Assembly: GCA_002346645.1 (NCBI GenBank) | Contig: DEAD01000011.1 | Coordinates: forward strand, 90,760 to 154,759 | DNA: 64,000 nt | Direction of reading: 5' to 3' | Source of the DNA: Dehalococcoidia bacterium UBA2991 | Lineage (GTDB): Bacteria; Chloroflexota; Dehalococcoidia; Tepidiformales; Tepidiformaceae | Shown: positions 1 through 64,000 of the stretch, piece after piece | How the letters are laid out: the number at the start of each line of letters is the position of its first letter | Position numbering within the stretch: the stretch's first letter is position 1 | Position numbers and translations under genes: made by a program | Notes under the pieces: model-generated | The model's input: only the letters and a program-made list of their open reading frames with translations | Databases searched by the model: none | Told to the model about the DNA's origin: nothing

Positions 1-1693
1 TCATCGAGGCGACGTTCGTTTCAGCCAGGGTCGCAAAGAGGAACTCACTTCCCAGACGACGCGCGGGGTCGCCCGTGCAGGTTTCCTGCTGGCCCAGGAC
101 GCCAAAGCTCACCCCTGCTTCAATTAGCAGTCGTACCACCGACTTCGTGATTGGCATATTGCGCTCTACGAGTGCCCCAGAGCAGCCGACCCAATACAGG
201 TATTCCTGTGAGCCATCGAAGATTGGTACTTCTACGCCTTCATCGCGGAGCTGCTCGAGCCATGTTTCCCGCGTGAGCTGGGTTCCCCTCCAGGGGTGGC
301 CTCGCTGCTCGATGTTCTCGAGGGTTTCTTGCGCTGTGCCGGGGATACGTGCTTGTTCCATTACTAAGTAGCGACGCATGTCTACGATCGTCGGAACGTG
401 CTCGATCAATACAGGACACTCTTGCACGCAGGCCATGCAGGTGCGGCAGGCCCAAAGAGATTCATCCTTTACGTAGTCCCCGACCAACTCTCCGTTGACC
501 TCTTCCGAGGCATCCTTACCTGCGATTAGCAATGGCCCAGCGTGATTCATGTAAGACTTCAGATCTTGGATTATCGCCATAGGAGATAGCGGTTGCCCTG
601 CGGTGTATGCGGGGCACACCTCCGTGCAACGCCCGCAGCGCACGCACGTGTCGGCGTCGAAGAGCTGCTTCCACGAGAAGTCCTGGATCTTGCCAGCGCC
701 AAGGCTGGCCCCTTCTTCGATCAACTGCTCAAAATCGCCCATAGGTGCCAGGTACGAGGGCACTGCAGGGCGCTTCAAGAATGCATTAACTGGTGCGAAA
801 ACGATGTGCCGAAACTTTGTCAGCGCCATCAGCGTTAGTAGGCCGAAAGCCCCTATCACATGAATCCACCAGAACACCTGATGGGTGGTTAGGAGTGCCC
901 CATTACTTGCCCCGGCGACCATCTTTGCTATGACCCAACCGCCCGGAGACCAGTAGGACCAATTCTCGTGACCAAGTGGGATTTCGTGGGCCCCGATTCG
1001 TAACCCTTCCACCAGGAATCCTGTGAATAGAACGAATCCCAGTAGGCCTACTACGATCGCATCCTCGGATTGCCGACGGTCCCAGGTCAGCTTTGCCGGT
1101 GCTGGTCCAAAGCGTCGGAAAACCGCCATGCCTATTCCCACGAGACCGATCAGTCCAAATACATCTCCAACCAGGCTGTAGGCAAGATAGATGCCTCCCT
1201 CTAGGAAGGCATGCTCTCCCCCGACTTGGAAAATCAGGTCGAAGTAATCGTCAACTGCAAGAAGGATCGTAACTAGGGTCAGCACTGCAAAGCTCGAATA
1301 AATGCACCAGTGCATCACACCTGCATAGCGGTCGTTGGTAACGCGGCCTGTTCCAGCCCCCAGCGTGAGAGCGTTTGTAATACGTGCGCCGAGATCGGTG
1401 AAGACCCCATGTCTGCGCCCCAGTCGCCAGACCCTTAGGCGTTGAATGAACGCCCCCAAAATCACCGACACGGAGATACCAAATACGAAGTACATCACTG
1501 CGAAGCCCTGGATGTTGAAAAAGACTTCGCGGCTTGCCCGTTCCGTCTGGGCTGTCTCCAGCGACCCGATGGCTGCGATCACTGCTACAGGTACGGCAAT
1601 CCCAAGGATGCTCACATTGAAGCGTTTGCCCTTCGGCTGCTGCTCCGTATTGGCACTCGGTCTCTGGCCCTGCGTGGTCGAATTTACGCTCAT
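1..1693 (-). CDS. Membrane-anchored (Fe-S)-binding oxidoreductase, HdrD/GlpC-like (EtfD/Rv0338c-like architecture). The 3' end runs off the window.
   Basis: Not in the ORF track because no stop is reached before position 1. My own translation from the ATG at 1693-1691 gives MSVNSTTQGQRP... About 230 aa with several hydrophobic helices are followed by two 4Fe-4S motifs (CVRCGRCTEVCP, CRTCMACVQECP) and a CCG-like region (YWVGCSG...QETCTGDPARRLG). The ATG overlaps the TGA of the upstream acyl-CoA synthetase (ATGA). Confidence 0.8.
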   Translation of the reverse strand, partial: MSVNSTTQGQRPSANTEQQPKGKRFNVSILGIAVPVAVIAAIGSLETAQTERASREVFFNIQGFAVMYFVFGISVSVILGAFIQRLRVWRLGRRHGVFTDLGARITNALTLGAGTGRVTNDRYAGVMHWCIYSSFAVLTLVTILLAVDDYFDLIFQVGGEHAFLEGGIYLAYSLVGDVFGLIGLVGIGMAVFRRFGPAPAKLTWDRRQSEDAIVVGLLGFVLFTGFLVEGLRIGAHEIPLGHENWSYWSPGGWVIAKMVAGASNGALLTTHQVFWWIHVIGAFGLLTLMALTKFRHIVFAPVNAFLKRPAVPSYLAPMGDFEQLIEEGASLGAGKIQDFSWKQLFDADTCVRCGRCTEVCPAYTAGQPLSPMAIIQDLKSYMNHAGPLLIAGKDASEEVNGELVGDYVKDESLWACRTCMACVQECPVLIEHVPTIVDMRRYLVMEQARIPGTAQETLENIEQRGHPWRGTQLTRETWLEQLRDEGVEVPIFDGSQEYLYWVGCSGALVERNMPITKSVVRLLIEAGVSFGVLGQQETCTGDPARRLGSEFLFATLAETNVASM

Positions 1694-3264
1694 ATGTTGT
1701 CGTTCGTGGGTGCGCCGTAAAGCTTACGGAGGTCGTTCTTCAACACCTTGCCCATGGCGTTTCGTGGCAGTTCGTCAATCACTGCTATGTATTGGGGGGC
1801 CTTGAACGAGGCTATTCGGCTTTTGCAGTATGCGTTCACTTCCTCTTGTGTGAGGGTTGCTCCTGGCTTCGGTACGAGGATCGCCTTAACAACTTCCCCC
1901 CAATCAACATCGGAAACACCGATAACCGCTGCCTCATCGATTCCTTCGTGGTCCTCTAGGCAGTTCTCCACCTCACCGCATGAGATGTTCTCTCCTCCCC
2001 GAATAATGAGGTCTTTCTTCCGTCCGGTAATGAACAGATAGCCACCGTCGTCAACGCGTCCTACATCTCCGGTGTGCAGCCAGCCGTCGATGATTGCTGT
2101 GCTGGTGGCGTCCTCTTGTTCGTAGTAACCCTTCATTACGCGGTCCGAGCGGACACAGATTTCACCTTCCTGTCCTGTCTCCAAGAGGTTGTTACGCTCG
2201 TCCATGATGCCGATCTCGACGTCGTCCATAGGCTTGCCTACGGAGCGGAGCCGGGTCTCGCGAAGGTTTGTTTCGACGCTGAGATCGTGGTCATCTGGAC
2301 CCAGGTAGGTCAGTGTGGAGGTTGATTCAGTCTGTCCATAGGCGTTCATCAGCCCTACCCCTTGAGGAGGGAAGATATCGCAGGCCTTTCGCACTACCTC
2401 GTAGGGCATTGGGGCAGCTCCATAGGTGATTAACTGGAGCGTCTCAAGGCTCGTCTTTTCAAGATCTTCGTTCTCCATGATGCGTTTCAGCATCGTGGGC
2501 ACGACCATAGAATGTGTTGCTCCCTCATCACCTACAGCTGACAACCATCCTTCAGGTGTGAATTGGGGCAGTACTAGCATTGTTCGCCCACCCCAGATTG
2601 AAGAAAGCATGGCCGTTGCCCCTGCGATATGGAAGAAGGGCACTGAAATAAGAGTCTTGTCGTGTAAATCCGGATCTGCCGGATTCATGGTGTTAGTTAC
2701 ATAGGCAGTCATATCGAGGTACGTGATCATCACGCCCTTCGGAAGCGCGGTTGTGCCGCTTGTGAAAATCAGGACCGTGGGCTGCTCGTCGTCAACTTCA
2801 ACCCAGATGTCTGCTGGCTGGGCCCCTGCGACAAGGTCTGCAAATGCAATGAAGCCCTCGGCTGGGCCGTCATAGCTGACGAACGTTTTCGTATGCTCTA
2901 GCCCGGGCCGGATTCGGTTCACCAACTCTAGGTAGCGCTCTGAGGCAAATAAAACCTCAGCTTTGCTCACATTGAGCATGTGTGTCAGCTCTTCGTCCTT
3001 GGACCGGTAGTTCAGAGGAACTAGGGTCACCCCTAGCATCGCGCAGGCGTAGTACGTTAGGACGAACGCAGCACTGTTCTGTGCCATGACGGCTACTTTG
3101 TCGCCCTGCCCTACGCCCAGGTCTTGGATAGCGTTTGCCAGGCGAGTCACCTGTTCCTGCATTTCGGCGTAGGTAAGGCGGCGTCCGCCGCCGCCCACTT
3201 CTACTAAAGCCTCCCGCTCAGGAACAACGGCGGCTGAGATTTGAAGGAATTCGATTGTGTTCAT
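1690..3264 (-). CDS. AMP-dependent acyl-CoA synthetase/ligase (ANL family)
   Basis: 524-aa ORF. It has the AMP-binding signature FTSGTTALPKGV and the later GWLHTGDVG and GRKKDLIIRGGENI motifs typical of fatty-acid/acyl-CoA ligases. Confidence 0.92.
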   Translation of the reverse strand: MNTIEFLQISAAVVPEREALVEVGGGGRRLTYAEMQEQVTRLANAIQDLGVGQGDKVAVMAQNSAAFVLTYYACAMLGVTLVPLNYRSKDEELTHMLNVSKAEVLFASERYLELVNRIRPGLEHTKTFVSYDGPAEGFIAFADLVAGAQPADIWVEVDDEQPTVLIFTSGTTALPKGVMITYLDMTAYVTNTMNPADPDLHDKTLISVPFFHIAGATAMLSSIWGGRTMLVLPQFTPEGWLSAVGDEGATHSMVVPTMLKRIMENEDLEKTSLETLQLITYGAAPMPYEVVRKACDIFPPQGVGLMNAYGQTESTSTLTYLGPDDHDLSVETNLRETRLRSVGKPMDDVEIGIMDERNNLLETGQEGEICVRSDRVMKGYYEQEDATSTAIIDGWLHTGDVGRVDDGGYLFITGRKKDLIIRGGENISCGEVENCLEDHEGIDEAAVIGVSDVDWGEVVKAILVPKPGATLTQEEVNAYCKSRIASFKAPQYIAVIDELPRNAMGKVLKNDLRKLYGAPTNDNI

Positions 3265-3418
3265 GCTCCCTCCGAGGAGCGGGTTTGCGCTTAGGTGCGG
3301 CGAAACGAGATTCTACCGGCGCCCCCTTTGGCGCGCTAATCGTAGGGCACTGTGATGTCAAAGCAGAGGGGCAGACAGGAAGGGGTTATAGCAAAGGCGG
3401 TAAGGCCAATCGCCGTTT

Positions 3419-4054
3419 CTATTGAAGATTGAGTTTCTTTAAATCGGGGTCTCCTTCTAGTACCCGCCCTAACTCCTCCTCGATGGCCTTGTCGAGATCT
3501 TTTTCTGAGACAACGCGGTTGATTAATCCCCAGCGAAGCGCTTCCTCTGTTCCAACTGGTTCACCCGTCAATATTAGGTCTGAGGCTGCACCGGGGGGAA
3601 TTGTGCGGGGAAGGGTTTGCGTGCCTCCTGCGCTTGGAATATAGCCTAGTGCTACCTCCGGAAGCGCGAACTGAGTGCCACTGGCCGCTATTCGCACATC
3701 ACAACAGAGCGGTAACTCCAACCCGGCCCCGAAGCAGAAGCCATGCATTCGAGCTACAAGAGGCATTGGGAGCGAAAGCATGAGTCCCCAAACATCGCGT
3801 TCGTGGCGTGCCTGTCGTGATTCCCACAGGCTTGGGGCTGTTCCAAATTCAGAGATATCAGCCCCGGCGCTGAAGGCACGGCCCTCACCCCTGAAGCAAA
3901 CTGCACGCACGTCTGGGTGGTCGCGACAAGCTTGCAGGTATTCCCACAGCAGGTCGCGCATCATCATGTTGATTGCGTTCAGCCTCTCTGGTCGGTTGAG
4001 GGTGATCGTTGCAATTCCTCGATCATCGATTGCAAACAGGACGGGATCGGCCAT
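3419..4054 (-). CDS. Enoyl-CoA hydratase/isomerase (crotonase) family protein, short form
   Basis: 211-aa ORF with ITLNRPERLNAIN and FRGEGRAFSAGADISEF (oxyanion-hole region). It is shorter than the usual ~260 aa. Confidence 0.85.
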   Translation of the reverse strand: MADPVLFAIDDRGIATITLNRPERLNAINMMMRDLLWEYLQACRDHPDVRAVCFRGEGRAFSAGADISEFGTAPSLWESRQARHERDVWGLMLSLPMPLVARMHGFCFGAGLELPLCCDVRIAASGTQFALPEVALGYIPSAGGTQTLPRTIPPGAASDLILTGEPVGTEEALRWGLINRVVSEKDLDKAIEEELGRVLEGDPDLKKLNLQ

Positions 4055-4246
4055 CTGGCCAGTTTACGGTGCCTATAGCAAAAAGCGGGGATTTTAGGAG
4101 AGGGTCGCTCTTAGGGATGAGTCGTCTATGTCTCGGGAAGGAATACCCTGAAAAACGAATCAGAGTGACTCAGCTTGCAGCTGGACCCTGCCTGGCCACC
4201 TTCCCGAGGATCAGGGCCGAAAATATGGCTACACCTTTCAAACAGT

Positions 4247-4282
4247 GACAAAAGACCGCTCCCTCGGAGGCGGTCTTTTGTC
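4247..4282. terminator. Bidirectional Rho-independent terminator
   Basis: Perfect 13-bp stem GACAAAAGACCGC (4247-4259) / GCGGTCTTTTGTC (4270-4282) with a 10-nt loop. The GC core is flanked by an A-run and a T-run, so it reads as a terminator on both strands. It lies 64 nt downstream of the stop of the 4346..4591(-) gene. Confidence 0.75.
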
Positions 4283-4345
4283 AGGATTAATACAAGCCGT
4301 TGGGTGAGGCCGGAACAGGAAAATGCAACGGCCTGATGTGGTGAT

Positions 4346-4591
4346 CTAACTTCGCCAGTCGGGCCTCTGTATGGCGCTCTTCTCCCGCCTCGAAAGGTTC
4401 TTCTCCAGATCCTCGTTCGCCTTGCGCACAAGATCATCGAGCTCGTCGCTCCCAAGCTTCATCTCCGAGGATCGCCAACGCTTCAACATGGCTCTGTCCT
4501 TGGCACTAAGCTCGGCTTCTTCTGCCATGCGATTTACTAGTTCGACTAGCATCTCGTTGATTTCGTCATCGCCGTATGTAACCTGGACCAT
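4346..4591 (-). CDS. Small hypothetical protein (81 aa), 'RWRS' paralog 2
   Basis: The ATG lies 2 nt after the stop of the upstream gene, with a GGAGA SD overlapping that stop. Clear paralogy to the neighbour (shared A-x-L-[KR]-RWRS ... GS-x-EL-x-x-L core). Followed by the 4247-4282 terminator. No family recognised. Confidence 0.6.
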   Translation of the reverse strand: MVQVTYGDDEINEMLVELVNRMAEEAELSAKDRAMLKRWRSSEMKLGSDELDDLVRKANEDLEKNLSRREKSAIQRPDWRS

Positions 4592-4593
4592 TG

Positions 4594-4845
4594 TTATCTC
4601 CGTACCGTTTCGTAGCGGCCCTTGCTCTTGACGCGGCGCATGAGCTTGGCGTCGATCGCACTGTTCAATCGATCATTGAGTTCTTCCGTTAGGTTTTCCA
4701 GTTCAGGAGAACCCTCTTGGTGGTCCGACCTCCAACGGCGGAGTGCCTCTTTCCCTTCGAAGGATATGTCGGCATTGTCTATTGCAATCGCGCTGACAAG
4801 CATCATCAGCGACCATGCCTCTTGTTCTTCAAGTAAGACGATCAT
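4594..4845 (-). CDS. Small hypothetical protein (83 aa), 'RWRS' paralog 1
   Basis: The ATG lies 3 nt after the TAA of the crotonase-like gene. EALRRWRSDHQEGSPELENL aligns with AMLKRWRSSEMKLGSDELDDL of the next gene. No family recognised. Confidence 0.6.
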   Translation of the reverse strand: MIVLLEEQEAWSLMMLVSAIAIDNADISFEGKEALRRWRSDHQEGSPELENLTEELNDRLNSAIDAKLMRRVKSKGRYETVRR

Positions 4846-4848
4846 GAG

Positions 4849-5496
4849 TTATTCCCCAATAAACTTTGGCGGGCGCTTCTCAAGGAATGCTCGCACGCCT
4901 TCCTGCCGATCTTTGGTCGCTTGTAGGAGCAAGGTCAAATCGGTTTCGAATCGCAGTGCCTGTTCTAGTGGCTGATTTAGCCCTCTCCAAAGTGCTTCTT
5001 TTGCTAGCCGAGTTGCGATTGGGCCCCTGGTTGCTATCACCTCAGCGACCTCTTTTGCCAGCTCCCTTGCGCTACCTTTAGGGCCCACCCGTGAGACTAA
5101 TCCGTCCTCTAAAGCTTGTGCTCCTGTCAGTTTTGCAGGGATTGATTCCACGGTTTCCAGCTGAAGTAGAGTGCACGCTCGTGCTGCTGTGAGTTTGTCC
5201 ATGGTCCCGCCATTCAGTTGGATAGCGGCCCCCTCATCGCAAATCCGTATGTCACAGCCCAATGCGAGTGCTGCTTCTTCGCCTATCAATTGTTTGTCGA
5301 AAGCAAATATCACTGGCAGTGGGTAATCTTGCCATAACCAGCGAACCAACTCTCCAGGCCATGCCCCGAAGTCCTGGGTGGCACCTGCTTCGATAACTAC
5401 AACCCGTGCTTTCCCGTCTGTGAAACCTTCTAGCTCTTGTACAACGTCTTCTGCATGAACGCCCGGTGCCAGTTTCAGCTGCTTGACGGTGCTCAT
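4849..5496 (-). CDS. Crotonase-fold protein with a degenerate active-site region
   Basis: 215 aa. The C-terminus QEGVRAFLEKRPPKF is the canonical crotonase ending. The usual GxGxxFxAGxD oxyanion segment is replaced by IEAGATQDFGAWPGE. Confidence 0.7.
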   Translation of the reverse strand: MSTVKQLKLAPGVHAEDVVQELEGFTDGKARVVVIEAGATQDFGAWPGELVRWLWQDYPLPVIFAFDKQLIGEEAALALGCDIRICDEGAAIQLNGGTMDKLTAARACTLLQLETVESIPAKLTGAQALEDGLVSRVGPKGSARELAKEVAEVIATRGPIATRLAKEALWRGLNQPLEQALRFETDLTLLLQATKDRQEGVRAFLEKRPPKFIGE

Positions 5497-5617
5497 GGCG
5501 CAAGCCTACTGGTTGGCGGATTCCCCGTCTGGCTCTTTGTCGCGTACCTGTCCATTTCCCAAAACTATTTAGTGGTCCGCTTGCTCTACTCTGGTGGGCC
5601 CTCCATGATCTCCCACG

Positions 5618-6115
5618 ATGGCTGACTTTACTGCTGCTAGGCCCGTTGAGGCCGAGAAGAGCGTTGTTGTTCATGATCGCCAAGCTCGGCCTGAGGGTCC
5701 CTCTGATCGCCAAGACCTCGGCCATATGCTTCTACTTGTAGTAATTGGGGTGATCTTTAGCGCTGCCCTAATAGCCCTTGCTTTTCAGGCCCGCGCAAGT
5801 TGGACCGAGGTGCGTGATTGGGTTGTTCCCTTGACTATCCCTGCCTACGCCATTGGAGGGATTTCTTTAGCTTATCTTGTCTCTCGCCGTGCCTGGATGG
5901 AGGTTTCAACCGGCCTGACGCTCCTTTTCTTTACTGTGGCGCTAACGGGATTCAACCTCTGGCGCGCCGCTCTTACCACCGGCCCCGATGGTCTTCGTGA
6001 CAACCTTTCGATAACTACGGGTGTTTTTCTTGGGCTCAGTATTGCTGCACTCGCTGCTGGGATGGTCTGGGTAGAGGCCCGTCGTCCCACGCGCCCCCCT
6101 GTTCCTGAACTTTAG
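5618..6115 (+). CDS. Hypothetical integral membrane protein
   Basis: 165-aa ORF with four hydrophobic helices (LLLVVIGVIFSAALIALAF, LTIPAYAIGGISLAYLV, GLTLLFFTVALTGF, VFLGLSIAALAAGMVWV). The start is uncertain because an internal ATG at MLLLVV is possible. Confidence 0.5.
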   Translation: MADFTAARPVEAEKSVVVHDRQARPEGPSDRQDLGHMLLLVVIGVIFSAALIALAFQARASWTEVRDWVVPLTIPAYAIGGISLAYLVSRRAWMEVSTGLTLLFFTVALTGFNLWRAALTTGPDGLRDNLSITTGVFLGLSIAALAAGMVWVEARRPTRPPVPEL

Positions 6116-6189
6116 CTTAGCTCTGTAGGACTGCTTGCTTCCGCAGGTCGGTCGTCTCCCAATAGGTTCTCCTGCTGTTCTTGAGGCGA

Positions 6190-6894
6190 CTAGAGATCAG
6201 CTATGCCATTAGACGAGGCAGTTGTGGTTCCGCCTGTCGTCTCGCATTCAAGTAACCGACCGAATTGTCTTACGAATGCTTCTGCTACCTCTGCCACCGA
6301 GATCGCCCTTCCAGCCTCTGCGGACAGGCTCGTCATTTCGGTGTTTTCAAGGCCGCATGGGTTCATCAACGCAATATGCCCCATGTTTGGTGCCACATTG
6401 AGAGCCGCTCCGTGCATCGACACGAATCTACGCACATGCAGTCCCACAGACCCCACCTTTTTCTCCCCCACCCAGGCGCCTCGTGCACATTCGTGTCGGT
6501 GACCCTCCACCCCCCACTCCTCTAAAACCCCGAACATGGTGTTCTCAAGAGCTTCAACATAGTCAACTACCCCAATCCCCCACTGCCGCAAGTCGATGAT
6601 CCCATATGCGACCAGCTGTCCTGGACCGTGATAGGTGATGTCACCACCCCGCTCTGTTTGGGCTACCTCTATGCCGGCTGCCTTCACAATCTCGTCGGTC
6701 GTACGTAGGTTGGGTTTGGGATGCTTTCTTCCCAGTGTGAAGACAGGTTGATGCTCTGTTAACAGCAGCGTGTCTTCGCCCTCTCCACGCATCCTCTCTG
6801 CCTGCAGCTGTTGCTGCAGGTGGTGGGCCTTTTTGTAGTCTGTCAGCCCCAGATCGCGAACTTTGATCGTGCGCTTTCCCAGAGAATCGCTCAT
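6190..6894 (-). CDS. lipB: Octanoyltransferase (lipoyl(octanoyl) transferase)
   Basis: 234 aa. LLLTEHQPVFTLGR, RGGDITYHGPGQLVAY and KKVGSVGLHV match LipB signatures. Confidence 0.9.
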   Translation of the reverse strand: MSDSLGKRTIKVRDLGLTDYKKAHHLQQQLQAERMRGEGEDTLLLTEHQPVFTLGRKHPKPNLRTTDEIVKAAGIEVAQTERGGDITYHGPGQLVAYGIIDLRQWGIGVVDYVEALENTMFGVLEEWGVEGHRHECARGAWVGEKKVGSVGLHVRRFVSMHGAALNVAPNMGHIALMNPCGLENTEMTSLSAEAGRAISVAEVAEAFVRQFGRLLECETTGGTTTASSNGIADL

Positions 6895-6928
6895 GTGTCT
6901 AGCGTAGCGAGGGTGGTTCCCTTCGCGA

Positions 6929-7759
6929 TTAGGAGCCGCCTGCTATCTCTGCTCCAATCCCCTCGATCGCATCCCAATCCTCTTCACGAAGGGGCTGTAG
7001 CTCCCCTTTCCGATACTGATCGTACAGCCGAAAGAGTGCGTCCTTGTGAGGTCGAACCCTTCCGATAGGGCAATCCTCCCAGTCTTCCACTGACTCATCG
7101 CAATATCCTGTGCGCAATTCGCCGCATTTTGGCTGTAAGTAGCTCCCCAACTCTGGGACGGCCTTTGCTACCTCTGCTCGCAGCAGTGCGGCTACGCGGC
7201 GAAACTCCCACTGCGCCCGAGTGCACAGTCGCAGATCACAGATATGCAGCAAGCTTTGGAAGTTGACGGTGATCTTAAAGTTCGTTGTAGTCGCGTTGGG
7301 TAGCAGGAAGCGGGCGTCCTCTGCTGGTACCCCCGCGTCTACCAGTTCTTCGTATAACGCCCCTGCCTTTCCGAAAAGATCCTCCATTTTCTCCGCCATC
7401 CCTGCCTTCTCAACGCTTTTCGGGATGCTGTAGGGGAATTCACCTTTTTTGTATGTCACATATCGTTGGCTCTGCTGTTCGAATGAGATTCCCACGCGGT
7501 GCCGCACGAACTGGTGACTAAATGCGCGCGAAACTCCTGCGATGGCGAATTCAAACCAGACCTGTTCCAATGGGCTCGCGTGCCCTGTCTTGAGCCTTTC
7601 CACGATGAAGGATTGCATCTTCTCTCGGGGGATGCGTTCATCCTCGATACGTGTTGCTACTTGCTGGGGGGTTAGTTGGCTGTAGCACGTGCGGTACGCC
7701 ATGTAGAGCGACCGCATCGGATCCTCCGAGTGCCCGAGCAAAGTTACTTCGATAGCCAT
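6929..7759 (-). CDS. thyX: FAD-dependent thymidylate synthase
   Basis: ThyX motif RHRVGISFEQQSQRY (RHRxxSxxxxSxR). The track ORF extends to 7825. I prefer the ATG at 7759-7757 (MAIEVTLLGH...), which has a GGAGAG SD about 7 nt upstream. Confidence 0.9.
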   Translation of the reverse strand: MAIEVTLLGHSEDPMRSLYMAYRTCYSQLTPQQVATRIEDERIPREKMQSFIVERLKTGHASPLEQVWFEFAIAGVSRAFSHQFVRHRVGISFEQQSQRYVTYKKGEFPYSIPKSVEKAGMAEKMEDLFGKAGALYEELVDAGVPAEDARFLLPNATTTNFKITVNFQSLLHICDLRLCTRAQWEFRRVAALLRAEVAKAVPELGSYLQPKCGELRTGYCDESVEDWEDCPIGRVRPHKDALFRLYDQYRKGELQPLREEDWDAIEGIGAEIAGGS

Positions 7760-7897
7760 CGCAAACTCTCCGGCGGGACGGAAGTAGATTCCCGTTACCG
7801 AACCATGTTTGGGGCATTCTCGCACAAATGATTAGGTGTCTTCGCGAGTTGACACTGATCTGGAAGATTCCCTTGGAATTATGGAGACCCCCGCCCC

Positions 7898-8551
7898 TCA
7901 GTCGCTATGAAATAGTCTGCGTTCCTCGATGCCGATTTTGATTAGATATCTACCGGTTTCGCAGGCCCGTCCCTTTTGGTGTGAGATCAGTTCACGCACA
8001 TCTGCAGGGGTATCAAGATCGAGAGCTAAAGCAGGTTCCTTCGCCTGGAGAACTTCCAGTCCTGCTTTCTGTGCCGCTGCCCTGTGCAAGTCGCCGCTAC
8101 CCCCGCCAAAAGCTAACGAAAATAGTCCTGGTGGACGGAGAAGCATTGCATTGGTTCCCCCATCTTCGGGGATAACGAGTGTGGCTGAAGGGGAGGGGGG
8201 TGCTTGGATAATTAGATTGTGTAGGGCTTCCGGGGTTGCCAGTGGAAGATCAGCGTGAAGGATTAATAGTTCTTTGACAGAGAGCGCATCAGAGGCATAC
8301 TCGAGTTGTTCGTTAAGCCCATGCCGATTTGGATCCTCGGTGAGGATTGTTACCCCGTTCGGAACCATCGCGAAGACGTCCTCGTCCGAAGTCAAAACCA
8401 CTGCTTTCATGTTTGCGCCCTCGACGGCTGCCAATATCGTCCTCATGAAACGCCGAACCAGCTCTGCCCGCTCTGTCGGCTCCAAAAGTGCTGCTAGGCG
8501 ACCTTTTGCACGGTCTAGTCTGTTTACCGGTATCAGTACCGTTGGGGGCAT
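7898..8551 (-). CDS. cofC: 2-phospho-L-lactate (or phosphoenolpyruvate) guanylyltransferase, F420 biosynthesis
   Basis: 217 aa. The N-terminus VLIPVNRLDRAKGRLAALL...ERAELVRRFMRTIL is the CofC/FbiD-type pattern (IPVK..AKSRL), and the size fits. Confidence 0.7.
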   Translation of the reverse strand: MPPTVLIPVNRLDRAKGRLAALLEPTERAELVRRFMRTILAAVEGANMKAVVLTSDEDVFAMVPNGVTILTEDPNRHGLNEQLEYASDALSVKELLILHADLPLATPEALHNLIIQAPPSPSATLVIPEDGGTNAMLLRPPGLFSLAFGGGSGDLHRAAAQKAGLEVLQAKEPALALDLDTPADVRELISHQKGRACETGRYLIKIGIEERRLFHSD

Positions 8552-8578
8552 GCTGGCGATCGTACCGCGAATTGAGAG

Positions 8579-8962
8579 TTACCCCGCCCTGAGCACGAGG
8601 CGTAACGCGGCTCCTCCTTCCCCCAATTTAGTTTCCTGCTCTATCTGCAATAAAGTTCCTTCTACAGCTGCTCGTAGTTCCCTTGGGGATGGGCTTTGAT
8701 CCTCGTCATCACTGATTAGCCACCCCTTGGAGCCGCTAACCACTGACAGCATCCAACTGAGCTTGCTAATCCCCTCGGTGGTCAACTCTCCCTGTTGTGG
8801 CCACCACACGATTTGCATCGCTGGTTCTGCCACTTGTAACGAACTCACCACCATTGGACGAGGTTCGATGCCACTAGCTTCTGCAAGCACGTAGTCCGGG
8901 GGGTCAATGAGCATCGTGCGCATCCCGCTAAGTTCCAGGCCTAGGCCTGTGAGAGTGCTCAT
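8579..8962 (-). CDS. Hypothetical protein, DUF3052-like
   Basis: The pattern MQIVWWPQQGEL...GWLISDDEDQSPSPRELRAAVEG...AALRLV resembles actinobacterial DUF3052 proteins, recalled from memory. The track start at 9025 overlaps secA by 47 nt, so I prefer the internal ATG at 8962-8960 (MSTLTGLG...). The start remains uncertain. Confidence 0.5.
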   Translation of the reverse strand: MSTLTGLGLELSGMRTMLIDPPDYVLAEASGIEPRPMVVSSLQVAEPAMQIVWWPQQGELTTEGISKLSWMLSVVSGSKGWLISDDEDQSPSPRELRAAVEGTLLQIEQETKLGEGGAALRLVLRAG

Positions 8963-8978
8963 ATGAATTCTGGTCCGA

Positions 8979-11600
8979 CTAGGCGAGGTTGCCGTGGCAC
9001 TTTTTGAATTTTTTCCCGCTGCCACAATGGCATGGGTCGTTACGTCCGATCTTCTTAGCTCCGGCTCTTGGCGCTTCCGCTGTTACTGTAGCGCCCTGGC
9101 CACCCGCCCTCGCGCCGTTTGTTGAAACTTCTCTGTTGCTTGCGGAGTCTGGCTGCGGTCTTCGAGCTGTAGTGGCGCGGTTCGGAGGTGCTGGGGGGAG
9201 ATCCTTTGCTCGCATTTTGAAAACTGCTTGCGCTACTTGGCGGCGGATGTTTCCCTGAAGCTGCTGAAACATGTCGTAGCCTTCCCGTTTGAAAGCTACC
9301 AGCGGGTCGACCTGCGCATAAGCCTGTAATCCCACGCTCTGGCGTACTTCATCAACCGCTGTCAAATGCTCCCGCCAGTGATAGTCGATTGTTTCGAGCA
9401 GGAGCAACTGTTCCAGCTTGCGGGCTACTTCATCGCCTACCGTGTCTTCGATCTCCTCGTAGCGGTCCTCGATCTTGTCTAGTGCTACATCTGCGATGCG
9501 TTCTTGCTTCTCCGCAATCTCTTCCAGTGCTGGCAGGATGTCGGGAGGCATGATTTCACCCAGCTCTGCGTGTACTAACTTCGCGTCGAAACCTTCATCG
9601 CGGTTTCTTTCGATAATGCCGTCAATCTCATCCGTTACGAATGAGAATACGTTCTCTCGCACGTCCGCTCCCTGAAGCACCTTGTCTCTTTCCGTATACA
9701 AAACTGCGCGCTGCTCATTGATGACATCGTCGAATTCCACTAGTCGCTTGCGGATGTCGAAGTTATAGCCCTCCACTTTTTGCTGAGCCTGCTCGATTGC
9801 GCGGGTCACCATGCGTGATTCCAGTGGCATGTCCTCCGTCATTCCCATCTTCTCCAGCATTCCTGGTACCCAGTCCGGTGCGAATCGCTGCATGATGTCG
9901 TCTCCGAATGACACAAAGAATCGACTTGAGCCTGGATCGCCCTGTCGGCCCGCCCGCCCGCGTAACTGGTTATCGATGCGTCTTGATTCGTGACGTTCTG
10001 TCCCGATTACGTGTAGCCCGCCGGCCTTTGCAACCCCTTCTCCCAGCTTGATATCTGTACCGCGCCCTGCCATGTTTGTGGCAATTACTACCGCCGCTGC
10101 TTCCCCTGCATTTTCCACAATATTTGCTTCTCGTTCGTGTTGCTTAGCATTAAGCACCTCGTGCTTAATGCCTCGACGAAGAAGCAATTGACCTAGGTAT
10201 TCGGACTTCTCAATTGAGGTGGTTCCCACTAGCACCGGACGGCCCTGCCCGTGCATTTCGATGATCTCTTCCACTACCGCCGCAAATTTGGCCTTCTCGT
10301 TGATGTAGACCATGTCCTCTCGATCCCCACGAACCATTGGCATGTTCGTAGGGATAGCTACTACATCGAGGTTGTAGATCCTCGCGAACTCCTCTGCTTC
10401 AGTCTCTGCCGTTCCCGTCATCCCCGCTAGCTTGGCGTACAGCCGGAAGTAGTTCTGGAAGGTGATTGTGGCGTGGGTCAGCGATTCCCGTTGGATGGGG
10501 ACAGCTTCCTTCGCTTCTACTGCCTGGTGGATTCCGTGGCTCCAGCGTCGACCGGGCATCATGCGCCCTGTGAATTCGTCGACGATGATGATTTCTCGAT
10601 CTCGTACCACGTAATCACGATCAGGACGCTTTAGGTATTCCGCATCCAGTGCTGCTTCCAGGTGGCGTGCAAGTCGAGGGTCTCCCCCAAACAGGTTGTC
10701 TACTCTCAGCGCTCGCTCGATCTTTGCGATACCCGTTTCTGTCAATGCCACATGTTTGGCCTTCTGGTCGAGTGCATAGTCCAGGTCTGCATGGAGGCCA
10801 CGTACGGCTCGCGCGAACATCTGGTAGGTGCCGCTAGCTTCTTCTGCCTGTCCGCTGATGATGAGTGGCGTCCGTGCCTCGTCAATAAGGATGTTGTCGA
10901 CCTCGTCGACGATTGCAAAGAAGAGTGGCCGCTGCGTTTTTAGCTCGCTTTCCCGCACCATATTGTCGCGAAGGTAGTCGAAACCGAACTCGTTGTTCGT
11001 GCCATACGTTACGTCGGTCCGGTAGACGTCTCGGCGCTCGCAGGGTCGTAGGTCCTCCAAGCCTCCCTCTCCGTCCTCGCCTGGGCGATAGCCTGGCTCG
11101 TACAGGTACTGGATGTGATCGTTTTGGATTACGCCTAGGCTCATCCCAAGTGCGTGAAAAATAGGCCCGTACCAAGCTGCATCTCGACGTGCGAGGTAGT
11201 CGTTAACCGTTACCAGGTGTGCGCCTTTTCCAGCCAATGCGTTTAGGTACAGGGGGCCGATTGCAGTTAGGGTCTTGCCCTCCCCCGTCTTCATCTCTGC
11301 GATCTTTCCTTGGTGTAGTACCAAGCCGCCCATCATCTGCACTGGGTAGGGACGTTGTCCCATCTGTCGCCAGGCCACCTCTCGAACCGTCGCGAAAGCC
11401 TCTGGTACGAGGTCCTCGAGTGTCTCTCCTGCGGCTAGCCGTTCGCGGAATTCGCCTGTTAATTCCCGCAGCTTTTCATCTGGGAATGCCGCGAACTTGT
11501 CGTTCAATTCCTCGATCGCGGTAACCGAGGATTCAAGGCGGTTAACCTCGCGCTCGTTAGAGTCGCCCACGATGCGGCCGATAAAGCCAAGCTTTGGCAT
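8979..11600 (-). CDS. secA: Preprotein translocase ATPase SecA
   Basis: 873 aa. Walker A MKTGEGKT, DEVDNILIDEARTPLIISG, TNMAGRGTDIKLG, and the C-terminal zinc finger CHCGSGKKFKKCHG. Confidence 0.97.
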   Translation of the reverse strand: MPKLGFIGRIVGDSNEREVNRLESSVTAIEELNDKFAAFPDEKLRELTGEFRERLAAGETLEDLVPEAFATVREVAWRQMGQRPYPVQMMGGLVLHQGKIAEMKTGEGKTLTAIGPLYLNALAGKGAHLVTVNDYLARRDAAWYGPIFHALGMSLGVIQNDHIQYLYEPGYRPGEDGEGGLEDLRPCERRDVYRTDVTYGTNNEFGFDYLRDNMVRESELKTQRPLFFAIVDEVDNILIDEARTPLIISGQAEEASGTYQMFARAVRGLHADLDYALDQKAKHVALTETGIAKIERALRVDNLFGGDPRLARHLEAALDAEYLKRPDRDYVVRDREIIIVDEFTGRMMPGRRWSHGIHQAVEAKEAVPIQRESLTHATITFQNYFRLYAKLAGMTGTAETEAEEFARIYNLDVVAIPTNMPMVRGDREDMVYINEKAKFAAVVEEIIEMHGQGRPVLVGTTSIEKSEYLGQLLLRRGIKHEVLNAKQHEREANIVENAGEAAAVVIATNMAGRGTDIKLGEGVAKAGGLHVIGTERHESRRIDNQLRGRAGRQGDPGSSRFFVSFGDDIMQRFAPDWVPGMLEKMGMTEDMPLESRMVTRAIEQAQQKVEGYNFDIRKRLVEFDDVINEQRAVLYTERDKVLQGADVRENVFSFVTDEIDGIIERNRDEGFDAKLVHAELGEIMPPDILPALEEIAEKQERIADVALDKIEDRYEEIEDTVGDEVARKLEQLLLLETIDYHWREHLTAVDEVRQSVGLQAYAQVDPLVAFKREGYDMFQQLQGNIRRQVAQAVFKMRAKDLPPAPPNRATTARRPQPDSASNREVSTNGARAGGQGATVTAEAPRAGAKKIGRNDPCHCGSGKKFKKCHGNLA

Positions 11601-11655
11601 GCGTCCAGTGTATCGCGCAGCGTCCTTGGCGAGGAGCTCCGTTCGGTTTTAGTAA

Positions 11656-12174
11656 CTAGTCGACTAGCGCGGCGATGACATCCTCTAGGATTGCATCGGC
11701 TTTTTTTCGCATCTCCTCGTCATTGGCATCCTGGATTGGATGGGGAACGAACAGGCGGCGCACCTCAGGCAGGCCGAGGGACTCAGATTGTGCTGCTGCG
11801 GCCTCAATAAACTCGTCTGAGGCAATAAAAACAGAGGGTATCCCGTTGATTTCGAGCCAGGTCGTATCGTGCACACTGCACGTCGTGCAGGATCCTCAGT
11901 CCGCAAGTCCCTCGATAACGAAGTCAGCCTCTTTCGCTAACTTCTGCCGCAGCGCCTCTGGTGCTGGTTTAGTGAAAGTAGGTTTACTGAATCGGAGGAT
12001 GTCCACATCTGGAAGCCGTTCGCGTAAGCGGATCTCTAACTGGTTCAATAGCACGTCGCCTCGGGGTTTTGAGATATCTAGCAGTGCAACAGTTCCGCTA
12101 ATGGCCTCTGGTCGCTTCGTTAGTGAGCGCCGTACTGGAACACGTTCGTCTGTCGGGTCCAGAATCGTCGTCAT
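11656..12174 (-). CDS. Putative selenoprotein (172 aa) with a U-G-S-C-T-T-C motif. In-frame UGA at 11898-11896 is read as Sec.
   Basis: Track ORFs 11896..12174(-) and 11656..11874(-) share one frame and are separated by a single TGA plus 7 sense codons (G S C T T C S). The fused product reads ...FVIEGLAD-U-GSCTTCSVHDTTWLEINGIPSVF... A hairpin follows directly after the UGA. A GGGAGG SD lies 8 nt before the ATG at 12174. Confidence 0.7.
11876..11890 (-). promoter_or_regulatory. Candidate SECIS-type hairpin for the UGSC gene
   Basis: On the minus strand, CUGCAC-GAC-GUGCAG forms a perfect 6-bp stem that starts 5 nt after the UGA. An alternative fold is UGCAC-(10 nt)-GUGCA. Confidence 0.45.
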
Positions 12175-12293
12175 AGGTCCCGCCTCCCTGGAGTCTGACC
12201 GTACTTCAATTATAGCCTCCCCTTCGAATTCTCCAGGGCGCTACACTTGCTTCGTGAAGGCAGCTATATAGACCCAGGCAAGGAGGTGTCCCT
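12175..12293. promoter_or_regulatory. Divergent control region between the two selenoprotein genes
   Basis: 119-bp spacer. On the minus strand there is a perfect TATAAT at 12214-12209 with a weak -35 (TGGAGA, 15-nt spacing). On the plus strand there is TATATA at 12265-12270. Both genes have strong SDs (GGGAGG at 12188-12183, AGGAGG at 12281-12286). Confidence 0.4.
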
Positions 12294-12542
12294 ATGGCTG
12301 AACCCGCAATGTTGATTTCAATTGAGTACTGTGTCCCCTGAAACTACACCGCAAGGGCCGCGTGGACGGCCCAGGAACTCTTGTCTACTTTCGCCGACCA
12401 AACCGGCTCTCTCGCCCTCATCCCTGGTGCCGGGGGTGCCTTTGAAGTGAAAGTGGATGGTGATCTGGTCTTTTCTAAGAAAGAAAAGGGCCGTTACCCC
12501 GAGATCAAGGAGCTGCAGGAAGCAATCGCAGCCCGTCTATAG
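12294..12542 (+). CDS. SelW/SelT/SelH (Rdx) family selenoprotein, 82 aa. UGA at 12339-12341 is read as Sec.
   Basis: Absent from the ORF track. My translation is MAEPAMLISIEYCVP-U-NYTARAAWTAQELLSTFADQTGSLALIPGAGGAFEVKVDGDLVFSKKEKGRYPEIKELQEAIAARL*. The IEYCxxU / RAAWxAQELL / G.FEV.VDG.L.FSK...GR.PE pattern is the bacterial Rdx family signature with CxxU in place of CxxC. An AGGAGG SD lies 7 nt upstream. Confidence 0.82.
12355..12372 (+). promoter_or_regulatory. Candidate SECIS hairpin for the SelW-like gene
   Basis: GGGCCG-CGUGGA-CGGCCC forms a perfect 6-bp GC stem with a 6-nt loop containing GU. It starts 13 nt after the UGA. Confidence 0.55.
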
Positions 12543-12585
12543 TTTCATCGACAGTCATTAATCAATAACCCCACCGGAGGTCGCA

Positions 12586-12921
12586 ATGCCTTTTATGCTC
12601 GTTCGGCTCGAGTGCAAATACGGAAAGACACAGGAGTTTCAGGAGGTAATGTCGCACCTCGTGCCTGTGCTTGAAGCGAAGGGCTGGCGATTGCATGGCG
12701 CCTACCAGAACAGCATTGGTCGTCTCAACCGATGCTACGATCTGTGGGAGATGCCAGATGCTAACCATGTCGGATCCGTGCTTGCCCTAGCTGGCCAGGA
12801 GCCTGAATTTCGCGAGTGGGCTGATCGTCTCGGCGATTGCCTTGAGCAAGAGGAGCTCGAATTCATGAGTGAGCTCCCCTACTCCATTGAAGCTCGCCAG
12901 CGGCGTGTTGCTGGGGACTGA
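12586..12921 (+). CDS. NIPSNAP family protein
   Basis: 111 aa, dimeric alpha/beta-barrel type. GWRLHGAYQNSIGRLNRCYDLWEMPD resembles the NIPSNAP core (G.L..v.hlW). A GGAGG SD lies 6 nt upstream. It sits 43 nt after the SelW-like gene on the same strand. Confidence 0.65.
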   Translation: MPFMLVRLECKYGKTQEFQEVMSHLVPVLEAKGWRLHGAYQNSIGRLNRCYDLWEMPDANHVGSVLALAGQEPEFREWADRLGDCLEQEELEFMSELPYSIEARQRRVAGD

Positions 12922-12973
12922 CGCACTAGCCATTCTGTGATTCTGCACCCCTACCTAAAAGTTATGGGCTGGA

Positions 12974-14206
12974 GTGCCTTTACACTCGGCCTGTATGTCT
13001 GATTTAGCGGGAGTGTCCAGAGCAGCTGACCAAATGGAGGGCGAGCAGGCCTCCGCTCCTTGGCGTCCGCAACCGCTTGCAGCCTCTGGTTGGCCCGAAG
13101 TGTGGGACCTCCCCGCTGGTGTTGTTCCCCGCCAGACTCTTCGAGAGGCAGAACGGCTAGGCATCATCACCACATCTGCTGTCGAGGTACCCGAGAGCGG
13201 ATTCCAGCCAGCCAGTCTCGATCTCCTTCTCGGACCCACTGCCTACCGCATTGGTTCCAGTTTCCTCCCCGGGGACCAGACCGTGAAGGATCGCCTGGGA
13301 GATTTGCAGATCGATAAAGGTATCGATATTCGCTCCGGTGGGATCCTCGAACCCAATCGTCCCTACCTCATTCCACTCATGGAGGGACTTCGGCTTCCGG
13401 CTAATGTGCGCGCCGTTACCAACCCCAAGAGTTCTACGGGGCGGGTGGATATCTTTACTCGTGTGGTGACCGATCACTCTCACCGCTTCGACGACATTGC
13501 TGCTGGGTACGAAGGGGCCCTTTGGCTAGAGGTTTTCTCCCGCTCATTTCTTGTGAAGGTGCACGCCGGCATGGCCCTTAACCAGTTGCGGTTCATCGTT
13601 GAAGACTCTTCTGGCGGCCAGGTTCCTCTCTCGCTACCTTCTTCTGCTCCTGAGACAGTCCGAATCCAACTACGGCCTTCCGCCGAGGAGCCTGAAATGG
13701 AGGAGGAACAGGTGGGGCCTCTGCCAGTAGGGTTCAAAGCGAAACGCAACACCAGTGCTCTCCTTGACCTGGACCGGAGGGACCACGATCCGCGGGAGTT
13801 CTGGGAGCCTATCTGGCCTACCAGCCAGCTTGTCTTAAAGCCGGAGGAGTTTTACCTGCTTCGTTCTCGTGAGCAGATTTCTATCCCTGCCGAACTTGCT
13901 GCTGAAATGGTTCCGTTTGACCCCACTAGTGGAGAGCTACGAACTCACTACGCTGGCTTTTTCGATCCCGGTTTTGGGGCCAGCGTACCCGCAGGTCTTC
14001 CCGCTGTCCTCGAGGTGCGTGCTCATGACGTGCCCTTCATGCTCGAGGATGGCCAAGAGGTTGCTAGCTTTCGTTACCAGAAGCTGGCTGGCCCCCCTGA
14101 CCTCTTATATGGGCAAGAAGCTGGCTCCCACTATGGGGATGAGCGTCAGTGGCGTTTTCTTAGTAAGCACTTCCGTTCATGGGGGCAGCTACCTCTCCGA
14201 TTCTGA
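12974..14206 (+). CDS. 2'-deoxycytidine 5'-triphosphate deaminase (DCD family, long form)
   Basis: GVVPRQTLREAERLGII...GFQPASLDLLLGPTAYRIGSSFLPG matches the PF06559-type N-terminus. FDPGFG appears late in the protein. The start is uncertain (GTG 12974, ATG 12995 or ATG 13037). Confidence 0.78.
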   Translation: MPLHSACMSDLAGVSRAADQMEGEQASAPWRPQPLAASGWPEVWDLPAGVVPRQTLREAERLGIITTSAVEVPESGFQPASLDLLLGPTAYRIGSSFLPGDQTVKDRLGDLQIDKGIDIRSGGILEPNRPYLIPLMEGLRLPANVRAVTNPKSSTGRVDIFTRVVTDHSHRFDDIAAGYEGALWLEVFSRSFLVKVHAGMALNQLRFIVEDSSGGQVPLSLPSSAPETVRIQLRPSAEEPEMEEEQVGPLPVGFKAKRNTSALLDLDRRDHDPREFWEPIWPTSQLVLKPEEFYLLRSREQISIPAELAAEMVPFDPTSGELRTHYAGFFDPGFGASVPAGLPAVLEVRAHDVPFMLEDGQEVASFRYQKLAGPPDLLYGQEAGSHYGDERQWRFLSKHFRSWGQLPLRF

Positions 14207-14278
14207 AATTAGTTCGGTAGGCGATGCCGCTCACTCCCGATAGAGATAGACTGAGGGTTCACGTTTTCGGAGCGAATC

Positions 14279-15172
14279 ATGTCCAAGATTGGTCGTCTGC
14301 TTACCGCTATGGTTACCCCTTATACCGCAGAGGGTGAGGTCAATTACCCTCTCGCTCGTCGTCTTGCCGCTTCACTTGTTCGTGCTGGAAACGAGGGGGT
14401 TGTGGTGACCGGTACTACGGGGGAGGCGCCCCTCCTAAGTGATGACGAGAAAGCTCGTTTATGGGAGGAGATCAAGCAGGAGCTTGGAGATGAGGGCACC
14501 GTTATTGCTGGTGCAGGAACAAATGACACTCGCCACTCGGTTGCCCTCGCTAAGCGTGCCGAGGCTGTCGGGGTTGATGCGATCCTTGCTGTGACACCCT
14601 ATTACCTGCGGCCCCCACAGGAAGGCATCATTGAGCATTTCCGCTGTATTGCCGAGAGCATCGATACTCCAGTAATTGTCTACAACGTTCCTAGTCGCAC
14701 AGGTGTAAACCTCACAGGCGATACGCTTCTACGCCTTTCCGAGATCCCCAATATTGTCGGTAATAAAGAAGCTAACGGAGATCTCCATGCCGCTGCTCAG
14801 TTGCTTGAGGCCCGACCAGATTTCCGTATCTGGAGTGGTAACGACAATGACAATTTCCATCTTTGGTGCATGGGTGCCTACGGAGCCATCAGTGTGACCG
14901 CTCATATCGTCGCTGGGCGTCAGCGGGCCATGCTCGAACATGTGCTTGCTGGTGACCTTGCTGCTGCTGCTGCCATCCACCGTCCACTCGTTCCTCTTAC
15001 CAATGCCTGTTTTCTCAATGGTAGTCCTAGCACCATTCGTTATGTGCTGCGGGAACTTGGCGTTGAAATAGGCTCTCCCCGTTTGCCAGTTGTTGAGCCC
15101 ACTGATGCCGTTGGTGCTCAGGTGATGGCCGAAGTTAGGCGCCATCACCTCGACTCCTTCTCCCTAGCTTGA
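14279..15172 (+). CDS. dapA: 4-hydroxy-tetrahydrodipicolinate synthase
   Basis: 297 aa. LLTAMVTPY...GVVVTGTTGEAPLLSDDEK...VTPYYLRP...YNVPSRTG are classic DapA motifs. Confidence 0.93.
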   Translation: MSKIGRLLTAMVTPYTAEGEVNYPLARRLAASLVRAGNEGVVVTGTTGEAPLLSDDEKARLWEEIKQELGDEGTVIAGAGTNDTRHSVALAKRAEAVGVDAILAVTPYYLRPPQEGIIEHFRCIAESIDTPVIVYNVPSRTGVNLTGDTLLRLSEIPNIVGNKEANGDLHAAAQLLEARPDFRIWSGNDNDNFHLWCMGAYGAISVTAHIVAGRQRAMLEHVLAGDLAAAAAIHRPLVPLTNACFLNGSPSTIRYVLRELGVEIGSPRLPVVEPTDAVGAQVMAEVRRHHLDSFSLA

Positions 15173-15262
15173 ATTGGAACCTACCTGCGTAATGGTGAGC
15201 GACCGATTCCTGGTTGGCTCCCTTGCGGCAGAGTGTTACCGTCCTCTTCTTGGAGTGAGGCA

Positions 15263-16060
15263 ATGAGTGGCCTCGGCATCGGTGAGCGACTGATCGGGGC
15301 TCGCGAGGAGCGTGGCCTTACCCTCGAAGATGCCGAGCGCGATACGCGAATTTCCCGGCGTTATCTCCAGGCTTTAGAAGATGAACGCTTCGATATCATT
15401 CCTGCTCCCGTTTATGCGCGGGGCTTTCTCAGGTCTTACTCCCAATACTTAGGCCTGGAAACTGCTGGGCTCCTCGCTCGTTTTCCTCAGGACTCTCCCC
15501 CTGTGGTTTCGCCTTCTTCCAACTTTGAAAGGCAAGAGGGGCGTTCCAGTAGAGGGCCTTCAACTCTTTTCGGCTCCCGTGTGCCAGATGACCCAATGAT
15601 TGGTGTTGACATCGGTGTGACTATTGCCGCCCGCCGCAGAAGAACGGTCCCTCTGCCCTTTGCCCGGGCTGGTGTAATCGCATCAGTTGCCATTGCTGTA
15701 ACTGCGATTGCCATCGTGCTGGCTGTTGCTATCGCTGACTCTGGCAACGGAAACGATTCCTTGGAAGATGGGGTTGTAGGGTCCGCTGCATCGAATCCGG
15801 TTGCTACCCAGTCGTCTCAGGATAAAGCGGTTCCCACTAGCAGTGGCCTGGAGGTGGAGTATGGGGTTGTTCCCGATGTAGTAGGTCATCCCGAGGACAT
15901 TGCCCGGCTTGCTGTCCAGGAAGCCGGTTTTGAAGTCGCTGTCGTTACTGATCGGAACGAACAGTACCCTCGTGGCACTGTTTTTGAACAAGCCCCTTCA
16001 GCAGGTGTTGAGCAGGATCCGGGGCGTGGAGTCTTCATCGCGGTAAGTCAAGGCCCGTAG
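15263..16060 (+). CDS. RodZ-like HTH (XRE) domain, TM helix and C-terminal PASTA domain protein
   Basis: The N-terminus IGERLIGAREERGLTLEDAERDTRISRRYLQALEDERFDIIPAPVYARGFLRSYSQYLGL is RodZ-like. The TM helix is GVIASVAIAVTAIAIVLAVAIA. The C-terminus VPDVVGHPEDIARLAVQEAGFEVAVV...GTVFEQAPSAGVEQDPGRGVFIAVSQG is a PASTA signature. The track start is 15233. I prefer ATG 15263, which has a GGAGTGAGG SD. Confidence 0.75.
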   Translation: MSGLGIGERLIGAREERGLTLEDAERDTRISRRYLQALEDERFDIIPAPVYARGFLRSYSQYLGLETAGLLARFPQDSPPVVSPSSNFERQEGRSSRGPSTLFGSRVPDDPMIGVDIGVTIAARRRRTVPLPFARAGVIASVAIAVTAIAIVLAVAIADSGNGNDSLEDGVVGSAASNPVATQSSQDKAVPTSSGLEVEYGVVPDVVGHPEDIARLAVQEAGFEVAVVTDRNEQYPRGTVFEQAPSAGVEQDPGRGVFIAVSQGP

Positions 16061-16105
16061 AAGCCTGCTCGCTCTCGTAGCAGATTCAGCGGTTAAGATT
16101 GGGCC

Positions 16106-17281
16106 ATGACAGAGATTCCAACCCTTGATCCTCCACGTCGTGTCCTAATGGGTCCTGGACCCAGTGGCGCTGATACAAGCGTCCTCGCTGCTATGGGCCT
16201 TCCGCTAGTTGGCCATTTAGATCCTGAATTCATCCGCATCATGGATGAGTGTCAGGAGATGATGCGGCAGGTCTATCGAACTGGGAACGAGGTAACTCTT
16301 GCCACTCCGGGAACGGGAACAAGCGGAATGGAAGCCGCTGTAATGAACCTCCTGCAACCTGGTGAGCGAGCCATTATTGGCATCTGCGGTTACTTTGGGG
16401 AACGTATCTCTCAGATGGCCTCGCGGACGGGGGCCGAGGTCACCATTGTGACTGCACCGTGGGGTTCCCCCGTTCCTCCCGAGGCTATCGAACGTGAGCT
16501 TCGCGCTGGTCCCACAAAGCTTGTTGCAATAGTCCATGCAGAGACCTCAACTGGTGTCCTCCAGCCTGTCGAAACTATTTCTGCTCTATGCAAGGAACAT
16601 GGGGCGTTATTACTTCTCGATTGCGTTACCTCCCTTGGTGGCATTCCGGTTGAGATAGATGCCTGGGGAGTTGATGCTGCCTACTCAGGTACCCAGAAGT
16701 GTCTTTCTGCACCTCCAGGGGCGTCTCCGCTCACACTCTCTCCTGCTGCCTGGAGCGCAATCCAAGCTCGAGAGGCCCCTTCTAATAGCTGGTACCTCGA
16801 CCTAGGTCTTTTAGAGGCCTATTGGGATAGCCGCCGTGCCTACCATCACACATCTCCTATTTCTATGACGTATGCACTCCATCGTGCGCTTGCCCTGGTG
16901 CTGGAGGAGGGCTTAGAGGCGCGTTGGCAGCGCCACGAGAACAACGGTCGCGCCCTTCAGAATGGGCTCGAGGCAATGGGTCTGGTTCTTCATGCTGATG
17001 TAGAGCATCGGCTCCCTGTCCTTACGACTGTGAGGATTCCGGAAGGTATCGACGACGGAACTGTGCGTGGTGCTCTCCTTAATCGTTTCGGTATTGAGGT
17101 TGGTGGTGGCATTGGAGAGCTTCGCGGCAATGTTTGGCGCGTTGGGCTTATGGGTGAGTCATCCACCGCTGGCAACGTGCTCCTCTTTCTTTCTTCCCTG
17201 GGACGCCTTCTGCGCGAGCATGGCTTTGAAGCTGATGTAGGTGCTGCGCTGGATGTGGCTGCCCAGGGGCTCGCTTCATGA
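16106..17281 (+). CDS. Class V aminotransferase (alanine-glyoxylate / serine-pyruvate type)
   Basis: 391 aa. GPGPS near the N-terminus and the PLP-lysine region YSGTQKCLSAPPG. Confidence 0.85.
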   Translation: MTEIPTLDPPRRVLMGPGPSGADTSVLAAMGLPLVGHLDPEFIRIMDECQEMMRQVYRTGNEVTLATPGTGTSGMEAAVMNLLQPGERAIIGICGYFGERISQMASRTGAEVTIVTAPWGSPVPPEAIERELRAGPTKLVAIVHAETSTGVLQPVETISALCKEHGALLLLDCVTSLGGIPVEIDAWGVDAAYSGTQKCLSAPPGASPLTLSPAAWSAIQAREAPSNSWYLDLGLLEAYWDSRRAYHHTSPISMTYALHRALALVLEEGLEARWQRHENNGRALQNGLEAMGLVLHADVEHRLPVLTTVRIPEGIDDGTVRGALLNRFGIEVGGGIGELRGNVWRVGLMGESSTAGNVLLFLSSLGRLLREHGFEADVGAALDVAAQGLAS

Positions 17282-18549
17282 TCCTAGGCTTGCGGCATCC
17301 CTTGGTGGTTGCTGCTGGCCTCTTTTTCTGCGGCCTCTCCTTTGCCTGTGGCGATTCAGGCGATGGTGCATCTCGTCAAGCTGAAGTTGTTACTGCATCG
17401 CCAGCTTCACACACTGAGGAGGTACTTGCCCCTGCGCTTGTTCTGGAACCTGCCTTTCCGGGTCTTCCCGAGCTTGAGCGCCCAATGGCTCTGATTGATG
17501 TCCCAGGGCACGACCTTTTTCTGATTGTTCTCCAGGAAGGTCGCATTCTGGCTATTCCAAGAGATGGGCCCTATGACAATCCCCGCACCGTTCACGATCA
17601 GCGGGCCACTACTGTCTGTTGTGGTACCGAGGAGGGCTTGCTCTCAGTCGCTCTCGATCCTGACTTTGGGAGTAACGGATACGTTTATGCCTATTACAGC
17701 CCTCTCACACAGCTGCCCTCGACTCGTATCGCGCGGTTTGAGACCACTGGGGCTAATGAGACTTGGGCTTTTGCTCCGACTAGCCAGTTTGACATTCTCC
17801 AAGTTGAACAGCCCTACCGTAACCACAATGGAGGCACTCTCCTTTTTGGTCCCGACGGAATGCTCTACTTGGGCTACGGTGATGGCGGCAGCGCAAACGA
17901 TCCCCATGGCCATGGGCAAAACCTCTCCACCTTGCTAAGCACTGTTATCCGTATCGATGTGCGGAATGCCTCCTACGACGAGCCATACGCTATCCCCACT
18001 GACAACCCCTTTCTTGAAGGGGACGGCGTTCGTCCTGAGATTTGGGCATATGGAGTGCGCAATCCCTGGCGCATGAGCTTCGACCATAAAACTGGCCTCC
18101 TGTGGGCCGGAGATGTGGGGCAGCACCGTCTGGAGGAGATTAGCGTAATCCGATCTGGTGGGAACTATGGTTGGAGGACCATGGAGGGATCGCGCTGTTT
18201 CTCTCCTGAGACCGGCTGTGATCGCGCTGGTTTGACCCTCCCCGTTTGGGAGTACGGCCACTCTGAGGAGCTGAATCCCCATATGTGGGGGTGCTCCGTT
18301 ACGGGAGGTTACGTCTACCGGGGCAAAACGGTCCCCGGCCTTTACGGCTGGTACCTCTTCACTGACTTCTGTACTGGCCGCATCTGGGCTATCGATGCTC
18401 AAACGGCAGCAGGTGGAGGATACGTTGAGCCGGTCCTGCTCTGGAAAGAAGGTCCTGCTCGTATAGTCTCCTTCGCAGAGGATGCCAACGGGGAACTGTA
18501 CGTAATCAGCCTTAGCGACGAACGTATCTACCGCATTGCCCCGCCGTAA
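17278..18549 (+). CDS. PQQ-dependent sugar (glucose/sorbosone) dehydrogenase family, probable lipoprotein
   Basis: 423 aa. HNGGTLLFGPDGMLYLGYGDGGSANDPHGHGQN and YGVRNPWRMSFD are GSDH beta-propeller motifs. The N-terminus has a lipobox-like LSFACGD. Confidence 0.85.
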   Translation: MILGLRHPLVVAAGLFFCGLSFACGDSGDGASRQAEVVTASPASHTEEVLAPALVLEPAFPGLPELERPMALIDVPGHDLFLIVLQEGRILAIPRDGPYDNPRTVHDQRATTVCCGTEEGLLSVALDPDFGSNGYVYAYYSPLTQLPSTRIARFETTGANETWAFAPTSQFDILQVEQPYRNHNGGTLLFGPDGMLYLGYGDGGSANDPHGHGQNLSTLLSTVIRIDVRNASYDEPYAIPTDNPFLEGDGVRPEIWAYGVRNPWRMSFDHKTGLLWAGDVGQHRLEEISVIRSGGNYGWRTMEGSRCFSPETGCDRAGLTLPVWEYGHSEELNPHMWGCSVTGGYVYRGKTVPGLYGWYLFTDFCTGRIWAIDAQTAAGGGYVEPVLLWKEGPARIVSFAEDANGELYVISLSDERIYRIAPP

Positions 18550-18618
18550 TGACTCTGTAGCAAAATCATTCGCTCTGCCGCATTGGCTGAAAGATCGCGG
18601 GCTGCATCTTGAACAAAG

Positions 18619-19500
18619 ATGCAGCGTTCCCAAGCCCTAAACAGAGGCGCTGCTAAACTCGCAGCAGTGAACGCTGAAGCGCTGCCGTATACCTTGCTCA
18701 TCATCCTTATAGAGCTAGCCATTGGGAGTCTCTGGGTTACGCTTGCTTCCGACCTGCGCGGTGGGGTTACTCGTGGATTTGTGCTGACTATGACCGCCGC
18801 TGCCGCCATTGTGGCTGGGCTCGGCTACTGGCTCTCTGTTTCCCTAGATATAGGCTCTGATGTGGATGGTTATCTCATCGATCCCAGTTCGTTTGCGCCA
18901 ATGCAAAACCTTTTGCTTGTCGTTGTAGGCACGTCAGGGTTCTATGCCGTGATGGTCTTCATGGGTTGGGATCCTGTCGGAAGGATTGTCGCCATTGGTG
19001 GATCTGTGGTCGGCGTGGTGTGCGTTGCATTTCTTGCAGGTTTGCTGTCGCCTCCTGCGTGGGGATATGCAGGCGTTCTGTTTGCGCTCTTAGCCGGTAC
19101 TCTGTCAATGGGTGCCGTCACTACCTCCATGACTTGGGGCCATTGGTATCTCACGGAGGGCTCTCTCCCTGGCAAGCCGATGCGGGAGCTCTCGTGGATT
19201 TTGATCTTCGCCATCCTGCTGCAGGTAGCCCTGCTTGTCATAAACGCGGCTGTTCCTGAGCGCATAACTCCTACTCCGGCAAACCCTGTCGATGGGGGCT
19301 TGCTGGCTAATCCCCTCTTTTGGTTCCGCATTGGTGTTGGCTTAGTCTTCGCATTCGTTCTCGCTGTGCTTGCTCTCCGTACTGCTCAGATTCGCTCCAT
19401 GCAAAGTGCTACTGGTTTGCTCTATATCTGTATGGGCGCCGTCTTTACTGGTGAGGTCCTAGCTCGAGGGGTCCAGTTCCTTACCGCCCACCCTATCTAG
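18619..19500 (+). CDS. Hypothetical polytopic membrane protein
   Basis: 293-aa ORF that is almost entirely hydrophobic helices (about 8). No family recognised. Confidence 0.55.
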   Translation: MQRSQALNRGAAKLAAVNAEALPYTLLIILIELAIGSLWVTLASDLRGGVTRGFVLTMTAAAAIVAGLGYWLSVSLDIGSDVDGYLIDPSSFAPMQNLLLVVVGTSGFYAVMVFMGWDPVGRIVAIGGSVVGVVCVAFLAGLLSPPAWGYAGVLFALLAGTLSMGAVTTSMTWGHWYLTEGSLPGKPMRELSWILIFAILLQVALLVINAAVPERITPTPANPVDGGLLANPLFWFRIGVGLVFAFVLAVLALRTAQIRSMQSATGLLYICMGAVFTGEVLARGVQFLTAHPI

Positions 19501-19540
19501 CCCTGCTTCCCCTACTGCGGATGGTAGGATTGCGCCGCCG

Positions 19541-20110
19541 GTGGAGGGCAATATGCAGCGCGATCGCGCTTGGGAAATTATTTCTGAGTTCGCGCAAGAA
19601 GAGCGCACGCTTAGACATGGAATTGCTGTTGAAGCTGTTATGCAGGCCTACGCACGAAAGCTTGGTCAGGATGAGGAGAAGTGGGGGATCGTTGGACTGC
19701 TCCATGATTTTGATTGGGAGATCCATCCTACTGAGGAGCTGCATCCTAGGGAGGGCTCCAAGCTTCTAGAAGCCCGCGGTGTCCCTGAGGACATCCGTTA
19801 TGCCATCCTCTGCCATGCTCCCTTCCTTGGGCTTGAGTACACGCAGGATATGGACCGCGCTATCTATGCCGCAGATGAGATGGCCGGGTTCGTGATTGCC
19901 TGCACCTTGGTTCGTCCCGACAAGTCACTTTCTACGCTCAAGGCTTCCTCTGTAAAGAAAAAGATGAAGGACAAGGCTTTTGCCCGTAGCGTTAGCCGCG
20001 ATGATCTCCGCAATGGCGCTGCCGACTTCGGAGTTGAACTCGATCAACACATCTTGTTTGTTGCTGACGCGCTTAAGCCTGTGTCCAATCAGTTAGGGGT
20101 AAATACGTGA
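19541..20110 (+). CDS. HD-domain metal-dependent phosphohydrolase
   Basis: 189 aa. LRHGIAVE ... GLLHDFDWE (H...HD motif). Confidence 0.75.
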   Translation: MEGNMQRDRAWEIISEFAQEERTLRHGIAVEAVMQAYARKLGQDEEKWGIVGLLHDFDWEIHPTEELHPREGSKLLEARGVPEDIRYAILCHAPFLGLEYTQDMDRAIYAADEMAGFVIACTLVRPDKSLSTLKASSVKKKMKDKAFARSVSRDDLRNGAADFGVELDQHILFVADALKPVSNQLGVNT

Positions 20111-21087
20111 CAAATGTTCCTACCGATCGCAACATTTCCATGGAACTGGCTCGTGCTACCGAGGCCGCAGCCTTAGGGGCGGTTCCTTGGACTGGCCGTG
20201 GAGATAAAAACGGCGCTGACGGCGGTGCTGTTGATGCTATGCGTGCAATGCTCAACACCATTGATATCGATGGCTTCATCGTTATTGGCGAAGGAGAGAA
20301 GGACGAGGCTCCGATGCTTTTCAACGGTGAGAAAGTAGGTACCGGTGCTGGTCCCAAGGTAGATATTGCTGTGGATCCCATCGATGGAACGACCCTTCTC
20401 TCTCTTGGTCGAGCCAATGCTGTCAGTGTGATTGCTGCTGCTCCCAGTGGGTCTATGTACAACCCGCATGACATTTTCTACATGGAGAAGATTGTGGTGG
20501 GCCCAGAGGCGAAAGGAAAGATTGACCTCTCAGCTCCTGTTCGTTGGAACTTAGAGCAGGTAGCTGAGGCCCGCGGAATCCCTGTGTCCGAGGTCACCGT
20601 TACCCTTCTTGATCGTCCCCGCAACGATGAAATCGTTTCAGAGATACGAGCTGCTGGTGCGCGGATCATCTCTATAACTGACGGTGACGTTGCCGGTGCT
20701 GTTATGGCCGGTATGGATGGCACGGGTGTGGATATTCTTCTGGGCATTGGAGGATCTCCTGAGGGGGTATCTGCAGCCTGTGCTATCAAGGCTCTCGATG
20801 GCGATATGCAATGCCGCCTGTGGCCACGTAATGACGATGACCGTTCCCTTGCCGCCGATCGGGGGCTTGATTTGAGTCAGGTCCTTAGGCTTGATGACCT
20901 AGTAAGTGGTGATGACTGCTTCTTCGCGCTGACCGGTATTACTACTGGTTACCTCCTCCGGGGCGTTGAGGTAACGCGCTCTGGAGCCCGCACTCACTCT
21001 CTAGTTATGCGTAGTCGTTCCCGCACAGTTCGAACGATTGAAGCTGAGCACCACACTCACAAAGTGGAGCAGTTTCTTGCTATTTGA
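20107..21087 (+). CDS. glpX: Class II fructose-1,6-bisphosphatase
   Basis: 326 aa. ATEAAALGAVPWTGRGDKNGADGGAVDAMR, VIGEGEKDEAPML, AVDPIDGT and GIGGSPEGV are GlpX signatures. Confidence 0.93.
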   Translation: MTNVPTDRNISMELARATEAAALGAVPWTGRGDKNGADGGAVDAMRAMLNTIDIDGFIVIGEGEKDEAPMLFNGEKVGTGAGPKVDIAVDPIDGTTLLSLGRANAVSVIAAAPSGSMYNPHDIFYMEKIVVGPEAKGKIDLSAPVRWNLEQVAEARGIPVSEVTVTLLDRPRNDEIVSEIRAAGARIISITDGDVAGAVMAGMDGTGVDILLGIGGSPEGVSAACAIKALDGDMQCRLWPRNDDDRSLAADRGLDLSQVLRLDDLVSGDDCFFALTGITTGYLLRGVEVTRSGARTHSLVMRSRSRTVRTIEAEHHTHKVEQFLAI

Positions 21088-21500
21088 CGGATCTTTCGAC
21101 AAGAGAGCCAGCGATGACAACTAAAGCTGAACTGGCGACCTGGGTACGGGAGTATAGCGACCATTTCGGGCACTCCTTCCATGCAAAAGATCCCTCCATG
21201 ATGCGCCCCTATTGCCATGTTCCCTCTCTTAGCATCGGCGGAGGGAAGGTAAGATTAATTGCTACTGTCGAGGAGTCGGATGCCCGTTGGGCTTCTGCCC
21301 ATGCCGGGCTACCTGATGACTACGACCATAGTGTTCTACATACCGTCGATGTCAGCTTCACCAGCCCTGTATCGGCCTTCGTGACGGTGGATTGTGGTCG
21401 CTACCGCAAGACCGGTGAGGAGTACGTTCGCTTCAAAGCTTCCTACTTAGTGGCTCAGGTTGAGGAAGGCTGGCGTATCACCGCTTGGATTGGTCACTAA
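21084..21500 (+). CDS. Hypothetical protein, possibly NTF2/SnoaL-like fold
   Basis: 138-aa ORF coupled to glpX by an ATGA overlap. It ends in ...EEGWRITAWIGH as many SnoaL-like proteins do. The assignment is weak. Confidence 0.45.
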   Translation: MTDLSTREPAMTTKAELATWVREYSDHFGHSFHAKDPSMMRPYCHVPSLSIGGGKVRLIATVEESDARWASAHAGLPDDYDHSVLHTVDVSFTSPVSAFVTVDCGRYRKTGEEYVRFKASYLVAQVEEGWRITAWIGH

Positions 21501-21518
21501 TAAAGAAGACAGCGTGGC

Positions 21519-21980
21519 TCACTCTGGCTTTGTGACAGAGAGGATGCGTTCTCGCCCTGATGATGGCAGAAGCTCAAGCCGGACCCCAAGATCGCTGTTG
21601 ATGTATGAAACCCCTAGTACCCGCTTGCCGTCCTCGTCGACGGTCGCCATTTCAAGCTCTGCACCCTCTGCTGTTAGCCGGCTAATCTCTTCATCAAGGT
21701 CATCTACGAATGCTCCCAAGTGGTGAATACGGGAGCCTTTTCCTGCCTCCCACACGGTGCCAGGAACGGCTTCTATCAGCTCGATATAAGGCGGGCCCTC
21801 TGCCGTGTAAGCGAATCGTGAGGAAAGGACCTGAACCCCGGCTTTCGTGCGAACGCGCACGTTTGCTGCTCCTGGTGGTCGGGGCCAGCTTGCTCCGAAA
21901 CGCTTCGATATTTCCGCCATCCCCGACTCAATTTCGGGCACGATGATGCCGATGTGGAAAACGTCGTCGTAGTTGATCAC
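21519..21980 (-). CDS. VOC (glyoxalase/bleomycin-resistance/dioxygenase) family protein, copy 2
   Basis: 153 aa. HIGIIVPEIESGMAEISKRFG ... IHHLGAFVDDLDEEISRL. Paralog of the adjacent gene. Confidence 0.75.
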   Translation of the reverse strand: MINYDDVFHIGIIVPEIESGMAEISKRFGASWPRPPGAANVRVRTKAGVQVLSSRFAYTAEGPPYIELIEAVPGTVWEAGKGSRIHHLGAFVDDLDEEISRLTAEGAELEMATVDEDGKRVLGVSYINSDLGVRLELLPSSGRERILSVTKPE

Positions 21981-21982
21981 CG

Positions 21983-22447
21983 TTACGCGCCCTCGCCTCG
22001 GAGGTTTGCGAGCATCCCGTCTCTCAGGTGCCCAGGCAGCAGTTCCTGCCGAACTCCTAGTGGACCATTGAGATACGAAACTGCCATCACCCCTCCTCCT
22101 ACATCCAGTGTTGCTTCCAGCTCCACACCTTCTGCTGTTAGTCGCGCAACCTCATCATCGAGGTCGTCTACGAATGCCCCTAAGTGGTGGATGCGAGAGC
22201 CTTCGCCAGCTTCCCAGGGTGTTCCTGGAATCGCTCGGATCACTTCTAGATATGGTGGCCCCTCGGCAGAGTAGACGCCGATCACTTCTGCTTGCATCTC
22301 CCCAGCAGATGTTTTTACGAGCACATCCGCTCCTTGGGTTGGGGGTGGATCCGGGAACGTCACTCCGAAACGTTTTGCGATCTCTGCTAGGCCCGACTCA
22401 AGGTCTGGCACGATGATTCCCACGTGAAACATGTCTTCGTATTTCAT
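21983..22447 (-). CDS. VOC family protein, copy 1
   Basis: 154 aa. HVGIIVPDLESGLAEIAKRFG ... IHHLGAFVDDLDDEVARL. It lies 2 nt from the next copy. Confidence 0.75.
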   Translation of the reverse strand: MKYEDMFHVGIIVPDLESGLAEIAKRFGVTFPDPPPTQGADVLVKTSAGEMQAEVIGVYSAEGPPYLEVIRAIPGTPWEAGEGSRIHHLGAFVDDLDDEVARLTAEGVELEATLDVGGGVMAVSYLNGPLGVRQELLPGHLRDGMLANLRGEGA

Positions 22448-22509
22448 GGGAGTGACCGTACGCCTCTGATCCCCGCCCCCGCAAGCATGTATCTTGCACG
22501 GGGGCCCGC

Positions 22510-25026
22510 ATGGATGGACCGCTCTCTGGCGTTCGCGTCCTCGATCTCTCCCGTGAGGTCGCTGGTTCCTATGCGACTAAACTGCTCGCCGATTACGGCG
22601 CCGATGTGCTCAAACTAGAAGCTCCTGGGGGCGACCCATTAAGGTCATTCGGTCCTTTTCCTGGTGATGAGCCCCACCCCGAGCGATCGGGCCTTTTCCT
22701 CCACCTCAACACAAACAAAAGGTCACGTATTCTGGATGTGACCGATCCCGCTAACGCTGCGGAGGTTTGCGCCCTTGCTCGAGATGCAGATGTGCTTGTG
22801 GAGGATTTTGCTCCCGGCGATCCCATGTCTTGGGGATGGGGTTGGGACAAGCTTTCAGCTACCCGTGAAGACCTTGTCTTCCTTTCGATAACACCTTTTG
22901 GTCAGACTGGGCCTTATCGCCGGTACCGTGCTTCGGAGGTCACTCTCCAGGGGTTCGGTGGGCCCATGCATCTGACTGGTCACGCTAGCCTAGGCCCGCT
23001 GAAGCATGCTGGTCACTTTGCGGGGTACCACGCTGGCATTGTTGCTGCCTACGCGACCCTTCTGGTGCGCCTTCGGGTAGAAGGCGGGGGTCCGGGAGAT
23101 TGGATAGATATCTCTATTGCAGAGTGCCAAGCCAGCTCCCGTGATCGTCGCAGTGCGACTCTCCTAGCGGCCTCTTATGCCGGTGTGGGCGGGGGCCGGA
23201 CCGCTTCTGTCCTTCGCGTAGCTGCCGGGGTACGCCCCTGTGCCGACGGCTATGTGAGCATCATGGGCATGGGCCCCCGCCTTCCTTCCTTCCTTCGACT
23301 TATCGGGCGAGACGATCTTCTTGAGCACCCCGATGTTGCCGCACCCCACGGTCTTATGCCCCCGGCATTAGGTGAAGAGATTGAGGGGGCCTATCGGGCC
23401 TGGCTTTCTGAGCATACAAAGCGTGAAATCATTCCTCTTGCGCAGGAACAGAACCTTCCCTGCGGTGCTCTACAAACAACAAAGGACCTCCTCGAAGACC
23501 CACATTTTCTCTCCCGTGAGGTGTGGGAACCCATTAGCCATCCTGAGGTAGGGCGCTTGCACTACCCAGGGCGTCCTTTTGTAATGTCTGCTTCCCCCCG
23601 GCCGTCTGCTCGTCCTGCTCCCCTTCTTGGGGAACATACGGAGCAGGAACCCTTTGCTCCTCGCCTGAACCACCTGGCTCAGCTGCCTTCTTCCTCTCCG
23701 GCTCCGCGTCTACCCCTTGAGGGGATTCGTGTTGCTGAGGTCACAGTCGTTTGGGCGGGTACTCATGTGAGTCAGCTCCTTGCCGACTGGGGTGCGGAAG
23801 TAATCAGAGTGGAGCCCGTTAACCGTATCCAGCCAGCCACGCGTGGTGCGGAGGTAATCCTCAATAGTGAACAAGCGCGCAGAGTTGCGGAACAGGGACA
23901 GACGCTTTCCACATATCCCGAGTTTGAACCGAGAGAGGATCCTTGGAACCGTAATCCTGGTTTCAATGTGGGCGCTCGTAACAAGCTCTCCATGACCTGC
24001 GACATCATGGCGCCCGAGGGCCGCGAGACGATTCGGCGCCTGATCTCTCGTTGCGATGTTTTCATCGAAAACAATGTTCCAGAGACAATGGATAAGGCAG
24101 GCATCAGCTACGAGGCCTTCCGTGAGATTAACCCGGGCCTTGTCATGTTGCGTATGCCGGCCTTCGGTCTCAGTGGTCCCTACCGTGACTACCGAGGCTT
24201 TGGAATGCATGCAGAGGCAACGATTGGTCACACTCTTCTGCGTGGCTACCCAGAAGGAGAGCCTGAGCTCACCGGGGAAGCTCTAGCTGCTGATGCTATC
24301 GCAGGTTTGCACGGTGCTCTTGCGGTCGCCATTGCGCTCCGTCACCGTCAGCAAACTGGTGAGGGTCAGCAGATCGAGATGGCTCTCGCAGAGTCCTTCC
24401 TTCCGATCTTGGGCCAATTCGTGTTGGACTACAGCATGAATGGGCGCGTCGTCAGCGCCCTAGGCAATACGCACCCCTGGAACGTTCCCCACGATGCCTA
24501 CCCCGCGCTCGGCGAAGACCAGTGGATCGCTATCGATGTAGCAGCTGATGATGAGTTTGTCGCCCTTTGTCGTGTGCTCGGCAATGAGGGTCTCGGAACT
24601 GACAGTCGCTTTTCCACAGCTCGGGCTCGTCGCGAAAATCGGGAAACTCTCGACGAGGCTATTGCTTCCCTTACCTCTACGCGTGATAAGCACGAGCTCT
24701 TCCATGCTCTCCAGGCCCGTGATATCTGCGCAGCCCCCCTCCTCGATGCCATCGACGCTCAGGCGGACCCCCACTTCAATGCAAGGGGTTTCTTTGAAGA
24801 TGTCTACCAGCCCAAAGTGGGTACCCATCGCTATCCGGGAATGCCCTTTAAGCTTGCGAACACGCCGAATGGGATTCGCCTCCCAGCACCTGCTCTTGGT
24901 GAGCACAATGACTGGGCCTATCTGGACCTTCTCGACTACACCCGGTCTGAGCTAGATGCCATCATTGCCAAGGGTCAGGTGGGAACTCGCTATGCTGATT
25001 CGGTCCTCCCAGACCACCAGGGTTAA
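22510..25026 (+). CDS. Tandem-fused family III (CaiB/BaiF) CoA-transferase with two complete domains
   Basis: 838 aa. The N-half starts LSGVRVLDLSREVAGSYATKLLADYGADVLKLE. The second half restarts with LEGIRVAEVTVVWAGTHVSQLLADWGAEVIRVE. Each half is about 400 aa, the size of a normal monomer. Confidence 0.85.
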   Translation: MDGPLSGVRVLDLSREVAGSYATKLLADYGADVLKLEAPGGDPLRSFGPFPGDEPHPERSGLFLHLNTNKRSRILDVTDPANAAEVCALARDADVLVEDFAPGDPMSWGWGWDKLSATREDLVFLSITPFGQTGPYRRYRASEVTLQGFGGPMHLTGHASLGPLKHAGHFAGYHAGIVAAYATLLVRLRVEGGGPGDWIDISIAECQASSRDRRSATLLAASYAGVGGGRTASVLRVAAGVRPCADGYVSIMGMGPRLPSFLRLIGRDDLLEHPDVAAPHGLMPPALGEEIEGAYRAWLSEHTKREIIPLAQEQNLPCGALQTTKDLLEDPHFLSREVWEPISHPEVGRLHYPGRPFVMSASPRPSARPAPLLGEHTEQEPFAPRLNHLAQLPSSSPAPRLPLEGIRVAEVTVVWAGTHVSQLLADWGAEVIRVEPVNRIQPATRGAEVILNSEQARRVAEQGQTLSTYPEFEPREDPWNRNPGFNVGARNKLSMTCDIMAPEGRETIRRLISRCDVFIENNVPETMDKAGISYEAFREINPGLVMLRMPAFGLSGPYRDYRGFGMHAEATIGHTLLRGYPEGEPELTGEALAADAIAGLHGALAVAIALRHRQQTGEGQQIEMALAESFLPILGQFVLDYSMNGRVVSALGNTHPWNVPHDAYPALGEDQWIAIDVAADDEFVALCRVLGNEGLGTDSRFSTARARRENRETLDEAIASLTSTRDKHELFHALQARDICAAPLLDAIDAQADPHFNARGFFEDVYQPKVGTHRYPGMPFKLANTPNGIRLPAPALGEHNDWAYLDLLDYTRSELDAIIAKGQVGTRYADSVLPDHQG

Positions 25027-25065
25027 CAAGCAGCTTGGGCCCTATGTAGCTTTGATCCGGAACAG

Positions 25066-26091
25066 ATGCCGCGTTGGCCAGCGTTCACACCTAGGCCTAC
25101 AGTGGAATGGATGCTGTCCCTCTCGCGGCTGTGGCTTCTGGCTAAGTACTCTGTTCTAGGGTTCCTTGACGACAATTGTGCACAGATGGCGGCTGCCATT
25201 TCTTATTACGTCCTCTTCTCGCTCTTTCCACTGGTCATCTTTTCGATAGGTGTGCTTGGGCTCGTGCTCCAGGACAATGAATTTGAGCGCATACTGATAG
25301 ACGAGCTCATTGGTCTGCTCCCAGTTGATGCAGGCGGTGCCCAGGACATTGAAAACGCTGTACGGGAACTCACTGGGCCCTCGAGTGGTGCGCTAGGCGT
25401 ACTTGGCCTCGTTGGTATGGCCTGGGTTGCCAGCGCCATGTTTGCTGTCATTCGGCGCTCCCTCGAAATCGCCTTCGACCTCTCAGGAAGGCGCCCATTC
25501 GTCCGCCAAAAACTGGTCGACTTTGGAATGATGGCCATGCTCGGCCTCATCTTTTTGGCATCTCTCGGAGGAACGACTACCCTCCGTGTCGCTCGTGAAG
25601 TTATCGAGGACACCCAGGTGCTTGGGTTGCTGGCCGGGAATCTCGGAGCAGGGTGGTCGGTGGCAGCCTTTCTAGTGCTTTCGGCATTCTCCTTTGTGGC
25701 CTTCGCTCTCCTCTACTGGCTTGTTCCTGCAACCCACGTTCGTTTGAGTCATGTCTGGCCCGGCGCCCTCCTCGCCGCGGTGGTTTTTGAGGGTATGAAG
25801 CTCGCCTTCGGTATATATCTCGAGCACTTCGGCCGTTACGATCTTATCTTCGGCTCTTTGGGAGCTGTTATCGCTTTCCTATTTCTCGTTTTCCTGAGCG
25901 CGAACACTCTTCTGTTGGGCGCTGAGATCTCAGCTGCCTACCCTCGAGTGGCGCAGGGCCAATACGATGGCTTACCGGGCTTCCCGCAAAAGAAGTTTAG
26001 GGAGGTGGCGCTACGAGCCCTGAGGGGGTTGTTCTTCCACCATGATGAACAATCCAGGGCTGAGTCCTCTCGCGACGAGGCTGTCAATTAA
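25066..26091 (+). CDS. YihY/BrkB family membrane protein
   Basis: 341 aa. DNCAQMAAAISYYVLFSLFPL and a polytopic profile typical of YihY/virulence factor BrkB. Confidence 0.78.
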   Translation: MPRWPAFTPRPTVEWMLSLSRLWLLAKYSVLGFLDDNCAQMAAAISYYVLFSLFPLVIFSIGVLGLVLQDNEFERILIDELIGLLPVDAGGAQDIENAVRELTGPSSGALGVLGLVGMAWVASAMFAVIRRSLEIAFDLSGRRPFVRQKLVDFGMMAMLGLIFLASLGGTTTLRVAREVIEDTQVLGLLAGNLGAGWSVAAFLVLSAFSFVAFALLYWLVPATHVRLSHVWPGALLAAVVFEGMKLAFGIYLEHFGRYDLIFGSLGAVIAFLFLVFLSANTLLLGAEISAAYPRVAQGQYDGLPGFPQKKFREVALRALRGLFFHHDEQSRAESSRDEAVN

Positions 26092-26161
26092 GCAAAGGAT
26101 GCTCTTGTTGCGTACGTTTGGCTTCGCGTCATTCCGGCGGTGATGGCACGATAGAACGTCA

Positions 26162-26821
26162 GTGAGGAAAGGGATGGCTGAGAGTGGATACAGGCGCCTG
26201 ATACAGCGGTATGGCGGATATGCCGTGCTGGGCGTCTCGGGGTTGGCGGTTATTTTGGTGGTCTTGTCGATTTTCGTATTTATTGGAAACGATGACGAAT
26301 CTGGCTTTGAGGCTGTTAACCTTTCGAACCCGGTAACGTTGGGTGTAGTAGGCCGTGAGATTGGGGTTATCGATGACCACCGGCCCCTCATGGGGCGGTC
26401 GGTTCCCGACTTTGCCCTTGCGAATGCCCGTGATCCCAAACGAGTGGTGCGCCTATCTGACTTCCTTGGCACTCCTGTTGTCCTGAACTGGTATGCAAGT
26501 TGGTGTGGACCCTGTCGAATGGAGATACCGGACTTCCAGAAGGCCTACGAGGCCCTTGATGGCAAGGTCGTGTTTGTCGGAGTAAACCTGAATGAAGATT
26601 CCAATCAGGCTATTGGCCTCCTTGATGTCTTCGTAGCCAAATATCCCGCCCTTCTTGATTCCGACGGTGCAATCGCGTTCCACTATCGGATAACTGGTAT
26701 GCCGACCACCTTCTTTATCGATGCTGATGGCATCCTGCGCTCCTACGTTGTAGGGCTCATCGTGGAGGAAGTACTTGTTCAGGAGCTGGCCACGATTGGC
26801 ATCGCCTACAATCCAAAATAG
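26162..26821 (+). CDS. TlpA/ResA-like membrane-anchored thioredoxin-fold protein
   Basis: 219 aa with an N-terminal TM anchor. It has the WYASWCGPCRME active site (WCxxC). Confidence 0.82.
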   Translation: MRKGMAESGYRRLIQRYGGYAVLGVSGLAVILVVLSIFVFIGNDDESGFEAVNLSNPVTLGVVGREIGVIDDHRPLMGRSVPDFALANARDPKRVVRLSDFLGTPVVLNWYASWCGPCRMEIPDFQKAYEALDGKVVFVGVNLNEDSNQAIGLLDVFVAKYPALLDSDGAIAFHYRITGMPTTFFIDADGILRSYVVGLIVEEVLVQELATIGIAYNPK

Positions 26822-26825
26822 AGCG

Positions 26826-27785
26826 CTACAGATGGGCAACCTGTGGCGCGATCTCGGAGGCGAAGTACTCCGGCCCCTCGTCTGAGTCGAAGTCGATGTG
26901 TTGGAGGACAATCTCTTCTAAACCTAGGTCTGCAAGCTTTCCGAGCTTTTCGACAACCTCGTCGGTTGTGCCGCTGAGGACGCCTCTTCCCTCCATGCGC
27001 TCAATCATGACACTCGGTGACGTTTCAAGGTCGAGGCCGAAGTGAGCCATAGTTTTGGCCGAGATTGCTTTCAACGTGCGCACATTGGGTGCGGCAATGG
27101 GGAAAACCATCATCGAGCGAAAGATTGTCGTGGGATCACGTCCTAAGTCTTCGCAGTGCTGCTCCAGAACATCCAGCTTGTGTGCGTACCCCTCAGGCTC
27201 TGTGACAGTTACACAGTTCCACTCGTCGGCGTGTGCGGCTGCGATACGCAGTGTGCGTTTCTCTCCTGCTCCACCGATGAGGATGGGGGGTCTTCCCGTG
27301 GTAGGCTGCGGTTGATAGCCAGCCTCCTCTAGTTGGTAGAAACGTCCATTAAAGGAGGCTGGGCTTTCCCTCCACAATGTGCGCATAAGGCGCGTTGCCT
27401 CATCAAGTCGGTCGAAGCGCTCCTTTATTGGCGGGAAGGGGATACCGTAGGCTCTGTGTTCGGCCTCGTTCCAGCCAGCGCCGAGTCCCATGACAAAGCG
27501 TCCACCGCTCAGTAGGTCGATCTGTGCGGCCATGCGCGCGTCGTTCACCGGTCTTCGGAATGTAATAGGTGTGACCAACGCCCCGAATCGGAAGGAGTGT
27601 GGCTCCCGCGAGATCGCTGCGAATGAGAGCCACGCCTCCAGCGACTGCATCTCCCGGTTTCCGGTGAAGTAGTGATCAGAGCGGAATAGCGATGCGAATC
27701 CCAGTCGATCTGTGAGATTTGCTATGTGCAGCCAGCGTTCCCAAGTGAGATCGTTTTGCCCCTCGATCATTAGTCCCACACGCAT
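26826..27785 (-). CDS. LLM-class (luciferase-like) F420-dependent oxidoreductase
   Basis: 319 aa. MRVGLMIEGQ...WERWLHIANLTDRLGFASLFRSDHY and PPILIGGAGEKRTLRIAAAHADEWN fit the F420-dependent LLM pattern. Confidence 0.8.
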   Translation of the reverse strand: MRVGLMIEGQNDLTWERWLHIANLTDRLGFASLFRSDHYFTGNREMQSLEAWLSFAAISREPHSFRFGALVTPITFRRPVNDARMAAQIDLLSGGRFVMGLGAGWNEAEHRAYGIPFPPIKERFDRLDEATRLMRTLWRESPASFNGRFYQLEEAGYQPQPTTGRPPILIGGAGEKRTLRIAAAHADEWNCVTVTEPEGYAHKLDVLEQHCEDLGRDPTTIFRSMMVFPIAAPNVRTLKAISAKTMAHFGLDLETSPSVMIERMEGRGVLSGTTDEVVEKLGKLADLGLEEIVLQHIDFDSDEGPEYFASEIAPQVAHL

Positions 27786-27797
27786 AACCGCTCCTTC

Positions 27798-28235
27798 TCA
27801 GACTTGATCGTCTGAAGTCTGTTCATCTTGCCAGCGCCAGCCGACCACTCGTTTGAGGTTGAGGCGGATGAGCGGCAAGGATTCCAGGGTCATCTCTTGG
27901 TAGCGGGGATAGCGCTGTCGCAGCGCGTCCAACGCTGTCGGCCATTCCCTGCCCCGGTTTAGAACGACTGCTCTGCACTCGAGTCTCAGCCAGGCTAGTT
28001 GTTCCCAGCGTTCCTCATAGTGGTCGATGAGCAGAGTAACTCGTGGGTCGCGCTCCATGTTTACGACGCGGGCGAGCTTTCCACCGCGCTTGGGCTTTTC
28101 GTCTATGGCGATGGCGACATCTCCTTCGATAAAGGCGAAGCACACTGGCACGAGTTGCGGGATCCCGTTGCGCCCAATCGTGCCAAGCACTCCTGAACGT
28201 TCGTCCTCCAGCAGTTGTGTTTGCCATGCTTCCAT
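27798..28235 (-). CDS. PPOX-class (pyridoxamine 5'-phosphate oxidase-like) probable F420-dependent enzyme
   Basis: 145 aa. GVLGTIGRNGIPQLVPVCFAF..GDVAIAIDEKPK and RDPRVTLLIDHY are split-barrel flavin/deazaflavin-binding patterns. Confidence 0.7.
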   Translation of the reverse strand: MEAWQTQLLEDERSGVLGTIGRNGIPQLVPVCFAFIEGDVAIAIDEKPKRGGKLARVVNMERDPRVTLLIDHYEERWEQLAWLRLECRAVVLNRGREWPTALDALRQRYPRYQEMTLESLPLIRLNLKRVVGWRWQDEQTSDDQV

Positions 28236-28302
28236 TGGACGCAGGGTGCAGGGGAGTGCTTGGCCTGTCCAGCCAAAGCCCCTCCTGGCGTACAGTGCCG
28301 GT

Positions 28303-29244
28303 ATGGCGCGGATCGTGATTGCAGGGGATTTTGGCGGGACGAATCTGCGTGCCGCTCTCGTGACTGAAACCGGTGAGATTCTGGTTCGTCACGAGGTTAG
28401 CACTACTCCAGATGCTTCTCCGGATGGGGCCCTTGAAGGTATTGGTGATCTCCTGATGAAGGTCCGGGATTACGGCTCGGAACTTCCCGTGGCTGCCTCC
28501 CTGGCTGTGGCTGGCCTAATTGATGGAGAAAACGGTAGGGTCCTGGCTTCTCCAAATATCCCAGCGTTTCGTAATCTTGGCCTGACGCTTCCCCTTTCCG
28601 AGCGGCTTGGCATTCCTGTTTTAATTGCAAATGACGCTTCTGCCGCCGCGCTCGGTGAGTTCCGATTCGGTGCCGGGCAGGGCACTCGGCACCTTCTTCA
28701 CGCTACCCTTGGGACTGGAATAGGTGGCGGCATTGTCATCGACGGACGCCTTTACAAGGGAACGCAGGGGCTGGCTGGAGAACTGGGTCATATCGTGTTG
28801 GATACAGACGGACCGCCCTGTGGGTGTGGATCCAGGGGCTGCCTGGAGGCAATGGCCGGTGGGATTGCCTTGGGAAGGCGGGCCCAGCGCCTCGTCGAAT
28901 CCGGTGGTGCCCCCATTCTTGCGGAGATCGCGTCTGGTCGTTCTGCGACAGCTGGTGACCTCGCAGAGGCCGCCCGGCGTGGTGAAGTGGCCGCTATTGC
29001 TGAGATTCGAGAGGGTGGCCACATCATCGGTATAGGGCTGGGCAGCATTATCAACGTCCTTAATCCCGATGTCGTCACACTCTCCGGCGGCCTTCTCGGC
29101 ATGGGCGACTTTCTGCTCGACCCTCTCCGAGCTGGTTTGGCCTCTCTCGCCTTTGGTCCTGCGGCAAACACCCCTGTCCGTATCAGTACCCTCGGTGCGG
29201 ATGCGGGCCTGCTGGGCGCGGCAGCGGTTGCCCTGGCTAAGTAA
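28303..29244 (+). CDS. ROK family glucokinase/sugar kinase
   Basis: MARIVIAGDFGGTNLRAAL (ATP site) and the zinc motif GELGHIVLD...CGCGSRGCLE. The track ORF begins at 28027, but that extension is antisense to the PPOX gene. The ATG at 28303 gives a 313-aa protein. Confidence 0.87.
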   Translation: MARIVIAGDFGGTNLRAALVTETGEILVRHEVSTTPDASPDGALEGIGDLLMKVRDYGSELPVAASLAVAGLIDGENGRVLASPNIPAFRNLGLTLPLSERLGIPVLIANDASAAALGEFRFGAGQGTRHLLHATLGTGIGGGIVIDGRLYKGTQGLAGELGHIVLDTDGPPCGCGSRGCLEAMAGGIALGRRAQRLVESGGAPILAEIASGRSATAGDLAEAARRGEVAAIAEIREGGHIIGIGLGSIINVLNPDVVTLSGGLLGMGDFLLDPLRAGLASLAFGPAANTPVRISTLGADAGLLGAAAVALAK

Positions 29245-29448
29245 GGTCATATCGTTCCATGGTGCTGGAGTGGTAGATGTTTTAGAAGGGGAGATTTCTC
29301 CAAAAGGTGGAGGAAATTGAGGGACGAGAGCTTGGACGGTCCCTAAGGTTGGTAATGTCACCCTTCAACTACTTGTCTGAGCCCTCCAAGAAATCCTGCC
29401 TTTTCCGCTGTCGAGTCCCCGCTCGACCCGGGCTAAGATACGGAGGAA

Positions 29449-29524
<76 letters not shown>

Positions 29525-29585
29525 CTTTGCTGTAGCCCCTCGTCCCCCTAGCGGGGTAGGATCCCTTTCCCAGCAAGGAGAGAGC

Positions 29586-30647
29586 GTGATGAAGGTTGGT
29601 AATACTTATCGCGCGGGATGGCTCGGGGAGGCTGGCCCCTCAGCGAGAAAGCTCGAAGAGCTTGGTTATGACTACGCTGGTACAGGCGAGATGGCGCATG
29701 ACCCCATGGTGCTGGCAACTGCTGCAGCACTAGCAACGGAGAGGGTTGAGATCGGCACTCTTGCTATTGCCTTCGCCCGCGCCCCTATGGTGCTCGCAAT
29801 GGGGGCCTGGGATTTGCAGCAAGCAACAGGTGGCCGCTTCGCCCTCAGTCTTGGTAGCCAAGTAAAGGGACATATACAGCGGCGATTTGGTATGCCATGG
29901 AGTGCTCCTGCCCCCCGCATGCGTGACTACATCCGTACTCTGCATGCTATCTGGAGTTCTTTCGATTCGGGTGATAGGCCGGATTACGTTGGTGAGACAT
30001 ACCAATTCACCCTAATGAATCCGCTCTTCCACCCCGGTCCTAATGGTTTCCTTCGCCCCAAGGTTTTTCTCGCCGCTGTTGGTGAGGGTATGACTCGTGT
30101 GGCTGGAGAGGTAGCTGATGGTGTTCTCCCCCATGGATTCACTACTGATAAGTACATGCGAGAGGTCTTCCTTCCGAATGTAGCCAAGGGTCTTGAACGT
30201 GGGGGGCGCACATGGGATGACATTGAGGTAACGGGGGGTGGGTTCGCAGTCTTTGGGGAGGACGAGTCTCAGATCGAACAGAAGCTAGACTCGCTCCGTC
30301 AGCCGATCTCCTTCTACGGCTCAACCCGCAGTTACCACGATGTTTGGCGTGTACATGGCTGGGAAGATTTGGGAATGCAGCTACATTCCATGTCGCTGCA
30401 GGGGAAGTGGGAAGAAATGAAGACAATTATTCCCGAGGACGTCTTGCGTGAGTTTGCGCAGACATCCACCTATGATCGCCTACCTCAGTTCGTGGCTGAG
30501 CACCGAGAGTACTCAAGTCGCATGAACTTGGAGATGCCTGTGGAGACCCACTCTCAGCGTGAGCGCTTCCAGCATGTCTTGCGCGAGGTTCAGAAGGTTG
30601 AAACGCCTCGCATCCCCCGTGGGCTTTCTGGTCTGGATCCGGTGTAA
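29586..30647 (+). CDS. LLM-class probable F420-dependent oxidoreductase
   Basis: 353 aa. LEELGYDYAGTGEMAHDP...GGRFALSLGSQVKGHIQRRFGMPW fits the luciferase-like TIM-barrel family. Confidence 0.75.
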   Translation: MMKVGNTYRAGWLGEAGPSARKLEELGYDYAGTGEMAHDPMVLATAAALATERVEIGTLAIAFARAPMVLAMGAWDLQQATGGRFALSLGSQVKGHIQRRFGMPWSAPAPRMRDYIRTLHAIWSSFDSGDRPDYVGETYQFTLMNPLFHPGPNGFLRPKVFLAAVGEGMTRVAGEVADGVLPHGFTTDKYMREVFLPNVAKGLERGGRTWDDIEVTGGGFAVFGEDESQIEQKLDSLRQPISFYGSTRSYHDVWRVHGWEDLGMQLHSMSLQGKWEEMKTIIPEDVLREFAQTSTYDRLPQFVAEHREYSSRMNLEMPVETHSQRERFQHVLREVQKVETPRIPRGLSGLDPV

Positions 30648-30672
30648 TTCTGGGGTCATAGCTGAGTGAGGC

Positions 30673-31617
30673 GTGTACCAAAGTATGGATACCGTAGCAG
30701 TAGTCGGCGCTGGCGCTGTGGGCTCTTACTACGGTGCTCGTCTTTCACAGGCCGGTCACGATGTTCACTTCCTTCTACGTCGCGACTATGAAGCTGTAGC
30801 CAAACAGGGTCTTCGCATCGAGTCCCACCACGGTGATTTTTATATAGAGTCGCCCACTATTTCCCGCGACTCCTCGGCTATTGGTCCTGTGGATTGGGTG
30901 CTATGCGCCCTTAAGGCAACGTCCTTAGGTGAGGCTTCTGCTCTCGTTCGCCCATGTCTTGGGCCCGAGACAAGGGTGCTCGCCATTGTGAACGGGCTGG
31001 GAATTGAGGAGGAGCTTGCGAGAGTTCTGGATAGAGAAAACATCTTTGGGGGTCTCGCGTTCACATGTATCAATCGGGGTGAGCCAGGGGTCATCCACCA
31101 TTACGACTATGGGCAGGTAGTCATCGGTCATCTTGGGGATGACCCCGTCGAGCTCGAGCGTGCCCTCGCTCTTTGGCAGGGAGCTACGGTTGAAGTCTCT
31201 AGGGCTCCCTCACTTCTCCGTGCCCGCTGGGAGAAGCTCTGCTGGAATGTTCCTTTTAATGGGCTCACTGTTGCCGAGGGAGGCATCACAACCGAGTTGA
31301 TTGTCACTGACTCCACTCTTCGCAAAGAGGCGTGTGCTCTTATGGAGGAGGTGGTCAAGGCTGGAAACGCGGACCTTGCTGCCCGAGATAACCCGGAGCG
31401 TATCGATGGCGAGGAGGTCATTACCCGTATGTTCACTCTCACCGATGCGATGGGACCTTACCGTCCCAGCACGCTAATCGACTTTCTTGAGGGACGTCGC
31501 ATCGAAGTCGATGCTATCTTCGGCGAGCCTGTTCGCCGCGCCCGTGCCCTTGGTGTGGAAACTCCCCGTCTAGAGAGGCTTGCTGCTCTTCTATCTACTC
31601 TTAACCCTGAGGCCTAG
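30673..31617 (+). CDS. panE: 2-dehydropantoate 2-reductase
   Basis: 314 aa. VAVVGAGAVGSYYGARLSQAGHDV (Rossmann fold) and the ApbA/PanE C-terminal domain (PSTLIDFLEGRRIEVDAIFGEP). Confidence 0.85.
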   Translation: MYQSMDTVAVVGAGAVGSYYGARLSQAGHDVHFLLRRDYEAVAKQGLRIESHHGDFYIESPTISRDSSAIGPVDWVLCALKATSLGEASALVRPCLGPETRVLAIVNGLGIEEELARVLDRENIFGGLAFTCINRGEPGVIHHYDYGQVVIGHLGDDPVELERALALWQGATVEVSRAPSLLRARWEKLCWNVPFNGLTVAEGGITTELIVTDSTLRKEACALMEEVVKAGNADLAARDNPERIDGEEVITRMFTLTDAMGPYRPSTLIDFLEGRRIEVDAIFGEPVRRARALGVETPRLERLAALLSTLNPEA

Positions 31618-31769
31618 TTACTAGGCCCATGGCGCCTTCGATAAAGGTAATTGGCCTTGGATTGATGAAACTGTCTAGGACGGTTTGTTTTTCGGCACCC
31701 TTGTCGGACCTATTTTCAACCCCCTGACCCGCCCCGCTCGCGTATCCTTTTCTGCGGACGGAGAGACAT

Positions 31770-32963
31770 ATGCAGCTTCCCTGGCGGCTCAAGTTTGGCC
31801 TCTTCATGGCTCCTTACCACCCTGTTAACGACAGTATGACCCTTACCATCCGTCGGGATATCCGCACAATCCAGTGGCTCGATGAGCTTGGTTACGACGA
31901 GGTTTTTATAGGTGAGCACCACTCTGGGGGCTGGGAACCTATTTCTAGCCCGGAGGTGTTTATTGCTCATGTGGCCCAGGAAACGGAGTCAATCAAGCTA
32001 GGTACAGGGGTTGTTTCTATGGGCTACCACAGCCCGTATATGTTGGCGGAACGCATTCTTCTTCTTGACCACCTCACGCGAGGTCGCGTCATGCTTGGTG
32101 TCGGACCGGGGGCAACTGCGCCTGATAATGCTCAGTTTGGCTTCGACGCGACTGAACTTCGCCCTCGCCTTGATGAGGGCCTTGGAGTCGTACTGCGCCT
32201 TCTGCGTGGCGAGGAGGTCACACACACCAGTCCCGGCTGGTTTACTCTCAAGAACGCCTCTTGTCAGCTCCAGCCTTACCACGAAGAAGGCATCCCGGTA
32301 TTTCTGGCCACGACCTCCTCGCCAGGGGGCGCTGTCATTGCTGGAAAACATGGTGTTGGAATTCTCTCAGGTGGTTCTTTCCAACCACTAGGTCCCGGTC
32401 TCAAGAGCACTTGGGATACCGCTGTGGATTCTGCGGCCCAGAATGGTAAGACTTTAAGTCGGCGTGACTACCGCGTCATGACTCGCATCTACGTTGCTGA
32501 GAGTCGTGAACAGGCTTGTAAAGACATGACGAGAGGTCTTTATCAGTTCGACCGGGACTACATTTCCGGCACTCTTGGGCGTCCGTTCACGTATGAAGGT
32601 CCTCCTGAGGACTATGCGAAATGGTGCGTAGAGAATGGTAGTGCCCTCTTTGGTTCGCCCGAAGAGGTTACGGCTAGTCTTGAACGCCTATGGGAGTCGA
32701 GCAATGGTGGTATTGGGGGCATTCTTCTCATGGGTAACGAGTTTGCTTCTCCTGAGCGAATGCGGAATCACTATGAGCTTCTTGCCCGCTACGTGATGCC
32801 TCACTTTCAGGGCTCGTTTGAAAGGCCCATGCGTTCCCATTCTCGAGCAGTGACAGAGCGCGTTGTAAACAACCAGAACGAGGCTAATGCAACTGCGGCA
32901 GCTATTCGTGCCGCTGGCGGTGAGGTTCCCCCAACCATCCTGGGTACCTCCGTGGAACAATAA
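31770..32963 (+). CDS. LLM-class flavin-dependent monooxygenase/oxidoreductase
   Basis: 397 aa. LGYDEVFIGEHHS and GRVMLGVGPG are luciferase-like monooxygenase patterns. Confidence 0.75.
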   Translation: MQLPWRLKFGLFMAPYHPVNDSMTLTIRRDIRTIQWLDELGYDEVFIGEHHSGGWEPISSPEVFIAHVAQETESIKLGTGVVSMGYHSPYMLAERILLLDHLTRGRVMLGVGPGATAPDNAQFGFDATELRPRLDEGLGVVLRLLRGEEVTHTSPGWFTLKNASCQLQPYHEEGIPVFLATTSSPGGAVIAGKHGVGILSGGSFQPLGPGLKSTWDTAVDSAAQNGKTLSRRDYRVMTRIYVAESREQACKDMTRGLYQFDRDYISGTLGRPFTYEGPPEDYAKWCVENGSALFGSPEEVTASLERLWESSNGGIGGILLMGNEFASPERMRNHYELLARYVMPHFQGSFERPMRSHSRAVTERVVNNQNEANATAAAIRAAGGEVPPTILGTSVEQ

Positions 32964-33027
32964 ACCCAGTCCCGGAAAACTTGAGGTGAGGGTAGACTCC
33001 GCTCGCTAGAGTGCTGGAGGCCCAACC

Positions 33028-35094
33028 ATGCCCCTCGACCACGTCTTCCGCCCCATTGCTGTTAACAAGACTGAATTTCGTAACCGCGTAGTGCGCTCCG
33101 CTCACGGAACTGGTCTTGGCCGGGGAGAGGTAAACGACGACCTCATTGCCTATCACGAAGCGCGTGCCCGGGGGGGGGTGGCGATGAGCATTCTCGAAGC
33201 CTCTTCTGTCCATCCCATTTCGGGCCTTGGAGGAGTTGCTGCGTATTCAGATGCAATGATTCCTGGCTACAAGCGACTTGCTGAGGCCACTCATCGCCAC
33301 GGAATGGTGATGATGCAGCAACTCATTCACACTGGAGCACACGCCGTTCCTGCCGATGGCAGCCCCCCTTGGGCTCCGTCTGCCATCCCTAGTGTCCGGC
33401 ATCTACGTATGTCTGAGGGACAAGGGGATGTTCCTATTGAGATGACCCAGGCAATGATCGACGAAACGATCGCTGCCTATGCGGCCGCTGCCCGAAGAGC
33501 TCAGGAAGGCGGACTTGACGGTGTTGAGATGCACTATGGTCATAGTTTCCTCATCATGCAGTTTCTTTCGCCGACGACGAATCGGCGTACCGACAAGTAC
33601 GGGGGCAGCCCAGAGAATCGCTGGCGCTTTGGTAAGGAGATTGCTGCTGCAATCAGAGAAGCTACTGGTCCAGACTTCATAATTGGGGCCAGACTAAGTG
33701 GTCGAGAAGGCGTGCCTGGTGGGCTTGAGCCCCAGGATTGCAGAGAAATAGCACTTGATCTTGAGGCTACTGGTCTAGTCGACCTCTTTAGTATCTCGAC
33801 TGCCGGCTACCTTGACTTCGACCGCCTTATCGGTGGGATGCATGAGAAACATGAGTATGAGCTTCCCTGGAGTGCTCCCGCCAGCCGTGCCCTTACTAAG
33901 CCAACATTCGTCGTAGGCCGAATACTCACCCTTGCTGAGGCTGATGCACTTATTGCTAGAGGCGATGCTGACATGGTCTCCATGATTCGCGCTACCATCG
34001 CCGATCCAGAGATCGTGCGGAAAACCCAGGAGGGTCGTGTCGATGACGTACGGCCCTGCCTTGGCTGTAACCAAGGTTGTATTGGTGGTTCAACGGGACC
34101 TCTGATGCAGTTCGGCTGTGTAGTCAACGTGGGTGCCGGTCAGGAGCTTCGTTACGGTGACGACAAGATTTCCATGGTTGGCGAGGGCAAGAGGGTCCTT
34201 GTGGCGGGGGGTGGCCCTGCGGGCTTGGAGGCAGCCCGCGTAGCGGCACTTCGTGGGCACCACGTTACCCTTTGCGAGGCCAGTGACGGCCTTGGCGGTC
34301 AGGTGAAGCTTGCCCGCAAGGCGCCTACTCGGGATGAATTCGGTAAAGATGTCGACTGGTGCGAGGCTCAGCTGCGCAAGCTTGAGGTTGATATTCGCCT
34401 CGAGACGCGCGTTGACCGAGAGCTTATTGATATTGAAATGCCTGATGCTGTCATTGTCGCGACAGGGTCCATCCCTCGCCGGGATGGTTTCCAGGCTGCT
34501 CGTCCCGGCAGTCCTGTTGAAGGCATGGATCTTGACAATGTTTTCACCAGCTGGGAGGTAATGAGTGACGAGGCTGACCCTGGTGAAACCGCTTTGGTTT
34601 TCGACGATGTTGGGCACTTCGAGGCGATTGCGGTAGCTGAGTACCTTTTGGAAAAAGGGGTCGCTGTCATCTTTGCGACTGCCTATACCAGTGTTGGGCC
34701 ACAAACTGCTGGGGCATTGATGCGGGACCCGGCTCTCCGCCGTCTCACTGACCATCGCAGTGGTTTCACGCTGGTTCCCCGTATGCAGCTGGAAAAGGTG
34801 TCTGATAGGACAGTAACTCTGCGTAGCCTCGACTCGGGTCAAGATCATGAGTACGAAGCAGATAGTGTCGTGGTTCTTTCCGGGAATGTCGCTAATCGTG
34901 GCCTTGCCGATGCCCTTGATGGTTACGAAGGGGAAGTTGTTGTCATTGGAGATGCCTTAGCGCCGCGGCGGATCGAGAGAGCCGTGCATGATGGCCACTA
35001 CGCTGGCTTAGGTGTCGGCAGCGAGGAGGCCGGGACCAGTTGGTCAGGGCGCGCAGTTACTCCTCCCCCCAACCCTCTTTCAGGGGGTGGTTAG
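33028..35094 (+). CDS. OYE-type NADH:flavin oxidoreductase fused to an FAD/NAD(P)-binding domain (2,4-dienoyl-CoA reductase FadH-like)
   Basis: 688 aa. N-terminal OYE TIM barrel (GVEMHYGHSFLIMQFLSP..N.RTD.YGGS), Fe-S motif RPCLGCNQGC, then the Rossmann motif VLVAGGGPAGLEAA. Confidence 0.88.
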   Translation: MPLDHVFRPIAVNKTEFRNRVVRSAHGTGLGRGEVNDDLIAYHEARARGGVAMSILEASSVHPISGLGGVAAYSDAMIPGYKRLAEATHRHGMVMMQQLIHTGAHAVPADGSPPWAPSAIPSVRHLRMSEGQGDVPIEMTQAMIDETIAAYAAAARRAQEGGLDGVEMHYGHSFLIMQFLSPTTNRRTDKYGGSPENRWRFGKEIAAAIREATGPDFIIGARLSGREGVPGGLEPQDCREIALDLEATGLVDLFSISTAGYLDFDRLIGGMHEKHEYELPWSAPASRALTKPTFVVGRILTLAEADALIARGDADMVSMIRATIADPEIVRKTQEGRVDDVRPCLGCNQGCIGGSTGPLMQFGCVVNVGAGQELRYGDDKISMVGEGKRVLVAGGGPAGLEAARVAALRGHHVTLCEASDGLGGQVKLARKAPTRDEFGKDVDWCEAQLRKLEVDIRLETRVDRELIDIEMPDAVIVATGSIPRRDGFQAARPGSPVEGMDLDNVFTSWEVMSDEADPGETALVFDDVGHFEAIAVAEYLLEKGVAVIFATAYTSVGPQTAGALMRDPALRRLTDHRSGFTLVPRMQLEKVSDRTVTLRSLDSGQDHEYEADSVVVLSGNVANRGLADALDGYEGEVVVIGDALAPRRIERAVHDGHYAGLGVGSEEAGTSWSGRAVTPPPNPLSGGG

Positions 35095-35156
35095 CCGGTC
35101 TAGGGGTGGGTTTGGCCAGCTCCAGCGTTAGCTGTTCCTGAAAACTATAGAAGAGG

Positions 35157-36080
35157 TTATTCCGGGCCTGTCCCTAGCTCGCGGTTGTTCCACTCCTCCC
35201 AGAGCTTTACCACTTCGGCTACGGAGGCTGATCCTCCCAAGAGTTGTTCGGCGTCGCGCCAAAGGTTGCGTGTACTAGTCAGAATCGGAGTCTCCATACT
35301 CAGGGCCTCGGAAACCCCTGCCGCGATGCCAACGTCTTTCGCCATTAATCCCACAGTGAATCCGACATTGAAGCTCCGATTAAGAATGTCTTGGGCAACC
35401 TGGCCCTCTGTGTTCGCATTTCGTCCTGACGAGGAGTTCAACACATCGATCATTTGTGCCGGATCTAAGCCCATTCTGTCGCCGACAATTAGCGCCTCGC
35501 AGGCCGCTGACAGGCCTACTGCGGAGCAGTAGTTATTAAGCGCCTTCATGGTATGCCCCGTTCCTGATGCACCCATCTCGTAAATTGCTCGTCCTAGCTG
35601 CTCAAGCACTGGGCGGCAGCGGGCAACTTGGTCCGCTTCACCTCCCGCCATAATGGATAGAGAGCCCTTTTGGGCGCCCACTACCCCACCGGAAACTGGC
35701 GCATCGACTAGGGAAATATTGTGATCTTGTAGGTCCTTCCCGAGTTGGCGTGTGCCCAATGGGGCTGAGCTACTCATATCTATGAGGACGCTTCCCGCTT
35801 TCATTCCACCTATCAGACCGTCCCTGCTTCCCAGGGTTACTTCGCGCACTATGTCCCCGTTTGGGAGCATCGTTATCACCGCATCGCTATGCTCCCCTAT
35901 TTCCCGAAGACTGGTTGTTGCAGTGGCTCGGTGCTCTGCTGCGAACGAAGCCGCCAGCTCTGTCTGGGCATCGTGAACTTTTAGCGTGTAGTTAGTATCG
36001 AGTAAGTGGGCCATCGGCCACCCCATGTTCCCCAGCCCCACGAAGCCAATGCGGGTGATTTCTTCTCTTGACTCATTCAT
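35157..36080 (-). CDS. NAD(P)-dependent 3-hydroxyisobutyrate dehydrogenase family oxidoreductase
   Basis: IGFVGLGNMGWPMA, VDAPVSGG and MKALNN motifs. The track ORF extends to 36176 inside the upstream gene. The ATG at 36080-36078 (MNESREE...) overlaps the upstream stop by 8 nt. Confidence 0.85.
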   Translation of the reverse strand: MNESREEITRIGFVGLGNMGWPMAHLLDTNYTLKVHDAQTELAASFAAEHRATATTSLREIGEHSDAVITMLPNGDIVREVTLGSRDGLIGGMKAGSVLIDMSSSAPLGTRQLGKDLQDHNISLVDAPVSGGVVGAQKGSLSIMAGGEADQVARCRPVLEQLGRAIYEMGASGTGHTMKALNNYCSAVGLSAACEALIVGDRMGLDPAQMIDVLNSSSGRNANTEGQVAQDILNRSFNVGFTVGLMAKDVGIAAGVSEALSMETPILTSTRNLWRDAEQLLGGSASVAEVVKLWEEWNNRELGTGPE

Positions 36081-36456
36081 TGTTTTCAAACTCCGCAAAA
36101 ATTTCCCGCGCAACGCGGAAGCCATCAAGTGCTGCTGGAGCACCGCAGTAGACTGCTGATTGGAGAAGTGCCTCACGGATTTCCTCGCGGGTCAGGCCAT
36201 TGTTGAGTGCCCCACGGATGTGCAATCGAAGTTCGTGGGGGCGGTTGAGGGCCGTCAACATTCCTAGGTTTAGCAAGCTACGGTCTCGGCGTGATAGTCC
36301 TGGTCGTCCCCAGATTGCTCCCCAAGCGTGTTCCGTAACCAATTCCTGTAGTGGCATGGTGAATTCATCGGCCTGAGCGAGTGAGTTATCGACGTATTCG
36401 TGGCCAAGCACCTCTCGCCGGATTGCTAGGCCCTTTTCAAACATTTCTGAAGTCAT
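36073..36456 (-). CDS. Carboxymuconolactone decarboxylase (AhpD-like) family protein
   Basis: 127 aa. WGAIWGRPGLSRRDRSLLNLGMLTALNR..ELRLHIRGALNNGLT.EEI.E.LLQSAVYCG.P is the gamma-CMD (PcaC-like) pattern. Confidence 0.85.
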   Translation of the reverse strand: MTSEMFEKGLAIRREVLGHEYVDNSLAQADEFTMPLQELVTEHAWGAIWGRPGLSRRDRSLLNLGMLTALNRPHELRLHIRGALNNGLTREEIREALLQSAVYCGAPAALDGFRVAREIFAEFENNE

Positions 36457-36584
36457 GCCCTCTCCTTCCCCTGCGTTGGAATGCGGACAGCTGGAGCCTA
36501 CCCCTAAGCTCTCTCAATTGGTACGCGCGGTAGGGCCTGGCTTTAGCTTCGGGTAGTGCGTAGGTTGCGGACTAGGGAAAGGCC

Positions 36585-37115
36585 TTATGTGGTTGGTGCG
36601 TGTTGCGTCCAGCTTGCCATTGGGTACAAGGTTCTCCTGGCTATGCGCCATCCCCGCTCCGTTCTGATCGTGCGGTCCACGTAGGTTAGGAGTACCACGA
36701 GCACATCTCCTGTGGGTTGGAGGTGTGAGGCATGCATATAAGTTGACATGTCGGCGCTTTCGCCGTCTTCGCTGGGGACGATATTGACGCTGCCGAGCAA
36801 GTGCTGCGTAGCCACGTGCCCTGCTCCTCGAAAGGTGTCCTCCACGAACCCTACCCATTCGTCGGGCCCTGTGCGCTGCGTCTCGGGGTTGCCTGCAATC
36901 GAGATTTTGGCATCTGATGTGAATGTCTCGTGGTAAAGCGCCCGCCCTGTTTCAGGCTCATCTCGTCCTATGGCATCCGTTCCTAGCGCATAGTTCACTG
37001 CAAGTTGTCGGATGGAACTCTCCATGGCAGGCCAGTTGGGTTGATCACTGCCGCCTGCTGTCTGTAGAACGCGCGGTGTTTGGTTGCCCATGCTGCGAGT
37101 ATACGGAGAGCTCAA
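36585..37115 (-). CDS. SnoaL-like (NTF2 superfamily) protein
   Basis: 176 aa. IRQLAVNYALGTDAIG... and the C-terminal ERGWRIARRTL are typical of SnoaL_4-type proteins. Confidence 0.6.
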   Translation of the reverse strand: MSSPYTRSMGNQTPRVLQTAGGSDQPNWPAMESSIRQLAVNYALGTDAIGRDEPETGRALYHETFTSDAKISIAGNPETQRTGPDEWVGFVEDTFRGAGHVATQHLLGSVNIVPSEDGESADMSTYMHASHLQPTGDVLVVLLTYVDRTIRTERGWRIARRTLYPMASWTQHAPTT

Positions 37116-37127
37116 CAGCCTTGGGGC

Positions 37128-39515
37128 CTACTTTCCTATAGCCCCTTCACCAAGAGCTTTGTGAGTGTTTGCGTCCTTGAAACCGAGAGTGGGTAGGAGA
37201 CGGCTCAGCCAGCCCGGTAACCACCAGTTGGCATCGCTCATGAGCTGCATGGCTGCTGGCACGAGCACTAGGCGGATGACCGTAGCGTCCAGGAAGATAG
37301 CTACAGCTAGTCCGATTCCAAACTCCTTTATTACTCGCTGTTCGCTCAGCGCGAAAGCTAAGAAGACTGCCACCATGATTGCTGCAGCTGCTGAGATCAC
37401 TCGGCTTGTAGCGGCAAGCCCACGGGCCACTGCTTCGGCGTTGTCACCCGTCGCCAAATATTCCTCCCGCACTCGGCTCACTAGGAATACTTCGTAATCC
37501 ATAGAGAGTCCAAACAGAACGGCGAACATCATCATTGGCAAGAACGACTCTATGGGTCCCGTCCCTTCAAGTCCGAGAAGATCGGCACCCCACCCCCACT
37601 GAAAAATAGCTACGAGGATGCCGTAGGCCGAACCTGCTGCCAGAACGTTCATCAGGGCTGCCTTGATGGGAACCAAAATTGATCGGAAAACCACCATCAG
37701 AAGCAAGAAACTGGCTCCGATAACGGCGGCTAGGAAGATAGGCATCCGATCACGAACTCGTTCCCCGATATCGATAAAAATCGCTGTCGGCCCGCCCACT
37801 AGCGCTTCAACACTCGTTCCACTCAAAAGTGAGGGAAGATGGTCGCGGAGGTGATGTACGAGGTCGTCTGTAGCCTCGTCCTGTGGGGAACTGGCTGGAA
37901 TGATGAGCAGCGTTCCTGCTGATCGGTCCTCATTTAGGGTAGGTGGGGTTATGGCCACGATGTTGTCTTCTCCCCCAAGTTGGATAGGGAGTGCCTCGAA
38001 GGCCTCTGCTTCTTCTTCGTTGTTGAAGGAGGCGCCGATCAGGATCGGTCCGTTGAAGCCGACACCAAAGCCTTCGGCAAGTAGGTCATAGGAACGTCGC
38101 GATGTTAGTGAGGTGGGATTGCTTCCTGCATCGCTCGAACCGAGCCGTACATCGAGTGCCGGAAAGGCGAGTAGCAACAGCCCAGCTGTCGCTACTATGA
38201 GCCAGAGCCAGGGTGCCTTCTGGATCATTCGGGCCAGCCGGTAGCCCATGCCGCTATCGTTCTGTATCGCAGAAACGCGCAATCCAGGCACCTTAAGGCG
38301 ATTCACCCGGTGTCCAACTAGCCCCAAAATTGCTGGTAGTACGAAAAGGGCTACCAGCGCCGCTAGTGCTACAGCTATTGCTGGCCCCATAGCTGTTATT
38401 GAGAGTAGGGGTACACCCATGGACCAGAGGCCCATAAGAGCAATGACAACGCTGACACCTGCAAACATCACTGAATGGCCCGCTGTCGAAGCTGCTTCCG
38501 CCACTGCATCGGGGACGGACAAACCCCGTTCAAGAGCTTCTCTGAAGCGGGTTACGACCAAAAGAGCGTAGTCAATTCCCACGCCGATGCCGATCATCGC
38601 GGCGAATTGCGGGGTGAATTCTGCGAAGTTCACGAACGAGGCACCGATTCCAATGAGGAAAAATGCCGGGAGTAAGGCCAGCAGTGCTGTGAGAATGGGA
38701 AGTCCTGCTGCCGTTACTGAACCGAATGCGATCAACAGGATCACGGCTGCCGCTGCTAACCCCACGAGTTCTGCGTTTCCAGGGGCCTCTTGTTCCCCAG
38801 CCGAAGCGATAATCCCGCCCAATTCCACCTGGATGTCGTTTTTGGAAACCTGTTCTCGCCAATCGAATAATGCTGCAATGCTTCTATCGTCGACTTGGTC
38901 GGCACCTGTCTCGTACTGTGCGGTGATTCTCGCGATAGTCCCATCCAGTGAGATGCGTCCTGGTTCCTCATAGGGTGAGATCACAGTTACTACTTGTGGC
39001 AGCTCCTTCACCTGAGCTAGCAGGTCATTGACGTGCGAGCGCACTCTCTCTGATTCCAGTCCGCCGGGTGCGCGGATGACGATTTCAGCAGTATCCCCCG
39101 CCACTCTAGGAAAGCGTTCACTGAGTAGGTCGTATAGCTTTTGGGATTCAGCTCCGGGGAGGGTGAATCCGCCGGTCCCATATTCACCTCGCATCGTTGC
39201 CCAAAGCACTCCACAGGTCAGCACTATCGACAAGACGGCACTGAGGATTATCCACGGGTGCCTGACTGCGAATCTTGGGTAGCGATCGAAAAGAAATGAG
39301 GGCTTCTCAGCGGGCATGGTTGGTGCTACGGAAGGATGCTTTGTGGGAACGCTTGAGGTTGCCAAAGGCCTACGCGATGGCTCTGTTCTTGGTTGGTTGC
39401 CAGTTGTTCCAGGTGAGGGGCTTCTCTGAGCTAGTGCACGTACACCCATCCACACCGCCCCGCCAATCAGGGCAAGGCCCACTAATCCTGCCATGAATCG
39501 CCCGAAGCGATTCAC
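37128..39515 (-). CDS. MMPL family (RND superfamily) transporter
   Basis: 795 aa. Two repeats of a periplasmic domain plus a 5-6 TM bundle. GIGVGIDYALLVVTRFRE and FGLSMDYEVFLVSRVREE are the duplicated MMPL motifs. The start may be GTG 39515 or ATG 39494. Confidence 0.9.
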   Translation of the reverse strand: MNRFGRFMAGLVGLALIGGAVWMGVRALAQRSPSPGTTGNQPRTEPSRRPLATSSVPTKHPSVAPTMPAEKPSFLFDRYPRFAVRHPWIILSAVLSIVLTCGVLWATMRGEYGTGGFTLPGAESQKLYDLLSERFPRVAGDTAEIVIRAPGGLESERVRSHVNDLLAQVKELPQVVTVISPYEEPGRISLDGTIARITAQYETGADQVDDRSIAALFDWREQVSKNDIQVELGGIIASAGEQEAPGNAELVGLAAAAVILLIAFGSVTAAGLPILTALLALLPAFFLIGIGASFVNFAEFTPQFAAMIGIGVGIDYALLVVTRFREALERGLSVPDAVAEAASTAGHSVMFAGVSVVIALMGLWSMGVPLLSITAMGPAIAVALAALVALFVLPAILGLVGHRVNRLKVPGLRVSAIQNDSGMGYRLARMIQKAPWLWLIVATAGLLLLAFPALDVRLGSSDAGSNPTSLTSRRSYDLLAEGFGVGFNGPILIGASFNNEEEAEAFEALPIQLGGEDNIVAITPPTLNEDRSAGTLLIIPASSPQDEATDDLVHHLRDHLPSLLSGTSVEALVGGPTAIFIDIGERVRDRMPIFLAAVIGASFLLLMVVFRSILVPIKAALMNVLAAGSAYGILVAIFQWGWGADLLGLEGTGPIESFLPMMMFAVLFGLSMDYEVFLVSRVREEYLATGDNAEAVARGLAATSRVISAAAAIMVAVFLAFALSEQRVIKEFGIGLAVAIFLDATVIRLVLVPAAMQLMSDANWWLPGWLSRLLPTLGFKDANTHKALGEGAIGK

Positions 39516-39733
39516 GAGCTGGTTTTCCCGCTGTCCGCCGACAAGGGACTAGTGGCCTCTGATTGGCGCAATGAACTGAGGAACAAAAATTTTGTAGTCA
39601 TCGGACGAAGCTTGTGTAGTTGGCATCGGATACCGTAGCAGGACAAACGGTTATCGCCACCCCCTTCATTGCTTACTTCATCGCACCCCCTAACGGAGTG
39701 CTCGGAGTGAGTGCTTCTCCTACCAGTGCAGAC

Positions 39734-39766
39734 CAATGCGATACCTGCTTAGTGGAGATCGCATTG
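39734..39766. repeat. Inverted repeat (9-bp arms, 15-nt spacer) in the MMPL upstream region
   Basis: CAATGCGAT (39734-39742) / ATCGCATTG (39758-39766). No U-tract follows on either strand. Confidence 0.5.
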
Positions 39767-39808
39767 CTTCCATAATCTGCCGATTCTGTCTTTGGAATCT
39801 AAGGTTAC

Positions 39809-40444
39809 TTACCAGTGATCCCAGTGGAGCGTCGTTTCCACTGGTAGGCGGGTCACCGGGCCAAAATTCCCCATGGGGTATCCAATTGGGACTAAGCAGT
39901 AGGCCTCTACCGTCTCCGGTAGGTGGAGTATTTCCTTCACTCTGTCACGGTCGCGCAGGCCCAGTGTCGTTGGGGTGGCGCCTAGGCCCAGGGCACGTGC
40001 TGCTAGCAGCACGTTCTGCACTGCAGGCCACACGTAGCCTCCTCCTCCTGCACGCGCAGGTTCAGTCTGGGGTTCCGAAAACTCTAGGCAAGCGATGACC
40101 AGCGCTGGGATGTCGTGCATATGCTCCATCTGCCAGACGACTGCTTCTCGCATGCGATCACGCTTCTCTTTGGAGTGGTGCGGGAGCTCCTCTACTCTGT
40201 CTGCTGCCATGTAGGCAGTGATGTGGCGGCGGTTCTCTTCTGCCAGCAAACGTTTTTGTTCAGGGTTGCGCACGATAACCCAGCGCACGTTCTGGACGTT
40301 CGATCCGGTAGGCGCGTGATTGCCCGCATCGATCAGCTTTATGAGAAGCTCTTCTGGAACTGGGTCCGGTTTGATCCGCCGCATTGCTCGGCAATTGAAA
40401 ATAACTTCGAAGATGTCGGTCTCTTCACTCATGGAGTTCTCCAT
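39809..40444 (-). CDS. Nitroreductase family protein
   Basis: IFNCRAMRRIKPDPVPEELL..LIDAGNHAPTGSNVQNVRWVIV is the nitroreductase N-terminal signature. The track start at 40627 would overlap the divergent crotonase. The ATG at 40444 (MENSMSEE) has an AGGTGA SD. Confidence 0.82.
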   Translation of the reverse strand: MENSMSEETDIFEVIFNCRAMRRIKPDPVPEELLIKLIDAGNHAPTGSNVQNVRWVIVRNPEQKRLLAEENRRHITAYMAADRVEELPHHSKEKRDRMREAVVWQMEHMHDIPALVIACLEFSEPQTEPARAGGGGYVWPAVQNVLLAARALGLGATPTTLGLRDRDRVKEILHLPETVEAYCLVPIGYPMGNFGPVTRLPVETTLHWDHW

Positions 40445-40501
40445 ATCACCTAATCCAGTGTGTACGTGCGAGACTACGCGCCCTAGCACTGGAGGCCACC
40501 T

Positions 40502-41281
40502 ATGCCCGACCTGCTTTACGAAAAGCGTGATGGGTTCGCTATCTTCACCATGAATCGGCCTAAGCGGCTCAATGCTCTCGGTGGCACGATGTCGGAGGAT
40601 CTTGTGGAAGCGCTTGCTGACTTCCACGCCGATCCTGAGATGCGCTCTGGAGTCCTGACCGGTGCAGGCCGTGCCTTTAGCGCTGGGGCGGATCTCAAGG
40701 AGATGAACCGACGTAACATTGATAGGGCTGAGCAGGCTGCTCCTCGGCGTACGTTTGATCCGGCTAGCAGCCTTCCCTTTTCCCGCTCGCCCAAACCCTT
40801 TATCGCGGCGATCAATGGGCTTTGTATCGCCGGTGGCCTCGAGCGTGCCTTGGACTGTGACATTCGTGTTTGTTCAACCGAGGCTTGGTTCGGCTTATTT
40901 GAGGTGAAGCGAGGCATTCTTGCTGGTTACGCAATTCATAATTTGGCTCGCCTCATACCCTTTAGTCATGCCATGTATATCCTCCTAACCGGTGAGCGTG
41001 TTGAGGCCCCTGATGCCCTCCGAATGGGGCTCGTTAGCGAAATGCTCGAACCGGATGAACTCATGTCCCGAGCTGAGGAAATCGCTGGTGCGATTGCGAA
41101 GAATGCGCCTCTCTCTGTGGAGGGCAGCAAATTCATGGCCCAGCAATGGCGGCAGCTGATGATCGACGAGTCATACAGAACTGGTGAATGGGTTAGCCGT
41201 GCTGTCCTTAACTCCGAAGATGCGAAGGAAGGCCCGCGAGCCTTCGCCGAAAAGCGGGATCCCCGCTGGCAAGGCCGCTAG
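40502..41281 (+). CDS. Enoyl-CoA hydratase/isomerase
   Basis: 259 aa. FTMNRPKRLNAL, LTGAGRAFSAGADLKEM, AAINGLCIAGGLE and the C-terminus EGPRAFAEKRDPRW. Confidence 0.9.
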   Translation: MPDLLYEKRDGFAIFTMNRPKRLNALGGTMSEDLVEALADFHADPEMRSGVLTGAGRAFSAGADLKEMNRRNIDRAEQAAPRRTFDPASSLPFSRSPKPFIAAINGLCIAGGLERALDCDIRVCSTEAWFGLFEVKRGILAGYAIHNLARLIPFSHAMYILLTGERVEAPDALRMGLVSEMLEPDELMSRAEEIAGAIAKNAPLSVEGSKFMAQQWRQLMIDESYRTGEWVSRAVLNSEDAKEGPRAFAEKRDPRWQGR

Positions 41282-41296
41282 CTCAAAGGAGCACAG

Positions 41297-42349
41297 ATGA
41301 CTTCAAAAGAAACGCCCCTCCGTGTTGGCCTTATTGGTGCCGGTGGAAACATGAAGCTTCGTCACATCCCTGGTTTCCGCGAAGGCGGGAATGTTGATCT
41401 CGTATCTGTTTGTAACCGCAGTGAGGCTAGTAGCCGTGCCGTAGCTGAGGAGTTCGGTATTCCTCGCATCGAACCTGATGTGGAAACCCTGCTTAGCTCC
41501 ACAGACATCGACGCTGTCTGCATTGGTACTTGGCCCTATATGCATAGTGCTCTCACCATTGCCGCCCTTGAGGCTGGTAAGCACGTTCTATGCGAAGCCC
41601 GAATGGCGATGGATGCTTCCCAGGCACGTGAGATGCTGGCCGCTTCCGAGGCCCGGCCGGACCTAGTCGCACAGTTAGTTCCTGCACCGTTCGATTTTAA
41701 GAGTTGGAGAACCGTTCGCCGCTTGCTGGAGGATGGCTCCATCGGAGACGTTCGAGAAGTGCACGTGACTGTCCTTGGGGGTGGGGCTCTAGATGCCAAG
41801 GCCCCGCTGCATTGGCGGGATCGCACTGACCTTTCCGGGATGAATGTAATGGCCTACGGCATCTACGCTGAGATTGTTTCTCGCTGGTTTGGTCCAACTC
41901 GGTCCGTTCTTTCACACGGAGAGACGTTCGTTCGCTCACGCACTAACGCTGAGACAGGGGAACAAACTGCTATTGAGGTCCCCGATAGTCTGGGGGTATT
42001 TGCTGAGTTGGAGCGGGGTGGACGTGTGACTTATCGCGTCTCGACCGTACTCCACGCGGTTCCTTCAGAGGCGAACGGGATCTCTGTTTATGGGTCCGCT
42101 GGAACCCTCCACTGGTTTCCTGGTGACACTATGGCCTTCGCTTCTCTCGGAGAGGAGCTGGCCCCTCTTGAGCCCGATCCTGGCACTGCCGGGCAGTGGC
42201 GTGTAGAGCAGGACTTTGTCGATTCCGTACGTAGTGGTGTTCCTGTCATCCTTACTAGCTTTGCTGATGGCCTCCACTACATGCGGGTAATCGAAGCTAC
42301 CTATCTGAGTCGCACCGAAGGCCGAGCCGTCCTCCTCTCTGAGGTGTAG
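41297..42349 (+). CDS. Gfo/Idh/MocA family oxidoreductase
   Basis: 350 aa. LRVGLIGAGGNMKLRHIPGF (Rossmann fold) and GKHVLCEARMA (EKP-like motif region). Confidence 0.82.
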   Translation: MTSKETPLRVGLIGAGGNMKLRHIPGFREGGNVDLVSVCNRSEASSRAVAEEFGIPRIEPDVETLLSSTDIDAVCIGTWPYMHSALTIAALEAGKHVLCEARMAMDASQAREMLAASEARPDLVAQLVPAPFDFKSWRTVRRLLEDGSIGDVREVHVTVLGGGALDAKAPLHWRDRTDLSGMNVMAYGIYAEIVSRWFGPTRSVLSHGETFVRSRTNAETGEQTAIEVPDSLGVFAELERGGRVTYRVSTVLHAVPSEANGISVYGSAGTLHWFPGDTMAFASLGEELAPLEPDPGTAGQWRVEQDFVDSVRSGVPVILTSFADGLHYMRVIEATYLSRTEGRAVLLSEV

Positions 42350-42363
42350 AACTTCTATTCAGA

Positions 42364-43605
42364 ATGGAGTTAACCCATATGACGCAAGCGGAACCTTTCA
42401 CCGTCAATATTCCAGATGAAGACATAGCCGATCTCCATCGCCGAATCGACCACACTCGTTTTCCCGCCGACTTTGCAAATGAAGATTGGCGTTTCGGGAT
42501 GAACCGCGAATATTTGGAGTCTTTTCTGCACTCTTGGAGGCACGAATTTGACTGGCGGGAAACTGAAGCCCGAATAAATGCTTACAACAACTACCAGGTG
42601 GACTTCGAGGGAGTGCCCCTCCATTTTATTCATGAGCGAGGAAAGGGCCCGAACCCCATTCCTTTGGTCCTCACCCACGGCTGGCCCTGGACATTTTGGG
42701 ATTTCGAACAGGTGATTAAGCCTCTTACCGACCCTGCTGCATATGGCGGCGATCCTGCCGATGCCTTTGATGTTGTGGTGCCCTCGCTTCCTGGCTTTGG
42801 CTTCTCAACCCCTCTTCGGATTGACGGTCTCCAGACCAACAAGGCTGTAGACCTATGGGCCCGGCTGATGACTGATGTCCTGGGCTATGACCGGTTCGCA
42901 GCCGGAGGCGGAGACTTTGGGGCGATGCTCTCTAGCGCTCTCGGCTTTCGTTATCCGGAACGGGTTCTTGGGGTCTACCTAACCCTGCCTTCCTTGCCGC
43001 CTACTGCAACGCCTGACAACTTGCCCGAGCCGGGTAGTGCGCGCCAATTAATTGGCACCCTTATGGGACCTGCGATGCGGACAAACAGGGATGACTTTGC
43101 GCCGGAGGAGCGCCACCGATATGACCTCATGGAGGAACGCTGGACTACAGCCCTGGCTCATATTGCTGTTCATACCACCGATCCCCAGACCCTTTCCTTC
43201 GCTCTTCACGACTCGCCTGCTGGATTGGCCTCGTGGCTGGTAGAACGCCGTCGAAATTGGAGTGACAATGAAGGCGACGTCGAGCAGTCTTTCTCGCGCC
43301 AGTTTCTTCTCGACACGGTCAGCATTTACTGGTTCACAGAAAGTTTTGTAACAACCTCGCGCTGGTACTGGCACACCTTCCGGACACCTCCCCAGCCCTT
43401 GCCCGACCCTGAAGCCGCTCGCAAGGTGCCCCTTGGCCTGCCCGTCTATCCCAAGGAGATGGTGTTTGTGCCCCGGGCTGCCGCAGAGGCGGCTGGCAAT
43501 GTGGTTCACTGGACGGAGCAACCCCGTGGCGGCCACTTTGCTCCCGCAGAGGTGCCCAGCCTTTTTGTGGATGACATAAGAGATTTCTATAGAGAGTTAC
43601 GCTAG
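42364..43605 (+). CDS. Epoxide hydrolase (EHN N-terminal domain plus alpha/beta hydrolase)
   Basis: 413 aa. FTVNIPDEDIADLHRRIDHTRFP and VLTHGWPWTFWDF (HGWP oxyanion motif). GGDFGA is at the nucleophile position. Confidence 0.85.
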   Translation: MELTHMTQAEPFTVNIPDEDIADLHRRIDHTRFPADFANEDWRFGMNREYLESFLHSWRHEFDWRETEARINAYNNYQVDFEGVPLHFIHERGKGPNPIPLVLTHGWPWTFWDFEQVIKPLTDPAAYGGDPADAFDVVVPSLPGFGFSTPLRIDGLQTNKAVDLWARLMTDVLGYDRFAAGGGDFGAMLSSALGFRYPERVLGVYLTLPSLPPTATPDNLPEPGSARQLIGTLMGPAMRTNRDDFAPEERHRYDLMEERWTTALAHIAVHTTDPQTLSFALHDSPAGLASWLVERRRNWSDNEGDVEQSFSRQFLLDTVSIYWFTESFVTTSRWYWHTFRTPPQPLPDPEAARKVPLGLPVYPKEMVFVPRAAAEAAGNVVHWTEQPRGGHFAPAEVPSLFVDDIRDFYRELR

Positions 43606-43730
43606 GCCCGTTGCTCGTTTTTGGGATGTTTGTTGTCTTCAGGGCAACAGCTGGGGCTTAGGCCCTTTTCTCTAAAGGCGTAGGCTGCGCGCATTGATGT
43701 AATAGCTTCAAAGACTAGAAGGAGAAAATC

Positions 43731-44537
43731 ATGCCGGGAGAGCTCGAAGGTAAAGTTTCCATTATCACAGGTGGTGGGTCGGGAATGGGTCGCTCTACAG
43801 CCCTTATGTTTGCGCGCGAGGGTGCGTCCGTCGCTATCGCTGATGTTAACGATGAAGGGGGTGAGGCCACGGCAGCCCAGATCGAGGATCTTGGAGGAAA
43901 TGCGACATTCGTCCACACCGATACCTCCAGCGAGCAAGATGTAGTCAATCTTGTGTCTACGACGGTGGATCAGTTTGGGCGGCTTGATTCTATGGTTACG
44001 GCGGCTGGTATCTCCTATGCGGACTACGTCGAGGGGGATGAGGCTACTGACCCCTTCCTTCACCCAGACGCTGCAACCATCCTTAATAAACCCACTGAGC
44101 GTTGGCAGAAGGTGCTGGACGTGAACCTCACTGGCGTCATGCTCTGTGCTCGGGAGTCTGCTCGCCAAATGATGGCGGAGGGCCACGGTGGCACTATCGT
44201 TAACTTCGCATCCATCGCTGCTTACGCTCCTTCGCCGGGGATAATGGACTACTGTGTTTCGAAGGTCGGCGTGATCATGCTTACCCGTTGCTTCGCTGTT
44301 GAGTTTGGTCCTCATGGAATACGTGTCAATGCGGTGGCCCCTGGACCTATCGAAACTCCGATGACCGAGTCGTTACGTAGCACAGGTTCTCTTCAGTCCC
44401 AAGGGGGAGGGCTACCCCTGCGGCGTATGGCGAAGCCAGAAGAGGTTTCCGAAGCGGTGCTCTTTTTCACCAGCGATCGATCGAGCTACGTTACTGGGAA
44501 GACGCTTGGGGTCGACGGTGGAACCAACACTGTCTAG
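43731..44537 (+). CDS. SDR family oxidoreductase
   Basis: 268 aa. ITGGGSGMGRS (TGxxxGxG), NFASIAA and YCVSK (YxxxK). Confidence 0.9.
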   Translation: MPGELEGKVSIITGGGSGMGRSTALMFAREGASVAIADVNDEGGEATAAQIEDLGGNATFVHTDTSSEQDVVNLVSTTVDQFGRLDSMVTAAGISYADYVEGDEATDPFLHPDAATILNKPTERWQKVLDVNLTGVMLCARESARQMMAEGHGGTIVNFASIAAYAPSPGIMDYCVSKVGVIMLTRCFAVEFGPHGIRVNAVAPGPIETPMTESLRSTGSLQSQGGGLPLRRMAKPEEVSEAVLFFTSDRSSYVTGKTLGVDGGTNTV

Positions 44538-44552
44538 CGTGGGTTGGTGTTC

Positions 44553-45017
44553 CTAGGGATCGCTTGGTGGACGTAACGGTGATGGCCCATGTCCAACGAT
44601 ATCTTCTAGCGCCAGTAGTGCCTCGAGGGTGTCCTGTACCCGGAGGGGTACAGCGAATTCCCGAGGAATTAGGGGTCGGTTAATCGCAGCGAAGAAAAAC
44701 TCCCGTGCGTACTTCGGAACATCAGACTCTGCTAGAAGCTGCACTCCGTAGTTGGCTTGACGCACGAGTCGTTCCGCCACCTGCTCGTGTGAGGGTCCTA
44801 ATGGCTGAGGGGAACCGTCATCCAGGCCCAGAGCGATTGGGCGTGTGCTCTCATGGAATGGCCCCTCTCCCTCATATGCGACGCGCATGTAGGTGATCAC
44901 GTGCCCATCGGCACTCTCCTCAGTGCACAAACCCCCGAGGCGTTCGAACCGTCCTCGCATGGCAGCCTCCTCGGACTCTGCTCGCTCGCCGATAGTTACA
45001 GGTTTTAGTGGGGGCAT
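44553..45017 (-). CDS. Hypothetical protein
   Basis: 154-aa ORF convergent with the SDR gene. The composition looks coding. No family recognised. Confidence 0.45.
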   Translation of the reverse strand: MPPLKPVTIGERAESEEAAMRGRFERLGGLCTEESADGHVITYMRVAYEGEGPFHESTRPIALGLDDGSPQPLGPSHEQVAERLVRQANYGVQLLAESDVPKYAREFFFAAINRPLIPREFAVPLRVQDTLEALLALEDIVGHGPSPLRPPSDP

Positions 45018-45111
45018 GGCAACCCCCTTACCCTTCTTGGCCTGATGGGCTGTCCTATTCCCATCCCTCTGGAGCGCGTTCCCTCCTCCGTGCTAGGCTC
45101 CTCAGTGGAGT

Positions 45112-45185
45112 TGGGGACTCGTCTAATGGTAGGACAGCGGATTCTGGTTCCGTATGTGGGGGTTCGACTCCTCCGTCCCCAGCCA
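45112..45185 (+). tRNA. tRNA-Gln (anticodon CTG), CCA encoded
   Basis: Hand-folded cloverleaf: acceptor TGGGGAC/GTCCCCA, D arm GTCT-AATGGTA-GGAC, anticodon arm GCGGA-TTCTGGT-TCCGT, variable ATGT, T arm GGGGG-TTCGACT-CCTCC, discriminator G, CCA. Confidence 0.88.
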
Positions 45186-45207
45186 ACTCCCCTTCGTGGC
45201 CTACCTT

Positions 45208-46467
45208 CTAATCTACTGTTACGTTTTCAGGGTCCACACCTAGCTTCACAAGTATGGAATCAAGATCCCTCTCAGTCCGAATGTTTCGTACTAGGGACAT
45301 GAATAGGGCAAGATGTTTCGTTTCTTCCCATACCCGCTCGACCTTCGGCCCTATTGGATCTGAGGACTGAGGCAGGTTTGCGTATGACCCGTAGAAAGCG
45401 AAGTACGCTTGGTTGATTTTGCGGATGTTGATTCCGTGGGAGGCAAACTGTTGTCGCTGCTTTTCCATCAATGTCTCGGCTTCGGCCACGAGACCCTGCT
45501 CTAGGAGTTTGTCGACGTCTAGTCGTAGCTGCCGCATCGTGCCAGGGAAGTCAGGAAGGGAATGTTTGTGCGGTGGTGCCCGCCCATCAGCTGCTGTCTC
45601 TAATGCGATGGGGTTCAGCTCCCTTGCGAGGCGTGCGATCTCCTGCTCAGCAACATGCGCTACAGTCTCGTTGAGCTTGGTCCCCTCCCCCTGTCCCCAT
45701 GCTTCTCCTAGCGGGTAGAACGCGAGGTAATGGTGGACCCACTCGTGTGCAGCCAGGCGAAGAACTGAACCGTATGAGCGGTTTTCGAGCACAATTGCTG
45801 GGTATGCCGCCAGCCCTCCAATCGAGACCACTAGTGAGACGATGTTCTCGTTGTCGGTTTGGGCCTCGATCTTTTCGATAGCGGTCAGGCCTAAGTCTGG
45901 GCTCAGAAGAGTGTCGCCTGCCCGACGGATCTCCTTCCGTGGTGAACGCACTAGTAGTTGAGGAGGGTTGGTTAATTCGATGTCAACGGGAGGCCAAAGT
46001 ACTGCGATTCCGCTGAAAAGGGGAAGTGGGCGTCGTAGTCCTGCATGGAGGACCGCGTTAGTCACGTAGCCCTCAATGATTCTTTCTACATCGTTCTCGA
46101 AGAGAGAGCGCTCTTTTGTGAGTTCTTCCAGCAGTATCTGGTCTGGCTCATCAGCCTGGAGTTCTGCCCGAATCGCACTAGTTAGGCGGAAGTAGCTCGC
46201 CAGACGCTCCGTTTCTTCTGCTGCATCTAGTTCTTTTCCTACACCTAGTAGGGTGAAAATAGAGGATGGCAGCTGGCTCGCTTCCCATTGCCAGAGAGAG
46301 AATGTGTGTTCGCTATGCTCCCCTCGGCTCAAGAAGGCGCTGAGGGCAAGTATCAATGCTAGTGCTAGCGTTGCTGCAACTGTAGTGGAGAGGATAAGAA
46401 GTGATGGTCGCCAAGGGATAAGCTCAACGCGTGTGGAGTAGACCCCGGCAAGGCGGATGTTGTTCAC
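45208..46467 (-). CDS. Membrane-anchored hypothetical protein with an HExxH motif (putative Zn-metallopeptidase)
   Basis: 419 aa. N-terminal TM helix LLILSTTVAATLALALILALSAF and LAAHEWVHHYLAF (HExxH). No family recognised. Confidence 0.55.
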   Translation of the reverse strand: MNNIRLAGVYSTRVELIPWRPSLLILSTTVAATLALALILALSAFLSRGEHSEHTFSLWQWEASQLPSSIFTLLGVGKELDAAEETERLASYFRLTSAIRAELQADEPDQILLEELTKERSLFENDVERIIEGYVTNAVLHAGLRRPLPLFSGIAVLWPPVDIELTNPPQLLVRSPRKEIRRAGDTLLSPDLGLTAIEKIEAQTDNENIVSLVVSIGGLAAYPAIVLENRSYGSVLRLAAHEWVHHYLAFYPLGEAWGQGEGTKLNETVAHVAEQEIARLARELNPIALETAADGRAPPHKHSLPDFPGTMRQLRLDVDKLLEQGLVAEAETLMEKQRQQFASHGINIRKINQAYFAFYGSYANLPQSSDPIGPKVERVWEETKHLALFMSLVRNIRTERDLDSILVKLGVDPENVTVD

Positions 46468-46554
46468 TCCTCCAGTCTATGGTTTCTGCTTGACGCTATC
46501 TCCTCAAACCAGTTCTCCGCTCATGTCCTTTCCGGCGATACAATAGAACCGCTC

Positions 46555-47136
46555 ATGACAGCAGGGTCTGCGGTAGCCTCAAGAGCGGCGTTCAGTCACC
46601 CTTCGGCACGTCGTCTGCGTTACGCGTCCTTTGAGATGCGCTTTGCTGCCGTTGCCATAGATGCTCTTGTCCTCTTTTTCGTAGCCGGAGTTCTTATCAT
46701 TGCTGGATCGGTCAACCTGCTCCTTTCCTCTGATTTCGATCGAGTGAATGCTTCTGGGGGCGCCATAAACCTCTTTTGGGCTCTCGTTGGGGCAGTTCCC
46801 CTCGCGGTTTTCCTCTACTTCTTCCTTGGCTTTGCCTTCTGGGGCAAGACAGCTGGGGCGGCGATCATGCGTATTAGTGTGGTTCGTTCTGATGGCGCTG
46901 CCCTTGGTGTTTTTGGTGCCCTTGCTCGGGTAATGGGGATGCTTAGCTACGTTCTGCTTTTGGCGATCGGTGCAGTTCTTGCTTTTGTATTGCGGAGTAC
47001 TCCTGCTGCTGCAGGTGCTTTTGTTGGTCTTAGTCTTCTCGTTTGTGTGGCAGGCTTTCTTTGGGCCGTTTTTGATCCCTACCGTAGGGCTCTCCACGAT
47101 CGCATTGCCGGAACTATTGTGGTTCAGGGCGTGTAG
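46555..47136 (+). CDS. RDD family membrane protein
   Basis: 193 aa. YASFEMRFAAVAIDALVLFFV near the N-terminus and RRALHDRIAGTIVV at the C-terminus, as in RDD-domain proteins. Confidence 0.75.
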   Translation: MTAGSAVASRAAFSHPSARRLRYASFEMRFAAVAIDALVLFFVAGVLIIAGSVNLLLSSDFDRVNASGGAINLFWALVGAVPLAVFLYFFLGFAFWGKTAGAAIMRISVVRSDGAALGVFGALARVMGMLSYVLLLAIGAVLAFVLRSTPAAAGAFVGLSLLVCVAGFLWAVFDPYRRALHDRIAGTIVVQGV

Positions 47137-47145
47137 GGTGAATGG

Positions 47146-48219
47146 GTGCTGAGTCGGCGTTCTAGCTTTCCCCAGCGTGGCCCTGTTAGCGAGCGTGTCT
47201 TTGGGCGGGCCTATGCTGAAGCTGAGCATGGCGGTAGATCGCTTGCCGCAGGGCTCTTCGCAATCGCCCTCTTTCTCTTCATTGTGTCTCTTAGCGTCTT
47301 CGAGATGACCCAACCCAATAGGGCCCAGACCCTCCTGGCTGCTGGCCTCGCCTCCCTCACGGATATTGATCAGTTTCTCGAGGAGAATATTCCTTCCCTA
47401 CAGGAGGAAGCGCGCTCCTCCGATGAGTCTAATCTGGAAGTTCCCGACTACCCCCTACCCGTAACCCTTAGTCGGTTGGAAGTTCTTACTGCTGATACAG
47501 AAACCATTCGAGCTTTGGTGCTCCATCGCTCGGCCAAAGTGGTTTATGCGACTGGACTTGATGCTTTTGACGAGACTGGAGAGCAGGCCGCTGAGATTCT
47601 TTCCGTTTCCAACGTCATCCGCGAACTCGTAGGCTTCCTTACGGGGGATATCCATGGTCAGGCTCGCTGGGTGGTGTTAGCCAGTCTCATCGCTGCTACT
47701 GTTATGGGGGCAGCTACACTCCAGCTCAACCGAGGTTTTTCGCGATTCACTTCGTTTGGTCTCGCCGTCCTTCTCGCTTCTGCGCCGGGCTACCTATTTG
47801 CTCGCGGAGGGAGCTATCTTGTTGATCGGTTTGGCTCGGAAGATGCTTTTGTTGTCGATCTGCAGACAGTCGCTCAGGCAATGCTTGCTGTACCTGAGCG
47901 TAACTTTCTAATTGCGGGCTCGATTGGGCTCACTGTCGCGGTGGCTGGGCGAGTTCTGGGTTTGGTTAGCGACTATTTCTTTTCCGATCAGCCATTGGAC
48001 CCAATGGCTTATGACACCGGCCCTGCGGTCCCCTTTCCAGCTGTTCCAGGTCCGACCCAGGAGTTCGTTGACCAGCGGAGAGTTGCCCTTTTCTTGTCCG
48101 AAGGCACTGGTCTTCGCCAGCGATTGTTCTTGAAGTTGCGAGGTATTCGGGCCAATAGGTTCACGAAGAGCGAGTCAGTGAAACTCGAGGCTAATGGAAT
48201 ACGCGAAGACGATTCCTAA
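47146..48219 (+). CDS. Hypothetical membrane protein
   Basis: 357-aa ORF 10 nt after the RDD gene. It has about 5 hydrophobic helices around a soluble insert. No family recognised. Confidence 0.5.
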   Translation: MLSRRSSFPQRGPVSERVFGRAYAEAEHGGRSLAAGLFAIALFLFIVSLSVFEMTQPNRAQTLLAAGLASLTDIDQFLEENIPSLQEEARSSDESNLEVPDYPLPVTLSRLEVLTADTETIRALVLHRSAKVVYATGLDAFDETGEQAAEILSVSNVIRELVGFLTGDIHGQARWVVLASLIAATVMGAATLQLNRGFSRFTSFGLAVLLASAPGYLFARGGSYLVDRFGSEDAFVVDLQTVAQAMLAVPERNFLIAGSIGLTVAVAGRVLGLVSDYFFSDQPLDPMAYDTGPAVPFPAVPGPTQEFVDQRRVALFLSEGTGLRQRLFLKLRGIRANRFTKSESVKLEANGIREDDS

Positions 48220-48884
48220 CTCGTTGATTCTGCTTGTGGAAAGCTGCTCGGACATTCCTCTTCCAGCGGGCATGCTTGGCAGTTCGGTGCGCGGGCACTG
48301 CAAGTTCGACGCCCATGCTTGATTAGTAACATGTGGAAACGGAAGTATTCCCTTGGTGCAACAAGCTCCTCAAGATATTGATGTGCTTGTTCTGGAGTTG
48401 TCTTCGGTGGGAGGAGCGCTAGGCGTTTTGCCACCCTTTCTACGTGCGTGTCGACCGGCAGCGCTGGTTGACCCAGCGCAAACAAAAGTACGCAAGCTGC
48501 AGTCTTCGGCCCTACGCCTGGAAGTCCTCGTAGCCAGGCTCGTGACTGTTCTATTGGCTCTTCTTCTAGGAACGCAAGGCTCCAGTCCGGTGCCCGCTCC
48601 TGTACAGCCTTTAGGATTCGCTTGATGCGTGGTGCCTTTTGTTGTGCCAGGCCCCCTGTCTTGATTGTCGCTATCAACTCTTCTAGCGGTGCTTCTGCGA
48701 TGCTCTCCCAACTGGGGTAATTTCGCATTAGCTGCACGAAGGCGCGGCCACTGTTCTTGTCCGATGTGTTCTGAGAGAGGACCGTTAAAACCAGTTCGGC
48801 CACTGGGTCGCCGTGAGGCCGAGATATGGGCTCCCCGTATAGCTTTCCTAGTGTCTTCATGATGCTGCCCGGCTCGAGTGTCAC
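48216..48884 (-). CDS. Endonuclease III-like HhH-GPD DNA glycosylase
   Basis: 222 aa. LRGLPGVGPKTAACVLLFA (HhH-GPD), VDTHVERV and the Fe-S cluster loop CSARAPNCQACPLEEEC (Cx6Cx2Cx5C). Confidence 0.85.
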   Translation of the reverse strand: MTLEPGSIMKTLGKLYGEPISRPHGDPVAELVLTVLSQNTSDKNSGRAFVQLMRNYPSWESIAEAPLEELIATIKTGGLAQQKAPRIKRILKAVQERAPDWSLAFLEEEPIEQSRAWLRGLPGVGPKTAACVLLFALGQPALPVDTHVERVAKRLALLPPKTTPEQAHQYLEELVAPREYFRFHMLLIKHGRRTCSARAPNCQACPLEEECPSSFPQAESTS

Positions 48885-48940
48885 CGGGGCATTTTGGCAT
48901 GCCTTGATCCCGGAGTGCTTCCTTCCGCTACGATCTCTCT

Positions 48941-49990
48941 GTGACTGCGCAAGAAATTCGGCTAACGGATTTGACGGGTTGCGGGGGCTGAGCGTCTAAG
49001 GCAGGGCCCCAGGCCCTGGCGCAGGTGCTGTCGCCGCTGACCGTAGACTTTGATCCGATGCAACATCCAGACCTTCTGGCTGGGCTGGGGGCGCCTGATG
49101 ATGCTGCCGTCTACCGAATCAATAATCGAACTGCCGTAATCGCTACCGTCGACTTTTTCGCCCCGCTGGTTGATGACCCTTGGCAATACGGCGCAATCGC
49201 TGCTGCTAATGCTATGTCTGATGTTTACGCGATGGGGGGGGAGGTGGTCCTTGCCCTCAACATTGCCGCATTTCCTGAGGACCTGCCCTCGGAAGTCGCT
49301 GCAGAAATTATCAGGGGTGGTGCTGACAAGGTTGCTGAGGCCGGAGGAGTTGTCGCGGGTGGTCACACAATTTGGGACGATGAGCCTAAGTTTGGCTTGA
49401 GTGTCCTTGGCATTGCGACCCCTTCGCGTCTCCTTCGTAAGGCCGCGCTTCGTCCTGGCGACTTTCTATATCTCACAAAATCGCTGGGTACAGGAGTGAT
49501 CCTCTCTAACGATAGAGGCCAGGAAGAGCATTCTGCTTGGCTGAATACTGCTATCGCTTCGATGCTCCATCTCAACCGCCATGCGGCCCATCTAGCTATC
49601 AGTCATCGCTTACGGGCAGCAACCGACATTACTGGCTTTGGTCTTGTTGGCCATCTCTGGGAGATGGTTGAGAGCTCTGGCGTTTCCGTTACTGTGGAAG
49701 CCGCGGCCCTACCGCTTCTTCCTGGTGCACGGGAATCTGCTGAAAGCGGTATCCAGACTGGAGGGGAGGTTCGTAACCGAGACTGGGTCGGAGACAATTT
49801 CACGGTTGCTAACGGTGTGCCTCCTGCTCTCGCCTCTATAGCTTTTGATCCACAAACTTCCGGAGGCCTTCTGCTTGCGTGCTCGCCTCGCAAGGCCAGA
49901 GTCCTTGAAGCAGCTTTCGCTGCCGACAACGAATCCCTGCATCTCATTGGTCGTGTGGCTAAAGGCGCCCCCCATATTCAGCTCTTCTAG
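48941..49990 (+). CDS. selD: Selenide, water dikinase (selenophosphate synthetase), Sec-containing form. UGA at 48989-48991 is read as Sec17.
   Basis: The track ORF (49025..49990) lacks the catalytic N-terminus. Extending in frame gives (GTG)MTAQEIRLTDLTGCGG-U-ASKAGPQALAQVLSPL... This aligns residue-for-residue with E. coli SelD [26 protein letters not shown] (I6-R7-L8-T9, U17=C17, K20). The body of the protein (DDAAVYRI..., DFFAPLVDDPWQYGAIAAANAMSDVYAMGG) is SelD. Confidence 0.9.
49002..49018 (+). promoter_or_regulatory. Candidate SECIS hairpin for selD
   Basis: CAGGGCC-CCA-GGCCCUG forms a perfect 7-bp stem (or 6 bp with a 5-nt loop). It starts 11 nt after the UGA. Confidence 0.55.
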
Positions 49991-50184
49991 CGCTACCTCT
50001 CCAGCGTTTCCTGGTTCAGGTGCGTAAGATCTGCTCTATCAGTAAGCCCTGGATATGTTTTCTGGTGTATGCAGACTTTTTCAAAGCTTACGCTCGTGGA
50101 ATTCACTAGCTCAGGCGGGTGGTGCGCTATCTCCACGCCTTCCTCGTTCTTATTCTCCAAATGCCCGTATGTAGGAGGCCCTCC

Positions 50185-51657
50185 GTGACCGATGCAGCCA
50201 TCCAGTTTGAGACCGTCATAGGTCTTGAAGTGCACTGCCAGCCCATTACCCGGAGCAAGATGTTCTGTGGTTGCAACGCAGAATATTCCGGGGCCGAACC
50301 CAATACCCATGTCTGTCCTGTCTGTCTCGGACTTCCCGGAGTGCTTCCAGTGATAAACGAGGAGGCCATCCGGCTCATTGTTAAGACAGGGCTTGCCCTA
50401 AACTGCGAGATCTCAGAATTCTCCAAGTTCGACCGCAAGAACTACCCCTATCCCGATCTGATGAAGGGCTATCAGGTTAGCCAATACGATCTGCCCATCT
50501 GTGCTGGTGGATGGCTTGATGTTGAGGTAGAGGGGGAGCGTACCCGGGTGGGAATTACTCGAGTGCATATGGAAGAGGATACTGCCCGTCTTCTCCACCG
50601 GACCGATCCCATAAGTGGTGAGGGATACAGCCTGATAGACATCAATCGTTCAGGCACCCCTCTAATGGAGATCGTGAGCGAACCAGACATCCGCTCACCT
50701 GAGGAAGCACGCGCCTATTTGATCAGCCTGCGTTCTATTCTGCGCGCTATTGGAGCCAGCCGAGCCAATATGGAAGAAGGAAACTTCCGCTGCGATGCCA
50801 ATATCAGCCTTCGGCCACGAGGCCAGGAGGCATTGGGCTCAAAGGTTGAGATAAAAAACATGAATAGTTTTCGCGCTGTGTATGAGGCTCTTGTCTTCGA
50901 GATGTCCCGTCAGGCGGAGGTTCTTAGTGAAGGGGGAGCCATTTCTCAGGAGACTCGCGGCTGGGACCAAGATGGCCAAGGGACTGTTTCCCAGCGTTCC
51001 AAAGAAGAGGCTAACGACTACCGGTACTTTCCTGAGCCCGACTTGCCACCGTTGGCCCTCAGCCGCCAATTCGTGGAGGAAGTGCGCAGCGAGCTTCCCG
51101 AGCTCCCTGCTGCCCGTCGAGGGCGCTATATCGGCTTAGGGCTTTCTGAATTTGAGGCTTCAACCTTGGCGGAGGCACGCGACCGTTCCGACTTTGCTGA
51201 CGCTGTAGCTTCAGCTCTCCCCTTTGAGCCTGCTCGCTCTGCGAAGCTCTCAGCTAACTGGGTCTTAGGTGAGGTGGGTCGCTGGGCAAACGACCATGAT
51301 GCAGATGTAGAACACTTTCCGCTCACTCCAGAGGCGCTTGCTGAGCTGATCGAGATGGTTGAAGGCGAGATCGTTACTGGTCAGGTCGGTAAGCAAGTGT
51401 TTGATGAAATGGTCGTGAGTGGTAGGAGTTCTGGTGACATCGTCAAGGAGGATGGTCTTGCCCAGGTCCGTGAAAGTGACGAACTTGTTGAGATTGTGCG
51501 CAAGGTGATTGCGGAGAATGAGAAGGCCGTAGCAGACTATCGTGGTGGCAAAGGTACCGCCATAAAGAGGCTTCTTGGTGGAGTCATGCGCGAGACACGG
51601 GGACGGGCTAATCCCCAGGTGGCCCAGGAGTTAATTTCCAGGGAACTCGACCAATAG
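50185..51657 (+). CDS. gatB: Asp/Glu-tRNA amidotransferase subunit B
   Basis: FETVIGLEVHCQ...SKMFCGC...CPVCLGLPGVLPV and DINRSGTPLMEIVSEPD are GatB signatures. The track starts at 50119. I prefer GTG 50185, which has a perfect AGGAGG 6 nt upstream. Confidence 0.93.
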   Translation: MTDAAIQFETVIGLEVHCQPITRSKMFCGCNAEYSGAEPNTHVCPVCLGLPGVLPVINEEAIRLIVKTGLALNCEISEFSKFDRKNYPYPDLMKGYQVSQYDLPICAGGWLDVEVEGERTRVGITRVHMEEDTARLLHRTDPISGEGYSLIDINRSGTPLMEIVSEPDIRSPEEARAYLISLRSILRAIGASRANMEEGNFRCDANISLRPRGQEALGSKVEIKNMNSFRAVYEALVFEMSRQAEVLSEGGAISQETRGWDQDGQGTVSQRSKEEANDYRYFPEPDLPPLALSRQFVEEVRSELPELPAARRGRYIGLGLSEFEASTLAEARDRSDFADAVASALPFEPARSAKLSANWVLGEVGRWANDHDADVEHFPLTPEALAELIEMVEGEIVTGQVGKQVFDEMVVSGRSSGDIVKEDGLAQVRESDELVEIVRKVIAENEKAVADYRGGKGTAIKRLLGGVMRETRGRANPQVAQELISRELDQ

Positions 51658-51742
51658 CCCCTATCCTCACCTGAGGAATTTCCCCCTCCTTTTTGCAGGG
51701 TCTTCGGGGCAGGCGCTTACGCTGGTAGACTCTCAGAACGTA

Positions 51743-53086
51743 ATGCCACGCAGGATGCGGAATCACAGCCTGTTTACCTGGCTTTATCCAGGGATGCATA
51801 TCAAGCGTTGGCTTTTTCTACTCGTTGTGGGGATGACCCTCTTAAGTCTGGGGGCCGCATACCTGCTGCGTGAGGCTTATCTACTGTATGACTTTCCTGG
51901 GGTTGCCCACTACCTCACCCTCCAGTTCATCCCTCGTTGGGGTCGTGGGATCATCTTTGTCTGCGTTGCAGTTGGTAGTGTAAGCATCGCTTTCTGGAGA
52001 CTGAACGCTTCCCTTCTTTACGCTGTGGTGCGACCGGGTTCCCAGAATGGCAGTATGGCCGAGTCGCTTTACACGAAGCGTGTGCTTAGTCGGGGCCCTC
52101 ACGTTGTAGCTATCGGCGGAGGAACTGGTCTCTCAGTGCTGCTTCGCGGCCTTAAAGATCACACCAGCAACCTCACCGCAATTGTCACCGTTGCTGACGA
52201 TGGTGGTTCCTCTGGGCGGTTACGCCAAGACTTTGGTGTAGTTGCCCCGGGCGATCTCCGTCAGTGCCTTTCTGCTTTGGCTGAGGCTGAGCCGCTAATG
52301 TCTCGACTCTTTCAATACCGTTTCCGTGCTGGGGAAGGGCTAGAGGGGCACTCTTTCGGCAACCTCTTTATCGTCGCCATGGCCCATGTAACTGGGAATT
52401 TTGAGACTGCCATTCATGAGGCTAGCCGCGTTCTCAACGTGCGGGGCAATATTCTCCCATCAACCCTTGTTGACGTGACTCTCTCTGCCCGCACTCAAGA
52501 TGACGAATTTGTCCATGGTGAACACAAGATCACAGAGCATGGTGCCAGCATCCACGAGCTCTTTCTCAATCCCTCTAATGCAGAAGCCCATCCCGATGCA
52601 GTGCGCGCCGTCCTTGATGCTGATCTCATTGTCATCGGTCCTGGAAGCCTATACACCAGCGTTATGCCAAATCTGCTTGTAGAGGACTTGCGCAAGGCGC
52701 TGCTCTCAACCAGTGCCCAGAGAATTTTTGTGTGCAACGTCGCCACACAGCATGGAGAGACCGATGATTTTGGTGTTGCCGACCACATCGAAGCTCTCGA
52801 GCGACATACCGCTCCAGGTATCGTTGAGACGGTGATTGCAAACAACAATCTGGGGGTTTTGCCTGACGAACTGCATTCCACTCCTGTCGCGCTGAATCAC
52901 CCCGATGCGCGAGTCTTTGAGCATGTTCGAGTGATTCAAGCTGATGTTGTGGCTTCCGAAAATCGCTATCGTCATGACTTCCAAAAGCTCGCCGCTGCCA
53001 TTCTTGACGTGTACCATGGGCGAGAGAGCGGCATGCCGGGGGCTGAGCACAGACCTTCGGAAGAAGCCGTATTTGTTACCCGCTGA
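51743..53086 (+). CDS. YvcK/UPF0052 family (gluconeogenesis factor, CofD-like fold) with an N-terminal two-helix membrane extension
   Basis: VVAIGGGTGLSVLLRGLKDHTSNLTAIVTVADDGGSSGRLR...GDLRQCL...FQYRF...GHSFGNLF is the YvcK pattern. It is preceded by about 110 aa containing WLFLLVVGMTLLSLGAAYLL and GIIFVCVAVGSVSIAFW. The start is uncertain (51743 or ATG 51794). Confidence 0.83.
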   Translation: MPRRMRNHSLFTWLYPGMHIKRWLFLLVVGMTLLSLGAAYLLREAYLLYDFPGVAHYLTLQFIPRWGRGIIFVCVAVGSVSIAFWRLNASLLYAVVRPGSQNGSMAESLYTKRVLSRGPHVVAIGGGTGLSVLLRGLKDHTSNLTAIVTVADDGGSSGRLRQDFGVVAPGDLRQCLSALAEAEPLMSRLFQYRFRAGEGLEGHSFGNLFIVAMAHVTGNFETAIHEASRVLNVRGNILPSTLVDVTLSARTQDDEFVHGEHKITEHGASIHELFLNPSNAEAHPDAVRAVLDADLIVIGPGSLYTSVMPNLLVEDLRKALLSTSAQRIFVCNVATQHGETDDFGVADHIEALERHTAPGIVETVIANNNLGVLPDELHSTPVALNHPDARVFEHVRVIQADVVASENRYRHDFQKLAAAILDVYHGRESGMPGAEHRPSEEAVFVTR

Positions 53087-53301
53087 TGTTGAACACAATC
53101 CAGATCATCGTCTCCGTCCTGCTTATAGTGGCGGTCCTGCTGCAGGTTAAGGGCTCAGGTTTTGGGGCCGCCCTCGGTGGTATGTCCGGAGGCTCCGTCT
53201 ATCGAACCAAGCGCGGTCTAGAAAAGACCCTCTTTCAGGCGACGATTATTCTCGTAGTCGTGTTCCTGTTTGTGTCTTTCCTGAGCGTCCAATTCCAGTA
53301 G
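53086..53301 (+). CDS. secG: Preprotein translocase subunit SecG
   Basis: 71 aa with two TM helices. IQIIVSVLLIVAVLLQVKGSGFGAALGG is the SecG N-terminal signature. Confidence 0.8.
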   Translation: MLNTIQIIVSVLLIVAVLLQVKGSGFGAALGGMSGGSVYRTKRGLEKTLFQATIILVVVFLFVSFLSVQFQ

Positions 53302-53310
53302 CCTTCTCCC

Positions 53311-54975
53311 ATGCTTAATGGGGTGGCAGGCTCGCGGCTAGGTCTAGTTGCGGTAGCTCTTCTTGGGGCTGGTGCTGTTGCCGCGGTCATTCTTGGCGTT
53401 TTGCTCTTTCTGTCGGACCGGGATCGGTCGTATTCCCCTCTCGCTAGCACTGGGCCAAAGCAAGCCGTCTATGTAGAGGGGATAGTTGGGACCTGGCAGC
53501 GGATTAATCCCTTATTTTCCGATGGAAATCCTGTTGACGAGGACCTTTCCCGGTTGGTGTTTGCCGGACTTCTTCGGGTTGGCGAAGACGGTCGTCTTTT
53601 GCCAGATCTGGCTCCCCTTCCTGAAGTTGGTGAGGATGGTCGCACCTACACCTTTCGTCTTCACCGTGATCTTCGTTGGCATGATGGCATCCCTGTACGC
53701 TCCCTCGATGTTGCCTTCACCATCGACCAGATCCTAGCGGCTGACTTTCAGGGAGATCCTCGTTTGAAGGCAGCCTGGACCGGTGTTGAGGTACAGACGC
53801 CTGATTTGCGCACCATCATCATCCGCCTGCCGGCAACTAATGCTACTTTTCTTGCGCGGTTCGCCACTGTCGGCATCCTTCCTCAGCACCTGCTGCAGGG
53901 CCTCGATGGAACTGCTCTCTTTGATTCACCTTTCAATACAAAGCCTGTCGGAGCCGGTCCCTATCGACTCGATTCGATAACCTCGATAGAAGCCAATCTG
54001 AGCGCAAACCCGCGCTATCACCTTGGCCGTCCCCAGATAGATCTCATCACCATGCGGTTCTTGCCGGACCTTTCAGAAGTGAGACAAGCCCTTCAGGTGG
54101 GTGAGATTGATGGGATCTTCCTCCGACAGAACCTTAGCCAAGATCAAATCGACGAACTTGCTGTAATAGATGGGTTCGTTTCTGAGGATCTTCAGCGTGC
54201 GGTCTCGCTTGTTTTGTACCTTAACAACAACCAGGCTGCCTACTTCCGTGATTCCCGGGTACGTACGGCAGTCTCGCTTGCACTTGATCGGGAAACACTG
54301 GTGGTGAACGCTCTCGGTGGGTTGGCAGTACCCTCGTCGTCTCTCATTGCACCTGGCACTTGGGCCTATGAGCCGTCCCTCGATAGTCCGCCAAGTGATG
54401 TCGAGATGGCGCTAGCTTTGCTTGCAGAAGTTGGCTGGCGTCCTAGTCCCACGACAGGTGTACTTATTCGCCAGGGCTCTGAGTTTCGATTAACTATCCG
54501 CACTGACAATGACGCTAAGAACCTTGCCCTTGCACGGGAAATCGCTCGTCAACTTGAGCCGATTGGTATACGGGCCACAGTTGCGAGCACGAGCTTTGCT
54601 GTTCTCAATCGGGACTTTCTATCTCCTCGTACCTACGATGCTGCCCTGGCTGGCTGGGACCAGGGGGCTGATCCAGATCCCTACTTTGCTTGGCACAGCT
54701 CCCAACTAGTGGACCCCGGGGCAAATATTGCGAACTATGGAAGCATAGTTTTTGATGCTCTTCTCGAGCGGGGTCGGACCACCTCTAACATGCTCGTTCG
54801 TCTCGATGCCTACCGGCAGATTCAGGAACTTTGGCCGAGAGAGACCCCAAGCGTCATTCTTGCTTACCCCAGTCTTCGGTATATCCGTGCAACCTCGGTG
54901 ATGTCGCCTGCCTTTGGTGTGCTTTTCAGCCCAACCGATCGCTTTTTAAATGTGCATCTGTGGAATATCCAATGA
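53311..54975 (+). CDS. ABC transporter substrate-binding protein, family 5 (peptide/nickel type)
   Basis: 554 aa with an N-terminal signal anchor. TYTFRLHRDLRWHDGIPVRSLDVAFT is the typical family-5 SBP motif. Confidence 0.82.
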   Translation: MLNGVAGSRLGLVAVALLGAGAVAAVILGVLLFLSDRDRSYSPLASTGPKQAVYVEGIVGTWQRINPLFSDGNPVDEDLSRLVFAGLLRVGEDGRLLPDLAPLPEVGEDGRTYTFRLHRDLRWHDGIPVRSLDVAFTIDQILAADFQGDPRLKAAWTGVEVQTPDLRTIIIRLPATNATFLARFATVGILPQHLLQGLDGTALFDSPFNTKPVGAGPYRLDSITSIEANLSANPRYHLGRPQIDLITMRFLPDLSEVRQALQVGEIDGIFLRQNLSQDQIDELAVIDGFVSEDLQRAVSLVLYLNNNQAAYFRDSRVRTAVSLALDRETLVVNALGGLAVPSSSLIAPGTWAYEPSLDSPPSDVEMALALLAEVGWRPSPTTGVLIRQGSEFRLTIRTDNDAKNLALAREIARQLEPIGIRATVASTSFAVLNRDFLSPRTYDAALAGWDQGADPDPYFAWHSSQLVDPGANIANYGSIVFDALLERGRTTSNMLVRLDAYRQIQELWPRETPSVILAYPSLRYIRATSVMSPAFGVLFSPTDRFLNVHLWNIQ

Positions 54976-55814
54976 CTGCATCCACCCCAATCTTTCTATT
55001 GACTGATTTTGGAAATCAGGACACCTATGTGGGTCAGGTGAAGGCTGTGTTGAGCACTCGGGCTCCTGGTGTCCCTCTCTTCTCTCTTACCCACGAGGTC
55101 TCCCCCTTTGCGATTGATGAGGGGGCTTGGCTTCTAGAGACTGCTCTTCCCTTCCTTCCTGTCCCTGCGGTGGTTCTAGCTGTAGTTGATCCTGGTGTTG
55201 GCAGTGAGCGCCTTCCTATTGCTGTGCGGGCTCCGGTCTCTGCTGATCCCACTGCAGTACGCTATTTTGTAGGGCCCGACAACGGCCTTCTGTCTTCGGT
55301 AGTTGGGTCCTTGGCCCGCCCCTCCAAGTCTGAAGTCAGCCCTGTGCCGCCAGCAATTGATGTTCGTGAAATACAGAAGGAGCGCGTAGGGGTGGCTCTC
55401 GAGTCAATAAGTGCAACCTTTGAGGGGCGTGATGTATTTGCCCCGGCTGCCGCTAGTATCGCGGTGGGAAACGACTTCAAAACTCTTGGACCTCGTTGTA
55501 AGGAGCTCACTCTCCTCCCTCCTTTTGCTGGCACTTACGAGGGAGGCTCACTGAGCGGCTCAGTGGTCCACATTGATCGCTATGGCAACCTCATAACGAC
55601 CATTCGAAGGGAGCAGCTCCCAATCGACTTTAGGATCGAAATTAGAGATCACTGTATTGAGCGCATGGTTCGGACTTTTAGTGACGTTGCCATTGGTGCA
55701 CTCGCCTGCCATGTTGATTCAAGTGGCTTTCTCGCGATCGCAGTGCGTGAAGGCAATGCGGCTGCTCGCACGGGAGGGGTCAGGGGAGATGCCGTGCTAC
55801 TTACTCCACTATGA
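54972..55814 (+). CDS. SAM hydrolase / SAM-dependent halogenase family (DUF62, S-adenosyl-L-methionine hydroxide adenosyltransferase-like)
   Basis: MTASTPIFLLTDFGNQDTYVGQVKAVL and VVDPGVGSER match the family. The ATG at 54972 overlaps the upstream TGA (ATGA). The track extension to 54831 lies inside the upstream gene. Confidence 0.8.
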   Translation: MTASTPIFLLTDFGNQDTYVGQVKAVLSTRAPGVPLFSLTHEVSPFAIDEGAWLLETALPFLPVPAVVLAVVDPGVGSERLPIAVRAPVSADPTAVRYFVGPDNGLLSSVVGSLARPSKSEVSPVPPAIDVREIQKERVGVALESISATFEGRDVFAPAAASIAVGNDFKTLGPRCKELTLLPPFAGTYEGGSLSGSVVHIDRYGNLITTIRREQLPIDFRIEIRDHCIERMVRTFSDVAIGALACHVDSSGFLAIAVREGNAAARTGGVRGDAVLLTPL

Positions 55815-56758
55815 AGTCCTCTGAGGTGCGCACACTTTTTATGGGCTCCTCCGAGTTCGCCATACCTTCCCTTCGTGCTCTTGTCTCGGAAGGCTACGAT
55901 CTTCGTTGCGCTGTAATGCAGCCTGACCGTCGGGCAGGACGTGGCGCCCGCATGCGTTCTCCTGCTGCCAAGGTTGAGGCTGAACGCTTAGGGGTTCCGG
56001 TTTTTCAGCCGGATTCCTTTCGTGATCCAGAGTCTCTTGCCGTCCTGACAGCTTTAGAGCCCGATCTCATTGTGGTCGCATCCTACGGGCGCCTCCTTCC
56101 CCTGGATGTTCTTGACCTCCCCCGCTATCACGTCGTTAATGTTCATCCCTCCCTCCTCCCTCGCTGGCGCGGACCATCCCCTGTCGCAGCCGCTATCCTT
56201 GCGGGGGATGAAACGACTGGGGTCTCCATCATGGAGCTAATCCCCCAGATGGATGCAGGTCCTCTCCTAGCTTCGCGTCCGTTTCCAGTCTCTTCCACGG
56301 ACACCGCTGGCACCCTCGAGACGAGTCTTGCAGCGAAGGGTGCTGACCTTCTCATTGAGACGCTACCTGGATGGATCGATGGCGATCTGGAGTCTATTCC
56401 CCAGGATGAATCGTTAGTAACTACCTGTCCGCTTCTTGCAAAGAGCAATGGGCATCTGGCTGCAAACATGACTGCAATCGAAGCCGAGAGAGCAGTTCGT
56501 GCTTACGATCCTTGGCCTGGCTCGTTTGTCATCTACAAGGGGCACCGACTTGCAGTGTGGCGGGCGCATGTAGGCGACCTGGACGAGGGGCTAAGTCCCG
56601 GTGATCTCAAAATCAGCGAGGGGCAGCCAGGTATCGTCTTTAGGGGTGGTGTACTCGTTCTGGACGAACTCCAGCGAAGTGGATCCCGGCGTGTCTCCGG
56701 TGAAGACTTCCTCAATGGCGAGCGTGGGCTTCTCCCAAGCTCGGTTGGTCTTACATGA
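55811..56758 (+). CDS. fmt: Methionyl-tRNA formyltransferase
   Basis: 315 aa. FMGSSEFAIPSL, VASYGRLLP and NVHPSLLPRWRGPSPV. Confidence 0.93.
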   Translation: MKSSEVRTLFMGSSEFAIPSLRALVSEGYDLRCAVMQPDRRAGRGARMRSPAAKVEAERLGVPVFQPDSFRDPESLAVLTALEPDLIVVASYGRLLPLDVLDLPRYHVVNVHPSLLPRWRGPSPVAAAILAGDETTGVSIMELIPQMDAGPLLASRPFPVSSTDTAGTLETSLAAKGADLLIETLPGWIDGDLESIPQDESLVTTCPLLAKSNGHLAANMTAIEAERAVRAYDPWPGSFVIYKGHRLAVWRAHVGDLDEGLSPGDLKISEGQPGIVFRGGVLVLDELQRSGSRRVSGEDFLNGERGLLPSSVGLT

Positions 56759-57843
56759 CTAGCCTGCTGCGGTTTCCTCCCAACGAGCTCGAAGAACTTC
56801 TTGTTTCACTCGAAGCACCCCGCTACCGCGCAGACCAGGTTCTGAGGGCCCTGTATCAAGGTGGATGTGATTCCATTGATGCTCTTATCCAACTCCCTCG
56901 AGATCTTCGTGAACGGATGAAAACAGCTGGTTTAACGGTCCAGCTCCCGGTCATTCTGCGCGAGGTAGTAAGCGATGATGGAGACACTACGAAGGCCTTG
57001 CTCTCTCTGCCCAGCGGCCCAACGGTTGAGACCGTCCTAATGCAGTATCCCCGATCGGGTCGTGGCCCTCGGTCGACCGTATGTGTATCTACCCAGGCAG
57101 GTTGCGCTATGGGTTGCGTCTTCTGTGCCACTGGCCAGATGGGTTTCGAACGCAATATTCCAGCGGAGGATGTCGTCGCGCAGGTTTTGCATTTTCAGCG
57201 GTTGCTCGCTTTGCGCGGAGAGCACGTGACTAATGTTGTCTTCATGGGAATGGGTGAGCCTTTGGCCAACTATGAAGAGACGCTACGTGCGGTCCGCCAG
57301 TTAACCGACCCTCGAGCTTTTGATCTTGCCCAGCGTGCCATTACTGTATCTACAGTCGGGATTCCGCGAGCCATCGATCGGCTTGCAACCGAGAATCTTC
57401 AGGTCGGCCTCGCCATCTCCCTTCATGCGCCAGATGACGCACTGAGGCGCCGCCTGGTTCCTACTGCTCGACCAAACTCCATTGCTGAGTTACTAGACTC
57501 TGGACGCCGCTATTTTCGTACTTCTGGTCGGCGGGTCTCCATCGAGTATGCCCTTGTTGGTGGCGTAAATGATGCGCCTCGTCACGCGCAGGAGTTGGGT
57601 AAATTACTTCGTGGTAGCGGCATGCATGTCAACCTAATTCCCCTTAATCCGACTGCAGGCCCTTTTGTTGCACCCTCCCGTCGTGGGGTGCGCGAGTTTC
57701 GTCGTATCTTGACCGAGGCGGGAGTCAATGCCACGGTCCGAATTGAAAAGGGTTCGGAGATTGCAGCTGCCTGTGGCCAACTCCGTACAGATGTCGATGC
57801 TGCTAGCGGAAGAGGCTCCGCAGCATTCCCTTCCCCAAGCTGA
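56755..57843 (+). CDS. rlmN: 23S rRNA/tRNA (adenine-C2)-methyltransferase, radical SAM
   Basis: 362 aa. YRADQV near the N-terminus, the radical-SAM motif CAMGCVFCATG, and GMGEPLANY. Confidence 0.93.
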   Translation: MTSLLRFPPNELEELLVSLEAPRYRADQVLRALYQGGCDSIDALIQLPRDLRERMKTAGLTVQLPVILREVVSDDGDTTKALLSLPSGPTVETVLMQYPRSGRGPRSTVCVSTQAGCAMGCVFCATGQMGFERNIPAEDVVAQVLHFQRLLALRGEHVTNVVFMGMGEPLANYEETLRAVRQLTDPRAFDLAQRAITVSTVGIPRAIDRLATENLQVGLAISLHAPDDALRRRLVPTARPNSIAELLDSGRRYFRTSGRRVSIEYALVGGVNDAPRHAQELGKLLRGSGMHVNLIPLNPTAGPFVAPSRRGVREFRRILTEAGVNATVRIEKGSEIAAACGQLRTDVDAASGRGSAAFPSPS

Positions 57844-58189
57844 GAGCAAAGCTGCCGACGGCTAGTCCTAGGCCTACCGCGAATGCTGTTCGTAGATCGA
57901 ACCATGTGTGTACATCGCCTCTCACAACAGGAGCGGCGAGCACACCCACATATGTTCCATCACATGCTGCTGACTTGGTTGCAAGGACTGCTGCTGCACT
58001 GTCTCGCATCGTCGTTCGCTCCGCGCGTATTGCAGCGATTGCACTTTGTTCTACACTCACTGACTTTGCTTCGAGTTGCACCACCACCCCTTGCTCAATT
58101 GAGACCTCTTCCGCCTGCACGGCCTGTGCGTAGTCCCGTCTTATACCGGCGAAGCGCGCTTGTGTACCGGGTCCACTGAACTCTGCCAC
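57803..58189 (-). CDS. Hypothetical protein with a C-terminal TM helix
   Basis: 128-aa ORF whose 3' end overlaps rlmN by 41 nt (convergent). It is Ala/Val-rich with a TM helix AFAVGLGLAVGSFALSL. Coding status is uncertain. Confidence 0.4.
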   Translation of the reverse strand: MAEFSGPGTQARFAGIRRDYAQAVQAEEVSIEQGVVVQLEAKSVSVEQSAIAAIRAERTTMRDSAAAVLATKSAACDGTYVGVLAAPVVRGDVHTWFDLRTAFAVGLGLAVGSFALSLGKGMLRSLFR

Positions 58190-58248
58190 CTAATGCCTCC
58201 AGCTCGCGTACGCTAGACCGCGGTTCAAGAAAGGGCAATGCTGCTCGT

Positions 58249-59262
58249 GTGCGTACCTCGGACTTTGATTATGACCTGCCCCCTTCCCTAATCGCTCAGC
58301 AGCCGGTTGAGCCCCGAGATGCGGCACGTCTGCTTGTGGTGTCTCGTGGGAGCGGACTGCTTGCTCATCACCATGTTCGTGATCTTCCGGATCTACTGAA
58401 CCGGGGTGACCTCCTTGTACTTAACGACACCCGCGTCATGGCTGGACGTCTGCGAGGTTTTCGTGCCGATACCGGTGGACAGGTTGAGTTCCTTCTGCTT
58501 TTCGAACATGACAATGGATCCTGGTCCGCTCTTGTCCGCCCTGCGCGTGGCGCGATTCCGGGTCGACAATACCGATTGGAAGGAAGCGATGGTCCCCTTA
58601 CAGGCACGGTTCTCCACCGTGAAGATGAGATAGCGACGGTGGCTTTTGATCGACCGATCGATCCGGCCTCAGTCGGCACGGTACCCCTTCCTCCCTACAT
58701 TCGGGATTTCGTGGGAGATCCCGAGCGTTATCAAACTGTCTACGCTCGGGAGGCTAGGAGTGCTGCTGCTCCGACAGCTGGGCTCCATTTCAGCGAAGAA
58801 TTATTTTCCCGGTTAACCACTGTGGGAGTTGACCATACTTTCCTTACTCTTGAAGTAGGTGCTGGAACTTTCCGTCCTGTTCGCGCGGAGGATCCCGCAG
58901 AGCATGTGCTTGGCCCGGAGCGGTTCAGCCTCCCTTCTGGCGCGGCCAAGGCCATTCGATCTGCTCGTGCTGATGGCCGCCGAGTGATTGCCATCGGTAC
59001 GACTGTTGTCCGCACCCTTGAGCATGCTTTTGCCGATCAGGATGCAGTGCTAGAAGGTGAGACCGATCTCTTTATCCGACCCGGTTACACCTTTTCTACT
59101 GTCGATGCATTGCTAACCAACTTTCATTTGCCCCGTTCAACTCTGTTAATGTTGGTGTCTGCCTTCGGTGGATATGATCTGATTCGTAGCGCTTACGCTG
59201 AGGCTATCCGCGAAAGTTACCGTTTCTACAGCTTTGGGGATGCCATGCTCCTGCTGCCCTAG
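58249..59262 (+). CDS. queA: S-adenosylmethionine:tRNA ribosyltransferase-isomerase
   Basis: 337 aa. FDYDLPPSLIAQQP, LNDTRV, PLPPYI, AAPTAGLHF and YRFYSFGDAMLL. Confidence 0.94.
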   Translation: MRTSDFDYDLPPSLIAQQPVEPRDAARLLVVSRGSGLLAHHHVRDLPDLLNRGDLLVLNDTRVMAGRLRGFRADTGGQVEFLLLFEHDNGSWSALVRPARGAIPGRQYRLEGSDGPLTGTVLHREDEIATVAFDRPIDPASVGTVPLPPYIRDFVGDPERYQTVYAREARSAAAPTAGLHFSEELFSRLTTVGVDHTFLTLEVGAGTFRPVRAEDPAEHVLGPERFSLPSGAAKAIRSARADGRRVIAIGTTVVRTLEHAFADQDAVLEGETDLFIRPGYTFSTVDALLTNFHLPRSTLLMLVSAFGGYDLIRSAYAEAIRESYRFYSFGDAMLLLP

Positions 59263-60149
59263 AGGTCTTCTGCCAACCCCCAGTGTTCTTTCCGAAACGT
59301 GACGATTCCGTCTCCAGCGAGAGCCTCTAGGTATCGCCCGCAATTTTCTTGATGCTCCTCTGGTAGCTGGGCTGCAATTGAAGAAGCGGGCAGTGGTGAA
59401 TCCTTTGCCAGGATCGCTACGATCTGTCCCCGTGCGAATCGTGCTGTTGACTTGAAAGGTGCAGCGGTCACTTTTCCATTAGGGGTGGGATCTGCTTCTG
59501 GTTGCCCGGCTGCGAGCCATGTGCAGTCACTCTTGAGAGGACAGATTTCGCATGCTGGCGAAGATGCTTTACAGACAGTCGCACCCAGATCCATCGCTGC
59601 TAACTGGTGTGCTCGCGTTCCCCGCTTTGGAAGCCAGGCCTTTGCTGCCTCTTTCAGTTTCTGCTTGTGCGGCACTCGTGCGGTGGCCTCTCCAAGCAGT
59701 GTGCGTGCCACTACTCGTGCGATGTTCGTGTCGAGTGCAACGGTTCTTTTGTCTCCAGCGAAGCAAGCTACGGCTGCTGCTGTGTAGGGCCCCACTCCGG
59801 GAAGCGTTAAAAGTTTTGCTTCCTCTGTTGGAATACCTCCGAACTTCTCTAACGCTTCTCTTGCTGCTCTCTGGAGGTTCACTGCTCTTCGGTTATAACC
59901 CAGCCCAGCCCACTCTCGGATAACCGTTCCTGTCGTTGCTTCCGCTAAGCTTTCTGCCGTAGGCCACCGCTTGAGCCAAGTCTCATAACGTGGGTGTACC
60001 CGGGAAACTTGTGTCTGTTGCAGCATTACTTCAGATACAAGTACTGCGTATGGGTCGCGAGTCGTTCTCCAGGGCAGGTCGTGACGGCCATTAACCCGAT
60101 ACCATCGTCCCAGTGTCCGCCGGAGTCGGGAGAGTTCGACGGTTGCCAT
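59259..60149 (-). CDS. mutY: A/G-specific adenine DNA glycosylase
   Basis: LPWRTTRDPYAVLVSEVMLQQTQV, LPGVGPYTAAAV and the Fe-S loop CKASSPACEICPLKSDC. The track start at 60188 overlaps the upstream gene. The ATG at 60149 (MATVEL...) lies 4 nt after its stop. Confidence 0.87.
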   Translation of the reverse strand: MATVELSRLRRTLGRWYRVNGRHDLPWRTTRDPYAVLVSEVMLQQTQVSRVHPRYETWLKRWPTAESLAEATTGTVIREWAGLGYNRRAVNLQRAAREALEKFGGIPTEEAKLLTLPGVGPYTAAAVACFAGDKRTVALDTNIARVVARTLLGEATARVPHKQKLKEAAKAWLPKRGTRAHQLAAMDLGATVCKASSPACEICPLKSDCTWLAAGQPEADPTPNGKVTAAPFKSTARFARGQIVAILAKDSPLPASSIAAQLPEEHQENCGRYLEALAGDGIVTFRKEHWGLAEDL

Positions 60150-60153
60150 TGGA

Positions 60154-60888
60154 CTAGTCGTCGTCTTCGAACTCTTCCTGTTCGCCACTGGAACCTGCCG
60201 GGGGTACTATCGCGAATCCGCCCTCGATCCGGCGATTAGTGTTTCGTGCTGGGACCGCTTCAAGGTGTTCGATGAGGTCAGAGAATTCGTCGGAGGAGGT
60301 TCCTTCTGTTGGGATAATTCCACCTGCTCCGGTCTCCCGCAGTGCTGCGAGTTCGGAACTCGAGATGCTTGGTGTAACAGTCACAATCAGAGCTACTCCG
60401 CACAAGGCTGCAATGCGACCAAGGGAAATGCGTCGTGCCACTGTGAAGTTTGTAACTGGGGAGCGTACTAAAACCGCGTCGAGAGAAAGGGTTGCTAAAG
60501 CGCGAAGTGGGGCGTCCTCCCATGCCTCGTCTACCTCCAGGACCAGACCAAGTTCGCTTTCAACGATGCTGGCAGCAGCCGCCTCTGCATTAACAATGGC
60601 GAAGTCGGCTCCTGCCTCTTCGAGAGCCGTAACATCCTCCTCGGTAAGTGATGCTATTTGGACACCTAGCAGCCCATCTAGTCCGTCCAGCGCGGCGATG
60701 GCTGATTCAGCATCGTCTGCGGCTACAGCCACAAAGTCTGCTCCCGCCTCCAGTGCCTCTGCTCCTGATTCCCCGCCTGCCCCGATCAGTAGGGCACGGT
60801 CTTTCTCTGCTGCTTGCGCTCCGAAACCCATCACCCGGGCGCTTTCGCCCCGTCTCTTTTTTTGGAGCGCTTCGCTCAGTTTGCTCAA
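60154..60888 (-). CDS. Hypothetical acidic Ala-rich protein
   Basis: 244-aa ORF coupled (ATGA) to the upstream amidohydrolase. It has repeated ...EAGADF[VA][AI]V... segments and an acidic tail EQEEFEDDD. No family recognised. Confidence 0.5.
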   Translation of the reverse strand: MSKLSEALQKKRRGESARVMGFGAQAAEKDRALLIGAGGESGAEALEAGADFVAVAADDAESAIAALDGLDGLLGVQIASLTEEDVTALEEAGADFAIVNAEAAAASIVESELGLVLEVDEAWEDAPLRALATLSLDAVLVRSPVTNFTVARRISLGRIAALCGVALIVTVTPSISSSELAALRETGAGGIIPTEGTSSDEFSDLIEHLEAVPARNTNRRIEGGFAIVPPAGSSGEQEEFEDDD

Positions 60889-62102
60889 ATCATTCCTCCA
60901 GTGGTGCTTACTGCTTTCCCGTTCCGGAATACTCTTGCGATTGTCTCCGGCTGGGCCAAACAGCGGACATTGCTTAAGGGGTCCTCGTTCAGGCTCACGA
61001 TATCGGCAGCCAACCCCACGTGCAGCCTACCTGTTTCTTCACTAATGCTTAGCAGGTCAGCGGCCCAGGCAGTTGATGCAAGTAATGCTGCTTCAGGTGA
61101 AAGGCCAAAGTCGGCCATGCGGACTGTTTCCTGTGCGTTTTCTCCCGGACGGTTGAGTGGTGTTCCCTGGTCTGTTCCCATGGCGATGCGTACGCCTGCT
61201 TGGATTGCCTGCTCGTAACTTTTGATGTGATCCTCCAGTACTTCTCTTCCCTTCTCTACTGCGTATGTGGGGATGCCATTATCTGCGCCATGAGCAATGT
61301 GGAAGGGTGCTGTGAGCGTGGGCACGAGATATGTGCCCAGCTCAATCATCATTGCGAGTGCTTCTTCGTCCATCCACACGCCATGTTCAATTGATGTGAC
61401 ACCCGCTGCTACGGCATTCTTGATACCCGCAGTTGATTGAGCGTGGGCAGCTACCGTGCGGAAAGCCTTGGTTGCCTCTTCCACCCCAGCGGTGAGCTCT
61501 TCGCGTGTAAATGCAGGTGAGCGCGGGTTCACCCCCGGTGTGAGTACGCCCCCGCTCGCAAAAAGCTTAATCGCGGTGGCTCCCTCCCGGATCTCCTCCC
61601 GGACAGCCTTTCGTACTTCATCAGCACCGTCTGCTTCGCGTGCTATGAAGCCGTGCCCATGTCCTCCCGACATGGTGACGCCCATCCCGGCAGCAATAAT
61701 TCGTGGGCCCTCCAGATCACCTGCTTCGATCGCTCTAGATAACTCCACGTTAAGCCGGTCTGCGGCCCCGAGGTCCCGCACAGTCGTAACTCCCGCCTGG
61801 AGCGTCGAGTATGCATGTTTGGCCGCGTGCCAAGCCCGTCGGGCCAGGGGCAGGCGCTGTCCTGATGTCAGTTCTGCAGGGTCGCCGGAGGAGCTGATGT
61901 GAACGTGGCAGTCGATTAGCCCCGGAATGAGGAATTGCCCTGAACAATCGACAATCAATGTGCCCTCTGGCGCCTCCATGTCTCCCAGTGCTGAGATGAT
62001 CCCATTTTTGCAAAACACGTCACCGCGAACGAAGGTACGGGCTTCGCTTTCGAAAAACGATCCCCCTTGCAGGAGTAACGGCCGGTTGTTAATAGTTGAC
62101 AA
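60885..62102 (-). CDS. Amidohydrolase family metal-dependent hydrolase
   Basis: 405 aa. PGLIDCHVHIS (HxH), AIKLFASGG (carboxylated-Lys region) and IEHG. Confidence 0.85.
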   Translation of the reverse strand: MSTINNRPLLLQGGSFFESEARTFVRGDVFCKNGIISALGDMEAPEGTLIVDCSGQFLIPGLIDCHVHISSSGDPAELTSGQRLPLARRAWHAAKHAYSTLQAGVTTVRDLGAADRLNVELSRAIEAGDLEGPRIIAAGMGVTMSGGHGHGFIAREADGADEVRKAVREEIREGATAIKLFASGGVLTPGVNPRSPAFTREELTAGVEEATKAFRTVAAHAQSTAGIKNAVAAGVTSIEHGVWMDEEALAMMIELGTYLVPTLTAPFHIAHGADNGIPTYAVEKGREVLEDHIKSYEQAIQAGVRIAMGTDQGTPLNRPGENAQETVRMADFGLSPEAALLASTAWAADLLSISEETGRLHVGLAADIVSLNEDPLSNVRCLAQPETIARVFRNGKAVSTTGGMI

Positions 62103-62186
62103 TGTTCAGCATTCTCCCTGGCAGTCCATATCAGCGGCAAGCAAGAGGTATGCGAGCTATCCTCCGCAGACATAGGAGGTTTCCCG

Positions 62187-62537
62187 ATGGCAAAGATGAT
62201 TTTGGTTGGGCTGGTCGAACCACCCAGCTCCGAAGCTGAAGAGCAGTTCCGTGAGCGGTACCTTGGGAACCATATTGAGGATATAGCCAACTGCCCGGGT
62301 TTTCTTTCTGGGACGGTCTATGAGCTGGCTCATCCCCACGATGATTTTCCCGTTATTTCCCGATTCCTAACCATCTATGAGCTTGAAGCTGAAACCTGGG
62401 AGGAGGCTGATGCGAATTTGAAGAATTGGATCTCCGATCCTAATGCCTATCCTGGTCGGCTCTCTGGTGAGGGTGCGTTGTCCATCGTTGGCTCTGGCTG
62501 GTATCAGTTTCAGCGTGCCTACCACACGCGAGGCTGA
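62187..62537 (+). CDS. Hypothetical protein, possibly dimeric alpha/beta-barrel (EthD-like)
   Basis: 116-aa ORF. The pattern F..RY...H..D....PGF......YEL......F....FLTIYELE resembles EthD/DUF4286-type proteins. The call is weak. Confidence 0.45.
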   Translation: MAKMILVGLVEPPSSEAEEQFRERYLGNHIEDIANCPGFLSGTVYELAHPHDDFPVISRFLTIYELEAETWEEADANLKNWISDPNAYPGRLSGEGALSIVGSGWYQFQRAYHTRG

Positions 62538-62733
62538 GAAGACGGACACGATTCCGATGGGCTATTTCACAGAGAGCCCTTATTCAAGATCTGGGTTCTA
62601 CTTCGGCAGGAACAAGTGGGCGGAATATCGTCCGTTTCCACTCAAGAAATGCCGTTTGGGGCCTTAGTGTGAGTGTTGAGCTTGGCCATGTATGGAGAGG
62701 TATTAGCGCAAGAGAGGCTTGGGTTAGCCAAGG

Positions 62734-63996
62734 TTATTCGCCTCCCATAGCCGGTGTACGCCCTGTGGGGCGTTCCTCTGGTAGATCGGGGGTATTGTCG
62801 AAGCCTGCCGTTAACGGAGTGTCTATGCGCTGTCCCGTTTGCCCGCTTGGACCGTAGCCTTCGATGATTCTCTTTAGCTGTTCTCGGTCGTGCTCTCTTG
62901 AAACATCCTGCTCTGGAGAAGGCATGGATGCCACATGCAGAGTTTGGGTAGGGAAGGCGAATTCAACCCCCAGATCTTCTGCCAATCTCATGATGTCCAG
63001 GTTAAGGATGTGCCGTGTGCGCAGTTCGTCGTTCCAGTTCGGTGCGTTGATAAAGCAGTAGACAAGAATATCCAGCGAAGCAGCCCCGAATCCATGGAAT
63101 TCAACTATGTAGTAGTCCTTCCTCATCCCTGGATTCGATCGAATTAGTGCACGCACTCCCTCAACGAACGCTTGTACTTGACTGGGCGTTGAGTGATAAG
63201 CAATTGCCAGGGTGGTTTTATATCGCCTCCACTCCCGTAGCCCCATGTTATCGACGTGGGTGTCAACTATGCGTGCGTTTGGTACGGACACTACGGAGTT
63301 ATAGAAGGTGCGTATGCGCGATGAGCGGAAACCAACGTGCTCCACTGTTCCCTCGATTTCGTCCACTACTACCCAGTCCCCTACCTGGAACGGGCGGTCA
63401 GCGAAGATCGTGACGCCTCCAAGTAAATTCCGGATTGTGTCCTGCGCAGCAAGTGCAACTGCCAGTCCGCCTAGACCCAGGCCTGCTAACAGAGAGGTAA
63501 CGTTCACTCCCAGGTTTCCTAGAACGAAGAGTGCTCCGAGGAGCACAACCAGGCCTTTCAGGGTGGTGTTGACGAGAGGAACGAGCTGGTCGTCGATGCG
63601 ACTTACTGTCTTTTCTGCCCGTCGTTGCAGCACATCAGTGAGGATGTCGATGCCGCGAAAACCCAGGACTACTAGGGCGACTGCTCCGCTTAGGCTGGCA
63701 ACTTGTATTACTACCTTCTCGATGCTGGAGTCAAAGGTCAGGGTGGGGAAGCCTACGATCACGGTTATGGCGGTGATTAAGGCAAGCAAAGCACGACTCA
63801 GTCGTGCTCGCTCCCTATCCCAGAACTTCCGGTCTTCCTGGGCTAGTCGTGCTCGTAAATAAAGCCGTAGCACGAGTGCGACAAACAGGTGGGCTGCCGC
63901 AGCCACTAGCACCAGTGCACCAATTCCGATGAACTGCTCGACCTCGATACCGATGTATGTGTTTTTGAACCAGTGCGGCACGAGGAAGAGGGACAA
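62734..63996 (-). CDS. Mechanosensitive ion channel (MscS family)
   Basis: 420 aa with N-terminal TM helices. IRNLLGGVTIFADRPFQVGDWVVVDEIEGTVEHVGFRSSRIRT is the MscS core signature. Confidence 0.87.
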   Translation of the reverse strand: MSLFLVPHWFKNTYIGIEVEQFIGIGALVLVAAAAHLFVALVLRLYLRARLAQEDRKFWDRERARLSRALLALITAITVIVGFPTLTFDSSIEKVVIQVASLSGAVALVVLGFRGIDILTDVLQRRAEKTVSRIDDQLVPLVNTTLKGLVVLLGALFVLGNLGVNVTSLLAGLGLGGLAVALAAQDTIRNLLGGVTIFADRPFQVGDWVVVDEIEGTVEHVGFRSSRIRTFYNSVVSVPNARIVDTHVDNMGLREWRRYKTTLAIAYHSTPSQVQAFVEGVRALIRSNPGMRKDYYIVEFHGFGAASLDILVYCFINAPNWNDELRTRHILNLDIMRLAEDLGVEFAFPTQTLHVASMPSPEQDVSREHDREQLKRIIEGYGPSGQTGQRIDTPLTAGFDNTPDLPEERPTGRTPAMGGE

Positions 63997-64000
63997 AGTG

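What the first reader, a model, noticed from the sequence alone, without database searches (positions are those of the whole stretch)
11656..12174. Two track ORFs are one UGA-recoded gene: a putative 172-aa selenoprotein with a U-G-S-C-T-T-C motif
ORF 11896..12174(-) ends ...FVIEGLAD with TGA at 11898-11896. ORF 11656..11874(-) (GTG start) is in the same frame. Only that TGA and 7 sense codons (GGA TCC TGC ACG ACG TGC AGT) separate them. Reading UGA as Sec gives ...FVIEGLAD-U-GSCTTCS-VHDTTWLEINGIPSVF..., which places a UxxCxxC redox-type motif exactly at the junction. A perfect 6-bp hairpin (CUGCAC-GAC-GUGCAG, 11890-11876) begins 5 nt after the UGA, where a bacterial SECIS would lie. The window independently shows Sec usage, through selD with its own UGA and a CxxU gene 120 bp away. 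TGA is otherwise a normal stop here (e.g. 1690-1692), so this would be site-specific recoding rather than a reassigned code. I recall an NCBI family label 'UGSC family (seleno)protein' that fits the motif, but I cannot verify it offline. To my knowledge no function is established for it.
Basis: partly seen in the sequence, partly recalled or inferred. Interest (0 to 1): 0.8.

Follow-up and report, generated by a model that had tools for sequence, protein, structure and literature searches.

The report
UGSC-family selenoprotein gene split by UGA

Summary
ORFs 11896-12174(-) and 11656-11874(-) are one gene interrupted by an in-frame TGA at 11898-11896.

The fused 172-aa protein scores above the curated cut-offs of NCBIfam NF041046 "UGSC family (seleno)protein" (165.8 bits against 125) and Pfam PF24696 (158 bits).

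In 80 related loci from Chloroflexota, Gammaproteobacteria, Binatia, Myxococcota and an alphaproteobacterium, the same column is always TGA. It is always followed in frame by GSCTTCS[V/L/M]HD. Cysteine forms exist.

TGA is an ordinary stop in 6 of 21 genes checked. The window also holds a Sec-type selD and a CxxU SelW-like gene.

The family has been known since 2007-2008, so novelty is low. Three things are added here:

- The predicted fold is flavodoxin-like, not thioredoxin-like. The domain is a distant homologue of the Sec region of glycine/proline-reductase selenoprotein B, with the same UxxCxxC motif.
- In most other lineages the gene follows a TlpA-like gene with an unknown core domain. 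That gene is absent from this window.

Function remains inferred.

The parts
11656..12174 (-). Complete UGSC-family selenoprotein gene (172 codons plus a TAG stop). ATG is at 12174-12172 and TAG at 11658-11656.
   Evidence: the fused translation matches NF041046 (165.8 bits, cut-off 125) and PF24696 (158 bits, profile positions 1-171 of 172); 80 loci match residues 1-172.
11896..11898 (-). In-frame UGA read as selenocysteine (residue 93).
   Evidence: TGA at this column in 81 of 81 orthologues; the column is Cys in Cys-form homologues (TGT in P0003). TGA is otherwise a stop here.
11878..11898 (-). Codons for the U-G-S-C-T-T-C motif (Sec93, Cys96, Cys99).
   Evidence: the amino acids are invariant in 81 of 81 with synonymous variation. 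C/U93, G94 and C96 are nearly invariant across 65 diverse family members, while the third Cys is not. The GrdB/F/H motif is UxxCxxC (PMC6778437, PMC13188914).
11868..11882 (-). Best-supported SECIS upper hairpin, CGUGCA-GUG-UGCACG. The loop is at 11876-11874. The stem starts 13 nt after the UGA and the loop 19 nt after it.
   Evidence: this is the RNAalifold consensus, paired in 78 of 78, with pair 21-33 as GC 49, GU 28 and AU 1. ACG 80/81, TGC 81/81, AGT 81/81 and NTG 81/81, against much lower background use of these codons. The hairpin meets the loop, stem, G[G/U] and spacing criteria of the published bSECIS model (PMC13188914).
11876..11890 (-). It is mutually exclusive with the hairpin above.
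   Evidence: 93.6% of cells are paired, the outer pair is broken in 29 of 78, and there is no double change. The loop is only 11 nt after the UGA.: -7.5 kcal/mol against -7.4 for the other hairpin.
12183..12188 (-). Shine-Dalgarno-like GGGAGG, 8 nt before the ATG. A TATAAT lies at 12214-12209.
   Evidence: Read directly from the sequence (output). Not tested further.
12294..12542 (+). Context: a divergently oriented SelT/SelW/SelH-family gene with CxxU (TGA at 12339-12341). It is a neighbour only in the window's own clade.
   Evidence: TIGR02174, 74 bits; it is adjacent in 12 of 80 loci, all Tepidiformaceae-type; a hairpin begins 13 nt after its UGA.
48941..49990 (+). Context: selD (selenophosphate synthetase), itself with an in-frame TGA at 48989-48991 (..LTGCGG-U-ASKAGP..). 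The start codon is approximate.
   Evidence: TIGR00476, 350.6 bits (cut-off 125).

Best explanation
This is a single gene for a 172-residue selenoprotein of the known UGSC family (NCBIfam NF041046, Pfam PF24696).

**Recoding.** During translation the UGA at 11898-11896 is read as selenocysteine. The most likely signal is a short mRNA hairpin that starts 13 nt downstream (11882-11868; 6 bp, apical loop GUG). It would recruit SelB carrying Sec-tRNA(Sec). This step is inferred from conservation and was not shown experimentally.

**Protein.** It is predicted to be a five-stranded alpha/beta flavodoxin-like domain. Sec93 sits at the end of strand 3 and the start of helix 3. Cys96 follows three residues later and Cys99 three after that. 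Sec93 and Cys96 most likely cycle between a selenol/thiol pair and a selenenylsulfide (inferred from the motif and its position).

**Relatives.** The domain is a distant homologue of the Sec-bearing segment of selenoprotein B of the glycine, sarcosine, betaine and D-proline reductases. Those proteins carry the same UxxCxxC motif.

**Partner.** In most other lineages the gene is co-transcribed, and sometimes fused, with a protein made of a TlpA/ResA-like CxxC thioredoxin domain plus an uncharacterised domain of about 370 residues with an invariant cysteine. The likeliest role is therefore the selenol-bearing redox or nucleophile subunit of a two-protein thiol-dependent reductase. The substrate is unknown.

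**This organism.** In this Tepidiformaceae-like bacterium the partner is not adjacent. The gene sits between secA and a SelW-like selenoprotein gene.
For: **Identity**
- HMM hits above the curated cut-offs span the junction.
- 1475 database relatives were found. Most are cut at '...LAD' or start after the UGA.
- 80 genomic loci match residues 1-172, and 81 of 81 have TGA followed by a conserved in-frame GSCTTCS.
- Cys forms exist.
- The family is described in PMC2398784, PMC1976440 and PMC13188914.

**Sec usage in this organism**
- A Sec-type selD and a CxxU SelW-like gene lie in the window.
- TGA is a stop in 6 of 21 genes.

**SECIS**
- The RNAalifold consensus is the downstream hairpin. It is 100% paired and shows one G-C to A-U double change.
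- Synonymous sites are frozen exactly over it. AGT is used 81/81 although it makes up 5% of Ser codons elsewhere in these genes. TTG is used for 28 of 29 Leu against 9% elsewhere.
- It starts the same distance after the UGA as the SelW-like gene's hairpin.
- In Gammaproteobacteria it extends into a lower stem.

**Fold**
- AlphaFold2 model of the Cys homologue P0003: pLDDT 91.4, five beta-alpha units, Cys95 between strand 87-93 and helix 96-111.
- Foldseek returns only flavodoxin or Rossmann-like hits.

**Selenoprotein B homology**
- Of 65 family members, 40 hit the GrdB model (best E 2.9e-10), 24 GrdF, 22 TIGR01918, 13 GrdH and 10 PrdB.
- The Cys/Sec maps to the same model position in eight members.

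**Partner**
- Natural fusions exist.
- The partner gene lies directly upstream on the same strand in 59 of 75 loci with enough upstream sequence.
- Its N-terminal domain is ResA/TlpA-like.
Against: - There is no experimental evidence of Sec insertion. selA, selB and tRNA-Sec are not in the 64-kb window.
- No Rfam family matched.
- Neither hairpin is more stable than shuffled sequence. The shuffle control for covariation is not significant, because five of the six pairs never vary. The two hairpins are isoenergetic in this window.
- The Cys form P0003 keeps the same hairpin, so part of the conservation could be inherited rather than selected.
- The window protein's own GrdB hit is weak: E 0.022, 13.7 bits against a cut-off of 602.
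- The partner core shows no similarity to GrdE/PrdA or to any Pfam or NCBIfam family. It is absent from the window.
- For these reasons the reductase role is an inference.
Confidence: 0.85

Rival explanations
1. The TGA is a true stop. The region encodes two independent small proteins of 92 aa and 72 aa, the second starting at GTG 11874.
For: Gene callers list them separately. Public databases hold hundreds of ~94-aa and 72-aa entries.
Against: - The 7 codons between the TGA and the GTG keep their amino acids in 81 of 81 genes while varying synonymously.
- The position corresponding to the GTG is TTG, CTG or ATG in other lineages, within a continuous frame.
- Both HMMs run through the junction.
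- Full-length Cys forms exist.
- The database halves are what gene callers produce at any Sec codon.
Confidence: 0.03
2. The TGA is a sequencing error or a recent nonsense mutation in a Cys-type gene, making this a pseudogene.
For: TGA differs from TGC or TGT by one base. The Cys form P0003 uses TGT.
Against: TGA is found at the same column in 81 of 81 independent assemblies from at least five phylum- or class-level groups. The downstream half is under clear purifying selection.
Confidence: 0.01
3. The gene is a selenoprotein, but the SECIS is the reader's hairpin (11890-11876), 5 nt after the UGA.
For: It is a perfect 6-bp stem in the window at -7.5 kcal/mol, marginally better than the alternative. 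It is 93.6% paired across homologues.
Against: - Its loop lies 11 nt after the UGA, outside the 16-37 nt of the published bacterial model. The second loop base is A rather than G or U (PMC13188914).
- The outer pair is broken in 29 of 78 sequences and the closing pair in L021.
- It does not explain the frozen third base of AGT or the invariant NTG codon.
- RNAalifold prefers the other hairpin.
Confidence: 0.12
4. Alternative function: a stand-alone thioredoxin-fold thiol/selenol oxidoreductase, as guessed in the 2008 GOS paper. On this view it is unrelated to the reductase B proteins and needs no dedicated partner.
For: [quoted passage not shown] UxxC motifs are typical of Trx-like selenoproteins. 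In this window no partner gene is adjacent.
Against: - The confident AlphaFold2 model has five beta-alpha units. Its Foldseek hits are flavodoxin or Rossmann-like proteins, with no thioredoxins.
- GrdB/GrdF/PrdB profile hits recur, with Sec aligned.
- Operon and fusion linkage to a partner is near-universal outside this clade.
Confidence: 0.1

Closest known systems
UGSC family (seleno)protein (NCBIfam NF041046, Pfam PF24696; 'UGSC-containing protein' of Zhang & Gladyshev, e.g. ABI76733.1 of Hyphomonas neptunium)
   Same: The full-length HMM match is above the curated cut-offs. The protein has the U-G-S-C motif at the family's Sec/Cys column, is about 170-180 residues long, and has an in-frame UGA followed by a hairpin. 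Like the rest of the family, it has no known function.
   Different: Nothing essential differs. In this Tepidiformaceae clade the gene is detached from the TlpA-like partner gene that precedes it in most other lineages. It lies instead between secA and a SelW-like gene.
Selenoprotein B of glycine, sarcosine, betaine and D-proline reductases (GrdB/GrdF/GrdH/PrdB; TIGR01917, TIGR01918, TIGR04483)
   Same: The UxxCxxC motif is the same. Profile similarity covers about 80 residues around the Sec, and Sec or Cys maps onto the same model position (about 347 of GrdB, about 148 of PrdB). In the model the Sec follows a beta-strand at the start of a helix.
   Different: It is much smaller (172 aa against about 240 or 436). 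Its scores are far below the family cut-offs. No GrdE/PrdA-type pyruvoyl proprotein, grdA or grdCD gene is nearby. It occurs in aerobic marine, freshwater and soil lineages rather than in Stickland fermenters.
Thioredoxin-fold UxxC/CxxU selenoproteins (Trx-like, Prx-like, SelW-like)
   Same: It is a short redox-type motif pairing Sec with a Cys three residues away. It is abundant in the same aquatic metagenomes. A SelW-like gene is the neighbour here.
   Different: The predicted fold is a flavodoxin-like three-layer alpha/beta domain, not beta-alpha-beta-alpha-beta-beta-alpha. No thioredoxin-family HMM or structural hit was found for the UGSC domain.

Membership tests
UGSC family (NF041046 / PF24696) | Full-length match to the family HMM above the curated cut-off | tested here: met
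   NF041046: 165.8 bits against a cut-off of 125, residues 28-170. PF24696: 158 bits against 25, residues 3-171. Each half alone scores below the NCBIfam cut-off (53.7 and 74 bits).
UGSC family (NF041046 / PF24696) | U/C-G-S-C motif at the family's conserved column | tested here: met
   The window has U93-G-S-C96. C/U93, G94 and C96 are nearly invariant in 65 diverse members. The motif is identical in 81 of 81 close orthologues.
UGSC family (NF041046 / PF24696) | In-frame TGA aligned with Cys in homologues (a Sec/Cys pair) | tested here: met
   TGA in 81 of 81. TGT in P0003. Cys in 64 full-length representatives.
UGSC family (NF041046 / PF24696) | Bacterial SECIS-type hairpin downstream of the UGA | tested here: met
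   The hairpin at 11882-11868 has a 6-bp stem and a 3-nt loop GUG lying 19 nt after the UGA. This meets the loop, stem, G[G/U] and spacing criteria quoted in PMC13188914. Its energy alone is -7.4 kcal/mol, against a threshold of -7.5. It is conserved in 78 of 78. No Rfam model matched.
UGSC family (NF041046 / PF24696) | Sec-decoding machinery in the genome (selA, selB, selC, selD) | tested here: inconclusive
   selD is present and itself contains Sec. No tRNA-Sec, selA or selB is in the 64-kb window. The rest of the genome was not available.
UGSC family (NF041046 / PF24696) | Selenium actually incorporated into the protein | not testable with these tools
   This needs 75Se labelling or mass spectrometry.
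Selenoprotein B of glycine/sarcosine/betaine/D-proline reductases (GrdB/F/H, PrdB) | Match to the family models above the curated cut-off | tested here: not met
   Window protein: TIGR01917 13.7 bits (cut-off 602.2), GrdF 12 bits (cut-off 800). The best family member reaches E 2.9e-10. This indicates homology but not membership.
Selenoprotein B of glycine/sarcosine/betaine/D-proline reductases (GrdB/F/H, PrdB) | UxxCxxC motif, with Sec at the family's Sec position | tested here: met
   The window has U93-x-x-C96-x-x-C99. The hit coordinates place Sec or Cys at GrdB model position 346-350 and PrdB position 148 in eight members, counted from the hit boundaries without gaps. The motif is cited from PMC6778437. 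That this model position is the Sec of GrdB rests on my recollection (U350) and was not checked.
Selenoprotein B of glycine/sarcosine/betaine/D-proline reductases (GrdB/F/H, PrdB) | Partnered with a pyruvoyl proprotein (GrdE/PrdA) and, for Grd, with grdA and grdCD | tested here: not met
   None of the window ORFs scanned matched such a family. The conserved partner in other lineages shows no GrdE/PrdA similarity.
Thioredoxin-fold selenoproteins | Thioredoxin fold around the redox motif | tested here: not met
   The AlphaFold2 model (pLDDT 91.4) has five beta-alpha units. The top 50 Foldseek PDB hits are mostly flavodoxin, lumazine synthase, CheY-like and other alpha/beta domains, with no thioredoxins.

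The most novel reading that the evidence does not exclude
The UGSC protein and its usual neighbour (TlpA-like CxxC domain plus an unannotated ~370-residue domain with an invariant Cys) may form a widespread, uncharacterised selenium-dependent reductase. On this reading UGSC is a minimal 'selenoprotein B' module, evolutionarily derived from or ancestral to the Stickland glycine/proline reductases, but operating in aerobic aquatic and soil bacteria on an unknown substrate. In the window's clade the module has been uncoupled from that partner and placed next to a SelW-like selenoprotein, which may have taken over as its redox partner.
Probability: 0.3. Interest if true: 0.55.

Novelty: already known. 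Interest (0 to 1): 0.22.

Why it matters
**For annotation.** This gene, and hundreds like it in public MAGs, are stored as two 'hypothetical proteins' or with W or G at the Sec position. They should be merged and labelled as UGSC-family selenoproteins.

**For biology.** UGSC is one of the most abundant selenoprotein families in aquatic metagenomes (255 Sec forms in GOS, PMC2398784), yet it has no known function. Three leads found here make that function more testable:
- a flavodoxin-like fold rather than a thioredoxin fold;
- homology to the Sec segment of GrdB/PrdB;
- a near-universal operon partner with a TlpA-like domain.

None of this changes the basic verdict. The finding is a correct rediscovery of a known family.

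Tried and rejected
- **Rfam, gathering thresholds, whole window:** only two tRNAs and no SECIS family.
- **ARAGORN:** no tRNA-Sec.
- **Single-sequence folding:** the hairpins are no more stable than shuffles, so thermodynamics alone proves nothing.
- **Shuffle control for covariation of the 6-bp hairpin:** not significant, because five pairs are fixed by coding. I relied on codon-usage contrasts instead.
- **PDB sequence searches with the protein and with a 65-member profile:** nothing meaningful.
- **Pfam scan of 65 members at E up to 1:** no GRDB (PF07355) hit. The GrdB relationship showed up only with the NCBIfam models.
- **SelW-like adjacency as a functional clue:** it holds only in the window's own clade, 12 of 80 loci. 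I rejected it as a general link.
- **Partner core domain:** no Pfam or NCBIfam family. Foldseek on the two-domain model reported only the N-terminal thioredoxin-like domain, so the core's fold is unidentified.
- **Relaxation of the hairpin in a Cys form:** the one Cys form with DNA available (P0003) still carries the hairpin. The test is uninformative.
- I worked around both.
- **selA and selB among the large ORFs of the window:** not found.

Full report
**1. The observation**

Reading the minus strand shows ...GAG GGA CTT GCG GAC TGA GGA TCC TGC ACG ACG TGC AGT GTG CAC GAT..., with the TGA at 11898-11896. The ORF list gives 11896-12174(-) as 92 aa ending FVIEGLAD. It gives 11656-11874(-) as 72 aa starting at GTG, in the same frame. 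Seven sense codons lie between the TGA and the GTG, so the fused product has 92 + 1 + 7 + 72 = 172 residues with U-G-S-C-T-T-C at the junction.

A GGGAGG lies 8 nt before the ATG at 12174, and the gene ends with TAG.

**2. What it is**

With Sec written as Cys, the fused protein matches NCBIfam NF041046 'UGSC family (seleno)protein' at 165.8 bits (cut-off 125), over residues 28-170. Each half alone is below the cut-off. Pfam PF24696 'UGSC' matches residues 3-171 of the 172-position profile at 158 bits.

A search of 5.8 billion proteins returned 1475 relatives.
- Most are ~94-residue proteins ending '...EALAD', cut at the UGA.
- A search with the C-terminal part returned the matching 72-residue pieces.
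- A few full-length calls carry C (P0003, P0005), G (P0001) or W (P0002, P0004) at the Sec column. The G and W calls look like TGA read under an alternative genetic code.

A scan of one genome per species found 523 relatives. The best 80 loci all match residues 1-172, or nearly so. In all 80, and in the window, the aligned codon is TGA and the frame continues as GSCTTCS[V/L/M]HD. The hosts are:
- Tepidiformaceae and other Dehalococcoidia;
- Anaerolineae;
- Binatia;
- Myxococcota;
- many Pseudomonadales and other Gammaproteobacteria;
- one Marinibacterium.

The window is about 90% identical to Tepidiformaceae MAGs (L001-L006), so it comes from that group of Chloroflexota.

The seven linker codons keep their amino acids while using four Gly codons, six Ser codons, two Cys codons and four Thr codons. 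Only translation through the UGA explains this.

TGA is an ordinary stop in 6 of 21 family-supported genes of the window, so the genetic code is not reassigned. The window also holds two other Sec-type genes:
- selD (TIGR00476, 350.6 bits), with its own in-frame TGA at 48989-48991;
- a SelT/W/H-family gene with C-V-P-U at 12294-12542(+).

The organism therefore uses selenocysteine. No tRNA-Sec, selA or selB lies in the window, and the rest of the genome could not be examined.

The family is already in the literature as the 'UGSC-containing protein'.
- It was one of the most abundant selenoprotein families in the Global Ocean Sampling data, with 255 Sec forms and 21 Cys forms (PMC2398784).
- It is described as of unknown function (PMC1976440).
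- It is listed under NF041046 in a 2026 review (PMC13188914).

**3. The recoding signal**

Two mutually exclusive 6-bp hairpins follow the UGA:
- one 8 nt further on (11882-11868: CGUGCA-GUG-UGCACG).

In the window they are isoenergetic, at -7.5 and -7.4 kcal/mol. Neither is unusual against shuffled sequence.

Comparative data favour the second hairpin. On 78 distinct homologous sequences, RNAalifold returns only the second hairpin. It is paired in 78 of 78. One pair occurs as G-C (49), G-U (28) and A-U (1, a change on both sides in L021). The shuffle controls are not significant for either, because coding fixes most positions.

The stronger argument is codon choice over the second hairpin.

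| Codon after the UGA | Use at this position | Share of that amino acid's codons elsewhere in these genes |
|---|---|---|
| Thr +5 | ACG in 80/81 | 46% |
| Cys +6 | TGC in 81/81 | 71%; Cys +3 is 44 TGC / 37 TGT |
| Ser +7 | AGT in 81/81 | 5% |
| +8, all cases | NTG in 81/81 | not applicable |
| +8 when Leu | TTG in 28 of 29 | 9% |

The frozen U of AGU and the invariant NUG are explained only by the second hairpin, as a loop G-U and two stem pairs.

That hairpin also meets the published bacterial SECIS criteria (PMC13188914, Fig. 2 legend). These are a loop of 3-9 nt, a stem of 4-16 bp, G[G/U] at the start of the loop, and 16-37 nt between the UGA and the loop. Its spacing is 19 nt.

The SelW-like gene of the same window has its hairpin starting the same 13 nt after its UGA. 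In Gammaproteobacteria the upper hairpin is extended by a lower stem. The window lacks that lower stem.

I therefore assign the SECIS to 11882-11868, with moderate confidence. One caveat is that the Cys form P0003 still carries the hairpin. This fits a recent Sec-to-Cys change, but it means the conservation is not proof of function.

**4. How the protein probably works**

An AlphaFold2 model of the Cys homologue P0003 (56% identical to the window protein) was built on 134 aligned rows. It is confident: pLDDT 91.4, pTM 0.85. It has five beta-alpha units. The Sec-equivalent Cys95 lies between strand 87-93 and helix 96-111.

Foldseek against the PDB gives only generic flavodoxin, lumazine-synthase, CheY-like and other alpha/beta matches (TM 0.4-0.5), with no thioredoxins. 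The 2008 suggestion of a Trx-like fold is therefore not supported.

Across 65 diverse full-length members, the nearly invariant residues are K64, C/U93, G94, C96, D103, E108, G111, P113, F122, G134 and P146, in window numbering. Mapped onto the secondary structure of the model, most of these sit at or just after the C-terminal ends of strands, the usual active-site edge of such folds. This placement is inferred, since no coordinates were inspected. The third Cys (C99) is often Trp in Cys forms, so U/C-x-x-C is the core motif.

The weak GrdB hit of the window protein (E 0.022) proved to be systematic. Of the 65 members, 40 hit TIGR01917 GrdB (best E 2.9e-10), 24 GrdF, 22 TIGR01918, 13 GrdH and 10 PrdB. 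Counting from the hit boundaries, the Cys/Sec lands at GrdB model position 346-350 and PrdB position 148 in every case examined. GrdB/F/H carry UxxCxxC after their Sec (PMC6778437; PMC13188914).

The UGSC domain is thus a distant, much smaller homologue of the Sec-bearing segment of the substrate-specific selenoprotein B subunits. It is not a member of those families, because its scores are far below their cut-offs.

**5. Context elsewhere**

The search of 50%-identity representatives (2407 hits) revealed fusions of UGSC with a C-terminal domain of about 370 residues that has no Pfam family. This is the 'Unknown_1' fusion noted in PMC2398784.

The same domain is encoded directly upstream of UGSC, on the same strand, in 59 of 75 loci with enough upstream sequence. 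The gap is often from -4 to +10 nt. It is nearly always preceded by an N-terminal thioredoxin-like domain with a CPTC motif. That N-terminal domain matches ResA/StoA/TlpA by sequence and by predicted structure (TM 0.72-0.79 relative to the targets).

The partner family is large, with more than 7900 relatives, and is annotated only as 'TlpA family protein disulfide reductase'. Its core has an invariant Cys in the motif NAVMAGC-x-PEY. It shows no similarity to GrdE/PrdA or to any other family.

The window and its closest relatives (L001-L011, L014) lack this gene nearby. A profile search of the whole window finds nothing. In this clade UGSC sits between secA and the divergent SelW-like gene instead.

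The best-supported mechanism is a selenol/thiol redox or nucleophile module that normally serves a dedicated partner enzyme and is recycled through a CxxC domain. The substrate is unknown, and this step is inference.

**6. Verdict**

The object is an ordinary member of an already described selenoprotein family, so its novelty is low.

Three things are added here: the reassigned SECIS, the flavodoxin-like fold with homology to GrdB/PrdB, and the near-universal partner gene. I could not check whether these points have been published elsewhere. They are leads to the family's unknown function rather than a new kind of system.

Noticed in passing
window 12294-12542 (+): A SelT/SelW/SelH-family gene with C-V-P-U (TGA at 12339-12341). 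Gene callers list only its C-terminal 53 aa. It has a GC-rich hairpin, GGGCCG-CGUGGA-CGGCCC, at 12355-12372, starting 13 nt after the UGA. It is adjacent to UGSC only in the Tepidiformaceae clade (12 of 80 loci).
   Followed up: partly
window 48941-49990 (+): selD (selenophosphate synthetase) is itself a selenoprotein here (..LTGCGG-U-ASKAGP.., TGA at 48989-48991). A strong hairpin follows the UGA (-23.3 kcal/mol over 49 nt).
   Followed up: partly
L063 4402-5997 (and the position upstream of UGSC in 59 loci): A large family (more than 7900 database relatives) is annotated only as 'TlpA family protein disulfide reductase'. It has an N-terminal CPTC thioredoxin-like domain plus a ~370-residue core with no Pfam or NCBIfam family and an invariant Cys (NAVMAGC-x-PEY). 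It is genetically coupled to UGSC and sometimes fused to it.
   Followed up: partly
L067, L074-L077, L079 (about 4800-8600): In some Dehalococcoidia the UGSC gene is flanked by two or three paralogous copies of the partner core domain, upstream and downstream.
   Followed up: no
database proteins P0001, P0002, P0004, P0071, P0123: Public gene calls for this family take one of two forms. Some are split into two 'hypothetical proteins'. Others carry Gly or Trp at the Sec position, as if TGA had been translated under genetic code 25 or 4.
   Followed up: partly
L081 947-1486: The Cys-form homologue P0003 has TGT in place of TGA but keeps the exact downstream hairpin sequence (TCG TGC AGT GTG CAC GAC). 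This suggests a recent Sec-to-Cys replacement. Its partner gene overlaps it by 4 nt.
   Followed up: partly
window 7898-8551, 29586-30647, 31770-32963, 33028-35094, 51743-53086: The window holds several F420-related or similar genes: cofC, two luciferase-like F420-type oxidoreductases, a CofD-related YvcK and a mycofactocin-type OYE flavoenzyme. These are typical of Chloroflexota and are not connected to the finding.
   Followed up: no
window 12586-12921 (+) and 8579-9025 (-): Two conserved syntenic ORFs (111 aa and 148 aa) flank the locus and have no NCBIfam match. Both are conserved in the Tepidiformaceae loci.
   Followed up: no
window 11675-12271 (+): A 198-aa ORF lies antisense to the whole UGSC gene. 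It is almost certainly a shadow ORF of the real gene on the minus strand.
   Followed up: no

What the first reader, a model, noticed from the sequence alone, without database searches (positions are those of the whole stretch)
12294..12542. Hidden SelW/Rdx-family CxxU selenoprotein gene in a region the ORF track shows as empty
No track ORF of at least 60 aa covers 12272-12561 on either strand. From ATG 12294, with AGGAGG 7 nt upstream, the frame reads MAEPAMLISIEYCVP, then TGA (12339-12341), then NYTARAAWTAQELLSTFADQTGSLALIPGAGGAFEVKVDGDLVFSKKEKGRYPEIKELQEAIAARL and TAG. IEYCxxU, RAAWxAQELL and G.FEV.VDG.L.FSK..GR.PE.KEL are the conserved blocks of bacterial Rdx (SelW/SelT/SelH) thioredoxin-fold proteins, with Sec in the second redox position. 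A 6-bp GC hairpin with a GU-containing loop (12355-12372) starts 13 nt after the UGA. Standard gene callers would miss this gene entirely.
Basis: partly seen in the sequence, partly recalled or inferred. Interest (0 to 1): 0.8.

Follow-up and report, generated by a model that had tools for sequence, protein, structure and literature searches.

The report
SelW-like selenoprotein gene hidden by UGA
This is a real but ordinary small redox-protein gene of a marine Chloroflexota bacterium whose apparent stop codon very probably encodes selenocysteine; it belongs to the most common selenoprotein family of marine microbes, and gene callers truncate it.

Summary
The finding holds. Window 12294-12542 (+) encodes an 82-residue SelW-like (Rdx, PF10262) protein with a C13-V-P-U16 motif. 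The in-frame TGA is at 12339-12341.

- **Family:** with U replaced by C, the protein scores 95.8 bits against Rdx (cutoff 22.6), and the match spans the UGA.
- **Conservation:** the TGA sits at the same codon in 46 related loci and aligns with Cys in 34 others. The protein is conserved on both sides of it.
- **SECIS hairpin:** GGGCCG-CGUGGA-CGGCCC (12355-12372) meets all four published bacterial SECIS rules.
  - All 33 distinct UGA forms keep the full stem, against 9 of 33 Cys forms.
  - One stem pair shows all four Watson-Crick types.
  - Three four-fold-degenerate codons inside the hairpin are invariant in 34 sequences.
- **Genetic code:** TGA is a normal stop in this genome.
- **Other selenoprotein genes:** the window holds two more UGA-interrupted genes. 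One is a divergent UGSC-family gene next door (11656-12174, -). The other is SelD, the selenium-donor enzyme (48941-49990, +).
- **Not found:** SelA, SelB and tRNA-Sec are not in the window.
- **Source:** the organism is a Tepidiformaceae-like bacterium (Chloroflexota).

The family is already known, so this is an annotation rescue rather than new biology.

The parts
12281..12286 (+). Shine-Dalgarno AGGAGG, 7 nt upstream of the start codon
   Evidence: Read directly from the sequence.
12294..12542 (+). SelW-like / Rdx-family selenoprotein gene. It has 82 codons including Sec16 and ends at TAG 12540-12542.
   Evidence: Translation. PF10262 scores 95.8 bits over residues 8-79 and TIGR02174 scores 74 bits. 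E=4.8e-20 to the solved Cys homologue 2FA8.
12330..12341 (+). Redox motif C13-V-P-U16. TGT is at 12330-12332 and the Sec codon TGA at 12339-12341.
   Evidence: It aligns with YCTQC of Atu0228. TGA is conserved in 46 loci and replaced by TGC/TGT in 34.
12355..12372 (+). Bacterial SECIS hairpin. The 5' arm is 12355-12360 (GGGCCG), the loop is 12361-12366 (CGUGGA) and the 3' arm is 12367-12372 (CGGCCC).
   Evidence: Energy is -12.9 kcal/mol and the spacing from UGA to loop is 19 nt. Pairing is 100% in 33 distinct UGA forms. One pair is GC 18, CG 13, AU 1, UA 1. The Cys forms show 83% pairing, and two pairs are each broken in 14 of 33. Codons GCC, GCG and ACG are invariant in 34 of 34 sequences.
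12175..12293 (.). 119-bp divergent intergenic region shared by the Rdx and UGSC genes. Its role as a shared promoter region is inferred.
   Evidence: Coordinates. No sigma-70 consensus match. The arrangement is conserved in Tepidiformaceae-like loci.
11656..12174 (-). Divergent neighbour: a UGSC-family selenoprotein gene of 172 codons. Sec93 is TGA at 11898-11896 and the motif is U-G-S-C. GGGAGG at 12188-12183 is a likely ribosome-binding site.
   Evidence: Translation. With U->C, NF041046 scores 165.8 bits against a cutoff of 125, covering profile 4-146 of 147. TGA is conserved in all 21 loci that carry the gene.
11868..11882 (-). Candidate SECIS upper stem of the UGSC gene: CGUGCA-GUG-UGCACG. 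The loop GUG begins 19 nt after the UGA.
   Evidence: The upper stem alone is -7.4 kcal/mol, and it reaches -11.1 with a lower stem. Eight of the nine codons from +5 to +13 are invariant across 20 distinct sequences, including the rare codon AGU.
48941..49990 (+). SelD (selenide, water dikinase), itself UGA-interrupted. The start is GTG 48941 and Sec17 is TGA at 48989-48991. A candidate SECIS lies at 49018-49035.
   Evidence: TIGR00476 scores 324 bits on the truncated ORF (profile 33-310). The N-extended U->C protein scores 350.6 bits (profile 1-310 of 311), and NF002098 scores 314.3 against a cutoff of 299. The UGA is conserved in 4 relatives. The hairpin is -7.5 kcal/mol.

Best explanation
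Window 12294-12542 (+) is a functional gene for an 82-residue SelW-like (Rdx-family) thioredoxin-fold protein. Its redox motif is Cys13-Val-Pro-Sec16.

UGA 12339-12341 is not a stop here. During translation, the hairpin 12355-12372 inside the coding sequence acts as a bacterial SECIS element. Its apical loop is CGUGGA, 19 nt after the UGA. It recruits SelB-GTP-Sec-tRNA(Sec) to the ribosome, so selenocysteine is inserted and the remaining 66 codons are translated.

The product most likely works as a small selenol/thiol oxidoreductase. The Sec16 selenolate attacks an oxidised substrate, a Cys13-Sec16 selenenylsulfide forms, and a cellular thiol reductant reduces it again.

Shown here:
- family membership
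- conservation of the UGA and of both flanking coding parts
- an RNA-level constraint on the hairpin that is specific to the UGA forms
- TGA is otherwise a stop in this genome
- a SelD gene is in the same window

Inferred:
- actual Sec insertion
- SelB binding
- the redox chemistry and its substrate
For: - **Family.** PF10262 scores 95.8 bits (cutoff 22.6) across the UGA. TIGR02174 scores 74 bits against 34.2. Six solved bacterial Cys homologues match at E=5e-20 to 7e-15, with YC..C aligned to YCVPU.
- **Conservation.** TGA is at the same codon in 10 of 10 metagenomic orthologue loci and in 46 of 80 genome loci, with Cys codons in the other 34. Codons upstream of the UGA vary synonymously while the amino acids are kept.
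- **SECIS rules** (PMC13188914). The loop is 6 nt, the stem is 6 bp, the loop has G at position 2 followed by U, the spacing is 19 nt, and the energy is -12.9 kcal/mol.
- **Covariation.** Pairing is 100% in 33 distinct UGA forms, and pair 18:33 is GC 18, CG 13, AU 1, UA 1. The full stem is kept in 33 of 33 UGA forms, against 9 of 33 Cys forms, or 3 of 33 with Watson-Crick pairs only.
- **Synonymous sites.** Ala GCC, Ala GCG and Thr ACG inside the hairpin are invariant in 34 of 34 sequences. Other invariant 4- or 6-fold residues carry 1.0-2.3 bits of codon entropy.
- **Genetic code.** TGA ends 18 of 60 long ORFs, and table-11 ORFs cover 94% of the window.
- **Pathway.** SelD is in the window and is itself UGA-interrupted at the catalytic position. 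That UGA is conserved in 4 relatives. A second UGA-interrupted selenoprotein gene (UGSC) lies next door.
Against: - No SelA, SelB or tRNA-Sec gene is in the 64-kb window. The rest of the genome could not be searched.
- The hairpin's folding energy is not exceptional against shuffles (z from +1.05 to -1.85). Overall MFE does not separate UGA forms from Cys forms.
- Much of the stem is forced by the conserved protein motif RAxWxAQ. The Cys forms still pair in 83% of cells.
- The UGA forms with this hairpin are all Chloroflexota-like and more closely related to each other than the Cys forms are. The Fisher tests and shuffle controls therefore overstate independence.
- There is only one covarying pair.
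- No Rfam family matches.
- There is no experimental evidence of selenium incorporation.
Confidence: 0.93

Rival explanations
1. The TGA is a genuine stop. The locus is a decayed or split gene, and at most a 15-aa peptide and/or a 53-aa C-terminal fragment from TTG 12381 is made.
For: Public gene callers emit exactly that 53-aa fragment (P0003) and 51-52 aa fragments in relatives. No SelA, SelB or tRNA-Sec is seen in the window.
Against: The TGA is fixed at one codon in 46 loci from several phyla, exactly where the homologues have the catalytic Cys. The 15 upstream codons are conserved as protein with synonymous variation. The fragment would lack the CxxC/U active site. The hairpin is constrained at synonymous sites only in the UGA forms.
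Confidence: 0.02
2. TGA is a sense codon in this organism (genetic code 4 or 25, Trp or Gly), so the protein has CxxW or CxxG.
For: Two public pipelines translated the orthologues with W at this site (P0001, P0004).
Against: Their DNA has TGA, and the loci do not re-translate to those proteins under table 11. In the window TGA terminates 18 of 60 long ORFs, and table-11 ORFs cover 94% of the sequence. Homologues have Cys, not Trp or Gly, at the site.
Confidence: 0.01
3. The UGA is recoded through the SECIS/SelB route but delivers cysteine rather than selenocysteine. This could be constitutive, through a tRNA-Sec-like tRNA charged with Cys, or conditional under selenium limitation.
For: Nothing here distinguishes Sec from Cys insertion. 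Cys forms of the family are clearly functional (34 loci). That such Cys-at-UGA systems have been reported in some bacteria is my own recollection and was not checked here.
Against: SelD, which is needed only for selenium use, is present and is itself UGA-interrupted at its catalytic residue. The family is overwhelmingly a Sec family in marine samples, with 427 Sec against 56 Cys (PMC2398784).
Confidence: 0.03

Closest known systems
Prokaryotic SelW-like selenoproteins (Rdx family, PF10262 / TIGR02174), described from the Sargasso Sea and GOS metagenomes
   Same: Same family by profile and the same CxxU motif. The sample is marine, with a Tara-derived contig. PMC2398784 lists SelW-like as the most abundant marine prokaryotic selenoprotein family, with 427 Sec forms and 56 Cys forms.
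   Different: Nothing essential. This copy is from a Tepidiformaceae-like Chloroflexota genome. It sits head-to-head with a UGSC selenoprotein gene.
Solved bacterial Cys homologues: Atu0228 (2FA8), 2OKA, 2OBK, 2OJL, 3DEX, 2P0G
   Same: The alignment covers residues 3-78 at E=4.8e-20. It includes YCxxC, RAxWxAQE and the GxFE..VDG and KEL blocks.
   Different: Those proteins have Cys at the second redox position and C-[NR]-W after it. This protein has Sec followed by N-Y. They are about 20 residues longer at the C terminus.
Mammalian SELENOW and MIEN1 (C17orf37, 2LJK)
   Same: Same Rdx superfamily. 2LJK matches at E=1.3e-9.
   Different: Eukaryotic members use a 3'-UTR SECIS with the SBP2/eEFSec machinery. 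Here the SECIS lies inside the coding region immediately after the UGA.
Bacterial SECIS consensus (bSECIS model summarised in PMC13188914; prototype E. coli fdhF)
   Same: The loop size, stem length, G-U in the apical loop, 16-37 nt spacing and energy threshold are all met.
   Different: SelB binding was not tested. The element overlaps the family's most conserved protein motif (RAAWTAQ), so protein and RNA constraints are superimposed.

Membership tests
Rdx / SelT-SelW-SelH family (PF10262, TIGR02174) | Profile-HMM score above the curated cutoff over the full domain | tested here: met
   PF10262 scores 95.8 bits against 22.6, covering profile 2-73 of 74. TIGR02174 scores 74 bits against 34.2.
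Rdx / SelT-SelW-SelH family (PF10262, TIGR02174) | CxxC or CxxU redox motif near the N terminus | tested here: met
   The motif is C13-V-P-U16, aligned to the YCTQC motif of Atu0228. The site is Cys or UGA in all 80 related loci.
Rdx / SelT-SelW-SelH family (PF10262, TIGR02174) | Thioredoxin-like fold | tested here: met
   Met by sequence homology only: E=5e-20 to 7e-15 to six solved bacterial family members over residues 3-81. No model was built.
NF041051 SelTWH_Campy equivalog | Score at or above the curated cutoff of 88 bits | tested here: not met
   The score is 82.6 bits. It is not filed under this narrower equivalog.
Bacterial selenoprotein gene (UGA recoded to Sec) | In-frame UGA aligned with Cys in homologues, with coding conservation on both sides | tested here: met
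   There are 46 TGA loci and 34 TGC/TGT loci. Orthologues are shown and the codon table.
Bacterial selenoprotein gene (UGA recoded to Sec) | bSECIS: 3-9 nt apical loop, 4-16 bp upper stem, G in the first two loop positions, 16-37 nt from the UGA, MFE <= -7.5 kcal/mol | tested here: met
   The loop is CGUGGA (6 nt, G at position 2 and then U), the stem is 6 bp, the spacing is 19 nt and the energy is -12.9 kcal/mol. The rules are from PMC13188914.
Bacterial selenoprotein gene (UGA recoded to Sec) | RNA-level selection on the SECIS (covariation or synonymous constraint) that is absent from Cys forms | tested here: met
   The caveats are that only one pair covaries and that the UGA forms are related to each other.
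Bacterial selenoprotein gene (UGA recoded to Sec) | The genome encodes SelA, SelB, tRNA-Sec and SelD | tested here: inconclusive
   SelD is present. SelA, SelB and tRNA-Sec are not in the 64-kb window.
Bacterial selenoprotein gene (UGA recoded to Sec) | Selenium is physically incorporated at the UGA position | not testable with these tools
   This needs 75Se labelling or mass spectrometry.
UGSC family (seleno)protein (NF041046, PF24696), for the neighbouring gene | Profile score above the cutoff and a U/C-G-S-C motif | tested here: met
   NF041046 scores 165.8 bits against 125 with U->C. The motif D-U-G-S-C is seen. The TGA is conserved in 21 loci.

The most novel reading that the evidence does not exclude
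The Rdx family's most conserved protein motif, R-A-[AG]-W-x-A-Q, itself encodes most of a SECIS hairpin at the right distance from the second redox residue. Even the Cys forms pair in 83% of stem cells, and 9 of 33 keep a full stem. Switching between Cys and Sec would then need only the TGY-to-TGA change plus a few synonymous substitutions. That built-in 'proto-SECIS' could explain why SelW-like is the most Sec-biased and most abundant prokaryotic selenoprotein family.

A weaker second reading is that the head-to-head CxxU (Rdx) and UxxC (UGSC) genes form a co-regulated two-selenoprotein redox couple.
Probability: 0.25. Interest if true: 0.45.

Novelty: new member of a known kind. Interest (0 to 1): 0.3.

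Why it matters
The main value is for annotation. In this 64-kb window three genes (SelW-like, UGSC-family and SelD) are truncated, split or mistranslated by standard gene callers. An antisense shadow ORF of 198 aa can be called in place of the UGSC gene. Public protein sets contain these artefacts for this lineage. Recognising the genes shows that Tepidiformaceae-like marine Chloroflexota use selenium. It also supplies a clean comparative example of a SECIS element superimposed on a conserved protein motif. It does not reveal a new kind of system.

Tried and rejected
- **Folding-energy statistics.** The z-scores for the post-UGA region are unremarkable (+1.05, -0.31, -1.85). MFE over +6 to +45 does not separate UGA forms from Cys forms, so thermodynamics alone is not evidence here.
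- **Rfam.** The gathering scan of the whole window found only two tRNAs. A permissive scan of 11600-12700 found nothing.
- **My own strict bSECIS scanner.** It used only an uninterrupted upper stem with isolated energy <= -7.5.
  - It passes the Rdx element.
  - It fails the UGSC stem (-7.4) and the bulged SelD stem.
  - It passes only 9 of 18 distant UGA forms and passes 7 of 34 Cys forms.
  - It is therefore too crude to discriminate.
- **Promoter scan.** The divergent intergenic region has no sigma-70 match.
- **Other read-through genes.** A search of unoccupied parts of the window for UGA read-through candidates found nothing convincing.
- **Sec machinery.** A search among all ORFs of 300 aa or more for SelA and SelB found none.
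- **Literature.** PMC5029168 does not mention Chloroflexi in its main text.
- **Code 4/25.** Rejected on stop-codon usage.

Full report
**Observation.**
- AGGAGG lies at 12281-12286, followed by a 7-nt spacer and ATG 12294.
- The frame reads MAEPAMLISIEYCVP, then TGA (12339-12341), then 66 further sense codons, then TAG (12540-12542).
- Listing ORFs down to 30 aa shows only 42-, 53- and 34-aa + strand ORFs inside 12272-12561. The 'empty' appearance at a 60-aa threshold is therefore real.
- The hairpin GGGCCG-CGUGGA-CGGCCC occupies 12355-12372. It starts 13 nt after the UGA and is the centroid and MFE structure of the local RNA at -12.9 kcal/mol.

**Family.** With U written as C, the 82-residue protein hits Pfam Rdx (PF10262) at E=1.7e-27.
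- The score is 95.8 bits against a gathering cutoff of 22.6.
- The match covers protein residues 8-79 and profile 2-73 of 74, so it runs straight across the UGA.
- NCBIfam TIGR02174 (CXXU_selWTH) gives 74 bits against 34.2.
- The narrower Campylobacter-type equivalog NF041051 is just missed, at 82.6 bits against 88.
- Six solved bacterial Cys-containing family members match at E=5e-20 to 7e-15, and human MIEN1 at 1e-9. The YC..C motif of Atu0228 aligns to YCVPU.
- Membership of the thioredoxin-fold Rdx family is secure.

**Is the UGA conserved and coding?** A homologue search returned the 53-aa truncated call of this very gene (P0003, 100% identical, from a 181,742-bp Tara/JGI contig). It also returned 51-52 aa truncated calls at 82-88% identity and many full-length Cys forms.
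- I fetched the DNA of ten related metagenomic loci. Every one has TGA at the same codon, preceded by an in-frame M...ISI[ET]YCV[PT].
- Two database proteins show 'W' at this position (P0001, P0004). Their DNA has TGA, so these are gene calls made under a TGA-sense code.
- A scan of 185,579 species genomes gave 80 loci. The nearest, at 80-86% identity, are Tepidiformaceae and Dehalococcoidia MAGs (Chloroflexota).
- Of the 80 loci, 46 carry TGA and 34 carry TGC or TGT at the site. The [IV]x[IL]x[YF]C motif upstream is conserved in all of them.
- Among 34 distinct orthologues, the nine codons before the UGA keep their amino acids while varying synonymously. That is the signature of translation in this frame on both sides of the UGA.

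**Is the hairpin a SECIS or a by-product?** Thermodynamics alone does not decide this.
- The z-scores against dinucleotide shuffles are +1.05 to -1.85.
- UGA forms and Cys forms have similar MFEs, because both are GC-rich and share the motif RAxWxAQ.

The comparative evidence does decide it.
- **Pairing.** In 33 distinct UGA-form sequences the six stem pairs form in 100% of cells. The loop CGUGGA is invariant. The only variable pair runs through all four Watson-Crick combinations without a single mismatch: G:C 18, C:G 13, A:U 1, U:A 1. That pair joins the Arg third position to the Ala third position.
- **Control.** With the same mask on 33 distinct Cys forms, 83% of cells pair, which is the part forced by the protein motif. 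Two pairs are each broken in 14 of 33 sequences and the loop has 14 variants.
- **Full stems.** These occur in 33 of 33 UGA forms. They occur in 9 of 33 Cys forms with G-U allowed and 3 of 33 with Watson-Crick pairs only.
- **Codon usage.** Ala+6 is GCC, Ala+7 is GCG and Thr+9 is ACG in all 34 distinct sequences, including an AT-rich one (L006). GCG and ACG are not the preferred codons. Every other invariant four- or six-fold-degenerate residue in the gene (L13, L14, L26, P28, G29, G32, S45, P53) carries 1.0-2.3 bits of codon entropy.
- **Published consensus.** The bacterial SECIS rules are met in full: apical loop 3-9 nt, upper stem 4-16 bp, G in the first two loop positions usually followed by G or U, 16-37 nt between UGA and loop, and MFE <= -7.5 kcal/mol (PMC13188914). 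Here the loop is 6 nt with C-G-U-G-G-A, the stem is 6 bp, the spacing is 19 nt and the energy is -12.9 kcal/mol.
- **Caveats.** There is only one covarying pair. The UGA forms carrying this exact hairpin are all Chloroflexota-like and so are not independent. No Rfam model matches.

**Alternative decoding.** TGA ends 18 of 60 long ORFs in the window, and table-11 ORFs cover 94% of it. A TGA-sense genetic code is therefore excluded.

**Context and selenium pathway.** The minus-strand neighbour (12174 to 11656) is separated by a 119-bp divergent intergenic region. It is a second UGA-interrupted gene.
- It reads ...EGLAD-U-GSCTTC... through TGA 11898-11896.
- With U->C it scores 165.8 bits against the UGSC-family model NF041046 (cutoff 125).
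- Its TGA is conserved in all 21 loci that carry the gene.
- After the UGA comes a conserved hairpin CGUGCA-GUG-UGCACG, again with 19 nt between UGA and loop. Eight of the nine codons from +5 to +13 are invariant, including the rare Ser codon AGU that supplies the loop's G-U.
- The 198-aa + strand ORF 11675-12271 overlaps this gene antisense and has no family hit. It looks like a shadow ORF.

Further along, ORF 49025-49990 is SelD.
- It scores 324 bits against TIGR00476 (cutoff 125) but lacks profile positions 1-32.
- The same frame upstream reads (GTG 48941) TAQEIRLTDLTGCGG-TGA-ASKAGP.
- The extended U->C protein covers profile 1-310 of 311 at 350.6 bits and now passes the stricter NF002098 model, at 314.3 against 299.
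- The UGA is conserved in four relatives at 55-81% identity.
- Those relatives also share a hairpin GGCGCAG-GUN-CUG(U)CGCC, 33 nt after the UGA.

So the window holds three predicted selenoprotein genes, one of which makes the selenium donor. SelA, SelB and tRNA-Sec are not in the window, and the rest of the genome was out of reach.

**Synteny.** The order SecA, UGSC, Rdx, NIPSNAP, dCTP deaminase, DHDPS is conserved in Tepidiformaceae-like loci. UGSC is not within 6 kb of Rdx in the more distant Chloroflexota. That argues against an obligatory functional coupling of the two genes.

**Mechanism.**
- Shown: a Rdx-family gene with CxxU; a conserved UGA; a SECIS-like hairpin under RNA-level selection; and SelD nearby.
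- Inferred from established knowledge of bacterial Sec decoding (the SelB/SECIS mechanism) and of Rdx and thioredoxin-fold CxxC/U proteins:
  - SelB-GTP-Sec-tRNA(Sec) binds the hairpin and inserts Sec at codon 16.
  - The protein cycles between a selenolate/thiol form and a Cys13-Sec16 selenenylsulfide as a small oxidoreductase.
- The substrate is unknown for all bacterial members (PMC13188914).

**Comparison and novelty.** SelW-like proteins with CxxU were described from the Sargasso Sea and GOS metagenomes. They are reported as the most abundant marine prokaryotic selenoprotein family, with 427 Sec and 56 Cys sequences in GOS. UGSC-containing proteins, with 255 Sec and 21 Cys, are also among the major families (PMC2398784). 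NCBI has curated models for both.

This is therefore a new member of a known kind, in a lineage whose public gene calls are truncated. The one mildly original observation is that the family's conserved protein motif already encodes most of the SECIS stem even in the Cys forms. That could ease Cys-to-Sec switching. I rate this as possible but untested.

**Verdict.** Interest is low to moderate (0.3): it is a correct and useful annotation rescue, not a surprise to a specialist.

Noticed in passing
window 11656-12174 (-), TGA at 11898-11896: A second UGA-interrupted selenoprotein gene lies head-to-head with the finding. It belongs to the UGSC family (D-U-G-S-C) and scores 165.8 bits against NF041046 with U->C. 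Public gene calls split it into 92-aa and 72-aa pieces. Its TGA is conserved in 21 loci, and a conserved hairpin CGUGCA-GUG-UGCACG has its loop 19 nt after the UGA.
   Followed up: yes
window 48941-49990 (+), TGA at 48989-48991: SelD (selenophosphate synthetase) is itself UGA-interrupted at the catalytic position (GG-U-ASK). The standard ORF starts at GTG 49025 and loses the N-terminal 28 residues. The UGA is conserved in 4 relatives (L091-L094). A conserved bulged hairpin at 49018-49035 has loop GUG, 33 nt after the UGA.
   Followed up: partly
window 11675-12271 (+): A 198-aa ATG ORF with no Pfam or NCBIfam hit lies antisense to the UGSC gene. It is probably a shadow ORF that a gene caller could pick in place of the split real gene.
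   Followed up: partly
L005 3001-3255; L006 363-611; L007 358-606: The public protein records P0001 and P0004 show Trp at the Sec position, but their DNA has TGA. These contigs were evidently gene-called under a TGA-sense code (4 or 25), which produced a false CxxW protein.
   Followed up: yes
L011-L090, the codons after the Sec/Cys site: UGA forms have U-[N/D/G/K/H]-Y after the redox residue. Cys forms have C-[R/G/N/K/H]-W almost without exception. This correlated difference immediately 3' of the recoded codon is unexplained. It could reflect UGA context or active-site tuning.
   Followed up: no
alignment A3 (Cys-form loci L036-L088), columns 17-34: Cys forms of the family still pair in 83% of the SECIS stem cells, and 9 of 33 keep a full stem, because the protein motif RAxWxAQ encodes it. 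This may be a 'proto-SECIS' that eases Cys-to-Sec switching.
   Followed up: partly
window 45208-46467 (-), 46579-47313 (-), 47146-48219 (+): Three sizeable ORFs (419, 244 and 357 aa) just upstream of SelD have no Pfam hit. The 419-aa and 357-aa ORFs also have no NCBIfam hit. The 244-aa and 357-aa ORFs overlap each other on opposite strands, so at least one is probably spurious.
   Followed up: no
window 7898-8551 (-), 51743-53086 (+), 26826-27785 (-), 29586-30647 (+), 31770-32963 (+): CofC-like and CofD genes, together with three luciferase-like monooxygenase genes, suggest coenzyme F420 biosynthesis and F420-dependent enzymes in this organism.
   Followed up: no
window 12974-14206 (+): The 410-aa dCTP deaminase ORF from GTG 12974 is probably called too long. 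Pfam domains begin at residue 48, and the orthologues are called at 397-398 aa.
   Followed up: no
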